64,000 nucleotides of DNA, taken from positions 35,449,703 to 35,513,702 of the forward strand of contig CP154954.1 of NCBI GenBank assembly GCA_039621445.1. The letters run 5' to 3'. The notes under the pieces are model-generated. The model ran no database searches. It was not told where the DNA came from and saw only the letters and a program-made list of their open reading frames with translations. A program made the translations under genes and the position numbers. How positions within the stretch are numbered: position 1 is the stretch's first letter; every line of letters begins with the position of its first letter. Origin of the DNA: Euglena gracilis. Lineage: Eukaryota. Below are positions 1-64,000 of this stretch, in pieces.

Positions 1-1715
1 TGGAAGAAATGAGCAGACTTAGATGGGTGCGTTCGACCATTCCGGGGGACATTTACCAGGTCAGCCCAGGTTACCATGTATAAATGGACCAAATTGGGCC
101 TTACTCCGAGTTACCGAATGGGTGTTCCAGGAGGCCTCCAAAGTCAGGGGACCCGTTGGTTTCATGATTGTCGTGGTTTAATGGTAAGAAAAACATGCAG
201 CCGGAAGGTTGGTTGCAAGAAATGAGCAGATTTAGATGGGTGCATTCGACCATTCCGGGGGACATTTACCAGGTCAGCCCAGGTTACCATGTAAAAATGG
301 ACCAAATTGGGCCTTACTCCGAGTAACCGAATGGGTGTTCCAGGAGGCCTCCAAAGTCAGGGGACCCGTTGGTTTCATGATTGTCGTGGTTTAATGGTAA
401 GAAAAACATGCAGCCGGAAGGTTGGTTGCAAGAAATGAGCAGATTTAGATGGGTGCATTCGACCATTCCGGGGGACATTTACCAGGTCAGCCCAGGTTAC
501 CATGTAAAAATGGACCAAATTGGGCCTTACTCCGAGTTACCGAATGGGTGTTCCAGGAGGCCTCCAAAGTCAGGGGACCCGTTGGTTTCATGATTGTCGT
601 GGTTTAATGGTAAGAAAAACATGCAGCGGAATGTTGGTTGCAAGAAATGAGCAGATTTAGATGGGTGCATTCGACCATTCCGGGGGACATTTACCAGGTC
701 AGCCCAGGTTACCATGTATAAATGGACCAAATTGGGCCTTACTCCGAGTCACCGAATGGGTGTTCCAGGAGGCCTCCAAAGTCAGGGGACCCGTTGGTTT
801 CATGATTGTCGTGGTTTAATGGTAAGAAAAACAAGGTATGTTGCAAGAAATGAGCAGATTTAGATGGGTGCGTTCGACCATTCCGGGGGACATTTACCAG
901 GTCAGCCCAGGTTACCATGTAAAAATGGACCAAATTGGGCCTTACTCCGAGTTACCGAATGGGTGTTCCAGGAGGCCTCCAAAGTCAGGGACCCGTTGGT
1001 TTCATGATTGTCGTGGTTTAATGGTAAGAAAAACATGCAGCGGGAATGTTGGTTGCAAGAAATGAGCAGATTTAGATGGGTGCATTCGACCATTCCGGGG
1101 GACATTTACCAGGTCAGCCCAGGTTACCATGTAAAAATGGACCAAATTGGGCCTTACTCCGAGTTACCGAATGGGTGTTCCAGGAGGCCTCCAAAGTCAG
1201 GGGACCCGTTGGTTTCATGATTGTCGTGGTTTAATGGTAAGAAAAACATGCAGCGGGAATGTTGGTTGCAAGAAATGAGCAGATTTAGATGGGTGCATTC
1301 GACCATTCCGGGGGACATTTACCAGGTCAGCCCAGGTTACCATGTAAAAATGGACCAAATTGGGCCTTACTCCGAGTTACCGAATGGGTGTTCCAGGAGG
1401 CCTCCAAAGTCAGGGGACCCGTTGGTTTCATGATTGTCGTGGTTTAATGGTAAGAAAAAGATGCAGCGCGAATGTTGGTTGCAAGAAATGAGCAGATTTA
1501 GATGGGTGCATTCGACCATTCCGGGGGACATTTACCAGGTCAGCCCAGGTTACCATGTAAAAATGGACCAAATTGGGCCTTACTCCGAGTAACGAAAGGG
1601 TGTTCCAGGAGGCCTCCAAAGTCAGGGGACCCGTTGGTTTCACGATTGTCGTGGTTTAATGGTAAGAAAAACATGCAGCGGGAATGTTGGTTGCAAGAAA
1701 TGAGCAGATTTAGAT
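1..1715 (+). repeat. 213-bp tandem satellite array, block A (~8 monomers)
   Basis: The motif ...gacatttaccaggtcagcccaggttaccatgtaaaaatggacc... recurs about every 213 bp (ORF-track hits at 1008 and 1221). The array ends at ...agatttagat, where unique sequence begins. Confidence 0.98.
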
Positions 1716-4700
1716 CAGTCGTCAAGCTTGAGGTTTGAGTACTTGAAGGCGTCCTTGAACTTTCTGTTCAAGGTGGAGTATTCCTCCAGTGGCTTCTCGG
1801 CACTCGGCACGATTGTGCGAACTGCGCCTTCCGCAGTGTGCCAGAAGGTACCTCGCAGGCAGTTGACGCAGAGTACTGGTACATTCGTACCATCTCGCTC
1901 CGTGTAGCCAAAATTGTGCTTGTGGGTCCAACTGTCCACGCACTTGGCACATACCAAGGCGGCACAGTTGGGTATGTACATATCCTTGTGGAACGATTTC
2001 CGATCCACAGGGTTGCACACATGAACGAGGGGTAATCCCAAGTCAGGAGCACTGTTGTACATCCTGTGTCAAACAGTGCAGAGCCACACAAATCGGTTTT
2101 CTGATGTTCTGTCGACGAGGAATTCCTCGCCGAAGTATTGGGCCAAAACACGTGGTGATCTGGAATTGTAATAATTCAAGGTGACATTCTGGTCAAAGGA
2201 CCATTTCCGTCCTTGACAGAACAGTGGTTCAATCCACCGATTGAGGCATTGGTCTGTTCGCAGCTTGTGTTCGATCATCATGTACCTGTTTTTCAGGTCA
2301 TGAGTCTCAGGATCATCCTGAGTCATCGCATTCCAGTCGATTACAACTTCGCCTTCCGAAGGTGTCGTAGTCGTAGAGGCGCGGGATTTTCCCTGCCCCT
2401 TCGTAGGTGGTTTCGGCTGTGAGGTTTTCCCATAGCCGGATGATGTGACCTGTGTGAATCCTCCTCCCGAGGCTAATCCTCTAGAAGAAGATGCACCCTG
2501 GCCTCCAGCACCACCACCGCCTTTCGGTGGGGGCTGATCACCTGTCTTAGGTGAGGGTTTGCAAGGCGCGGCACCGGGCTTTGATTTGGCCGGGGCCTTC
2601 GGACTTCCGCTTTCCGGAGCATCCGAGGGTCGCCGTTCGGCGTCACGCTTGCTTGACCAGGTGCGTGGTGACGGCTGGGCCGGGGGTCTTTTCCCCGACA
2701 CCGAGCGTCGTTGACCTTCAGCAGGGGTTTCCCGAGCTGAGGGTCGCCCTACGCGTTCCTTCGCTGCGCTCGTGGGTTTCCCAGGAGCAGCAGTGGGGGA
2801 CGGTGTGGGTGTGGACGTCGCCGCTGCACTTCGCGTTGGCTGAGTCTGTGGTGGGGGCATGGATGTCCGTGTAGCCTGTTTTTCAGGTGCCGGTGTCCGT
2901 GTGCCCGCACGCTTCGGTGCAGTGGCCGCTGTGTGTGGGGGTACGGGCTCATCCCGTGCCTCTGATGCCGCTACCGGTGCTAATGCAGGTTCATCCTGCA
3001 CTGGCGCGGGTAGTGCTATCTCCACTGACATTGCCGTCTGTTCGCCCTCCGTCCGTGTCGTTTCCGACACCGGCGGTGGCGTGGCCATTGGGGGAGGTTC
3101 ATCCTCCTCCATGGCTGCAACTTCAGTTGTTTCGTCCGTTGGCTGGACAGTTTCCGCCACAGCAGTGGAAGAACTGGCCGCAGTGCCACGTGGGGTGACA
3201 ACTGCGATCAGTGATCGCAAACCGCCGAGTACACGTCCGCCCAGTGAGGGGCGCCGTTCAGGTCCTTCCCCTGAAGTGGGCTCCTCCACTGGCTCCTCTG
3301 TCGTCGGGATTTCCCCGGGGACAGGAAGCTTGAGGCGTAATACCTCAGGCGTATGGGTTACCGTCTCCGGCGGGTTTTCCCGCGGAGGGGTCGGTCCTCC
3401 TGGCGTACCCGGTGAGGATGGTGACAGTGGGACAGGCGTCATTTCACCTGTCGGTGATCCCGGGCGCTGGGCGGTTTCCGCCACAGTGTCCAGCATCACA
3501 ACCGATGGGCTACGGGTTTCCCGTGCCGGAGGTTCCGCGGGCTGAGGTTCATCCTCGGCCATTGGGACCACTTCTTCCGTCTCCTCCGCTTCCGGAGGTG
3601 AGTCCTCTGTGTGTAGCTGTGCTGCAGAACGCGGGTCTTCCCCGGTTCTGTAGCACCCCTGTGCGTCTGACAGGCGGAAAAAGCTAATACTTTCGCTCCT
3701 GTCAGAGTTGGGATATGGGGGTGGCCATGACGGTCTTACCCAGCTTCCGGGTAAGGGCTCTGGCTCGTCCTCATTGTTACGGCAGAGGTCTTCCCACTGC
3801 ATTCGCCGATCCCAGCTCATGCCACGTTCTCCTGTGTCTTCCAGGAAGGCTGGCAGCGGCAAGGCATAACGTGGCTGTTTTTCCACGTCTGCTGCGTAGA
3901 AGGACTGGAAATCTTCCCAGATCAGGATATTCCCGAACTGGTTTTCCATGTGCTTCGGAAGACCGATTTCGGCCTCGTACCAGTCCGGCCGCAGGTTCAT
4001 CCTGCGTCGGTCTTGGTCATTCGGTCTGGCTTCTTCCTCGGTGTATCCCCGAGGTAACCACTTCCTGTGAATATTCACATCAGTGGTCATGTACTCCAGG
4101 AAATAAATGTACACCTCCAGGACGTAGGTAATCCACGCCCTGTGCCAGTATTGTTGAAGCAGAAATATTTTCTGCCGGTGCTGTTTCAGCACCTTTCGAT
4201 GTTGCGTTCCGATCTGGGGCTTTCGGCACTGATGCAGGAGAAATCTCCTGGTCAGTGGGCTGCCGGCATTCTCGGCAGTCGGAGGCGGTTTTCCACGCTC
4301 ACCGAAACCCCAGAAATCAACAATGTGTTGCTCTTTGCAAAACTGGCATTCCAGCTTGTATCGTTGTGAGGATAGGCGAGGTCCACGTCCAGTACCTTGA
4401 ACAGCATGCCATACATGCTATCCAAGAATACTTGGAGGTTGTTCGTGAACATTACCGCAGCCTGCACCTGGAGTTTCTCCGGCAGGGGGTAATACTTCCA
4501 CTGGATTCCCAGTGCGCTGACAGAATACATGTGGTTGAAGATTTCCTTCAACTGTGCGACGAACGTTTCATCGTCAGGACATGTTCCCAAACAGTTCACG
4601 TACGACTGACCGTTTCGGTCAGTAAAGATGCCGAAGTTCTGGCAGGGGTATCCCAACCAGAACCACAGCTCCCAGAAACCGGGCATCCGGTCCAGGACGA

Positions 4701-5944
4701 CTTCATTCGAATGAGGGTATCCCTCAAATGCATGAAGTTCAGAACTGTAGAAAAATCGCTTGCAGTGATCGTACATACGATCCTGTACCACTTCGAGCAC
4801 CGCTTCCGGTGGTCGGTGGATGACGTTACCTGCACGCGTGTACTGCTGAAGATTTTCTTTAATTTTCGGCCAGATCTCATCCAGGTAGTCGAACACCTGG
4901 TTAACGTCGTAATCCTTCGTTTTCGAAGGGTCGGCGGCTTTTCCGCCTTTTCCTGTCGGGGGTCCGGCAGATTTTCCGCCTTTGCCTGGAGCTGGTCCAG
5001 CGGGTTTTCCGCCTTTCCCAGATGGGGCTTTCCCACCTTTCTCCTGGCCTTTACCTTTACCCTTACCCTTGCCTTTTCCTTTTCCCTTGCCCTTCGTGTT
5101 GGACAGCCATTCTATCGTCGCCCGATATGGGTCCCAATATTCCCAGTATTCTGGGTCTTCTTCTGTATACACAGGATAAGTCACGGATTCCGTGCTTGGT
5201 GTTCGAGCAAATTCCTACTCAGCATCACCACGATTCGAGTAAACCGGTGCGACTGGGGATGGTCGGGTTTCCCGACGTGCCCGTTCTGCCGTCACGTCGG
5301 GCGCTGGCGGAGCTTCCTCCTCAGCGTCGACGTGCATCGCCGCCGGCGGGTTTTCCGACCTCGGCGAGCGGCGTTGTGGCTGCGGCGTCAAATTTTCCGG
5401 GCCGCGGTCACGTTTGCCGGCGGCAGAGCTTGTGGGTCGTGCTGGTGGCGCTTCCGCCACAGCCACGTCCCGCTGTCGCGCTGGTTGACTTAACCGTGAT
5501 GGATCTGGGACTCCTGTGAGAGCCGACACAGCAGCATCATACTGCTGGCGCTCTTCCCGTGTCATTTCCGCCCGGGCAGGGTATCCCTGGCCGGCGGAAA
5601 CAGGGGGACGACGTGCTATTTGTCGTTGGATTGTCACAGCATATTCATACTGTTGACGGTCCTCCTCAGTCTCGAACGGCCGACCAGTCCACGGGTTAAC
5701 GGGTTCATCCCGTGCCGGGGTAACTGGTGCCGCACGAGGCGCTGTCGCGGCTTCCCGCGGACGAGCGCTTCGGGCAGAGTCAGACGCCGGGGGAGGATTT
5801 CCCTCCGCAGGACGTCGTGGGATAGGGTCAGGTATGGTTGGGTGGGGTTGAGGTGGATATACGTACTGATCCCGTGGCATTGGCGCCTCCTGGGGGTAAT
5901 CCCCAGAGACGGTATACTGAGACACAGGCTCCTGCGCAGGATCC
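1715..5944 (-). pseudogene. Large extra ORF (ORF3, ~1400 codons) downstream of pol; unknown function, Pro/Ala/Thr/Gly-Lys-rich with CxxC motifs
   Basis: The ORF pieces 5215.., 4252..5184, 2069..4192 and 1715..2062 join through an in-frame TAG (5215), one frameshift (~4350-4375) and an in-frame TGA (2069). Confidence 0.7.
5040..5095 (-). repeat. (Lys-Gly)n low-complexity coding repeat in ORF3
   Basis: Translation reads KGKGKGKGKGKGKGKG, followed by GKGGK.A.P repeats. Confidence 0.85.
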
Positions 5945-8900
5945 TCGGGCCCATACCCTTTCCAGCGGACCTTCCAAAGGTGCATACCTTTGTCGATTTT
6001 GTGATCGATAATTTTATCGACTACAAAGTCGTCCGTCTCAGGTAATCTGGAACGGGGTTTGAAGTGCAAACACGGGATGGGTTTCCCATCCGGTGGCGAC
6101 AGGTATGGTTTGAAGTCGTCCATATGAACGTCCTCAACACCATTCGGTAATGCAACCTTGTAACGCCCGCTGGTACCTAGTCTTTCTAGGATTTCACAGG
6201 GGCCGAGCCAGAGGGGGTCCAGCTTGGAAGACTGCATGCGAGTACGGCTATTCCGTACCCACACGCGGTCGCCAGGACTATACACAGGTGCCTTGAAGTT
6301 CTGCAAAAACGATTTCCGTTTTGCTGCATGAATATCAGTCACGCGTTTCTGGACTGCAGAACGTAGATTTTCTACTTCCGCAAACCAGGTTTCGCAACTG
6401 ACACTCGTTCGGGCGGGTCTCTCCGAAGGGACATCCCCTATGGTCGGAGGGTCCCGTCCGAAAACTAATTTATAGGGGGAATGAGGTAAAACCAACCCTG
6501 GTAGGGTATTGATATAAAACAAAGACCATGGTAGAACTGATATCCAGTTGCTGCGCGAGTCAGCCAGTGAAAGGCGAAGCATATTCACGACGGATTTCAC
6601 GGCTGCCTCGGCTCTACCATTGCCTTTGGGTCGGTATATAATGGAAAAATGTTGCTCGATTCCGAGTAAACCGCACAAAGTGGTGAAAAACCTTGAAGAA
6701 ATCAAATGGTCTTGATCACTCACAATTTCGTTCGGTAAACCCATCAAGCAAATGCATTTCTCCAAAAATATAGTTGCCAAACTTTGGGCAGTCAACCCTG
6801 ACTTCTGGCATGGAATGGCTACAATGTACCCACTCAGCCTGCAGACGACAACAAAGACGTAATCGTAAGTTTTGTCGTCTGTTCCTTTGCACGGTTCTAA
6901 TTCCAGAAAATCCATGCAGAGGGATGTAAAAATGTCAGGGGGTACGGGGAAAAAGTCCATCGTACCAGGGGGGGTACCTCTGCGGGGTTTTACCGCTTGA
7001 CAAATTTGACACCGTTGCGTTATTCGCAAACAGCGTGAGTAAAACTCTTTCTCGCTCAGGGTTGTGCAATACCTGCGGCCCACCAACGAAAGAAGTTTGG
7101 GGGCCCCAGGGTGACCATGGTTGTGATAACACAAAATCACATCATCAACCAGGTCCTGGGGAATACAATATTTGTAACCCGATTCATTGTGAAAAACCAA
7201 CCGTAAAGGTGAAAGAGTGTAATTGTCCAGTACTTCGCCATTACGAAGTCTGGTGACAATGGTGTCATACACCGGATCACGACTATAATCCCATTCGCGA
7301 AAGAACAGTGGGGAAGGGGACTCCGTGCGCATAATACGCCGGGGCCCGGGCGTGCTTCCACGTCGGCGCCTTCCTCGCACTGGTGCGACCAGGAATAGTT
7401 GTGAAACGGGAAAGAATCCAAAAGATTATCCGCAGCGTCGTTTCGACGTGCGTAGTCGTCAGCTTCCTGACTTCCATGAAAAGTCGCGTCTCCCTCATCC
7501 GGGTTCCCAGGGTAATACCAAGGGGCCCGACTGAGCGGATCCGCTACTTTTTGTGTGTGACCAGGGGTATAGATAACCACAAGGTTGAATTGACTCAAGA
7601 ACTCATGCCATCTGCATCGCCTTCCGACCGATGACATGGCCTTGTTCAAATCCTCGGTGTACCAGTGTTGGAGACTCTCATGGTCGGTCTTGACGAGGAT
7701 CTGGACGAGACTGCTGGCTACCCAGCTTCGGAATTTCTGGAGTATAAGCACGATTGCGTAGGTTTCCTTCTCGCGTATACTCCATTTGACTTGACCTTTT
7801 CCATCGTCGCCCTGTAACTTTCTGCTGAAGAAAGCCACAGGTCGGAGCTCATTCGCCGCATTATGCTGGCTAAGAACTCCGCCAACAGCGTAATCGCTGC
7901 TGTCGACTTCCAACACGTATGGTTTGTACGGGTCCGCGATTTCGAGGACAACATTCTCCAAAAGCAAAACCTTGATTTTCTCAAGGGCGTCGCGCATTTG
8001 GTCATCCCAAATGACTTTGGTATTGTCAACAGCCCGGTTTTTTGAGCTGTTTGGTGAGGGGCACCGCGATTTTCGCGAAGTCCTTCATATAAATCGCGTA
8101 GTATTGGGCTAATCCCAAAAATCCTTTGAGGTGAGTAATCGTTTTGATTACCTCAGGGGTCCATTTCTTAATGGCTTCGAGTTTACTCGGAGCGGCTTTC
8201 CGCTGTCCATTGCTGAGGATGTGCCCACAAAATTTTATAAGTATCCGAAACAAATGCATTTTCGCGCCTTTCGCGAAAAGCACATGTTTTTGAAAAGCGG
8301 TTAATACCGCGCAAACATGGTGGAAATGTGTGACGAGGATATCCTCGCTCGATTTTGCGGATGGTGGTGGTGTTCCCACCAGCACATCATCAATGTACAC
8401 AATGGCAAACGGTAAATCGCGTAGAACCCATTGTATCATGCGCTGAAACATGGCTGGGCCATTCTTAACACCCATGGGGAGTACCGTCCATTGGTACACA
8501 CCCTTGGATGTCACGAATGCCGTGTATGGTTGGGAGTCAGGGTGTAAGTGCATTTGGTGAAAACCATCCTCCAGATCGAAAATTGACCACAACCGGTTTT
8601 CCGATTGTTTGGTGATCAAATCCTCGATCAGGGGGAGCGGGAAGGGATCATCCCTTGTTTGGGAGTTCAGATACCGGTAATCCAGCACCAGCCTCCATTT
8701 CTTCTGACCTGAGGGGTCTGGGGGTTTAGGAACAACAAATGCCTGGGATGTCCACTCGCTTTTCGAGGGTACAATCCACTCGCTGAATAAGCTTCTCAAT
8801 CATTTCATTGAGAGCTTGTTCGCGTTCTCCCGAACAACGAAAAAATTTTCGGTGCATTGGTTTGGCTCCATCCTTAAGCTCGATCTTGCAAACACCGAAC

Positions 8901-10936
8901 GGACCGCGTATCGCGGGGTCGATGTCGCACGCGTATACTGGATTTTCCAGCACACCGTGGAATTCGCGGGTAATCCGCGAACAGAATTCGGCTGATTTAG
9001 GATGCTGACCTGCACTCTCGATGACTGCGGAAACCGCCATTGTATCCCTGGGGCTACCGAGCTTCCTCGGCACCGCGAATTCGGACATTCCGAATGCATC
9101 GAAGAAACATACGCGAAAAATGATTTCTTGCAAGGGTGGTAATATTTTACCACAAAAATCCTCAAAAATCGGTACATTAGTGGGTAAATCCCACCAATAA
9201 AAACATACATACGATAGTTGGGTGAACCATTCCGCTTCCGGAATGATGGGCATGAGAAAAACTCCACGGGCTTCATCCCGCAGAATTTTCTCAACCGCAC
9301 ATTCGATAAGTTTTGGGGGGGGTGCATCCATAACACCGTATCACCCCAAAATTTATCAAATGTGTTGGAGTGTTGTGACCAATGACGTGGCAAACGGGCA
9401 TGTGCATTGGATGAGAAGGCATCGATTTCCAATGCCAAATCAAAAGAATCTGCCAATGTCGCAATTTTTGAAAACCATCGTTCCAAAATGCGATATTGAC
9501 CGAAATTGAAAGCATTCCATACACGTTTCGCGTATTCATGCACCCGATTTTCGGGTTGAAGGGTAGAAAAACAATGAATGGATCCACAAACATGCGGGCT
9601 GTCTTCCACTACCACAATGGTTAATCCCAAGGGAGTTTGGACAGGTTGGGGGTTTCCCCATTCCGCATCAAATCCGTACCAAGTGTGATCGCGATTGTAA
9701 TTAGGAATCGCGCTTTTCGCGTTTCCGAACAACGAGGCTAATCCGCGTTGTTGGAGTACTCGGTGTATCTCCGCGCATTGAGGGCTACAACCAAGTGTAT
9801 CATGGGGGGTGGATTCCGTTTTCGGAATTGCGATTAGTGTCGGATTTTGAACTAAACATCCACAATCGAAATCCGATTGGCTGGAAATTCTCCTGCAGTG
9901 CACACATTGGAAGGAAGTGTGATGGTGTGACGGGTGTGCGTGAAAGTGGGTGTCGATGACATTAGCCGGGGAGTCTTGTACAGGTGTGCCTGGATTCGGC
10001 ACAACTGGTGGGAAACGGAGTGGTGGTGTAGCTGGGCGACTACTCGACACCGTAATTACTTCAGGCCTTTGGGCTTTCGTCTTGTAACCCAGTGAAACGG
10101 CGGGGGTACCGCTACTCGCTTGACATGCCTCATGTGGAACGCATGTTGGTGTGTCATTGGGCAGGGGGGAGGCTTTCTCCGTACCCCGGGTGTGGAAAAC
10201 GGTTGTTGGTGTGGTGGGTAACGGTGTTGCCATTGTGGGTAACGGTGTGGGCAAAGCGGTGGTCATCATAGTGGATGACAACGGTGATGGTGGTTTGGGT
10301 GTCAATGAAGTGGTGGGTGCTGTGCGCAAACCGTGGGAGTGGCAATCCACAACCAATCGGTACTGGCGTAAAAATGGGTATCCCAAAATTACGTCAGACC
10401 CGTGAATTCCGGACTCGTAACCCCAAATATTGGTGAAATGTTGTAAGTGTGGGGGTTGTGAGTGATGCTTCGGAATGATGGGCAAGAGTATCTCGAGCAC
10501 ACATCCCAAATCACCACCACACATGGGGGTGTTATCCGCGGTTGTAATTTTGATCGGTTTCTTGGCGCTTACCAAGAGCGGGGTCGGTATCAACCCCAAC
10601 CGAAAGAGCAGTGCAATGCGACAACCAGTGTCAATGAGAATTTTAACTTTAGTGGAGAAATTTTGGATGCGGATTTCCGCTTGGACGAGTAATTCCATTG
10701 GTGGTACGCAAAGTGAAGGGTCTGGCGGAAATACGTTTGCATGCCAGCTCTCCCATGAACCCTTTCCTACTTTGCTCAGCATTCCGAGCGGAAATGTGGA
10801 GTGGGGGGTAGGGGACCCGAAATAATTCCGGGTACTGACCGTGAAGGCGGATGGGCAGGGGGGGGTAAGGTTGATCAGGTCTTACCTCCATCTGTTCATC
10901 AGCCCAGAGGTCCGTGCCCTCGGACCTCGGGCTCCC
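5945..10936 (-). pseudogene. pol: pol of copy 1: protease, MTase-like domain, RT, RNase H, integrase, partial chromodomain; frameshifted
   Basis: Protease LIDTGC...ILGYPFL. RT WRLVLDYRYLN, DLEDGFHQ, LPMGVKNGP, VYIDDVLV. RNase H VDSSDYAVGGVLSQ, EKETYAIV, TDHESL. Integrase HNHGH..CQIC, MDF/SDQD/GRAE, WLGPC. Chromodomain FVVDKIIDH...WKVRWKGY. Frameshifts near 10860, 9312, 8781, 8040 and 7412. Confidence 0.95.
9095..9510 (-). other. Dam/DIRS-type N6-adenine (amino) DNA methyltransferase-like domain within pol, copy 1
   Basis: Reconstructed across a 1-bp frameshift: QYRILERWF...LEIDAFSSNAHARLPRHWS...NTFDKFWGDTVLWMHPPQKLIECAVEKILRDEARGVFLMPIIPEAEWFTQL. This matches the IDLFAS..A.LPRY.S..DAF..W...xPPx..I..V..KI....A...I.P.....WF..L pattern of DIRS/phage Dam-like MTases. 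Confidence 0.8.
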
Positions 10937-10939
10937 CTA
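10901..10939 (-). promoter_or_regulatory. Candidate gag/pol UAG readthrough signal (UAG-GGG plus 13-bp stem-loop), copy 1
   Basis: Minus strand reads TAG GGG AGCCC-GAGGTCCG AGGGCA CGGACCTC-T-GGGCT. The stop and stem are conserved in copy 2. Confidence 0.6.
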
Positions 10940-13440
10940 CTCCAAGTCCGAACCGGCCGCATAGCCGGCAACGGACTTTTTGGTGGAATAGATGGAATTC
11001 AATGAGCGCACCGCCATTCGGGCCTCATTAAATTCCCCGTCCGAGGTCTCATCCCCCTCCCTGCCCGAAGCCGGGGTGTCCTCCTCCAAACAAGATATCT
11101 TGAAACCGACCTTTTGCCGGTTGGAGGAGTAACCACGGTCATCGTAGCCGGGCCGGGGGGAACGAGATCTGGGACATTTGGATGCGTGGTGATCTTTGGA
11201 ACCGCAAAGTGAACAACGGGATTTGTGGCGGGATTCCGCATAACGAGGGGAACGGTATTCCGTTCGACCGTCAAACCGTCGTGGTGAACGGATTTCCCGT
11301 CGACCATGACCGGTGTATCGGGACTTCCCCGTTGACTCGCGTGAAGAGGATGATCCACTTCGCGAACGAGATCGTGAAGAATCGCGATTGAAATCCCGTT
11401 TTCGGGCAGGAGGGCCAGGTGACCGACCGCGAGAAGGACGGGTTTCCCGACCATCTCGCGATGGTGACTTGGGCCTACTACCGCTAAAGTGGTTCTCCGA
11501 AGAACGTGAAACTCCCGATTGACGTGAAAACGCCGAGGAACCCGATCCCCGTGAGGAGGTCGAGCCCCTTGGGCTTCCAATACGCTTTCGCGCATCGGGA
11601 TTCGGGCATTCCCGAGACATGTGACCAGATTTGTTGCACAAAAAGCACAGTTTATCCGTGCCTTGGTCCGAGGTACGCTGATTCCGCGTTTTCGGTCCCG
11701 TGGTGGGTGATCTTGGTGACATGAGTGATTTTTGCAACGCATTAACCGCACCCGCAGGGATTCCCGCGGTGGGATGCGTTTGGAAAGCGGACTGTATTTG
11801 TCCCAAAACTTGTGTAAGCTTGAGTTGCTTTGACACATAATTCCAACGTTGGGCAAGAGTCATCTCATGCCCTGCCAACTCCTCGCGATGGATATCCTTC
11901 ACGAGGGATGGTGTGAAATGCAACAAAACCGCATCGAATTGTTCGCGCATTTGCTTCTCGCTAAGTTCATCAACTTCGGAAGCAAGTGCTAACCATTTGG
12001 CATACCAAAGGTCAATGGATTTCCATTTGCGATCCGATGGCGCGCTTTGTCGCCACTTCTTCTCCAGGGTAATCCTGGTGACCAAACTTGAATTGGTTGA
12101 AGCGTATTGCTCAACCAGGTCATCGAATGATACGCCATTACGTATCACCAAATTGCGTGCGCGTTCTCGCTCCTCCCTCGGTAGGCAATCGATGAATTCC
12201 ATCTTGACTACCTCGGGATTCGGGTCTTGGGTGGGTCCCTTTAGTGCTCAATAGTACTCCCAGTCCCCAAAAAATTGTCTCCATGTGGTTGGATCCCCGT
12301 CCCATTGGGGCTTCACCTTGTTCGCGATTGCGATGGTGCCCTTGAAGTCTCTCTGAGTAACCCGCTGACCCTCGGTGGTATTCCAGGGGTTTGGGTCAGG
12401 GTAATTCTTAACACCAAACGCGTTTCGCGGATTTTCCGCTCCATGTGTAACCCGTGCAGGATTTCCCGCACCAAGTGTAAGGTTAGCAGGATTTTCCTGC
12501 GGGATTTGCGAAAAATTTGGTGAAATTCTCCCGGTGGGGCGGGTTTCCCGCCGAAAACCCGATGGGTAATTCGGTAATCCAGACCCCGTTGGTGATTGGT
12601 ATGATCGCGAATGCGACACATGACCAATACCAGGTGTGGGGTGTTGGCTCATACCTCGTACAAGGTTGGAATGTTTAATTTCTTGGTGGAGACTCGAATT
12701 TTCCAGTGGGGGGTCAATTTCCTCATCGGAAATGTGTTGTGAAAAATGAGTTTGTGGTGTTGGCAAATGCAAAGGTGGTACAATTCGCGTTTTCGCGGGT
12801 GGTTGTACCAAATTCGCGGTGGATGTAGGGATTCCTACTCCGGAAATGGTAATTTGAGAACGCGATTCCGGGACATTTGGAATACCAACCGCAGCGCTTA
12901 CCGCGGTAGGTGGTGGCACAACCGGTACCGGAGGGGACATTTTATCCAGACTCGCGGACAAGTCATGCACCGTTTCTTCCAAATGTTCCACCAACTGGAG
13001 TTGGCCGCAAATACGGTCAACCTCATTCTCCAAATGCCTAATGCGTTTGCTGTAACGGGAAAAATCTTCCAAGTGTGGCAACTTTTCAGAAACCAAGTGT
13101 AATTCTTGGGCAAGATTTCCTTGGGACTCCTCCACATTCCGGAGTTGACCCGCAAGCGCTTTCACCGCATTTGAGACGGTTTGCAATTGGTGGAGTGACT
13201 TGGTGGGGGTTTCCACGGTGGTGCGCGAATTTTCCGCGGTTGGCTTTTCCAACAACGCAGAAAATCGTCCATCCAACCGAGAAACCTCATCTTGCATGGA
13301 TCGGGCATTCCGATTCACGCTTTCCTCAATTTGGAGCAAACTTGTACAAAATGCTTGCAAGGTTTCCTTGATGTCACCAGGCACTTTGTCATAAAATGAG
13401 CGAAATTCCGGTGACTCAGATATCCGAGCACGCGAAATGG
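10937..13440 (-). pseudogene. gag: gag of copy 1 (5'-truncated; in-frame TGA at 12248-12250)
   Basis: ORFs 12248..13576 and 10937..12202 are in the same frame. The TGA aligns with TGG (Trp) in copy 2. Zinc knuckles CFLCNKSGHMSREC and CSLCGSKDHHASKC. The N-terminal ~45 codons of the 13576 ORF are satellite-derived. Confidence 0.9.
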
Positions 13441-16400
13441 GTCGTGGTTTAATGTTAAGAAAAACATGCAGCCGGAAGGTTGGTTGCAAGAAATGAGCAG
13501 ATTTAGATGGGTGCATTCTACCATTCCGAGGGACATTTACCAGGTCAGCCCAGGTTACCATGTAAAAATGGACCAAACTGGGCCTTACTCCGAGTAACCG
13601 AATGGGTGTTCCAGGAGGCCTCCAAAGTCAGGGGAGCCGTTGGTTTCATGATTGTCGTGGTTTAATGGTAAGCAAAACATGCAGCGGGAAGGTTGGTTGC
13701 AAGAAATGAGCACATTTAGATGGGTTGCTTCGACCATTCCGGGGGACATTTACCAGGTCAGCCCAGGTTACCATGTAAAAATGGACGAAATTGGGCCTTA
13801 CTCCGAGTAACCGAATGGGTGTTCCAGGAGGCCTCCAAAGTCAGGGGACCCGTTGGTTTCATGATTGTCGTGGTTTAATGTTAAGAAAAACATGCAGCCG
13901 GAAGGTTGGTTGCAAGAAATGAGCACATTTAGATGGGTGCATTCGACCATTCCGGGGGACATTTACCAGGTCAGCCCAGGTTACCATGTAAAAATGGACC
14001 AAATTGGGCCTTACTCCGAGTTACCGAATGGGTGTTCCAGGAGGCCTCCAAAGTCAGGGGACCCGTTGGTTTCATGCTTGTTGTGGTTTAATGGTAAGAA
14101 AAACATGCAGCCGGAAGGTTGGTTGTAAGTAATGAGCAGATTTAGATGGGTGCATTCGACCATTCCGGGGGACATTTACCAGGTCAGCCCAGGTTACCAT
14201 GTAAAAATGGACCAAATTGGGCCTTACTCCGAGTAACCGAATGGGTGTTCCAGGACGCCTCCAACGTCAGGGGACCCGTTGGTTTCATGATTGGCGTGGT
14301 TTAATGGTAAGCAAAACATGCAGCCGGAAGGTTGGTTGCAAGAAATGAGCAGATTTAAATGGGTGCATTCGACCATTCCGGGGGACATTTACCAGGTCAG
14401 CCCAGGTTACCATGTAAAAATGGACCAAGTTGGGCCTTACTCCGAGTAACCGAATGGGTGTTCCAGGACGCCTCCAAAGTCAGGGGACCCGTTGGTTTCA
14501 TGATTGTCGTCGTTTAATGGTAAGAAATACATGCAGCCGGAAGGTTGGTTGCAAGAAATGAGCACATTTAGATGGGTGCATTCGACCATTCCGGGGGACA
14601 TTTACCAGGTCAGCCCAGGTTACCATGTAAAAATGGACCAAATTGGGCCTTACTCAGAGTAACCGAATGGGTGTTCCAGGAGGCCTCCAAAGTCAGGGGA
14701 CCCGTTGGTTTCACGATTGCCGTGGTTTAATGGTAAGAAAAACATGCAGCCGGAAGGTTGGTTGCAAGAAATGAGCAGATTTAGATGGGTGCATTCGACC
14801 TTTCCGGGGGACATTTACCAGGTCAGCCCAGGTTACCATGTAAAAATGGACCAAATTGGGCCTTACTCCGAGTAACCGAATGGGTGTTCCAGGAGGCCTC
14901 CAAAGTCAGGGGACCCGTTGGTTTCATGATTGTCGTGGTTTAATGTTAAGAAAAACATGCAGCCGGAAGGTTGGTTGCAAGAAATGAGCACATTTAGATG
15001 GGTTCATTCGACCATTCCGGGGGACACTTACCAGGTCAGCCCAGGTTACCATGTAAAAATGGACCAAATTGGGCCTTACTCCGAGTAACCGAATGGGTGT
15101 TCCAGGAGGCCTCCAAAGTCAGGGGACCCGTTGGTTTCACGATTGCCGTGGTTTAATGGTAAGAAAAACATGCAGCCGGAAGGTTGGTTGCAAGAAATGA
15201 GCAGATTTAGATGGGTGCATTCGACCATTCCGGGGGACATTTACCAGGTCAGCCCAGGTTACCATGTAAAAATGGACCAAATTGGGCCTTACTCCGAGTA
15301 ACCGAATGGGTGTTCCAGGACGCCTCCAAAGACAGGGGACCCGTTGGTTTCATGATTGTCGTGGTTTAATGGTAAGAAAAACATGCATCCGGAAGGTTGG
15401 TTTCAAGAAATGAGCACATTTAGATGGGTGCATTCGACCATTCTGGGGGACATTTACCAGGTCAGCCCAGGTTACCATGTAAAAATGGACCAAATTGGGC
15501 CTTACTCCGAGTAACCGAATGGGTGTTCCAGGAGGCCTCCGAAGTCAGGGGACCCGTTGGTTTCATGATTGTCGTGGTTTAATGGTAAGAAAAGCATGCA
15601 GCCGGAAGGTTGGTTGCAAGAAATGAGCAGATTTAGACGGGTTAATTCGACCATTCCGGGGGACATTTACCCGGTCAGCCCAGGTTACCATGTAAAAGTG
15701 GACCAAATTGGGCCTTACTCCGAGTAACCGAATGGGTGTTCCAGGAGGCCTCCAAAGTCAGGGGACCCGTTGGTTTCATGATTGTCGTGGTTTAATGGTA
15801 AGAAAAACATGCAGCCGGAAGGTTGGTTGCAAGAAATGAGCACATTTAGATGGGTGCATTCGACCATTCTGGGGGACATTTACCAGGTCAGCCCAGGTTA
15901 CCATGTAAAAATGGACCAAATTTGGCCTTACTCCGAGTAACCGAATAGGTTTTCCAGGAGGCCTCCAAAGTCAGGGGACCCGTTGGTTTCATGATTGTTG
16001 TGGTTTAATGGTAAGAAAAACATGCAGCGGGAATGTTGGTTGCAAGAAATGAGCAGAATTAGATGGGTGCATTCGACCATTCCGGGGGACATTTACCAGG
16101 TCAGCCCAGGTTACCATGTAAAAATGGACCAAATTGGGCCTTACTCCGAGTAACCGAATGGGTGTTCCAGGAGGCATCCAAAGTCAGGGGACCCGTTGGT
16201 TTCATGATTGTCGTGGTTTAATGGTAAGAAAAACATGCAGCCGGAAGGTTGGTCGCAAGGAATGAGCACATTTAGATGGGTGCATTCGACCATTCCGGGG
16301 GACATTTACCAGGTCAGCCCAGGTTACCATGCAAAAATGGACCAAATTGGGACTTACTCCGAGTAAGCGAATGGGTGTTCCAGGAGGCCTCCAAAGTCAG

Positions 16401-19400
16401 GGCACCCGTTGGTTTCATGATTGTCGTGGTTTAATGGTAAGAAAAACATGCAGCCAGAAGGTTGGTTGCAAGAAATGAGCAGGTTTAGATGGGTGCATTC
16501 GACCATTCCGGGGGACATTTACCAGGTCAGCCCAGGTTACCATGCAAAAATGGATCAAAATGAGCCTTACTCCGAGTTACCGAATGGGTGTTCCAGGAGG
16601 CCTCCAAAGTCAGGGGACCCGTTGGTTTCATGATTGTCGTGGTTTATTGATAAGAAAAACATGCAGCCGGAAGGTTGGTTGCAAGAAATGAGCAGATTTA
16701 GATGGGTGCATTCGGCCGTTCCGGGGGACATTTACCAGGTCAGCCCAGGTTACCATGTAAAAATGGACCAAATTGGGCCTTACTCCGAGTAACCGAATGG
16801 GTGTTCCAGGAGGCCTCCAAAGTCAGGGGACCCGTTGGTTTCATGATTGTCGTGGTTTAATGGTAAGAAAAATATGCGGCCAGAAGGTTGGTTGCAAGAC
16901 CTGAGCACATTTAGATGGGTGCATTCGACCATTCCGGGGGACATTTACCAGGTCAGCCCAGGTTACCATGTAAAAATGGACCAAATTGGGCCTTACTCCA
17001 AGAAGTAACCGAATGGGTGTTCCAGGAGGCCTCCAAAGTCAGGGGACCCATTGGTTTCATGATTGTCGTGGTTTAATGGTAAGAAAAACATGCAGCCGGA
17101 AGGTTGGTTGCAAGAAATGAGCACATTTAGATGGGTGCATTCGACCATTCTGGGGGACATTTACCAGGTCAGCCCAGGTTACCATGTAAAAATGGACCAA
17201 ATTGGGCCTTACTCCGAGTAACCGAATGGGTGTTCCAGGAGGCCTCCGAAGTCAGGGGACCCGTTGGTTTCATGATTGTCGTGGTTTAATGGTAAGAAAA
17301 GCATGCAGCCGGAAGGTTGGTTGCAAGAAATGAGCAGATTTAGACGGGTTAATTCGACCATTCCGGGGGACATTTACCCGGTCAGCCCAGGTTACCATGT
17401 AAAAGTGGACCAAATTGGGCCTTACTCCGAGTAACCGAATGGGTGTTCCAGGAGGCCTCCAAAGTCAGGGGACCCGTTGGTTTCATGATTGTCGTGGTTT
17501 AATGGTAAGAAAAACATGCAGCCGGAAGGTTGGTTGCAAGAAATGAGCACATTTAGATGGGTGCATTCGACCATTCTGGGGGACATTTACCAGGTCAGCC
17601 CAGGTTACCATGTAAAAATGGACCAAATTGGGCCTTACTCCGAGTAACCGAATAGGTTTTCCAGGAGGCCTCCAAAGTCAGGGGACCCGTTGGTTTCATG
17701 ATTGTTGTGGTTTAATGGTAAGAAAAACATGCAGCGGGAATGTTGGTTGCAAGAAATGAGCAGAATTAGATGGGTGCATTCGACCATTCCGGGGGACATT
17801 TACCAGGTCAGCCCAGGTTACCATGTAAAAATGGACCAAATTGGGCCTTACTCCGAGTAACCGAATGGGTGTTCCAGGAGGCATCCAAAGTCAGGGGACC
17901 CGTTGGTTTCATGATTGTCGTGGTTTAATGGTAAGAAAAACATGCAGCCGGAAGGTTGGTCGCAAGGAATGAGCACATTTAGATGGGTGCATTCGACCAT
18001 TCCGGGGGACATTTACCAGGTCAGCCCAGGTTACCATGCAAAAATGGACCAAATTGGGACTTACTCCGAGTAAGCGAATGGGTGTTCCAGGAGGCCTCCA
18101 AAGTCAGGGCACCCGTTGGTTTCATGATTGTCGTGGTTTAATGGTAAGAAAAACATGCAGCCGGAAGGTTGGTTGCAAGAAATGAGCAGATTTAGATGGG
18201 TGCATTCGGCCGTTCCGGGGGACATTTACCAGGTCAGCCCAGGTTACCATGTAAAAATGGACCAAATTGGGCCTTACTCCGAGTAACCGAATGGGTGTTC
18301 CAGGAGGCCTCCAAAGTCAGGGGACCCGTTGGTTTCATGATTGTCGTGGTTTAATGGTAAGAAAAACATGCAGCCAGAAGGTTGGTTGCAAGAAATGAGC
18401 AGGTTTAGATGGGTGCATTCGACCATTCCGGGGGACATTTACCAGGTCAGCCCAGGTTACCATGCAAAAATGGATCAAAATGGGCCTTACTCCGAGTTAC
18501 CGAATGGGTGTTCCAGGAGGCCTCCAAAGTCAGGGGACCCGTTGGTTTCATGATTGTCGTGGTTTATTGATAAGAAAAACATGCAGCCGGAAGGTTGGTT
18601 GCAAGAAATGAGCAGATTTAGATGGGTGCATTCGGCCGTTCCGGGGGACATTTACCAGGTCAGCCCAGGTTACCATGTAAAAATGGACCAAATTGGGCCT
18701 TACTCCGAGTAACCGAATGGGTGTTCCAGGAGGCCTCCAAAGTCAGGGGACCCGTTGGTTTCATGATTGTCGTGGTTTAATGGTAAGAAAAATATGCAGC
18801 CAGAAGGTTGGTTGCAAGACCTGAGCACATTTAGATGGGTGCATTCGACCATTCCGGGGGACATTTACCAGGTCAGCCCAGGTTACCATGTAAAAATGGA
18901 CCAAATTGGGCCTTACTCCAAGAAGTAACCGAATGGGTGTTCCAGGATGCCTCCAAAGTCAGGGGACCCATTGGTTTCATGATTGTCGTGGTTTAATGGT
19001 AAGAAAAACATGCAGCCGGAAGGTTGGTTCCGGCTGCATGGTTGCAAGAAATGAGCATATTTAGATGGGTGCATTCGACCATTCCGGGGGACATTTACCA
19101 GGTCAGCCCAGGTTACCATGTAAAAATGGACCAAATTGGGCCTTACTCCGAGTAACCGAATGGGTGTTCCAGGAGGCCTCCAAAGTCAGGAGACCCGTTG
19201 GGTTCATGATTGTCGTGGTTTAATGGTAAGAAAAACATGCAGCCGGAAGATTGTTTGCAAGAAATGAGCAGATTTAGGTGGGTGCATTCGGCCGTTCCGG
19301 GGGACATTTACCAGGTCAGCCCAGGTTACCATGTAAAAATGGACCAAATTGGGCCTTACTCCGAGTAACCGAATGGGTGTTCCAGGAGGCCTCCAAAGTC

Positions 19401-22400
19401 AGGGGACCCGTTGGTTTCATGATTGCCGTGGTTTAATGGTAAGAAAAACATGCAGCCGGAATGTTGGTTGCAAGAAATGAGCAGATTTAGATGGGTGCAT
19501 TCGACCATTCCGGGGGACATTTACCAGGTCAGCCCAGGTTACCATGCAAAAATGGACCAAAATGGGTCTTACTCCGAGTTACCGAATGGGTGTTCCAGGA
19601 GGCCTCCAAAGTCAGGGGACCCGTTGGTTTCATGATTGTCGTGGTTTAATGGTAAGAAAATAATGCAGCCAGAAGGTTGGTTGCAAGAAAGGAGCAGATT
19701 TAGATGGGTGCATTCGACCATTCCGGGGGACGTTTACCAGGTCAACCCAGGTTACCATGTAAAAATGGACCAAATTGGGCCTTACTCCGAGTAACCGAAT
19801 GGGTGTTCCAGGAGGCCTCCAAAGTCAGGGGACCCGTTGGTTTCATGATTGTCGTGGTTTAATGGTAAGAAAAACATGCAGCCGGAAGGTTGGTTGCAAG
19901 AACTGAGCACATTTAGATGGGTGCATTCGACCGTTCCGGGGGACATTTACCAGGTCAGCCCAGGTTACCAGGTATAAATGGACCAAATTGGGCCTTACTC
20001 CGAGTAACCGAATGGGTGTTCCAGGAGGCCTCCAAAGTCAGGGGACCCGTTGGTTTCATGATTGTCGTGGTTTAATGGTAAGAAAAACATGAAGCGGGAA
20101 TGTTGGTTGCAAGAACTGAGCAAATTTAGATGGGTGCATTCGACCGTTCCGGGGGACATTTACCAGGTCAGCCCAGGTTACCAGGTATAATCAGACCAAA
20201 TTGGGTCTTACTCCGAGTAACCGAATGGGTGTTCCAGGAGGCCTCCAAAGTCAGTGGACCCGTTGGTTTCATGATTGTCGTGGTTTAATGGTAAGAAAAA
20301 CATGCAGCGGGATTGTTGGTTGCAAGAAATGAGCAGATTTAGATGGGTGCATTCGACCATTCCGGGGGACATTTACCAGGTCAGCCCAGGTTACCGTGCA
20401 AAAATGGACCAAATTGGGCCTTACTCCGAGTAACCGAATGGGTGTTCCAGGAGGCCTCCAAAGTCAAGGGACCCGTTGGTTTCATGATTGTCGTGGTTTA
20501 ATGGTAGAAAAAACATTCAGCGGGACTGTTGGTTGCAAGAAATGAGCAGATTTAGATGGGTGCATTCGACCATTCCGGGGGACATTTACCAGGTCAGCCC
20601 AGGTTACCATGTAAAAATGGACCAAATTGGGCCTTACTCCGAGTTACCGAATGGGTGTTCCAGGAGGCCTCCAAAGTCAGGGGACCCGTTGGTTTCATGA
20701 TTGTCGTGGTTTAATGGTAAAAAAAAGATGCAGCGCGAATGTTGGTTGCAAGAAATGAGCAGATTTAGATGGGTGCATTCGACCATTCCGGGGGACATTT
20801 ACCAGGTCAGCCCAGGTTACCATGTAAAAATGGACCAAATTGGGCCTTACTCAGAGTCACCGAATGGGTGCTCCAGGAGGCCTCCAAAGTCCAGGGGACC
20901 CGTTGGTTTCATGATTGTCGTGGTTTAATGGTAAGAAAAACATGCACCGGGAATGTTGGTTGCAAGAAATGAGCAGATTTAGATGGGTGCGTTCGACCAT
21001 TCCGGGGGACATTTACCAGGTCAGCCCAGGTTACCATGTAAAAATGGACCAAATTGGGCCTTACTCCGAGTAACCGAACGGGTGTTCCAGGAGGCCTCCA
21101 AAGTCCAGGGGACCCGTTGGTTTCATGATTGTCGTGGTTTAATTGTAAGAAAAACATGCACCGGGAATGTTGGTTGCAAGAAATGAGCAGATTTAGATGG
21201 GTGCATTCGACCATTCCGGGGGACACTTACCAGGTCAGCCCAGGTTACCATGCAAAAATGGACCAAAATGGGTCTTACTCCGAGGAACCGAATGGGTGTT
21301 CCAGGAGGCCTCCAAAGTCAGGGGACCCGTTGGTTTCATGATTGTCGTGGTTTAATGGTAAGAAAATAATGCAGCCAGAAGGTTGGTTGCAAGAAAGGAG
21401 CAGATTTAGATGGGTGCATTCGACCATTCCGGGGGACGTTTACCAGGTCAACCCAGGTTACCATGTAAAAATGGACCAAATTGGGCCTTACTCCGAGTAA
21501 CCGAATGGGTGTTCCAGGAGGCCTCCAAAGTCAGGGGACCCGTTGGTTTCATGATTGTCGTGTTTTAATGGTAAGAAAAACATGCAGCCGGAAGGTTGGT
21601 TGCAAGAACTGAGCACATTTAGATGGGTGCATTCGACCGTTCCGGGGGACATTTACCAGGTCAGCCCAGGTTACCAGGTATAAATGGACCAAATTGGGCC
21701 TTACTCCGAGTAACCGAATGGGTGTTCCAGGAGGCCTCCAAAGTCAGGGGACCCGTTGGTTTCATGATTGTCGTGGTTTAATGGTAAGAAAAACATGAAG
21801 CGGGAATGTTGGTTGCAAGAACTGAGCAAATTTAGATGGGTGCATTCGACCGTTCCGGGGGACATTTACCAGGTCAGCCCAGGTTACCAGGTATAAATGG
21901 ACCAAATTGGGTCTTACTCCGAGTAACCGAATGGGTGTTCCAGGAGGCCTCCAAAGTCAGTGGACCCGTTGGTTTCATGATTGTCGTGGTTTAATGGTAA
22001 GAAAAACATGCAGCGGGATTGTTGGTTGCAAGAAATGAGCAGATTTAGATGGGTGCATTCGACCATTCCGGGGGACATTTACCAGGTCAGCCCAGGTTAC
22101 CGTGCAAAAATGGACCAAATTGGGCCTTACTCCGAGTAACCGAATGGGTGTTCCAGGAGGCCTCCAAAGTCAGGGGACCCGTTGGTTTCATGATTGTCGT
22201 GGTTTAATGGTAGAAAAAACATTCAGCGGGACTGTTGGTTGCAAGAAATGAGCAGATTTAGATGGGTGCATTCGACCATTCCGGGGGACATTTACCAGGT
22301 CAGCCCAGGTTACCATGTAAAAATGGACCAAATTGGGCCTTACTCCGAGTTACCGAATGGGTGTTCCAGGAGGCCTCCAAAGTCAGGGGACCCGTTGGTT

Positions 22401-25400
22401 TCATGATTGTCGTGGTTTAATGGTAAAAAAAAGATGCAGCGCGAATGTTGGTTGCAAGAAATGAGCAGATTTAGATGGGTGCATTCGACCATTCCGGGGG
22501 ACATTTACCAGGTCAGCCCAGGTTACCATGTAAAAATGGACCAAATTGGGCCTTACTCAGAGTCACCGAATGGGTGCTCCAGGAGGCCTCCAAAGTCCAG
22601 GGGACCCGTTGGTTTCATGATTGTCGTGGTTTAATGGTAAGAAAAACATGCACCGGGAATGTTGGTTGCAAGAAATGAGCAGATTTAGATGGGTGCGTTC
22701 GACCATTCCGGGGGACATTTACCAGGTCAGCCCAGGTTACCATGTAAAAATGGACCAAATTGGGCCTTACTCCGAGTTACCGAACGGGTGTTCCAGGAGG
22801 CCTCCAAAGTCCAGGGGACCCGTTGGTTTCATGATTGTCGTGGTTTAATGGTAAGAAAAACATGCACCGGGAATGTTGGTTGCAAGAAATGAGCAGACTT
22901 AGATGGGTGCATTCGACCATTCCGGGGGACATTTACCAGGTCAGCCCAGGTTACCATGTAAAAATGGACCAAATTGGGCCTTACTCCGAGTTACCGAATG
23001 GGTGTTCCAGGAGGCCTCCAAAGTCAGGGGACCCGTTGGTTTCATGATTGTCGTGGTTTAATGGTAAGAAAACATGCACCGGGAATGTTGGTTGCAAGAA
23101 ATGAGCAGATTTAGATGGGTGCATTCGACCATTCCGGGGGACATTTACCAGGTCAGCCCAGGTTACCATGTAAAAATGGACCAAATTGGGCCTTACTCCG
23201 AGTTACCGAATGGGTGTTCCAGGAGGCCTCCAAAGTCAGGGGACCCGTTGGTTTCATGATTGTCGTGGTTTAATGGTAAGAAAAACATGCAGCCGGAAGG
23301 TTGGTTGCAAGAAATGAGCAGATTTAGATGGGTGCATTCGACCATTCCGGGGGACATTTACCAGGTCAGCCCAGGTTACCATGTAAAAATGGACCAAATT
23401 GGGCCTTACTCCGAGTTACCGAATGGGTGTTCCAGGAGGCCTCCAAAGTCAGGGGACCCGTTGGTTTCATGATTGTCGTGGTTTAACGGTAAGAAAAACA
23501 TGCAGCGGGAATGTTGGTTGCAAGAAATGAGCAGATTTAGATGGGTGCATTCGACCATTCCGGGGGACATTTACCAGGTCAGCCCAGGTTACCATGTATA
23601 AATGGACCAAATTGGGCCTTACTCAGAGTCACCGAATGGGTGCTCCAGGAGGCCTCCAAAGTCCAGGGGACCCGTTGGTTTCATGATTGTCGTGGTTTAA
23701 TGGTAAGAAAAACGTGCAGCGGGAATGTTGGTTGCAAGAAATGAGCAGATTTAGATGGGTGCGTTCGACCATTCCGGGGGACATTTACCAGGTCAGCCCA
23801 GGTTACCATGTAAAAATGGACCAAATTGGGCCTTACTCCGAGTTACCGAATGGGTGTTCCAGGAGGCCTCCAAAGTCAGGGGACCCGTTGGTTTCATGAT
23901 TGTCGTGGTTTAATGGTAAGAAAAACATGCAGCGGGAATGTTGGTTGCAAGAAAGGAGCAGATTTAGATGGGTGCATTCGACCATTCCGGGGGACATTTA
24001 CCAGGTCAGCCCAGGTTACCATGTAAAAAAGGACCAAAATGGGCCTTACTCCGAGTAACCGAATGGGTGTTCCAGGAGGCCTCCAAAGTCAGGGGACCCG
24101 TTGGTTTCATGATTGTCGTGGTTTAATGGTAAGAAAAACATGCACCGGGAATGTTGGTTGCAAGAAATGAGCAGATTTAGATGGGTGCGTTCGACCATTC
24201 CGGGGGACATTTACCAGGTCAGCCCAGGTTACCATGTAAAAATGGACCAAATTGGGCCTTACTCAGAGTCACCGAATGGGTGCTCCAGGAGGCCTCCAAA
24301 GTCCAGGGGACCCGTTGGTTTCATGATTGTCGTGGTTTAATGGTAAGAAAAACATGCACCGGGAATGTTGGTTGCAAGAAATGAGCAGATTTAGATGGGT
24401 GCGTTCGACCATTCCGGGGGACATTTACCAGGTCAGCCCAGGTTACCATGTAAAAATGGACCAAATTGGGCCTTACTCCGAGTTACCGAATGGGTGTTCC
24501 AGGAGGCCTCCAAAGTCCAGGGGACCCGTTGGTTTCATGATTGTCGTGGTTTAATGGTAAAAAAAACATGCACCGGGAATGTTGGTTGCAAGAAATGAGC
24601 AGATTTAGATGGGTGCATTCGACCATTCCGGGGGACATTTACCAGGTCAGCCCAGGTTACCATGTAAAATGGACCAAATTGGGCCTTACTCCGAGTTACC
24701 GAATGGGTGTTCCAGGAGGCCTCCAAAGTCAGGGGACCCGTTGGTTTCATGATTGTCGTGGTTTAATGGTAAGAAAAACATGCAGCGGGAATGTTGGTTG
24801 CAAGAAATGAGCAGATTTAGATGGGTGCATTCGACCATTCCGGGGGACATTTACCAGGTCAGCCCAGGTTACCATGTAAAAATGGACCAAATTGGGCCTT
24901 ACTCCGAGTTACCGAATGGGTGTTCCAGGAGGCCTCCAAAGTCAGGGGACCCGTTGGTTTCATGATTGTCGTGGTTTAATGGTAAGAAAAACATGCAGCC
25001 GGAAGGTTGGTTGCAAGAAATGAGCAGATTTAGATGGGTGCATTCGACCATTCCGGGGGACATTTACCAGGTCAGCCCAGGTTACCATGTAAAAATGGAC
25101 CAAATTGGGCCTTACTCCGAGTTACCGAATGGGTGTTCCAGGAGGCCTCCAAAGTCAGGGGACCCGTTGGTTTCATGATTGTCGTGGTTTAACGGTAAGA
25201 CCAAACATGCAGCGGGAATGTTGGTTGCAAGAAATGAGCAGATTTAGATGGGTGCATTCGACCATTCCGGGGGACATTTACCAGGTCAGCCCAGGTTACC
25301 ATGTAAAATGGACCAAATTGGGCCTTACTCAGAGTCACCGAATCGGTGCTCCAGGAGGCCTCCAAAGTCCAGGGGACCCGTTGGTTTCATGATTGTCGTG

Positions 25401-28400
25401 GTTTAATGGTAAGAAAAACGTGCAGCGGGAATGTTGGTTGCAAGAAATGAGCAGATTTAGATGGGTGCATTCGACCATTCCGGGGGACATTTACCAGGTC
25501 AGCCCAGGTTACCATGTAAAAATGGACCAAATTGGGCCTTACTCCGAGTAGACGAATGGGTGTTCCAGGAGGCCTCCAAAGTCAGGGGACCCGTTGGTTT
25601 CATGATTGTCGTGGTTTAATGGTAAGAAAAACATGCAGCGGGAATGTTGGTTGCAAGAAATGAGCAGATTTAGATGGGTGCATTCGACCATTCCGGGGGA
25701 CATTTACCAGGTCAGCCCAGGTTACCATGTAAAAAAGGACCAAATTGGGCCTTACTCCGAGTAACCGAATGGGTGTTCCAGGAGGCCTCCAAAGTCAGGG
25801 GACCCGTTGGTTTCATGATTGTCGTGGTTTAATGGTAAGAAAAACATGCAGCCGGAATGTTGGTTGCAAGAAATGAGCAGATTTAGATGGGTGCATTCGA
25901 CCATTCCGGGGGACATTTACCAGGTCAGCCCAGGTTACCATGTAAAAATGGACCAAATTGGGCCTTACTCCGAGTAACCGAATGGGTGTTCCAGGAGGCC
26001 TCCAAAGTCAGGGGACCCGTTGGTTTCATGATTGTCGTGGTTTCATGGTAAGAAAAACATGCAGCGGGAATGTTGGTTGCAAGAAACGAGCAGATTTAGA
26101 TGGGTGCATTCGACCATTCCGGGGGACATTTACCAGGTCAGCCCAGGTTACCATGTAAAAATGGACCAAATTGGGCCTTACTCCGAGTAACCGAATGGGT
26201 GTTCCAGGAGGCCTCCAAAGTCAGGGGACCCGTTGGTTTCATGATTGTCGTGGTTTAATGGTAAGAAAAACATGCAGCGGGAATGTTGGTTGCAAGAAAC
26301 GAGCAGATTTAGATGGGTGCATTCGACCATTCCGGGGGACATTTACCAGGTCAGCCCAGCTTACCATGTATAAATGGACCAAATTGGGCCTTACTCAGAG
26401 TCACCGAATGGGTGTTCCAGGAGGCCTCCAAAGTCAGGGGACCCGTTGGTTTCATGATTGTCGTGGTTTAATGGTAAGAAAAACATGCAGCGGGAATGTT
26501 GGTTGCAAGAAATGAGCAATTTAGATGGGTGCATTCGACCATTCCGGGGGACATTTACCAGGTCAGCCCAGGTTACCATGTAAAAATGGACCAAATTGGG
26601 CCTTACTCCGAGTTACCGAATGGGTTCTCCAGGAGGCCTCCAAAGTCAGGGGACCCGTTGGTTTCATGATTGTCGTGGTTTAATGGTAAGAAAAACATGC
26701 AGCGGGAATGTTGGTTGCAAGAAATGAGCAGATTTAGATGGGTGCATTCGACCATTCCGGGGGACATTTACCAGGTCAGCCCAGGTTACCATGTAAAAAT
26801 GGACCAAATTGGGCCTTACTCCGAGTCACGGATTGGGTGCTCCAGGAGGCCTCCAAAGTCAGGGGACCCGTTGGTTTCATGATTGTCGTGGTTTAATGGT
26901 AAGAAAAACATGCAGCGGGAAGGTTGGTTGCAAGAAATGAGCAGATTTAGATGGGTGCATTCGACCATTCCGGGGGACATTTACCAGGTCAGCCCAGGTT
27001 ACCATGTAAAATGGACCAAATTGGGCCTTACTCCGAGTAACCGAATGGGTGTTCCAGGAGGCCTCCAAAGTCAGGGGACCCGTTGGTTTCATGATTGTCG
27101 TGGTTTAATGGTAAGAAAAACATGCAGCGGGAATGTTGGTTGCAAGAAATGAGCATTTAGATGGGTGCATTCGACCATTCCGGGGGACATTTACCAGGTC
27201 AGCCCAGGTTACCATGTAAAAATGGACCAAATTGGGCCTTACTCCGAGTAACCGAATGGGTGTTCCAGGAGGCCTCCAAAGTCAGGGGACCCGTTGGTTT
27301 CATGATTGTCGTGGTTTAATGGTAAGAAAACATGCAGCGGGAATGTTGGTTGCAAGAAATGAGCAGATTTAGATGGGTGCATTCGACCATTCCGGGGGAC
27401 ATTTACCAGGTCAGCCCAGGTTACCATGTAAAAATGGACCAAATTGGGCCTTACTCCGAGTAACCGAATGGGTGTTCCAGGAGGCCTCCAAAGTCAGGGG
27501 ACCCGTTGGTTTCATGATTGTCGTGGTTTAATGGTAAGAAAAACATGCAGCGGGAATGTTGGTTGCAAGAAATGAGCACGTTTAGATGGGTGCATTCGAC
27601 CATTCCGGGGGACATTTACCAGGTCAGCCCAGGTTACCATGTAAAAATGGACCAAATTGGGCCTTACTCCGAGTAACCGAATGGGTGTTCCAGGAGGCCT
27701 CCAAAGTCAGGGGACCCGTTGGTTTCATGATTGTCGTGGTTTAATGGTAAGAAAAACATGCAGCGGGAATGTTGGTTGCAAGAAATGAGCATTTTTAGAT
27801 GGGTGCATTCGACCATTCCGGGGGACATTTACCAGGTCAGCCCAGGTTACCATGTAAAAATGGACCAAATTGGGCCTACTCCGAGTAACCGAATGGGTGT
27901 TCCAGGAGGCCTCCAAAGTCAGGGGACCCGTTGGTTTCATGATTGTCGTGGTTTAATGGTAAGAAAAACATGCAGCGGGAATGTTGGTTGCAAGAAATGA
28001 GCACATTTAGATGGGTGCATTCGACCATTCCGGGGGACATTTACCAGGTCAGCCCAGGTTACCATGTAAAAATGGACCAAATTGGGCCTTACTCCGAGTA
28101 ACCGAATGGGTGTTCCAGGAGGCCTCCAAAGTCAGGGGACCCGTTGGTTTCATGATTGTCGTGGTTTAATGGTAAGAAAAACATGCAGCCGGAAGGTTGG
28201 TTGCAAGAAATGAGCAGATTTAGATGGGTGCATTCGACCATTCCGGGGGACATTTACCAGGTCAGCCCAGGTTACCATGTAAAAATGGACCAAATTGGGC
28301 CTTACTCCGAGTAACCGAATGGGTGTTCCAGGAGGCCTCCAAAGTCAGGGGACCCGTTGGTTTCATGATTGTCGTGGTTTAATGGTAAGAAAAACATGCA

Positions 28401-28973
28401 GCCGGAAGGTTGGTTGCAAGAAATGAGCAGATTTAGATGGGTGCATTCGACCATTCCGGGGGACATTTACCAGGTCAGCCCAGGTTACCATGTAAAAATG
28501 GACCAAATTGGGCCTTACTCCGAGTAACCGAATGGGTGTTCCAGGAGGCCTCCAAAGTCAGGGGACCCGTTGGTTTCATGATTGTCGTGGTTTAATGGTA
28601 AGAAAAACATGCAGCGGGAATGTTGGTTGCAAGAAATGAGCAGATTTAGATGGGTGCATTCGACCATTCCGGGGGACATTTACCAGGTCAGCCCAGGTTA
28701 CCATGTAAAAATGGACCAAATTGGGCCTTACTCCGAGTAACCGAATGGGTGTTCCAGGAGGCCTCCAAAGTCAGGGGACCCGTTGGTTTCATGATTGTCG
28801 TGGTTTAATGGTAAGAAAAACATGCAGCGGGAATGTTGGTTGCAAGAAATGAGCAGATTTAGATGGGTGCATTCGACCATTCCGGGGGACATTTACCAGG
28901 TCAGCCCAGGTTACCATGTAAAAATGGACCAAATTGGGCCTTACTCCGAGTAACCGAATGGGTGTTCCAGGAG
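13441..28973 (+). repeat. 213-bp satellite array, block B (~73 monomers) with 8-mer higher-order repeats
   Basis: Continuous monomers. Diagnostic variants recur at 1706-1707 bp spacing. Confidence 0.98.
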
Positions 28974-29391
28974 TAAGGCCCAATTGGGTCCATTTTTACA
29001 TTGTAACCTGGGCTGACCTGGTAAACGTCCCCCGGAATGGTCGAATGCACACATCTAAACGTGCTCATCTCTTGCAACCAACACTCCTGCTGCACGTCTT
29101 TTTTACCATTAAACCACGACAATGACGAAACCAACGGGTCCCCAGACTTTGGAGGCCTCCTGGAACACCCATTCGGTTACTCGGAGTAAGGCCCGATTTG
29201 GTCCATTTTTGCATGGTAGCCTGGGCTGAATCTGGTAAACATCCCCCGGAATGGTCGAATGCACCCATCTACATGTGCTCATTTCTGGCAACCAACGTTC
29301 CCGCTGCATGTTTTTCTTAACAAAAAACCACGACAATCATGAAACCAATGGGTTCCCAGACTTTGGAGGCCTACTGGAACACCCATTCGGT
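28974..29391 (-). repeat. Inverted, diverged satellite monomers (~2)
   Basis: Reverse complement of the monomer (taaggcccaattgggtccatttttacattgtaacctgggctgacctggtaaa...), with many substitutions. Confidence 0.95.
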
Positions 29392-29654
29392 TGTATGACG
29401 ATGACCCGGTTAATCGTCTCCGCCGTGTGGTGGTTCATCACACCAGCATACGGTGGGAGGCGACGAGAGCCTGATGGCCGAGATGACCGCGCTTCCGCGG
29501 GCATCGGGGTTAACCTGGCACTGCTGCTGGCTTCAGGGTTTCCCTGAGCCGCAGTCCGCACAGGTGGCTGTGTACCGTATCGGTACGCATATTGGTCAGG
29601 TTGAGGGTGAGTGGTGGGCGGTCCTCCGCCTGGCTCCCTTCCACCGGGCAGCAT
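29392..29654 (-). pseudogene. Probable 5' stub of ORF3 in copy 2
   Basis: ATG at 29654 follows a pyrimidine tract and CAG. DQYAY...AQGNPEASSSAR resembles copy 1 DQYVY...AEGNPPPASDSAR. The frame is open through the element end. Confidence 0.45.
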
Positions 29655-29817
29655 GTTACCGCCCGGGATCGTCCGGTAAGGTGGTTGGGTTGTTGTTGGG
29701 TTGGGTTGGTTGTGGGTTGGTAAAAAAAAATTCTGCGGAAAGGAAGAATGATAGGATGAATGATAGAATGACAGAATGATAAAAGAGAAGAAAAAAACAT
29801 GTTTTTCACATGCGTTG

Positions 29818-32800
29818 TCAAAAACTTGTCATGTAAACATCAATGTTATGCTTCTTGTTCCACAGCTTCCAATCTTGCTTGACATACCCAACAAAACTGG
29901 TTGCTGGCTCCCAAGTGTCCTCCTCGAGCCCACACCCTTTCCAGCGGACTTTCCAAAGGTGCATACCTTTGTCGATTTTGTGATCGATGATTTTATGGAC
30001 TACAAAATCGTCCGTCTCAGGTAATCTGGAACGGGGTTTGAAGTGCAGACAAGGGATGGGTTTCCCATCCGGTGGTGACAGGTATGGCTTGAAGTCGTCC
30101 ATGTGAACGTCCTCAACACCATTCGGTAATGCAACCTTGTAACGCCCGCTGGTACCTAGTCTTTCTAGGATTTCACAGGGGCCGAGCCAGAGGGGGTCCA
30201 GCTTGGAAGACTGCATGCGAGTACGGCTATTCCGTACCCAAACGCGGTCACCGGGACTATACACAGGTGACTTGAAATTCTGCAAAAACGATTTCCGTTT
30301 ATTTGCATGAATTTCAGTGACTCGCTTCTGGACTGCAGAACGTAGATTTTCTACTTCCGCAAACCAGGTCTCGCAACTGACACTCGTTCCGGCGGGTCTC
30401 TCCGAAGGCACATCCCCTACGGCCGGAGGGTCCCGTGAGAAAACTACTTTATAGGGGGAGTGAGACAAAACCAACCCTGGTAGGGTATTCATACAAAACA
30501 AAGACCATGGTATAACTGATATCCAGTTACTGCGCGATTCAGCCAGTGAAAGGCGAAGCATATTCACGACGGATTTCACGGCTGCCTCGGCTCTACCATT
30601 GCCTTTGGGTCGGTATATAATTGAAAAATGTTGCTCGATTCCGAGTAAACCGCATAAAGTGGTGAAAAACCTTGAAGAAATCAAATGGTCTTGATCACTC
30701 ACTATTTCATTCGGTAAACCATTAAGCAAATACATTTTTCCAAAAATGTAGCTGCCAAACTTTGGGCATCCAACCCTGACTTCTGGCATGGAGTGACCAC
30801 TATGTACCCACTCAGCCTGCAGACGACATCAAAAACGTAATCGTTAATTTCATCGTCCGTCCCTTTGCACGGTTCTAATTCCACAAAATCCATGCAGAGG
30901 GATGTAAAAATGTCGGGGGGTACGGGGAAAAAGTCCATCGTACCAGGGGGGGTACCTCTGCGGGGTTTTACCGCTTGACAGATTTGACACCGTTGTGCTA
31001 TCCGCAAACAGCGTGAGTAGAGCTCCTTTTCGCTCAGGGTTGTACAGTACCTGCGGCTCACCAACAAAAGAAGTTTGGGGGCCCCAGGGTGACCGTGGTT
31101 GTGATAGCACAAAATTACATCATCAACCAGGTCCTGGGGGATACAATATTTGTTACCCGATTCATTGCGAAAAACTAACTGTAAAGGTGAAAGAGTGTAA
31201 TTCTCCAGCACTTCGCCATTACGAAGTCTTGTGACAATGGTGTCATACACCGGATCACGACTATAATCCCATTCGTGAAAGAACAGTGGGGAACAGGACT
31301 CCGTACGCGTAATACGCCGGGGTCCGGACGTGCTTCCACGTCGGCGCCTTCCTCGCACTGGTGCGACCAGGAATAGTTGTGACACGGGAAAAGAATCCAA
31401 CAGATTGTCCGCAGCGTCGTTTCGGCGTGCGTATTGTTCAGCTTCCTGACTTCCATGAAAAGCCGCGTCTCCCTCATCCGGGTTCCCAGGGTAATAACAA
31501 GGGGCCCGACTGAGCGGATCCGCTACTTTTTGTGTGTGACCAGGGGTATAAATAACCACAAGGTTGAATTGACTCAAGAATTCATGCCATCTGCATAGCC
31601 TTCCGACCGATGACATGGCCTTGTTCAAATCCTCGGTGAACCAATGTTGTAGGCTCTCATGATCGGTCTTGACGAGGTTCTGGAAGAGGCTGCTGGCTTC
31701 CCAGCTTCGGAATTTCTGGAATATAAGCACGATTGTGTAGGTTTCCTTCTCGCGCATACTCCACTTGACTAGAACATTTTCCGTCGTCGCCCTGTAACTT
31801 TCTGCTGAAGAAAGCCACAGGTCGGAGTTCATTCGCCGCGATTTGCTGGCTAAGAACTCCGCCAACAGCGTAATCGCTACTGTCGACCTCCAGGACATAT
31901 GGTTTGTACGGGTCCGCGACTTCGAGGACAACATTCTCCAAAAGCAAAACCTTTATTTTTTCAAGGTTTTTTTTCGCGCATTTGGTCATCCCAAATGACT
32001 TTGGTGTTGTCAACAGCCTGGTTTTTGAGCTGTTTGGTGAGGGGCACCGCGATTTTCGCGAAGTCCCTCATTTCTATCGCGTAATATTGGGCTAATCCCA
32101 AAAATCCTTTGAGGTGAGTAATCGTTTTGATTACCTCAGGGGTCCATTTCTTGATGGCTTGAGTTTGCTTGCAGCAGCTTTCCGCTGTCTATTGCTGAGG
32201 ATGTGCCCGCAAAATTTTATAAGTATACGAAACAAATGCATTTTCGCGCCTTTCGCGAAAAGCAAATGTTTCTGAAAAGCGGTTAATACCGCACAAACAC
32301 GGTGGAAGTGTGTGACGATGATATCCTTGCTCGATTTTGCGGATGGTGGTGGCGTTCCCACCAGCACGTCATCAATGTACACAATGGCAAACGGTAAATC
32401 GCGTAGAACCATTGAAACATCCGTTAAAACATGGTTGGGCCATTCTTAACACCCATGGGGAGTACCGTCCATTGGTACACACCCTCGGATGTCACGAATG
32501 CCGTGTATGGTTGTGAGTAGGGGTGCAAGTGCATTTGGTGAAAACCGTCCTCCAGGTCGAAAATTGACCACAATCAGTTTTCTGATTGCTTGGTGATCAA
32601 ATCCTCGATCAGGGGGAGCGGGAAGGGGTCATCCCTTGTCTGGGAGTCCCGGTACCGGTAATCCAGCACCAGTCTCCATTTCTTCTGACCTGAGGGGTCT
32701 GGGGGTTTAGGAACAACAAACACCTGGGATGTACACTCGCTTTTCGAGGGTACAATCCACTTGCGCTGAATAAACTTCTCAATCATTTCATTGAGAGCTT

Positions 32801-34903
32801 GTTCGCGTTCTCCCGAACAACGAAAAAATTTCCGGTGCATTGGTTTAGCTCCTTCCTTAAGCTCAATCTTACAAGCAGCGAACGGACCGCGTATCGCGGG
32901 GTCGATGTCGCACGCGTATACTGGATTTTCCAGCACACCGTGAAATTGACGAGTAATCGGCGAACAGAATTCGGCTGAGTTAGGATGCTGACCTGAACTC
33001 TCGATGACTGCGGAAACCGCCAGGGTATCCCTGGGGCTACCGAGCCTCCTCGGCACCGCGAATTCGGACATTCCGAATGCATCGAATAAATATAAGCGAA
33101 AAATGATTTCCTGTAAGGGTGGTAAAACTTTACCACAAAAATCTTAAAAAAACGGTACATTAGTGGGTAAATCCCACCAATGAAAACACACATACGATAG
33201 TTGGGTGAACCATTCCGCTTCCGGAATGATGGGTATGACAATAACTCCACGGGCTTCATCCCGTAGAATTTTCTCAACCGCACATCCGATAAGTTTTTGG
33301 GGAGGGTGCATCCATAACACCGTATCAACCCAAAATTTATCAAAAAATATGTGTGAGAGTGTTGTGACCAATGACGTGGCAAACGGGCATGTGCATTGGA
33401 TGAAAAGGCATCGATTTTCAATGCCAAATCAAAAGAATCAGCCAATGTCGCGATTTTGGAAAACCATCGTTCAAAAATGCGATATTGACCAAAACTGAAA
33501 GCATTCCATACGCGTTCCGCGTATTCATGCACCCGATTTGCGGGTTGGAGTGTAGAAACACAATGAATGGATCCACAAACATGCGTGCTGTCTTCCACTA
33601 CCTCAAGGGGAAATCCCAAGGGAGTTGGGACAGGTTGGGGGATTCCCCATTCCGCGTCAAATCCGTACCAAGTGTGGTCGGGATGGTGATTTGGAATCAC
33701 GCTTTTCGAGTTTCCAAACAACGAGGCTAATCCGTGTTGTTGGAGTACTCGGTGCTACAACCAAGTGTATACTTGGGTGTTGATTCCGTTTTCGGAATTG
33801 TGATTATTGTGGGATTTTGAACTAAACATCCACAATCGAAACCCGATTAGGTGGAAATTATCCTGCAGTGCTCACATTGGAAGGAAGTGTAGTGGTTTGA
33901 CGGGTGTGCGTCTAAGAGGGTGTCGATGGCATTAGCCGGTGAGTCTTGTACAGGTGTGCCTGGATTCGGCACAACTGGTGGGAAACGTAGTGGTGGTGTA
34001 GTTGGGCGACTACTCAAACACCGTAATTACTTCAGGCCTTTGGGCTTTCGTCTTGTAACCCAGTTGAACGGCGGGGGTACCGCTACTCGCTTGCCCTACC
34101 TCATGTGGAACGCATGTTGGTATGTCGTTGGGTAGGGGGGAGGCTTTCACCGTACCCCGGGTGTGGAAAACGGTGGTTGGTGTGGTGGATAACGGTGTTG
34201 CCATTGTGGGTAACGGTGTTGGAAAAGTCGTGGTCGTCATGGTGGACGCCAACGGTGATGGTGGTTTGGGTGGCAATGAAGTGGTGGGTGTTGTGCGCAA
34301 ACCGTGGGAGTTGCAATCCACAACCAATCGGTACTGGCGTAAAAATGGTATCCCAAAATTACGTCAGACCGGTGAATTCCGGACTCGTAACCCCAAATAT
34401 TGGTGAAATGTTGGATTTGTGGGGGGTGTGAGTGACGCTTGGGGATGATGGGCAAGAGAATCTCGAGCACACATCCCAAATCACCACTGCACATGGGTGT
34501 TATCCGCGGTTGTGATTTTGATCGGTTTCTTGGCGCTTACCAAAAGCGGGGTCGGTATCAACCCCAACCGAAAGATCAGTGCAATGCGACAACCAGTGTC
34601 AATGAGAATTTTAACTTTTGTGGAAAATTTTTGAATACGCATTTCGTTTGGACGAGTAATTCCATTGGTGGTACGCAAAGTGTAGGGTCTGGCGGAAATA
34701 CGTTTGCATGCCAACTTTCCCATGAACCCTTTCCGACTTTGCTCAGCATTCCGAGCTGAAATGTGGAGTGGGGGGGTGGGGGACCTGAAATAATTCCGGG
34801 TACCGACAATAAAGGCGGATGGGCAGGGGGGGCAAGGTTGATCAGGTCTTACCTCCATCTGTTCATCAGCCCAGAGGTCCGTGCCCTCGGACCTCGAGCT
34901 CCC
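29818..34903 (-). pseudogene. pol: pol of copy 2 with MTase-like domain and complete chromodomain
   Basis: ILIDTGC, VYIDDVLV, VDSSDYAVGG, SDQD/GRAE. The C-terminus FVVHKIIDHK..WKVRWKGCGLEEDTWEPATSF is a full chromodomain with a stop at 29818. Confidence 0.93.
33077..33495 (-). other. Dam/DIRS-type MTase-like domain within pol, copy 2
   Basis: KIDAFSSNAHARLPRHWS / FDKFWVDTVLWMHPPQKLIGCAVEKILRDEARGVIVIPIIPEAEWFTQL in ORFs 32783..33721 and 33144..33371. Confidence 0.8.
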
Positions 34904-34906
34904 CTA
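34868..34906 (-). promoter_or_regulatory. Candidate gag/pol UAG readthrough stem-loop, copy 2
   Basis: TAG GGG AGCTC-GAGGTCCG AGGGCA CGGACCTC-T-GGGCT. The only change in the stem (C>T) leaves a U-G pair. Confidence 0.6.
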
Positions 34907-37900
34907 CTCCAAGTCCGAAACGGCTGCATAGCCGGCAACGGACTTTTTGGCGGAATATATAGAATTCAATGAGCGCACCGCCATTCGGGCCTCATTTAAT
35001 TCCCCGTCCGAGGTTCTCATCCCCCTCCCTGCCCGAAGCAGGGGTGTCCTCCTCCAAACAAGAAATCTTGAAACCGACCTTTTGCCGGTTGGAGGAGTAA
35101 CCACGGTCCTCGCGGCACTTACCACGATTTCCGTAGCCGGGCCGGGGGGAACGAGATCTAGGACACTTAGATGAGTGGTGGTCTTTGGAACCGCAAAGTG
35201 AACAACGGGATTTGTGGCTGGATTCCGCGTAACGGCGGGAAAGGTATTCCGTTCGACCGTCAAACCGTCGTGGTGAGCGAGTTTCCCGTCGACCATGACC
35301 GGTGTACCGTGGTTTCTCCGGTGACTCGCGCGAAGAGGATGATCCACTTCGCGAACGAGATCGGGAAGAACAGCGATTGAAATCCTGTTTGCGGGTAGGG
35401 GGACCAGGTGACTGACCGCGAGAAGGACGGTTTTCCCGACCATCACGCGATGGTGACTTGGGCATACTACCGCTAAAGCGGTTCTCCGAAGAACGTTAAA
35501 CTCCCGATTGACGTGAAAACGCCGAGGAACCCGATCCCCGTGAGGAGATGGAGCCCCTTGGGTTTCCGATACGCTTTTGCGCATCGGGATTCGGGCAATC
35601 CTGACACATGTGACCAGATTTGTGCACAAAAAGCACAGTTTATCCGTGCGCTGGTCCGAAGAACGCTGATTCCGTGTTTTCGGTCCCGTGGTGGGTGATC
35701 TTGGTGACGTGGATGATTTGTGCAACGCATTAACCGCACCCGCAGGGATTCCCGCGGTGGGATGCGTTTGGAAAGCGGACTGTATTTGTCCCAAAGCTTG
35801 AGTGAGCTTTGGCTGCTTTGACACATACTTCCAACGTTGGGCAAGAGTCATCTCATGCCTCGCCAACGCCTCGCGATGTATATCCTTCATGAGGGATGGT
35901 GTGAAGTGCAACAAAACCGCATCGAATTGTTCGCGCATTTGCTTCTCGCTAATTTCATCAACTTCGGAAGCAAGTGCTAACCATTTGGCATACCAAAGGT
36001 CAATGGATTTCCATTTGCTATCCGATGGCGCGCATTGTCGCCATTTCTTCTCCAGGGTAATCCTGGTGACCAAACTTGAGTTGGTTGTATCAAATGACAC
36101 GCCATTACGTATCACCAAACTCCGTGCGCGTTCTCGGTCCTCCCTTGGTAGGAAATCGATGAATTCAATCTTGACTACGTCAAGATTCGGGTCTTGGGTG
36201 GGTCCCTTTAGTGCCCAGTAGTACTCCCAGACCCGAAAAAATTGTCTCCATGTGGTTGGATCCCCGTCCCATTGGGGCGTCACCTTGTTCGCGATTGCGA
36301 TGGTGCCCTTGAAGTCTCTCTGAGTAACCCGCTGACCCTCGGTGGTATTCCAGGGGTTTGGGTCCGGGTGATTCATAACACCAAGCGCATTTCGCGGATT
36401 TTCCGCTCCATGTGTACCCCGTGCAGGATTTCCCGCACCAAGTGTAGGGTTGGCAGGATTTTCCTGCGGGAATTGCAAAAAAATCGGTGAAATTGTCCCG
36501 GTGGGGCGGGTTTCCCGCCGAAAACCCGATGGGTGATCTGGTAATCCAGAAGCCATTGGTGGTTGGTAGGGTCGCGCCTGCGACACACGACCAATACCAG
36601 GTGTGGGGAGTTGGCTCATTCCTCGCACAAGGTTGGAATGTTCAATTTCATGGTGGAGACTCGAATTTTGGAGCGGTGGACCAATTTCTTCATCGGAAAA
36701 GTCCTCCGAAAAGTGGGTTTGTGGTGTGGGCAAGTGCAAAGGTGGTACAATTCGCGTTTTCGCGGGTGGTTGTACCAAATTCGCGGTGGATGTGGGGATT
36801 CCTACTCCAGAAACTTTAATTTGAGAACGCGATTCCGGGACATTTGGAATGCCAACCGCAGCACTTACCGCGGTGGGTGGTGACGGTGACCGGTACCGGA
36901 GTGGACATTTTTTCCAAACTCGCGGACACGTCATGCACCGTTTCTTCCAAATGCTCCACCAACTTGAGTTGGCCGCAAATACGGTCAACCTCAGTCTCCA
37001 AATGCCGAATGTGTTTGCGGTAACGAGAAAAATCTTCCAAGTGTGGCAACTTTTCAGAAACCAAGTGCAAATCTTCGACAAACTTTCCTTGGGACTCCTC
37101 CACATTCCGGAGTGGAACCGCAAGCGCGTTTACCGCATTTGAGATGTTTTGCAATTGGTGGAGTGTCTTAATGGGAGTTTCCACCGTGGAATTTTCCGCG
37201 GTTGGCTTTTCCAACAACGCAGAAATTCGTCCATCCAACCGCGAAACCTCATCTTGCATGGATCGGGCATTCCGATTCACCGATTCCTCAAGTTCGAGCA
37301 AACGTGCAAAATGCTTGCAAGGTTTCCTTGTTGTCACCAAGCATTTTGTCATAAAATGATGCAAAATTGCGGTGACTCGGATATCCGAGCACGCGAAACG
37401 GGTGGCAGTGAGCGGATTTCCGCTACTGTGGAGGACAGCAAGGTGCAACGGGGTTTGTAATTCCCCAATAGCGGCTTGAATACCACAGTTCGCTTGGAAA
37501 GTGCGGAAACATGCTCCTGCAAACCGACAACGATGGCATTAATACCGCCAATGTCCGTTTGAGATTGATTTTGTGCGAAATCCAACCGTTGTGCGCAAAC
37601 CGCGATTTTCGCGTTCAAGGAGGTTAATCCATCCTGATTTGCGGCACAATGGCAGTATTTCTGCTCCAAGTGTAGGATGCGTTCCTCTAAAAGCTGAATT
37701 TGCGTACGGGGAACAAAATTTTCTTGCACTCTCGCCTGGAATTGCTTCAAATGCTCGGTTTCCGAGAAAAGATGCAAAATCCGCTGTTGGGCTTCTTGGA
37801 AAGAAGTGGTGAGTGCGGCAAAACGCTCAACCGCGAACAAAGTTACCGATTTCCGGCATTTTGGGGGTGGCATTTTGCGCTTGTAAGTGGTGCTGCAATT

Positions 37901-38946
37901 GCAGTAGCATTGTTGAACAAGACTCCACTTTGGCAAAAAGATGACTCATACCATCTTGTACATGCAGAAACTTGGAATCATTCTGCGTTTGCGCTTCATG
38001 GAGTGTTTCACTGATTTGTTGGAAGTTTTGTGGGAGTTGGATGCGTAAAATACCGTCAACACTTTCTCGGAAATGCTGAACGTCTTTCGCCGCATTTTCG
38101 AAATTGTGCTGGCAACATTTGCCGATGTCCTGCAAATAATTCCAACAATACTCAGTTTGGTGTTGACAACCCTTTGATTGTCCTCATCAAACTGCAAAAA
38201 CTTGTTCAGCATGGTTGCACATTCCGCAACACATTGGTGGACAAGCAAAATTTGTTTGTTTAGCGGGTTATCCGCTGGAAGTTGACCAAGAATTCGGAAA
38301 ACATCACCGGGGGTGATGTTATCCCTCAAATCTTACTCATAGTCCTCCACAACGGAAACGACACCAGAGATTTCCGGTATCACCAGACGCATATCTGGGT
38401 TTCATGGCAATGCAGGGAAAACCGCAGTTTCCGCGGGGAATCCCGGCAATGCGCGAAATGGTGTGGGGGGTGGAAATTGAGGGGGGGGGTTGGAAAAAAA
38501 CACCGTTTTTCCACCGAGTTGCACTCCATAAGGCCCACCGGTGTTTCCACCAGGGTTCTTTTGTGTGGCAACAGAGCAAAGGGCACATACCCCTCACTTT
38601 GTTCATGGGTAACATGAGTAACCAAGTGTGAAGTTGCAAGGGGGTAATCCCCTCGCCGCATCAATGATGGGTGAACCGGGATGGATGAAGGCATTTTGCC
38701 ACCTACATCCCGCACAATCAATGACAATGATGACGAAGAGGGATCATCGCCCCCTTGCAACAATGAAGGCGTTTCGCCTTGTGACAATAACAATTGATGC
38801 AATGTGCCTTCTTGTTGCTTGGGGGATCGGGAATTGGAACTTGTTTCATTCGAACCCTTCCAATCACCGTAATCTTCATCAAGATTGCTCAATGAACTCA
38901 TCAACAAATCCTAATCAAAATTGTGGTTGGGGGTTGTGCTTTGCAT
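34904..38946 (-). pseudogene. gag: gag of copy 2 (~1350 codons; long N-terminal coiled-coil region; multiple frameshifts)
   Basis: ATG at 38946 (MQSTTPNHNFD*DLLMSS) is in frame with ORF 38380..38907. Helical Q/E/L-rich fragments at 37100-38330. The C-terminal part matches copy 1 gag and ends in the same DLE-TAG. Confidence 0.8.
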
Positions 38947-39019
38947 CTTTCGAGATGGGTAAAAAGGCAAAAACCGAAAAACACTCCGAAATATGCAAAA
39001 AAACAGGGACCAGAAAGGT

Positions 39020-39151
39020 TGTATCGGCGATTACCGAACAGAGCCTCCTGAGACCTTTATCCGTGCGTAAAGGTTGGCTAGAGGCCAGGAACAGTAATTT
39101 CACCGTGTTTCACGGCTCAGTACGATCCTCACCACCAGTCAACCACATACA
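39020..39151 (-). repeat. Putative 132-bp 5' LTR of copy 2
   Basis: Segment bounded by TGTAT...ATACA. On the minus strand it is followed after 7 nt by TGGTCCCTG (PBS-like TGG start). No full second copy exists in the window. Confidence 0.5.
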
Positions 39152-39340
39152 TTCCGTTACTCGGAGTAAGGCCCAATTTGGTCCATTTTTACATGGTAAC
39201 CTGGGCTGACCTGGAAAATGTCCCCCGGAATGGTCGAATGCACCCATCTAAATGTGCGCATTTCCGCTGTAAGTTCTTTCTTACCATTAAGACGCGACTT
39301 ACCATTAAGTCCCCTGACTTTGGAGGCCTCCTGGAACACC
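39152..39340 (-). repeat. Inverted, internally rearranged satellite monomer
   Basis: Reverse-complement satellite with deletions and a duplicated ttaccattaag at ~39281-39309. Confidence 0.92.
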
Positions 39341-42300
39341 AGGCCCCCAAAGTCTGGGGACCCGTTGGTTTCATTAAAGTCGTGGTTTAGTGTTAAAAAA
39401 CACATGCAGCGGGAATGTTGGTTGGAAGAAGTGAGCACATTTAGAGGTGTGCATTCGACCATTCCGGGGGACGTTTACCAGGTCAGCCCAGGTTACCACG
39501 TAAAAATGGACCAAAATTTGGCCTTACTCCGAGTAACCGAATGGGTGTTCCAGGAGGCCCCCCAGAGTCAGGGGACCCGTTGGTGTCATAATTGTCGTGG
39601 TTTAATGGTAAGAAAAACATGCAGCGGGAATGTTGGTTGCAAGAAATGAGCACATTTAGATGGGTGCATTCGACCATTCCGGGGGACATTTACCAGGTCA
39701 GCCCAGGTTACCATGTAAAAATGGACCAAATTGGGCCTTACTCCGAGTAACCGAATGGGTGTTCCAGGAGGCCTCCAAAGTCAGGGGACCCGTTGGTTTC
39801 ATGATTGTCGTGGTTTAATAGTAAGAAAACCATGCAGCGGGAATGTTGGTTGCCGGAAATGATTGCATTTAGATGGGTGAATTCGACCATTCCGGGGGAG
39901 GTTTACCAGGTCAGCCCAGGTTACCACGTAAAAATGGACCAAATTGGGCCTTACTCCGAGTAACCGAATGGGTGTTCCAGGAGGCCTCCAAAGTCAGGGG
40001 ACCCGTTGGTTTCCTGAATGTTGTGGTTTAATGGTAAGAAAAACATGCAGCGGGAATGTTGGTTGCAAGAAATGAGCACATTTAGATGGGTGCATTCGAC
40101 CATTCCGGGGGACATTTACCAGGTCAGCCCAGGTTACCATGTAAAAATGGACCAAAAGGGGCCTTACTCCGAGTAACCGAATGGGTGTTCCAGGAGGCCT
40201 CCAAAGTCAGGGGACCCGTTGGTTTCATGATTGTCGTGGTTTAATGGTAAGAAAAACATGCAGCGGGAATGTTGGTTGCAAGAAATGAGCACATTTAGAT
40301 GGGTGCATTCGACCATTCCGGGGGACATTTACCAGGTCAGCCCAGGTTACCATCTAAAAATGGACCAAATTGGGCCTTACTCCGAGTAACCGAATGGGTG
40401 TTCCAGGAGGCCTCCAAAGTCAGGGGACCCGTTGGTTTCATGATTGTCGTGGTTTAATGGTAAGAAAAACATGCAGCGGGAATGTTGGTTGCAAGAAATG
40501 AGCACATTTAGATGGGTGCATTCGACCATTCCGGGGGACATTTACCAGGTCAGCCCAGGTTACCATGTAAAAATGGACCAAATTGGGCCTTACTCCGAGT
40601 AACCGAATGGGTGTTCCAGGAGGCCTCCAAAGTCAGGGGACCCGTTGGTTTCATGATTGTCGTGGTTTAATGGTAAGAAAAACATGCAGCGGGAATGTTG
40701 GTTGCAAGAAATGAGCACATTTAGATGGGTGCATTCGACCATTCCGGGGGACATTTACCAGGTCAGCCCAGGTTACCATGTAAAAATGGACCAAATTGGG
40801 CCTTACTCGGAGTAACCGAATGGGTGTTCCAGGAGGCCTCCAAAGTCAAGGACCCGTTGGTTTTTCATGATTTGTCGTGGTTTAATGGTAATTAAAAGAT
40901 GCAGCGGGAATGTTGGTTGCAAGAAATGAGCACATTTAGTGGGTGCATTCGACCATTCCGGGGGACATTTACCAGGGTCAGCCCAGGTTACCACTTAAAA
41001 ATTGACCAATTCGGGTCTTACTCCGATTTACCGAATGGGTGTTCCAGGAGGCCTCCAAAGTCAGGGGACCCGTTGGTTTCATGATTGTCGTGGTTTAATG
41101 GTAAGAAAAACATGCAGCGGGAATGTTGGTTGCAAGAAATGAGCACATTTAGATGGGTGCATTCGACCATTCCGGGGGACATTTACCAGGTCAGCCCAGG
41201 TTACCATGTAAAAATGGACCAAATTGGGCCTTACTCCGAGTAACCGAATGGGTGTTCCAGGAGGCCTCCAAAGTCAGGGGACCCGTTGGTTTCATGATTG
41301 TCGTGGTTTAATGGTAAGAAAAACATGCAACCGGAAGGTTGGTTGCAAGAAATGAGCAGATTTAGATGGGTGCATTCGACCATTCCGGGGGACATTTACC
41401 AGGTCAGCCCAGGTTACCATGTAAAAATGGACCAAATTGGGCCTTACTCCGAGTAACCGAATGGGTGTTCCAGGAGGCCTCCAAAGTCAGGGGACCCGTT
41501 GGTTTCATGATTTCAGTGGTTTAATGGTAAGAAAAACATACAGCGGGAATGTTGGTTGCAAGAAATGAGCACATTTAGATGGGTGCATTCGACCATTCCG
41601 GGGGACATTTACCAGGTCAGCCCAGGTTACCATGTAAAAATGGACCAAATTGGGCCTTACTCCGAGTAACCGAATGGGTGTTCCAGGAGGCCTCCAAAGT
41701 CAGGGGACCCGTTGGTTTCATGATTGTCGTGGTTTAATGGTAAGAAAAACATGCAGCGGGAAGGTTGGTTGCAAGAAATGAGCAGATTTAGATGGGTGCA
41801 TTCGACCATTCCGGGGGACATTTACCAGGTCAGCCCAGGTTACCATGTAAAAATGGACCAAATTGGGCCTTACTCCGAGTAACCGAATGGGTGTTCCAGG
41901 AGGCCTCCAAAGTCAGGGGACCCGTTGGTTTCATGATTGTCGTGGTTTAATGGTAAGAAAAACATGCAGCGGGAATGTTGGTTGCAAGAAATATGCACAT
42001 TTAGATGGGTGCATTCGACCATTCCGGGGGACATTTACCAGGTCAGCCCAGGTTACCATGTAAAAATGGACCAAATTGGGCCTTACTCCGAGTAACCGAA
42101 TGGGTGTTCCAGGAGGCCTCCAAAGTCAGGGGACCCGTTGGTTTCATGATTGTCGTGGTTTAATGGTAAGAAAAACATGCAACCGGAAGGTTGGTTGCAA
42201 GAAATGAGCAGATTTAGATGGGTGCATTCGACCATTCCGGGGGACATTTACCAGGTCAGCCCAGGTTACCATGTAAAAATGGACCAAATTGGGCCTTACT

Positions 42301-45300
42301 CCGAGTAACCGAATGGGTGTTCCAGGAGGCCTCCAAAGTCAGGGGACCCGTTGGTTTCATGATTGTCGTGGTTTAATGGTAAGAAAAAACATGCAGCGGG
42401 AATGTTGGTTGCAAGAAATGAGCACATTTAGATGGGTGCATTCGACCATTCCGGGGGACATTTACCAGGTCAGCCCAGGTTACCATGTAAAAATGGACCA
42501 AATTGGGCCTTACTCCGAGTAACCGAATGGGTGTTCCAGGAGGCCTCCAAAGTCAGGGGACCCGTTGGTTTCATGATTGTCGTGGTTTAATGGTAAGAAA
42601 AACATGCAGCCGGAAGGTTGGTTGCAAGAAATGAGCAGATTTAGATGGGTGCATTCGACCATTCCGGGGGACATTTACCAGGTCAGCCCAGGTTACCATG
42701 TAAAAATGGACCAAATTGGGCCTTACCCGATTTACGAGAATGGGTGTTCCAGGAGGCCTCCAAAGTCAGGGGACCCGTTGGTTTCATGATTTTCGTGGTT
42801 TAATGGTAAGAAAAACATGCAGCGGGAATGTTGGTTGCAAGAAATGAGCACATTTAGATGGGTGCATTCGACCATTCCGGGGGACATTTACCAGGTCAGC
42901 CCAGGTTACCATGTAAAAATGGACCAAATTGGGCCTTACTCCGAGTAACCGAATGGGTGTTCCAGGAGGCCTCCAAAGTCAGGGGACCGTTGGTTTCATG
43001 ATTGTCGTGGTTAAATGGTAAGAAAAACATGCAGCCGGAAGGTTGGTTGCAAGAAATGAGCAGATTTAGATGGGTGCATTCGACCATTCCGGGGGACATT
43101 TACCAGGTCAGCCCAGGTTACCATGTAAAAATGGACCAAATTGGGCCTTACTCCGAGTAACCGAATGGGTGTTCCAGGAGGCCTCCAAAGTCAGGGGACC
43201 CGTTGGTTTCATGATTGTCGTGGTTAATGGTAAGAAAAACATGCAGCGGGAATGTTGGTTGCAAGAAATGAGCAGATTTAGATGGGTGCATTCGACCATT
43301 CCGGGGGACATTTACCAGGTCAGCCCAGGTTACCATGTAAAAATGGACCAAATTGGGCCTTACTCCGAGTAACCGAATGGGTGTTCCAGGAGGCCTCCAA
43401 AGTCAGGGGACCCGTTGGTTTCATGATTGTCGTGGTTTAATGGTAAGAAAAACATGCAGCGGGAATGTTGGTTGCAAGAAATGAGCAGATTTAGATGGGT
43501 GCATTCGACCATTCCGGGGGACATTTACCAGGTCAGCCCAGGTTACCATGTAAAAATGGACCAAATTGGGCCTTACTCCGAGTAACCGAATGGGTGTTCC
43601 AGGAGGCCTCCAAAGTCAGGGGACCCGTTGGTTTCATGATTGTCGTGGTTTAATGGTAAGAAAAACATGCAGCGGGAATGTCGGTTGCAAGAAATGAGCA
43701 GATTTAGATGGGTGCATTCGACCATTCCGGGGGACATTTACCAGGTCAGCCCAGGTTACCATGTAAAAATGGACCAAATTGGGCCTTACTCCGAGTAACC
43801 GAATGGGTGTTCCAGGAGGCCTCCAAAGTCAGGGGACCCGTTGGTTTCATGATTGTCGTGGTTTAATGGTAAGAAAACCATGCAGCGGGAATGTTGGTTG
43901 CACGAAATGAGCAGATTTAGATGGGTGCATTCGACCATTCCGGGGGACATTTACCAGGTCAGCCCAGGTTACCATGTAAAAATGGACCAAATTGGGCCTT
44001 ACTCCGAGTAACCGAATGGGTGTTCCAGGAGGCCTCCAAAGTCAGGGGACCCGTTGGTTTCATGATTGTCGTGGTTTAATGGTAAGAAAAACATGCAGCG
44101 GGAATGTTGGTTGCAAGAAATGAGCAGATTTAGATGGGTGCATTCGACCATTCCGGGGGACATTTACCAGGTCAGCCCAGGTTACCATGTAAAAATGGAC
44201 CAAATTGGGCCTTACTCCGAGTAACCGAATGGGTGTTCCAGGAGGCCTCCAAAGTCAGGGGACCCGTTGGTTTCATGATTGTCGTGGTTTAATGGTAAGA
44301 AAAACATGCAGCGGGAATGTTGGTTGCAAGAAATGGGCAGATTTAGATGGGTGCATTCGACCATTCCGGGGGACATTTACCAGGTCAGCCCAGGTTACCA
44401 TGTAAAAATGGACCAAATTGGGCCTTACTCCGAGTTACCGAATGGGTGTTCCAGGAGGCCTCCAAAGTCAGGGGACCCGTTGGTTTCATGATTGTCGTGG
44501 TTTAATGGTAAGAAAAACATGCAGCGGAAAGGTTGGTTGCAAGAAATGAGCAGATTTAGATGGGTGCATTCGACCATTCCGGGGGACATTTACCAGGTCA
44601 GCCCAGGTTACCATGTAAAAATGGACCAAATTGGGCCTTACTCCGAGTAACCGAATGGGTGTTCCAGGAGGCCTCCAAAGTCAGGGGACCCGTTGGTTTC
44701 ATGATTGTCGTGGTTTAATGGTAAGAAAAACATGCAGCGGGAATGTTGGTTGCAAGAAATGAGCAGATTTAGATGGGTGCATTCGACCATTCCGGGGGAC
44801 ATTTACCAGGTCAGCCCAGGTTACCATGTAAAAATGGACCAAATTGGGCCTTACTCCGAGTAACCGAATGGGTGTTCCAGGAGGCCTCCAAAGTCAGGGG
44901 ACCCGTTGGTTTCATGATTGTCGTGGTTAATGGTAAGAAAAACATGCAGCGGGAATGTTGGTTGCAAGAAATGAGCAGATTTAGATGGGTGCATTCGACC
45001 ATTCCGGGGGACATTTACCAGGTCAGCCCAGGTTACCATGTAAAAATGGACCAAATTGGGCCTTACTCCGAGTAACCGAATGGGTGTTCCAGGAGGCCTC
45101 CAAAGTCAGGGGACCCGTTGGTTTCATGATTGTCGTGGTTAATGGTAAGAAAAACATGCAGCGGGAATGTTGGTTGCAAGAAATGAGCAGATTTAGATGG
45201 GTGCATTCGACCATTCCGGGGGACATTTACCAGGTCAGCCCAGGTTACCATGTAAAAATGGACCAAATTGGGCCTTACTCCGAGTAACCGAATGGGTGTT

Positions 45301-48300
45301 CCAGGAGGCCTCCAAAGTCAGGGGACCCGTTGGTTTCATGATTGTCGTGGTTTAATGGTAAGAAAAACATGCAGCGGGAATGTTGGTTGCAAGAAATGAG
45401 CAGATTTAGATGGGTGCATTCGACCATTCCGGGGGACATTTACCAGGTCAGCCCAGGTTACCATGTAAAAATGGACCAAATTGGGCCTTACTCCGAGTAA
45501 CCGAATGGGTGTTCCAGGAGGCCTCCAAAGTCAGGGGACCCGTTGGTTTCATGATTGTCGTGGTTTAATGGTAAGAAAAACATGCAGCCGGTAGGTTGTT
45601 TGCAAGAAATGAGCACATTTAGATGGGTGCATTCGACCATTCCGGGGGACATTTACCAGGTCAGCCCAGGTTACCATGTAAAAATGGACCAAATTGGGCC
45701 TTACTCCGAGTAACCGAATGGGTGTTCCAGGAGGCCTCCAAAGTCAGGGGACCCGTTGGTTTCATGATTGTCGTGGTTAATGGTAAGAAAAACATGCAGC
45801 GGGAATGTTGGTTGCAAGAAATGAGCAGATTTAGATGGGTGCATTCGACCATTCCGGGGGACATTTACCAGGTCAGCCCAGGTTACCATGTAAAAATGGA
45901 CCAAATTGGGCCTTACTCCGAGTAACCGAATGGGTGTTCCAGGAGGCCTCCAAAGTCAGGGGACCCGTTGGTTTCATGATTGTCGTGGTTTAATGGTAAG
46001 AAAAACATGCAGCGGGAATGTTGGTTGCAAGAAATGAGCACATTTAGATGGGTGCATTCGACCATTCCGGGGGACATTTACCAGGTCAGCCCAGGTTACC
46101 ATGTAAAAATGGACCAAATTGGGCCTTACTCCGAGTAACCGAATGGGTGTTCCAGGAGGCCTCCAAAGTCAGGGGACCCGTTGGTTTCATGATTGTCGTG
46201 GTTTAATGGTAAGAAAAACATGCAGCCCAAAGATTTGGTTGCAAGAAATGAGCAGATTTAGATGGGTGCATTCGACCATTCCGGGGGACATTTACCAGGT
46301 CAGCCCAGGTTACCATGTAAAAATGGACCAAATTGGGCCTTACTCCGAGTAACCGAATGGGTGTTCCAGGAGGCCTCCAAAGTCAGGGGACCCGTTGGTT
46401 TCATGATTGTCGTGGTTTAATGGTAAGAAAAACATGCAGCGGGAATGTTGGTTGCAAGAAATGAGCACATTTAGATGGGTGCATTCGACCATTCCGGGGG
46501 ACATTTACCAGGTCAGCCCAGGTTACCATGTAAAAATGGACCAAATTGGGCCTTACTCCGAGTAACCGAATGGGTGTTCCAGGAGGCCTCCAAAGTCAGG
46601 GGACCCGTTGGTTTCATGATTGTCGTGGTTTAATGGTAAGAAAAACATGCAGCCGGAAGGTTGGTTGCAAGAAATGAGCAGATTTAGATGGGTGCATTCG
46701 ACCATTCCGGGGGACATTTACCAGGTCAGCCCAGGTTACCATGTAAAAATGGACCAAATTGGGCCTTACTCCGAGTTACCGAATGGGTGTTCCAGGAGGC
46801 CTCCAAAGTCAGGGGACCCGTTGGTTTCATGATTGTCGTGGTTTAATGGTAAGAAAAACATGCAGCGGGAGGTTGGTTGCAAGAAATGAGCAGATTTAGA
46901 TGGGTGCATTCGACCATTCCGGGGGACATTTACCAGGTCAGCCCAGGTTACCATGTAAAAATGGACCAAATTGGGCCTTACTCCGAGTAACCGAATGGGT
47001 GTTCCAGGAGGCCTCCAAAGTCAGGGGACCCGTTGGTTTCATGATTGTCGTGCCTAAATGGTAAGAAAAACATCCAGAGGGAATGTTGGTTGCAAGAAAT
47101 GAGCAGATTTAGATGGGTGCATTCGACCATTCCGGGGGACATTTACCAGGTCAGCCCAGGTTACCATGTAAAAATGGACCAAATTGGGCCTTACTCCGAG
47201 TAACCGAATGGGTGTTCCAGGAGGCCTCCAAAGTCAGGGGACCCGTTGGTTTCATGATTGTCGTGGTTAAATGGTAAGAAAAACATGCAGCGGGAATGTT
47301 GGTTGCAAGAAATGAGCACATTTAGATAGGTGCATTCGACCATTCCGGGGGACATTTACCAGGTCAGCCCAGGTTACCATGTAAAAATGGACCAAATTGG
47401 GCCTTACTCCGAGTAACCGAATGGGTGTTCCAGGAGGCCTCCAAAGTCAGGGGACCCGTTGGTTTCATGATTGTCGTGGTTTAATGGTAAGAAAAACATG
47501 CAGCGGGAATGTTGGTTGCAAGAAATGAGCAGATTTAGATGGGTGCATTCGACCATTCCGGGGGACATTTACCAGGTCAGCCCAGGTTACCATGTAAAAA
47601 TGGACCAAATTGGGCCTTACTCCGAGTAACGGAATGGGTGTTCCAGGAGGCCTCCAAAGTTAGGGGACCCGTTGGTTTCATGATTTTAGTTTTTTAATGG
47701 TAAGAAAAACATGCAGCGGGAATGTTGGTTGCAAGAAATGAGCACATTTAGATAGGTACATTCGACCATTCCGGGGGACATTTACCAGGTCAGCCCAGGT
47801 TACCATGTAAAAATGGACCAAATTGGGCCTTACTCCGAGTAACCGAATGGGTGTTCCAGGAGGCCTCCAAAGTCAGGGGACCCGTTGGTTTCATGATTGT
47901 CGTGGTTTAATGGTAAGAAAAACATGCAGCGGGAATGTTGGTTGCAAGAAATGAGCAGATTTAGATGGGTGCATTCGACCATTCCGGGGGACATTTACCA
48001 GGTCAGCCCAGGTTACCATGTAAAAATGGACCAAATTGGGCCTTACTCCGAGTAACCGAATGGGTGTTCCAGGAGGCCTCCAAAGTCAGGGGACCCGTTG
48101 GTTTCATGATTGTCGTGGTTTAATGGTAAGAAAAACATGCAGCGGGAAGGTTGGTTGCAAGAAATGAGCACATTTAGATGGGTGCATTCGACCATTCCGG
48201 GGGACATTTACCAGGTCAGCCCAGGTTACCATGTAAAAATGGACCAAATTGGGCCTTACTCCGAGTAACCGAATGGGTGTTCCAGGAGGCCTCCAAAGTC

Positions 48301-51300
48301 AGGGGACCCGTTGGTTTCATGATTGTCGTGGTTTAATGGTAAGAAAAACATGCAGCGGGAATGTTGGTTGCAAGAAATGAGCAGATTTAGATGGGTGCAT
48401 TCGACCATTCCGGGGGACATTTACCAGGTCAGCCCAGGTTACCATGTAAAAATGGACCAAATTGGGCCTTACTCCGAGTAACCGAATGGGTGTTCCAGGA
48501 GGCCTCCAAAGTCAGGGGACCCGTTGGTTTCATGATTGTCGTGGTTAATGGTAAGAAAAACATGCAGCGGGAATGTTGGTTGCAAGAAATGAGCAGATTT
48601 AGATGGGTGCATTCGACCATTCCGGGGGACATTTACCAGGTCAGCCCAGGTTACCATGTAAAAATGGACCAAATTGGGCCTTACTCCGAGTTACCGAATG
48701 GGTGTTCCAGGAGGCCTCCAAAGTCAGGGGACCCGTTGGTTTCATGATTGTCGTGGTTTAATGGTAAGAAAAACATGCAGCCGGAATGTTGGTTGCAAGA
48801 AATGAGCAGATTTAGATGGGTGCATTCGACCATTCCGGGGGACATTTACCAGGTCAGCCCAGGTTACCATGTAAAAATGGACCAAATTGGGCCTTACTCC
48901 GAGTAACCGAATGGGTGTTCCAGGAGGCCTCCAAAGTCAGGGGACCCGTTGGTTTCATGATTGTCGTGGTTAAATGGTAAGAAAAACATGCAGCGGGAAT
49001 GTTGGTTGCAAGAAATGAGCAGATTTAGATGGGTGCATTCGACCATTCCGGGGGACATTTACCAGGTCAGCCCAGGTTACCATGTAAAAATGGACCAAAT
49101 TGGGCCTTACTCCGAGTAACCGAATGGGTGTTCCAGGAGGCCTCCAAAGTCAGGGGACCCGTTGGTTTCATGATTGTCGTGGTTTAATGGTAAGAAAAAC
49201 ATGCAGCGGGAATGTTGGTTGCAAGAAATGAGCAGATTTAGATGGGTGCATTCGACCATTCCGGGGGACATTTACCAGGTCAGCCCAGGTTACCATGTAA
49301 AAATGGACCAAATTGGGCCTTACTCCGAGTAACCGAATGGGTGTTCCAGGAGGCCTCCAAAGTCAGGGGACCCGTTGGTTTCATGATTGTCGTGGTTTAA
49401 TGGTAAGAAAAACATGCAGCGGGAATGTTGGTTGCAAGAAATGAGCAGATTTAGATGGGTGCATTCGACCATTCCGGGGGACATTTACCAGGTCAGCCCA
49501 GGTTACCATGTAAAAATGGACCAAATTGGGCCTTACTCCGAGTTACCGAATGGGTGTTCCAGGAGGCCTCCAAAGTCAGGGGACCCGTTGGTTTCATGAT
49601 TGTCGTGGTTTAATGGTAAGAAAAACATGCAGCGGGAATGTTGGTTGCAAGAAATGAGCAGATTTAGATGGGTGCATTCGACCATTCCGGGGGACATTTA
49701 CCAGGTCAGCCCAGGTTACCATGTAAAAATGGACCAAATTGGGCCTTACTCCGAGTAACCGAATGGGTGTTCCAGGAGGCCTCCAAAGTCAGGGGACCCG
49801 TTGGTTTCATGATTGTCGTGGTTTAATGGTAAGAAAAACATGCAGCGGAATGTTGGTTGCAAGAAATGAGCAGATTTAGATGGGTGCATTCGACCATTCC
49901 GGGGGACATTTACCAGGTCAGCCCAGGTTACCATGTAAAAATGGACCAAATTGGGCCTTACTCCGAGTTACCGAATGGGTGTTCCAGGAGGCCTCCAAAG
50001 TCAGGGGACCCGTTGGTTTCATGATTGTCGTGGTTTAATGGTAAGAAAAAACATGCAGCCGGAAGGTTGGTTGCAAGAAATGAGCAGATTTAGATGGGTG
50101 CATTCGACCATTCCGGGGGACATTTACCAGGTCAGCCCAGGTTACCATGTAAAAATGGACCAAATTGGGCCTTACTCCGAGTAACCGAATGGGTGTTCCA
50201 GGAGGCCTCCAAAGTCAGGGGACCCGTTGGTTTCATGATTGTCGTGGTTTAATGGTAAGAAAAACATGCAGCCGGAAGGTTGGGTGCAAGAAATGAGCAG
50301 ATTTAGATGGGTGCATTCGACCATTCCGGGGGACATTTACCAGGTCAGCCCAGGTTACCATGTAAAAATGGACCAAATTGGGCCTTACTCCGAGTAACCG
50401 AATGGGTGTTCCAGGAGGCCTCCAAAGTCAGGGGACCCGTTGGTTTCATGATTGTCGTGGTTTAATGGTAAGAAAAACATGCAGCCGGAAGGTTGGTTGC
50501 AAGAAATGAGCAGATTTAGATGGGTGCATTCGACCATTCCGGGGGACATTTACCAGGTCAGCCCAGGTTACCATGTAAAAATGGACCAAATTGGGCCTTA
50601 CTCCGAGTTACCGAATGGGTGTTCCAGGAGGCCTCCAAAGTCAGGGGACCCGTTGGTTTCATGATTGTCGTGGTTTAATGGTAAGAAAAACATGCAGCGG
50701 AATGTTGGTTGCAAGAAATGAGCACATTTAGATGGGTGCATTCGACCATTCCGGGGGACATTTACCAGGTCAGCCCAGGTTACCATGTAAAAATGGACCA
50801 AATTGGGCCTTACTCCGAGTAACCGAATGGGTGTTCCAGGAGGCCTCCAAAGTCAGGGGACCCGTTGGTTTCATGATTGTCGTGGTTTAATGGTAAGAAA
50901 AAACATGCAGCGGGAATGTTGGTTGCAAGAAATGAGCAGATTTAGATGGGTGCATTCGACCATTCCGGGGGACATTTACCAGGTCAGCCCAGGTTACCAT
51001 GTAAAAATGGACCAAATTGGGCCTTACTCCGAGTAACCGAATGGGTGTTCCAGGAGGCCTCCAAAGTCAGGGGACCCGTTGGTTTCATGATTGTCGTGGT
51101 TTAATGGTAAGAAAAACATGCAACCGGAAGGTTGGTTGCAAGAAATGAGCAGACTTAGATGGGTGCATTCGACCATTCCGGGGGACATTTACCAGGTCAG
51201 CCCAGGTTACCATGTAAAAATGGACCAAATTGGGCCTTACTCCGAGTAACCGAATGGGTGTTCCAGGAGGCCTCCAAAGTCAGGGGACCCGTTGGTTTCA

Positions 51301-54300
51301 TGATTGTCGTGGTTAATGGTAAGAAAAACATGCAGCGGAATGTTGGTTGCAAGAAATGAGCAGATTTAGATGGGTGCATTCGACCATTCCGGGGGACATT
51401 TACCAGGTCAGCCCAGGTTACCATGTAAAAATGGACCAAATTGGGCCTTACTCCGAGTAACCGAATGGGTGTTCCAGGAGGCCTCCAAAGTCAGGGGACC
51501 CGTTGGTTTCATGATTGTCGTGGTTTAATGGTAAGAAAAACATGCAGCGGGAATGTTGGTTGCAAGAAATGAGCAGATTTAGATGGGTGCATTCGACCAT
51601 TCCGGGGGACATTTACCAGGTCAGCCCAGGTTACCATGTAAAAATGGACCAAATTGGGCCTTACTCCGAGTAACCGAATGGGTGTTCCAGGAGGCCTCCA
51701 AAGTCAGGGGACCCGTTGGTTTCATGATTGTCGTGGTTTAATGGTAAGAAAAACATGCAGCGGGAATGTTGGTTGCAAGAAATGAGCACATTTAGATGGG
51801 TGCATTCGACCATTCCGGGGGACATTTACCAGGTCAGCCCAGGTTACCATGTAAAAATGGACCAAATTGGGCCTTACTCCGAGTAACCGAATGGGTGTTC
51901 CAGGAGGCCTCCAAAGTCAGGGGACCCGTTGGTTTCATGATTGTCGTGGTTTAATGGTAAGAAAAACATGCAGCCGGAAGGTTGGTTGCAAGAAATGAGC
52001 AGATTTAGATGGGTGCATTCGACCATTCCGGGGGACATTTACCAGGTCAGCCCAGGTTACCATGTAAAAATGGACCAAATTGGGCCTTACTCCGAGTAAC
52101 CGAATGGGTGTTCCAGGAGGCCTCCAAAGTCAGGGGACCCGTTGGTTTCATGATTGTCGTGGTTTAATGGTAAGAAAAACATGCAGCCGGAAGGTTGGTT
52201 GCAAGAAATGAGCACATTTAGATGGGTGCATTCGACCATTCCGGGGGACATTTACCAGGTCAGCCCAGGTTACCATGTAAAAATGGACCAAATTGGGCCT
52301 TACTCCGAGTAACCGAATGGGTGTTCCAGGAGGCCTCCAAAGTCAGGGGACCCGTTGGTTTCATGATTGTCGTGGTTTAATGGTAAGAAAAACATGCAGC
52401 CGGAAGGTTGGTTGCAAGAAATGAGCAGATTTAGATGGGTGCATTCGACCATTCCGGGGGACATTTACCAGGTCAGCCCAGGTTACCATGTAAAAATGGA
52501 CCAAATTGGGCCTTACTCCGAGTAACCGAATGGGTGTTCCAGGAGGCCTCCAAAGTCAGGGGACCCGTTGGTTTCATGATTGTCGTGGTTTAATGGTAAG
52601 AAAAACATGCAGCCGGAAGGTTGGTTGCAAGAAATGAGCAGATTTAGATGGGTGCATTCGACCATTCCGGGGGACATTTACCAGGTCAGCCCAGGTTACC
52701 ATGTAAAAATGGACCAAATTGGGCCTTACTCCGAGTAACCGAATGGGTGTTCCAGGAGGCCTCCAAAGTCAGGGGACCCGTTGGTTTCATGATTGTCGTG
52801 GTTTAATGGTAAGAAAAACATGCAACCGGAAGGTTGGTTGCAAGAAATGAGCAGATTTAGATGGGTGCATTCGACCATTCCGGGGGACATTTACCAGGTC
52901 AGCCCAGGTTACCATGTAAAAATGGACCAAATTGGGCCTTACTCCGAGTAACCGAATGGGTGTTCCAGGAGGCCTCCAAAGTCAGGGGACCCGTTGGTTT
53001 CATGATTGTCGTGGTTTAATGGTAGGAAAAACATGCAGCGGGAATGTTGGTTGCAAGAAATGAGCAGATTTAGATGGGTGCATTCGACCATTCCGGGGGA
53101 CATTTACCAGGTCAGCCCAGGTTACCATGTAAAAATGGACCAAATTGGGCCTTACTCCGAGTAACCGAATGGGTGTTCCAGGAGGCCTCCAAAGTCAGGG
53201 GACCCGTTGGTTTCATGATTGTCGTGGTTTAATGGTAAGATAAACATGCAGCGGGAATGTTGGTTGCAAGAAATGCGCACATTTAGATGGGTGCATTCGA
53301 CCATTCCGGGGGACATTTACCAGGTCAGCCCAGGTTACCATGTAAAAATGGACCAAATTGGGCCTTACTCCGAGTTACCGAATGGGTGTTCCAGGAGGCC
53401 TCCAAAGTCAGGGGACCCGTTGGTTTCATGATTGTCGTGGTTTAATGGTAAGAAAAACATGCAGCCGGAAGGTTGGTTGCAAGAAATGAGCAGATTTAGA
53501 TGGGTGCATTCGACCATTCCGGGGGACATTTACCAGGTCAGCCCAGGTTACCATGTAAAAATGGACCAAATTGGGCCTTACTCCGAGTAACCGAATGGGT
53601 GTTCCAGGAGGCCTCCAAAGTCAGGGGACCCGTTGGTTTCATGATTGTCGTGGTTTAATGGTAAGAAAAACATGCAGCCGGAAGGTTGGTTGCAAGAAAT
53701 GAGCAGATTTAGATGGGTGCATTCGACCATTCCGGGGGACATTTACCAGGTCAGCCCAGGTTACCATGTAAAAATGGACCAAATTGGGCCTTACTCCGAG
53801 TAACCGAATGGGTGTTCCAGGAGGCCTCCAAAGTCAGGGGACCCGTTGGTTTCATGATTGTCGTGGTTTAATGGTAAGAAAAACATGCAGCCGGAAGGTT
53901 GGTTGCAAGAAATGAGCAGATTTAGATGGGTGCATTCGACCATTCCGGGGGACATTTACCAGGTCAGCCCAGGTTACCATGTAAAAATGGACCAAATTGG
54001 GCCTTACTCCGAGTAACCGAATGGGTGTTCCAGGAGGCCTCCAAAGTCAGGGGACCCGTTGGTTTCATGATTGTCGTGGTTTAATGGTAAGAAAAACATG
54101 CAGCCGGAAGGTTGGTTGCAAGAAATGAGCAGATTTAGATGGGTGCATTCGACCATTCCGGGGGACATTTACCAGGTCAGCCCAGGTTACCATGTAAAAA
54201 TGGACCAAATTGGGCCTTACTCCGAGTAACCGAATGGGTGTTCCAGGAGGCCTCCAAAGTCAGGGGACCCGTTGGTTTCATGATTGTCGTGGTTTAATGG

Positions 54301-57300
54301 TAGAGAAACATGCAGCGGGAATGTTGGTTGCAAGAAATGAGCAGATTTAGATGGGTGCATTCGACCATTCCGGGGGACATTTACCAGGTCAGCCCAGGTT
54401 ACCATGTAAAAATGGACCAAATTGGGCCTTACTCCGAGTAACCGAATGGGTGTTCCAGGAGGCCTCCAAAGTCAGGGGACCCGTTGGTTTCATGATTGTC
54501 GTGGTTTAATGGTAAGAAAAACATGCAGCCGGAAGGTTGGTTGCAAGAAATGAGCAGATTTAGATGGGTGCATTCGACCATTCCGGGGGACATTTACCAG
54601 GTCAGCCCAGGTTACCATGTAAAAATGGACCAAATTGGGCCTTACTCCGAGTAACCGAATGGGTGTTCCAGGAGGCCTCCAAAGTCAGGGGACCCGTTGG
54701 TTTCATGATTGTCGTGGTTTAATGGTAAGAAAAACATGCAGCCGGAAGGTTGGTTGCAAGAAATGAGCAGATTTAGATGGGTGCATTCGACCATTCCGGG
54801 GGACATTTACCAGGTCAGCCCAGGTTACCATGTAAAAATGGACCAAATTGGGCCTTACTCCGAGTAACCGAATGGGTGTTCCAGGAGGCCTCCAAAGTCA
54901 GGGGACCCGTTGGTTTCATGATTGTCGTGGTTTAATGGTAAAAAAAAAACATGCAGCGGGAATGTTGGTTGCAAGAAATGAGCAGATTTAGATGGGTGCA
55001 TTCGACCATTCCGGGGGACATTTACCAGGTCAGCCCAGGTTACCATGTAAAAATGGACCAAATTGGGCCTTACTCCGAGTAACCGAATGGGTGTTCCAGG
55101 AGGCCTCCAAAGTCAGGGGACCCGTTGGTTTCATGATTGTCGTGGTTTAATGGTAAGAAAAACATGCAGAGGGAATGTTGGTTGCAAGAAATGAGCAGAT
55201 TTAGATGGGTGCATTCGACCATTCCGGGGGACATTTACCAGGTCAGCCCAGGTTACCATGTAAAAATGGACCAAATTGGGCCTTACTCCGAGTAACCGAA
55301 TGGGTGTTCCAGGAGGCCTCCAAAGTCAGGGGACCCGTTGGTTTCATGATTGTCGTGGTTTAATGGTAAGAAAAACATGCAGCGGGAATGTTGGTTGCAA
55401 GAAATGAGCAGATTTAGATGGGTGCATTCGACCATTCCGGGGGACATTTACCAGGTCAGCCCAGGTTACCATGTAAAAATGGACCAAATTGGGCCTTACT
55501 CCGAGTAACCGAATGGGTGTTCCAGGAGGCCTCCAAAGTCAGGGGACCCGTTGGTTTCATGATTGTCGTGGTTTAATGGTAAGAAAAACATGCAGAGGGA
55601 ATGTTGGTTGCAAGAAATGAGCAGATTTAGATGGGTGCATTCGACCATTCCGGGGGACATTTACCAGGTCAGCCCAGGTTACCATGTAAAAATGGACCAA
55701 ATTGGGCCTTACTCCGAGTAACCGAATGGGTGTTCCAGGAGGCCTCCAAAGTCAGGGGACCCGTTGGTTTCATGATTGTCGTGGTTTAATGGTAAGAAAA
55801 ACATGCAGCCGGAAGGTTGGTTGCAAGAAATGAGCAGATTTAGATGGGTGCATTCGACCATTCCGGGGGACATTTACCAGGTCAGCCCAGGTTACCATGT
55901 AAAAATGGACCAAATTGGGCCTTACTCCTAGTAACCAAATGGGTGTTCCAGGAGGCCTCCAAAGTCAGGGGACCCGTTGGTTTCATGATTGTCGTGGTTT
56001 AATGGTAAGAAAAACATGCAGAGGGAATGTTGGTTGCAAGAAATGAGCAGATTTAGATGGGTGCATTCGACCATTCCGGGGGACATTTACCAGGTCAGCC
56101 CAGGTTACCATGTAAAAATGGACCAAATTGGGCCTTACTCCGAGTAACCGAATGGGTGTTCCAGGAGGCCTCCAAAGTCAGGGGACCCGTTGGTTTCATG
56201 ATTGTCGTGGTTTAATGGTAAGAAAAACATGCAGCCGGAAGGTTGGTTGCAAGAAATGAGCAGATTTAGATGGGTGCATTCGACCATTCCGGGGGACATT
56301 TACCAGGTCAGCCCAGGTTACCATGTAAAAATGGACCAAATTGGGCCTTACTCCGAGTAACCGAATGGGTGTTCCAGGAGGCCTCCAAAGTCAGGGGACC
56401 CGTTGGTTTCATGATTGTCGTGGTTTAATGGTAAGAAAAAAACATGCAGCGGGAATGTTGGTTGCAAGAAATGAGCAGATTTAGATGGGTGCATTCGACC
56501 ATTCCGGGGGACATTTACCAGGTCAGCCCAGGTTACCATGTAAAAATGGACCAAATTGGGCCTTACTCCGAGTAACCGAATGGGTGTTCCAGGAGGCCTC
56601 CAAAGTCAGGGGACCCGTTGGTTTCATGATTGTCGTGGTTTAATGGTAAGAAAAACATGCAGCCGGAAGGTTGGTTGCAAGTAATGAGCAGATTTAGATG
56701 GGTGCATTCGACCATTCCGGGGGACATTTACCAGGTCAGCCCAGGTTACCATGTAAAAATGGACCAAATTGGGCCTTACTCCGAGTAACCGAATGGGTGT
56801 TCCAGGAGGCCTCCAAAGTCAGGGGACCCGTTGGTTTCATGATTGTCGTGGTTTAATGGTAAGAAAAACATGCAGCGGGAATGTTGGTTGCAAGAAATGA
56901 GCACATTTAGATGGGTGCATTCGACCATTCCGGGGGACATTTACCAGGTCAGCCCAGGTTACCATGTAAAAATGGACCAAATTGGGCCTTACTCCGAGTA
57001 ACCGAATGGGTGTTCCAGGAGGCCTCCAAAGTCAGGGGACCCGTTGGTTTCATGATTGTCGTGGTTTAATGGTAAGAAAAACATGCAGCAGGAACGTTGG
57101 TTGCAAGTAATGAGCAGATTTAGATGGGTGCATTCGACCATTCCGGGGGACATTTACCAGGTCAGCCCAGGTTACCATGTAAAAATGGACCAAATTGGGC
57201 CTTACTCCGAGTAACCGAATGGGTGTTCCAGGAGGCCTCCAAAGTCAGGGGACCCGTTGGTTTCATGATTGTCGTGGTTTAATGGTAAGAAAAACATGCA

Positions 57301-60300
57301 GCGGAATGTTGGTTGCAAGAAATGAGCACATTTAGATGGGTGCATTCGACCATTCCGGGGGACATTTACCAGGTCAGCCCAGGTTACCATGTAAAAATGG
57401 ACCAAATTGGGCCTTACTCCGAGTAACCGAATGGGTGTTCCAGGAGGCCTCCAAAGTCAGGGGACCCGTTGGTTTCATGATTGTCGTGGTTTAATGGTAA
57501 GAAAAACATGCAGCGGGAATGTTGGTTGCAAGAAATGAGCACATTTAGATGGGTGCATTCGACCATTCCGGGGGACATTTACCAGGTCAGCCCAGGTTAC
57601 CATGTAAAAATGGACCAAATTGGGCCTTACTCCGAGTAACCGAATGGGTGTTCCAGGAGGCCTCCAAAGTCAGGGGACCCGTTGGTTTCATGATTGTCGT
57701 GGTTTAATGGTAAGAAAAACATGCAGCGGGAAGGTTGGTTGCAAGAAATGAGCAGATTTAGATGGGTGCATTCGACCATTCCGGGGGACATTTACCAGGT
57801 CAGCCCAGGTTACCATGTAAAAATGGACCAAATTGGGCCTTACTCCGAGTAACCGAATGGGTGTTCCAGGAGGCCTCCAAAGTCAGGGGACCCGTTGGTT
57901 TCATGATTGTCGTGGTTTAATGGTAAGAAAAACATGCAGCGGGAATGTTGGTTGCAAGAAATGAGCAGATTTAGATGGGTGCATTCGACCATTCCGGGGG
58001 ACATTTACCAGGTCAGCCCAGGTTACCATGTAAAAATGGACCAAATTGGGCCTTACTCCGAGTAACCGAATGGGTGTTCCAGGAGGCCTCCAAAGTCAGG
58101 GGACCCGTTGGTTTCATGATTGTCGTGGTTTAATGGTAAGAAAAACATGCAGCGGGAATGTTGGTTGCAAGAAATGAGCAGATTTAGATGGGTGCATTCG
58201 ACCATTCCGGGGGACATTTACCAGGTCAGCCCAGGTTACCATGTAAAAATGGACCAAATTGGGCCTTACTCCGAGTAACCGAATGGGTGTTCCAGGAGGC
58301 CTCCAAAGTCAGGGGACCCGTTGGTTTCATGATTGTCGTGGTTTAATGGTAAGAAAAACATGCAGCGGAATGTTGGTTGCAAGAAATGAGCACATTTAGA
58401 TGGGTGCATTCGACCATTCCGGGGGACATTTACCAGGTCAGCCCAGGTTACCATGTAAAAATGGACCAAATTGGGCCTTACTCCGAGTAACCGAATGGGT
58501 GTTCCAGGAGGCCTCCAAAGTCAGGGGACCCGTTGGTTTCATGATTGTCGTGGTTTAATTGTAAGACAAACATGCAACCGGAAGGTTGGTTGCAAGAAAT
58601 GAGCACATTTAGATGGGTGCATTCGACCATTCCGGGGGACATTTACCAGGTCAGCCCAGGTTACCATGTAAAAATGGACCAAATTGGGCCTTACTCCGAG
58701 TAACCGAATGGGTGTTCCAGGAGGCCTCCAAAGTCAGGGGACCCGTTGGTTTCATGATTGTCGTGGTTTAATGGTAGGAAAAACATGCAGCGGGAACGTT
58801 GGTTGCAAGAAATGAGCAGATTTAGATGGGTGCATTCGACCATTCCGGGGGACATTTACCAGGTCAGCCCAGGTTACCATGTAAAAATGGACCAAATTGG
58901 GCCTTACTCCGAGTAACCGAATGGGTGTTCCAGGAGGCCTCCAAAGTCAGGGGACCCGTTGGTTTCATGATTGTCGTGGTTTAATGGTAAGAAAAACATG
59001 AACCGGAAGGTTTGGTTGCAAGAAATGAACATATTTAGATGGGTGCATTCGACCATTCCGGGGGACATTTACCAGGTCAGCCCAGGTTACCATGTAAAAA
59101 TGGACCAAATTGGGCCTTACTCCGAGTAACCGAATGGGTGTTCCAGGAGGCCTCCAAAGTCAGGGGACCCGTTGGTTTCATGATTGTCGTGGTTTAATTG
59201 TAAAAAAAAACATGCAACCGGAAGGTTGGTTGCAAGAAATGAGCACAGTTAGATGGGTGCATTCGACCATTCCGGGGGACATTTACCTGGTCAGCCCAGG
59301 TTACCATGTAAAAATGGACCAAATTGGGCCTTACTCCGAGTAACCAAATGGGTGTTCCAGGAGGCCTCCAAAGTCAGGGGACCCGTTGGTTTCATGATTG
59401 TCGTGGTTTAATGGTAAGAAAAACATGCAGCGGGAACGTTGGTTGCAAGAAATGAGCAGATTTAGATGGGTGCATTCGACCATTCCGGGGGACATTTACC
59501 AGGTCAGCCCAGGTTACCATGTAAAAATGGACCAAATTGGGCCTTACTCCGAGTAACCGAATGGGTGTTCCAGGAGGCCTCCAAAGTCAGGGGACCCGTT
59601 GGTTTCATGATTGTCGTGGTTTAATGGTAAGAAAAACATGCAGCGGGAATGTTGGTTGCAAGAAATGAGCACATTTAGATGGGTGCATTCGACCATTCCG
59701 GGGGACATTTACCAGGTCAGCCCAGGTTACCATGTAAAAATGGACCAAATTGGGCCTTACTCCGAGTAACCGAATGGGTGTTCCAGGAGGCCTCCAAAGT
59801 CAGGGGACCCGTTGGTTTCATGATTGTCGTGGTTTAATGGTAAGAAAAACATGCAGCGGGAATGTTGGTTGCAAGAAATGAGCACATTTAGATGGGTGCA
59901 TTCGACCATTCCGGGGGACATTTACCAGGTCAGCCCAGGTTACCATGTAAAAAAAAATGGACCAAATTGGGCCTTACTCCGAGTAACCGAATGGGTGTTC
60001 CAGGAGGCCTCCAAAGTCAGAGGACCAGTTGGTTTCATGATTGTCGTGGTTTAATGGTAAGAAAAACATGCAGCGGGAATGTTGGTTGCAAGAAATGAGC
60101 AGATTTAGATGGGTGCATTCGACCATTCCGGGGGACATTTACCAGGTCAGCCCAGGTTACCATGTAAAAATGGACCAAATTGGGCCTTACTCCGAGTAAC
60201 CGAATGGGTGTTCCAGGAGGCCTCCAAAGTCAGGGGACCCGTTGGTTTCATGATTGTCGTGGTTTAATGTAAGAAAAACATGCAACCGGAAGGTTGGTTG

Positions 60301-63300
60301 CAAGAAATGAGCACATTTAGATGGGTGCATTCGACCATTCCGGGGGACATTTACCAGGTCAGCCCAGGTTACCATGTAAAAATGGACCAAATTGGGCCTT
60401 ACTCCGAGTAACCGAATGGGTGTTCCAGGAGGCCTCCAAAGTCAGGGGACCCGTTGGTTTCATGATTGTCGTGGTTTAATTGCAAAAAAAAACATGCAAC
60501 CAGAAGGTTGGTTGCAAGAAATCAGCACATTTAGTTGGGTGCATTTGACCATTCCGGAGAACATTTACCAGGTCAGCCCAACCAAACCAAATTCGACCTT
60601 ACTCCGAGTAACCGAATGGGTGTTCCAGAGGCCTTCAAAGTCAGGGGACCCGTTGGTTCTCATGATTGTCATGGTTTAATTGTAAGAAAAACATGCAGCG
60701 GAAATGCTGGTTGCAAGAAATCAGCACATTTAGACGGGTGCATTCGACCATTCCGGGTACATTTACCAGGTCAGCCCAGGTTACCATGTAAAAATGGACC
60801 AAATTGGGCCTTACTCCGAGTAACCGAATGGGTGTTCCAGGAGGCCTCCAAAGTCAGGGGACCCGTTGGTTTCATGATTGTCGTGGTTTAATGGTAAGAA
60901 AAACATGCAGCGGGAAGGTTGGTTGCAAGAAATGAGCACATTTAGATGGGTGCATTCGACCATTCCGGGGGACATTTACCAGGTCAGCCCAGGTTACCAT
61001 GTAAAAATGGACCAAATTGGGCCTTACTCCGAGTTACCGAATGGGTGTTCCAGGAGGCCTCCAAAGTCAGGGGACCCGTTGGTTTCATGATTGTCGTGGT
61101 TTAATGGTAAGAAAAACATGCAGCGGGAATGTTGGTTGCAAGAAATGAGCACATTTAGATGGGTGCATTCGACCATTCCGGGGGACATTTACCAGGTCAG
61201 CCCAGGTTACCATGTAAAAATGGACCAAATTGGGCCTTACTCCGAGTAACCGAATGGGTGTTCCAGGAGGCCTCCAAAGTCAGGGGACCCGTTGGTTTCA
61301 TGGTTGTCGTGGTTTAATGGTAGGAAAAACATGCAGCGGGAATGTTGGTTGCAAGAAATGAGCAGATTTAGATGGGTGCATTCGACCATTCCGGGGGACA
61401 TTTACCAGGTCAGCCCAGGTTACCATGTAAAAATGGACCAAATTGGGCCTTACTCCGAGTAACCAAATGGGTGTTCCAGGAGGCCTCCAAAGTCAGGGGA
61501 CCCGTTGGTTTCATGATTGTCGTGGTTTAATGGTAAGAAAAACATGCAGCGGGAATGTTGGTTGCAAGAAATGAGCAGGTTTAGATGGGTGCATTCGACC
61601 ATTCCGGGGGACATTTACCAGGTCAGCCCAGGTTACCATGTAAAAATGGACCAAATTGGGCCTTACTCCGAGTAACCGAATGGGTGTTCCAGGAGGCCTC
61701 CAAAGTCAGGGGACCCGTTGGTTTCATGATTGTCGTGGTTTAATGGTAAGAAAAACATGCAACCGGAAGGTTGGTTGCAAGAAATGAGCACATTTAGATG
61801 GGTGCTTTCGACCATTCCGGGGGACATTTACCAGGTCAGCCCAGGTTACCATGTAAAAATGGACCAAATTGGGCCTTACTCCGAGTAACCGAATGGGTGT
61901 TCCAGGAGGCCTCCAAAGTCAGGGGACCCGTTGGTTTCATGATTGTCGTGGTTTAATGGTAAGAAAAACATGCAGCAGGAATGTTGGTTGCAATAAATGA
62001 GCACATTTAGATGGGTGCATTCGACCATTCCGGGGGACATTTACCAGGTCAGCCCAGGTTACCATGTAAAAATGGACCAAATTGGGCCTTACTCCGAGTA
62101 ACCGAATGGGTGTTCCAGGAGGCCTCCAAAGTCAGGGGACCCGTTGGTTTCATGGTTGTCGCGGTTTAATGGTAGGAAAAACATGCAGCGGGAAGGTTGG
62201 TTGCAAGAAATGAGCAGATTTAGATGGGTGCATTCGACCATTCCGGGGGACATTTACCAGGTCAGCCCAGGTTACCATGTAAAAATGGACCAAATTGGGC
62301 CTTACTCCGAGTTACGAATGGGTGTTCCAGGAGGCCTCCAAAGTCAGGGGACCCGTTGGTTTCATGATTGTCGTGGTTTAATGGTAAGAAAAACATGCAG
62401 CGGGAATGTTGGTTGCAAGAAATGAGCACATTTAGATGGGTGCATTCGACCATTCCGGGGGACATTTACCAGGTCAGCCCAGGTTACCATGTAAAAATGG
62501 ACCAAATTGGGCCTTACTCCGAGTAACCGAATGGGTGTTCCAGGAGGCCTCCAAAGTCAGGGGACCCGTTGGTTTCATGATTGTCGTGGTTTAATGGTAA
62601 GAAAAACATGCAGCGGGAATGTTGGTTGCAAGAAATGAGCAGATTTAGATGGGTGCATTCGACCATTCCGGGGGACATTTACCAGGTCAGCCCAGGTTAC
62701 CATGTAAAAATGGACCAAATTGGGCCTTACTCCGAGTAACCGAATGGGTGTTCCAGGAGGCCTCCAAAGTCAGGGGACCCGTTGGTTTCATGATTGTCGT
62801 GGTTTAATGGTAAGAAAAACATGCAGCGGGAAGGTTGGTTGCAAGAAATGAGCAGATTTAGATGGGTGCATTCGACCATTCCGGGGGACATTTACCAGGT
62901 CAGCCCAGGTTACCATGTAAAAATGGACCAAATTGGGCCGTACTCCGAGTAACCGAATGGGTGTTCCAGGAGGCCTCCAAAGTCAGGGGACCCGTTGGTT
63001 TCATGATTGTCGTGGTTTAATGGTGAGAAAAAACATGCAGCGGGAATGTTGGTTGCAAGAAATGAGCAGATTTAGATGGGTGCATTCGACCATTCCGGGG
63101 GACATTTACCAGGTCAGCCCAGGTTACCATGTAAAAATGGACCAAATTGGGCCTTACTCCGAGTTACCGAATGGGTGTTCCAGGAGGCCTCCAAAGTCAG
63201 GGGACCCGTTGGTTTCATGATTGTCGTGGTTTAATGGTAAGAAAAACATGCAGCCGGAAGGTTGGTTGCAAGAAATGAGCAGATTTAGATGGGTGCATTC

Positions 63301-64000
63301 GACCATTCCGGGGGACATTTACCAGGTCAGCCCAGGTTACCATGTAAAAATGGACCAAATTGGGCCTTACTCCGAGTAACCGAATGGGTGTTCCAGGAGG
63401 CCTCCAAAGTCAGGGGACCCGTTGGTTTCATGATTGTCGTGGTTTAATGGTAAGAAAAACATGCAGCGGAATGTTGGTTGCAAGAAATGAGCAGATTTAG
63501 ATGGGTGCATTCGACCATTCCGGGGGACATTTACCAGGTCAGCCCAGGTTACCATGTAAAAATGGACCAAATTGGGCCTTACTCCGAGTTACCGAATGGG
63601 TGTTCCAGGAGGCCTCCAAAGTCAGGGGACCCGTTGGTTTCATGATTGTCGTGGTTTAATGGTAAGAAAAAAAATGCAGCGGGAATGTTGGTTGCAAGAA
63701 ATGAGCAGATTTAGATGGGTGCATTCGACCATTCCGGGGGACATTTACCAGGTCAGCCCAGGTTACCATGTAAAAATGGACCAAATTGGGCCTTACTCCG
63801 AGTTACCGAATGGGTGTTCCAGGAGGCCTCCAAAGTCAGGGGACCCGTTGGTTTCATGATTGTCGTGGTTTAATGGTAAGAAAAACATGCAGCGGGAATG
63901 TTGGTTGCAAGAAATGAGCAGATTTAGATGGGTGCATTCGACCATTCCGGGGGACATTTACCAGGTCAGCCCAGGTTACCATGTAAAAATGGACCAAATT
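39341..64000 (+). repeat. 213-bp satellite array, block C (~115 monomers, highly homogeneous)
   Basis: Continuous near-identical monomers to the end of the window. Confidence 0.98.

Follow-up and report, generated by a model that had tools for sequence, protein, structure and literature searches.

A decayed coding fragment beside a truncated chromodomain retroelement of Euglena gracilis: a probable fusion of two repeats within satellite DNA

Introduction

Additional or env-like open reading frames (ORFs) occur downstream of pol in Athila/Tat-type plant elements and in the errantiviruses of insects. Chimeric retroelements are also known to arise, by gene capture or template switching and by nested insertion followed by deletion, as exemplified by maize Bs1 and by the capture of oncogenes by retroviruses. 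Chromoviruses of the centromeric type, for their part, sit in satellite arrays. In Euglena gracilis itself, chromodomain "DAM-LTR/EpiLTR" elements have been reported, and the corresponding preprint describes chromodomain retroelements that are chimeric, domain-swapping and nested (10.64898/2026.05.21.726589).

We analysed a window of 64,000 nucleotides of this species (assembly GCA_039621445.1, contig CP154954.1, positions 35,449,703 to 35,513,702 of the forward strand), in which a sequence-only reading had noticed, downstream of pol, a hidden frame of about 1,400 codons split into four apparent ORFs, interpreted as an accessory protein in the env position. The segment in question, hereafter E2 (1717-5941, minus strand), does share with the ORFs of Athila/Tat elements and errantiviruses a same-strand position 3' of the integrase and a large coding frame without known enzymatic domain. 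Unlike these, it lacks an ORF start of its own as well as a membrane span, no LTR follows it, its join with pol lies inside the chromodomain, and the other copy of the element and its relatives are devoid of the segment.

Results

The adjoining retroelement and its second copy

The element next to E2 (copy A, 5942-13440, minus strand) is a chromodomain retroelement of the Ty3/gypsy type, with a zinc-knuckle gag, reverse transcriptase (RT), RNase H and integrase, the last three in this order on one strand, and it lacks both ends. Its domains were recognised by Pfam as RVT_1 (E 1.2e-25), RT_RNaseH_2 (E 2.7e-24), rve (E 3.1e-9) and Integrase_H2C2 (E 5.3e-6). A second copy (copy B) occupies 29393-39258 within an insert (28974-39340, minus strand) that carries diverged, inverted satellite at both ends; its 5' end is 1.9 kb longer than that of copy A, and the two copies are 91.7% identical over 7.5 kb (5942-13442 and 29921-37403). 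The chromodomain of copy A is truncated (5941-6027, minus strand; Pfam Chromo positions 1-30 of 53) and scores below the cut-off (E 4.6e-5, 23.7 bits versus 25.1), a complete chromodomain being absent. By contrast, copy B matches positions 1-37 of 53 above the cut-off (E 5.3e-9, 36.3 bits) and then reaches a stop; the part that copy A lacks, with the rest of the domain and the stop codon of pol (29818-29820), is found there at 29818-29921 (minus strand). A blastn search for LTRs (word size 11) revealed no direct repeat within copy A (1716-13440), nor between the 5' part of copy B and the rest. The Pfam Dam profile matched the pol of the element at E 0.024 over positions 22-70 of 169, with 14.7 bits versus a cut-off of 28.1; the neighbouring frame and copy B gave no match to a Dam-type domain, and a PDB search returned no methyltransferase.

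The junction with pol

The boundary between E2 and pol is at 5941/5942; it falls within the chromodomain and cuts it at Pfam position 30 of 53. The similarity between the two copies ends at 5942, after a common "gagga", and the two sides of the junction have a single base in common. The continuity of the E2 frame with pol is due solely to this junction inside the chromodomain. Elsewhere, pol was seen to continue as in copy B. The database protein P0018, a relative with 72% identity, ends its pol in the same way; it was the only short protein across the junction among 45 candidates, and the junction of copy A was present in none. Two contigs from public sequencing runs, X16 record 15 and X18 record 21 (with 8 differences over 678 letters and 11 over 337, respectively), match pol to 5942 and then extend for 264 and 569 letters, the first 30 of which correspond, by eye, to the chromodomain continuation of copy B; in run X1, 25 contigs continue past 5942 in the same manner. 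On the other side, 5495-5942 is matched by X16 record 14, with 10 differences over 448 letters, and this contig goes on for 142 letters unlike pol.

The proposal of an accessory ORF in the env position was mostly left without support. Copy B possesses the whole chromodomain and the stop without the 4.2 kb of E2. No 3' LTR was found, and linkage of the segment to pol in other copies, on which that proposal depended, was absent wherever it could be tested (copy B, P0018, and the contigs of X16 and X18). In the rest of the window, copy B included, blastn detected no E2 sequence and tblastn nothing better than E 0.067.

The satellite boundary

At its other end, E2 adjoins a 213-bp satellite array (4-1715, plus strand) of 8.1 units, which ends at unit phase 197. 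The terminal TGA of the last apparent ORF (1715-1717, minus strand) takes its third base (1715) from the satellite; this stop was created by the satellite junction, so that the last ORF is cut rather than terminated at this point. Owing to the pol junction on one side and to this satellite-derived stop on the other, the E2 frame is truncated at both ends. In X18, two contigs match from 1717 upward and carry other letters before it.

Architecture of the E2 frame

The four apparent ORFs proved to be pieces of a single ancestral coding frame, which runs on the minus strand from 5941 to 1718 (about 1,408 codons) and belongs to the interior of a longer, highly repeated coding sequence; the sequence-level statements of the sequence-only reading were found where it had placed them. 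This frame is interrupted three times, by a TAG (5215-5217), a frameshift (4363-4368) and a TGA (2069-2071), all given on the minus strand. Its coding nature is beyond chance: when 1718-4417 was compared exhaustively, with HMMER, to 1.84 billion proteins, 14 matches were obtained at E <= 1e-3, the best (P0002) at 1.2e-40.

The order of parts described previously, from N-terminal repeats to a C-terminal Cys/His cluster, was located in full on the minus strand. A low-complexity N-terminal part with two EE.RQQY..AV motifs (5218-5941), in frame with pol across the junction, is followed by a basic Lys/Gly-rich tract of GK repeats (4915-5094; tandem repeats were also detected at 4928-5094), by an aromatic-rich, probably globular region broken by the frameshift (3640-4914), by a linker rich in Pro, Thr, Ala, Glu and Ser (2318-3639) and by the Cys/His domain. 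Aromatic residues number 6-13 per 50 amino acids over about 4914-3640, versus 0-1 in the linker. The previous claim that membrane-span-like stretches are lacking also held, the highest Kyte-Doolittle mean over 19 residues reaching 1.16 in the four pieces, by what is a crude test. Third-position GC was 0.51-0.72 in the segment versus 0.47-0.58 in the retroelement, a comparison without clear separation in which one segment was measured off frame.

In the HMMER search, the globular and linker parts matched close relatives only, all of them fragments; identity in the linker was 56-71% with fragments P0003, P0004, P0006, P0007 and P0011 from other assemblies. The globular part gave no match in a word-indexed protein search (query 4255-5214), nor in JGI metagenome contigs or IMG/VR, and the aromatic-rich region matched no family. 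An Atlas feature search with the globular part returned unnamed bacterial clusters alone, with a recognition of 1534 that is below the useful level, and the AlphaFold2 model of 4255-4899, from a single sequence, was of low confidence (pLDDT 45.5).

Stops and frameshift

The in-frame TAG was confirmed at 5215-5217, between "...GDAE" and "EFARTPSTESVTYPVY", and is private to the window copy or nearly so: at position 5217, almost all other copies have CAG instead of TAG, for a depth of 627,428 out of 627,499 in X1, 13.2 out of 13.2 in X16 and 17.3 out of 17.3 in X18. As had been noticed, the frame of the ORF from 2069 is open further upstream, to 4417, and overlaps the ORF at 4252-5214 across 4252-4417, a single frameshift being enough to join them. 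Protein P0008, from another assembly, aligns with 4416-4363 in one frame and with 4366-4202 in the other, which locates the shift at 4363-4368 (minus strand), in a "caca" run where the window is two letters longer than the X16 and X18 contigs and one X1 contig. Indeed, two fewer letters at 4364-4371 were seen in all the X16 and X18 contigs covering this site, and in one X1 contig accounting for a depth of 5,903 out of 29,399. The TGA at 2069-2071, after "WLCTV", was likewise verified to stand at a conserved cysteine, namely the second Cys of a C-T-x-C-H motif, which is Cys in five out of five aligned homologues. The expectation that these breaks are not fixed across copies holds for at least two of the three, the TAG and the frameshift, according to the X1, X16 and X18 contigs; among the 40 of 657 differences listed against public-run contigs, none fell at 2069-2071. 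With no end of its own, two stops and one frameshift, the frame in the window cannot make a protein.

Copy number in public runs

E2 is highly repeated, as indicated by the 57,869 X1 contigs on 1600-8000 and by a summed depth of 53,000-774,000 for the segment, versus 726,000-1,735,000 for pol. Several database fragments (P0010, P0016, P0013) are frameshifted and align in two to three frames. Summed depth in X1 is alike on either side of 5942 (600,000 versus 726,000-840,000), and both the segment and pol were present in four out of four runs examined; this similar depth and co-occurrence would fit equally well a single element carrying both. The X1 Logan contigs are about 200 letters long, and among the 24 of 866 loose ends listed, none was that of a segment contig leaving at 5942. 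Coverage in X19 concerned 20 of 30 bins, at a depth of 0-21. In X18, the one library recorded as RNA, depth was 310 in the satellite bin versus 5-36 in the segment; since the satellite exceeds the segment, this signal is inseparable from DNA carry-over or pervasive transcription.

The C-terminal Cys/His domain and its relatives

E2 possesses a conserved C-terminal domain of about 130 amino acids (1790-2242, minus strand; LNRW...AQYFG...CTxCH...HxC...C-x4-C-x2-C...C-x-N-C), with eight invariant Cys and two invariant His. Six aligned sequences have 16 invariant columns, and one further column is TGA in the window and Cys in the other five. The pattern of the family, LNxW...Q..F......D...C-T-x-C-H...H-x-C...C-x4-C-x2-C...P..C-x-N-C, is present in the window. 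The domain probably binds two zinc ions, and it may constitute a zinc-binding module for interaction with proteins or nucleic acids. Of the present observations, the zinc-finger-like Cys/His pattern and the lack of a membrane span are those that bear on the hypothetical role, as nucleic-acid or chromatin binder or as anti-silencing factor, suggested by the sequence-only reading. Its relatives P0002, P0005, P0009, P0014 and P0015 are free-standing proteins of 230-431 amino acids, of which only P0002 is named (Euglena gracilis EG_transcript_25142, EukProt EP00667). No Pfam family, and no retroelement domain, was found in any of these five. A profile search of a 5.8-billion set with this domain retrieved P0002 and P0015 alone; no PDB profile match had an E value under 0.88, IMG/VR gave no match, and the contig of P0015 had no match in metagenome contigs. 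The AlphaFold2 model from the six-row alignment was poor (pLDDT 43.6).

Discussion

Origin of the composite frame

We consider it probable that 1717-5941 derives from the interior of an independent repeat and is a dead fragment that non-homologous joining fused to the retroelement, and we infer that this repeat was mobile or amplified. An intact E2 would be a very large protein in which a low-complexity N-terminus precedes a basic Lys/Gly tract, followed in turn by the aromatic-rich globular region, the long linker of Pro, Thr, Ala and Glu, and the C-terminal Cys/His domain. From a mechanistic point of view, a fragment of its coding sequence may have been attached by non-homologous DNA joining, with one shared base, to a Ty3/gypsy element cut inside its chromodomain, the other end of the fragment being cut by the 213-bp satellite; the reading frame common to both sides of the junction would then be a one-in-three accident.

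The opposite interpretation, that E2 belongs to the lineage of the adjoining retroelement, either as a native third ORF or as a captured gene fused to pol, appears rather doubtful; were it correct, the "extra ORF in the env position" of the sequence-only reading would be essentially right. As a native ORF, E2 would start shortly downstream of pol, and the window copy would have lost about 0.3 kb comprising the end of the chromodomain, the stop, a spacer and the first seven codons; as a captured gene, it would have joined pol in frame through template switching, the resulting subfamily then being amplified. The fusion is indeed in frame, and its two breakpoints are close to the end of pol (34 codons before the stop of copy B) and to a putative ORF start (seven codons after an ATG), respectively. 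The ATG is that of X16 record 14: its initial 30 upstream letters, inspected by eye in the frame of E2, contain no stop and have an ATG seven codons before the junction. The segment and pol are covered at similar depth in X1, X16 and X18, and the frameshifted form of the window makes up about 80% of the X1 depth at 4364, which fits an amplification of the composite seen in the window. Chimeric, domain-swapping chromodomain retroelements are, moreover, reported from E. gracilis in the preprint (10.64898/2026.05.21.726589). Against this, E2 is linked to pol in none but the window, among the copies, contigs and database proteins examined, LTRs flank neither copy, and the relatives of the C-terminal domain have no retroelement domain. 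Copy B does contain a small ORF whose start lies 163 nt beyond the pol stop, and when X16 record 14 was compared with this post-pol region, its ATG aligned to that of the small ORF, with a score that was reached by 747 of 2,000 shuffles. This ORF has, however, no specific similarity to the N-terminus of E2: BLASTP gave E 0.25, there was no nucleotide similarity, and a Smith-Waterman score of 64, which was above all but 8-20 of 3,000 shuffles, was nevertheless equalled by two windows of the E2 linker. Since linker windows of like composition score equally, the similarity is compositional; given also the BLASTP value and the chance-level score of the loose end, the small ORF found no support as a diverged start of E2.

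Two further explanations bear on the fusion of independent repeats favoured here. It is decidedly unlikely that E2 represents a non-mobile cellular gene family, a pseudogene fragment of which was trapped in satellite-rich heterochromatin and multiplied by segmental or tandem duplication. The distant relatives do resemble normal short mRNAs (one E. gracilis transcript, the others on contigs of 1.1-2.1 kb), with one member per cluster, and the E2 fragment stands between the satellite and another truncated repeat. The thousands of distinct contig variants that X1 holds on the segment, many with copy-specific deletions, and the frameshifted E2 fragments of other assemblies argue rather for a dispersed, decaying repeat, whose globular and linker parts are met only as fragments in close relatives. 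As for an assembly error at 5941/5942, the region consists of satellite and repeats, and no independent contig bridging the junction was among those listed; assembly chimeras nevertheless form within shared repeats, here a single base is shared, and X1 depth is continuous across the junction, which makes such an error highly improbable.

Significance

For annotation purposes, the apparent frame of pol plus 1,400 amino acids corresponds to a junction of two truncated repeats inside a satellite, and should not count as a new retroelement architecture on the basis of the window copy alone. The segment reveals a protein family that is uncharacterised and whose Cys/His domain (CTxCH...HxC...CxxxxCxxC...CxNC) is strictly conserved; one branch of this family was amplified to very high copy number. 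That E2 is instead a third ORF borne by a retroelement, or an extension of Pol, in a chromodomain retroelement lineage of a euglenid-like protist is unlikely. If true, this would add a new kind of LTR-retroelement accessory module, perhaps acting on chromatin. Its product would be a giant, largely disordered protein combining a basic KG tract with a new Cys/His domain for two zinc ions, the latter also present in free-standing cellular proteins, and the window copy would carry it fused to the integrase through a short deletion or a template switch. Were the amplified branch to travel with the chromodomain retroelement, it would be a new accessory module in a group of protist retroelements for which the collection of chromatin-related domains has already been reported.

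Comparison with known systems

At the level of the C-terminal domain, the closest systems are P0002, P0005, P0009, P0014 and P0015, which have the domain in common with the window at 25-47% identity, the columns C, T, (C), H, H, C, C, C, C, C and C being invariant among them. In P0009, a KG tract is likewise present and precedes a linker of low complexity. These proteins differ from E2 in that they have no aromatic-rich globular region and that none is known as repeated, with one member per cluster. As in RING and other zinc fingers, the potential ligands are paired, with four pairs in E2 (CxxC, HxC, CxxC, CxxC). In the RING consensus, the spacing between the second and third ligand pairs is 2-3. 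It is 21 residues in the E2 domain, and a RING finger was rejected on account of this deviation and of the best Pfam match, zf-C3HC4_4, at 14.8 bits versus a cut-off of 30. The RING lead was otherwise weak and below threshold, with zf-C3HC4_4 at E 0.033-0.098, matched at E <= 10 by one of six family members, and Atlas feature scores of P0014 to RING clusters of 0.83-0.86.

The adjoining element shares with chromoviruses and with the chromodomain "DAM-LTR/EpiLTR" elements of Euglena the zinc knuckle of gag, RVT_1 and RT-RNase H, an integrase with H2C2, rve and SH3 parts and, in copy B, a C-terminal chromodomain; it also resembles centromeric chromoviruses by its location in satellite arrays. 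It differs from them in that neither copy yielded LTRs, that the DAM domain was not confirmed and that E2 has no counterpart in the canonical copy. With regard to the chimeras formed by capture, such as maize Bs1 and the oncogene-bearing retroviruses, the window copy differs in that both element ends are missing, and mobility or amplification of this candidate chimera is putative. It resembles them in its abrupt, non-homologous junction with one shared base and in the in-frame fusion of a foreign sequence; as in chimeras born of capture or template switching, both parents were recovered from other runs, at 98-99% identity.

Organization of the window

A 213-bp satellite forms arrays at 4-1715, 13441-28973 and 39341-64000 (96-97% matches), and between them lie insert A (1716-13440) and insert B (28974-39340), both coding on the minus strand. 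Each insert carries one copy of a retroelement, identified as a chromodomain Ty3/gypsy-type element by its set of Pfam domains (gag zinc knuckle, RVT_1, RT-RNase H, the integrase domains H2C2, rve and SH3, and chromodomain). Positions 5942-13442 of A and 29921-37403 of B are 91.7% identical over 7,544 columns (blastn). No LTR-like direct repeats were found in either insert. The remainder of insert A (1716-5941) had no counterpart in B or in the rest of the window by blastn, and tblastn against the window yielded 16 hits at E <= 10, with a best value of 0.067. The coding stretch that it contains, adjoining pol of copy A (1717-5941, minus strand), is called E2 here.

Copy A is cut at its 5' end: on the gag side, B extends 1.9 kb beyond the border of A with the satellite. 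The satellite phases flanking insert A, 197 and 130, are not continuous. In line with these discontinuous phases and with truncations at both ends, insert A is described as a mosaic of truncated repeats and not as one intact inserted element. Unit positions 130-197 are present on both sides of it (1715 and 13441), a doubling unlike the short target-site duplication that an integrase would be expected to produce.

The outer plus-strand array keeps its phase around the 10.4-kb block of insert B (93 to its left and 92 to its right), and inverted, diverged satellite (81-92% to the array unit) lies at both ends of this insert (28970-29392 and 39259-39340); this arrangement suggests that the block arrived from an array of opposite orientation and brought satellite with it. 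The 1.9 kb of gag-side sequence absent from A (37404-39258, minus strand) holds three ORFs of 128-198 aa, without a Pfam match, two of which are parted by a single in-frame stop and one of which is rich in heptad-like Q/L/E runs. In the spacer behind pol of copy B, a short (CAACC)-like 16-bp repeat occurs at 29683-29720, and a similar motif forms the loose end of contigs from run X19 at 6803.

A single decayed reading frame

The sequence-only reading had proposed that four apparent ORFs behind pol derive from one frame, and its sequence claims, checked one by one on the minus strand, all proved correct. The in-frame TAG was found at 5215-5217. ORFs 4252..5214 and 2069..4417 share 166 nt, where their frames differ by two bases, and P0008, a protein from another assembly, changes between these two frames at 4363-4366. 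The TGA said to replace a cysteine (2069-2071) reads CTV-stop-H, where all five homologues have CTxCH. The whole frame, from 5941 to 1718, comprises about 1,408 codons. The two repeated motifs, KG tract, aromatic-rich part and linker are all present as described, and no membrane span is apparent, the hydrophobicity maximum (1.16) lying below membrane-span level everywhere.

Logan contigs of four public runs were aligned on 1600-8000: X1 (DNA, labelled organism A; 57,869 contigs placed), X16 (labelled organism B; 46), X18 (a leaf-litter metatranscriptome; 185) and X19 (56). The plus-strand A at 5217 is replaced by G in nearly all of the contig depth, which turns TAG into CAG: 627,428 out of 627,499 in X1 (71 contigs), 13.2 out of 13.2 in X16 and 17.3 out of 17.3 in X18. 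Every X16 and X18 contig that covers 4364-4371 is two letters shorter there; in X1 this shorter form was found in one contig (5,903 of 29,399 depth), so that the frameshifted form of the window is common to most of the X1 depth there. Neither the TAG nor the frameshift is thus fixed in other copies, and this variation supports the earlier view of the four ORFs as decayed remnants of a single frame. At 4635-4684, X16 and X18 contigs cease to match the window from both sides with identical loose-end letters; their continuation, translated by eye, encodes the same residues in diverged form, so the family is patchily divergent there, not rearranged.

Both ends of the segment

Copies A and B are identical through '...WKG.G.E' and diverge after a common 'gagga' at 5942. 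Beyond this point, B has 34 further codons that form a typical chromodomain end, then a stop at 29818-29820, while A enters the low-complexity beginning of the segment. A relative from the databases, P0018 (72% identity), has the B-type ending. The Pfam Chromo match spans positions 1-37 of 53 in B (36.3 bits) and 1-30 of 53 in A (23.7 bits, below the cut-off). Among short proteins spanning the junction, no A-type join was found, P0018 being the sole hit in 45 candidates. Evidence from outside the window consists of short contigs of the coded runs. X16 record 15 (98.8% identity) and X18 record 21 (96.7%) match pol of A down to exactly 5942, then extend for 264 and 569 letters, of which the first 30, compared by eye, are the continuation of B. 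Among the matches listed, 25 X1 contigs also leave pol of A at 5942 into a B-type continuation. On the other side, X16 record 14 is 97.8% identical over 5495-5942, followed by 142 non-pol letters. Both parents of the junction thus exist apart, and nearly unchanged, in other material.

At its other end (1716/1717), the segment abuts the satellite, which supplies the third base of the last stop codon. Two X18 contigs run past 1717 with different letters, and their frame, read by eye, stays open. Since this stop was made by the junction and the frame is open beyond it elsewhere, the segment is an internal fragment, truncated on either side.

Copy number, relatives and putative function

The segment is highly repeated. 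Summed X1 contig depth was 53,000-774,000 for the segment, 726,000-1,735,000 for pol and 7.1 million for the satellite bin; single listed contigs had a depth of 93-173, far below these sums, which indicates very many distinct segment variants. Many of these carry private deletions. At least half of the sampled words of the segment occur in 15 of the 24 listed runs, all labelled organism A; the best of these may be the sample that the assembly of the window was made from. In the satellite bin (1600-1813), the 213-bp satellite reached a depth of 310 in X18, far over neighboring repeats; this library is recorded as metatranscriptomic RNA, and the depth may reflect either satellite transcription or DNA carry-over.

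Searching exhaustively with HMMER, we obtained 14 proteins at E <= 1e-3 for 1718-4417 (with the TGA taken as X), all of 431 aa or less. Only short fragments from Logan assemblies (56-71% identity) match the globular and linker parts, and several of them are frameshifted too. The C-terminal domain matches five free-standing proteins of 230-431 aa (25-47% identity), namely P0002, a Euglena gracilis transcript in EukProt, and four unnamed ENA and JGI proteins. Its invariant columns are N, Q, D, C-T-x-(C)-H, H-x-C, C, A, C-x2-C, P and C-x-N-C. The eight Cys and two His are most naturally read as a putative domain that binds two zinc ions. No Pfam family reached threshold in the pieces from the window or in the five relatives; a likeness to RING is a lead only (Pfam E 0.033-0.098; Atlas scores 0.83-0.86, below the 0.9 level), and both structure predictions were of low confidence. 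Very tentatively, an intact E2 protein may have had a nuclear binding or adaptor role, in which the basic KG tract, judging from its composition, would bind to nucleic acid, while the zinc domain, from its ligand pattern, would act as an interaction module.

Origin of the segment

The segment probably comes from an independent repeat, as a dead fragment that was joined non-homologously to a truncated retroelement in satellite-rich chromatin. The frame open across the join would be a matter of chance, one in three. That a retroelement lineage or recombinant subfamily truly carries E2 seems rather unlikely, although segment and pol have similar depths in all runs, a small ORF in copy B begins 163 nt behind the pol stop, and an in-frame ATG, read by eye, lies 7 codons before the junction, in the 30 letters that directly precede it in the X16 contig. 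These 30 letters, however, aligned with the ATG region of B at a score equalled by 747 of 2,000 shuffles. The small ORF was considered as a diverged start of E2, which BLASTP (E 0.25 against the E2 N-terminus), nucleotide comparison (no similarity) and shuffle tests did not support: the Smith-Waterman score of 64 exceeded all except 8-20 of 3,000 shuffles, but was equalled by two E2 linker windows of the same composition. Descent from an amplified cellular pseudogene appears improbable, and an assembly error highly improbable.

Comparison with known elements

The retroelement next to the segment is of an ordinary chromodomain type and lies in satellite DNA. We found no literature on such a Cys/His domain or such an ORF in euglenid retroelements, in searches that did not target the motif itself. 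A 2026 preprint (10.64898/2026.05.21.726589) describes Euglena gracilis chromodomain retroelements with added methyltransferase domains. This lends interest to an uncharacterized region of about 400 aa upstream of the RT in pol of copy A (8803-10881, minus strand), where a weak match to Pfam Dam (adenine methyltransferase) occurs at about 9309-9456 (E 0.024; 14.7 bits, cut-off 28.1). This hint stays below threshold, and neither the neighboring frame, copy B nor a PDB search supported it. The same preprint also describes chimeric or nested elements in Euglena gracilis, in whose genome repeats represent 58.84%, according to the genome report (PMC11252322).
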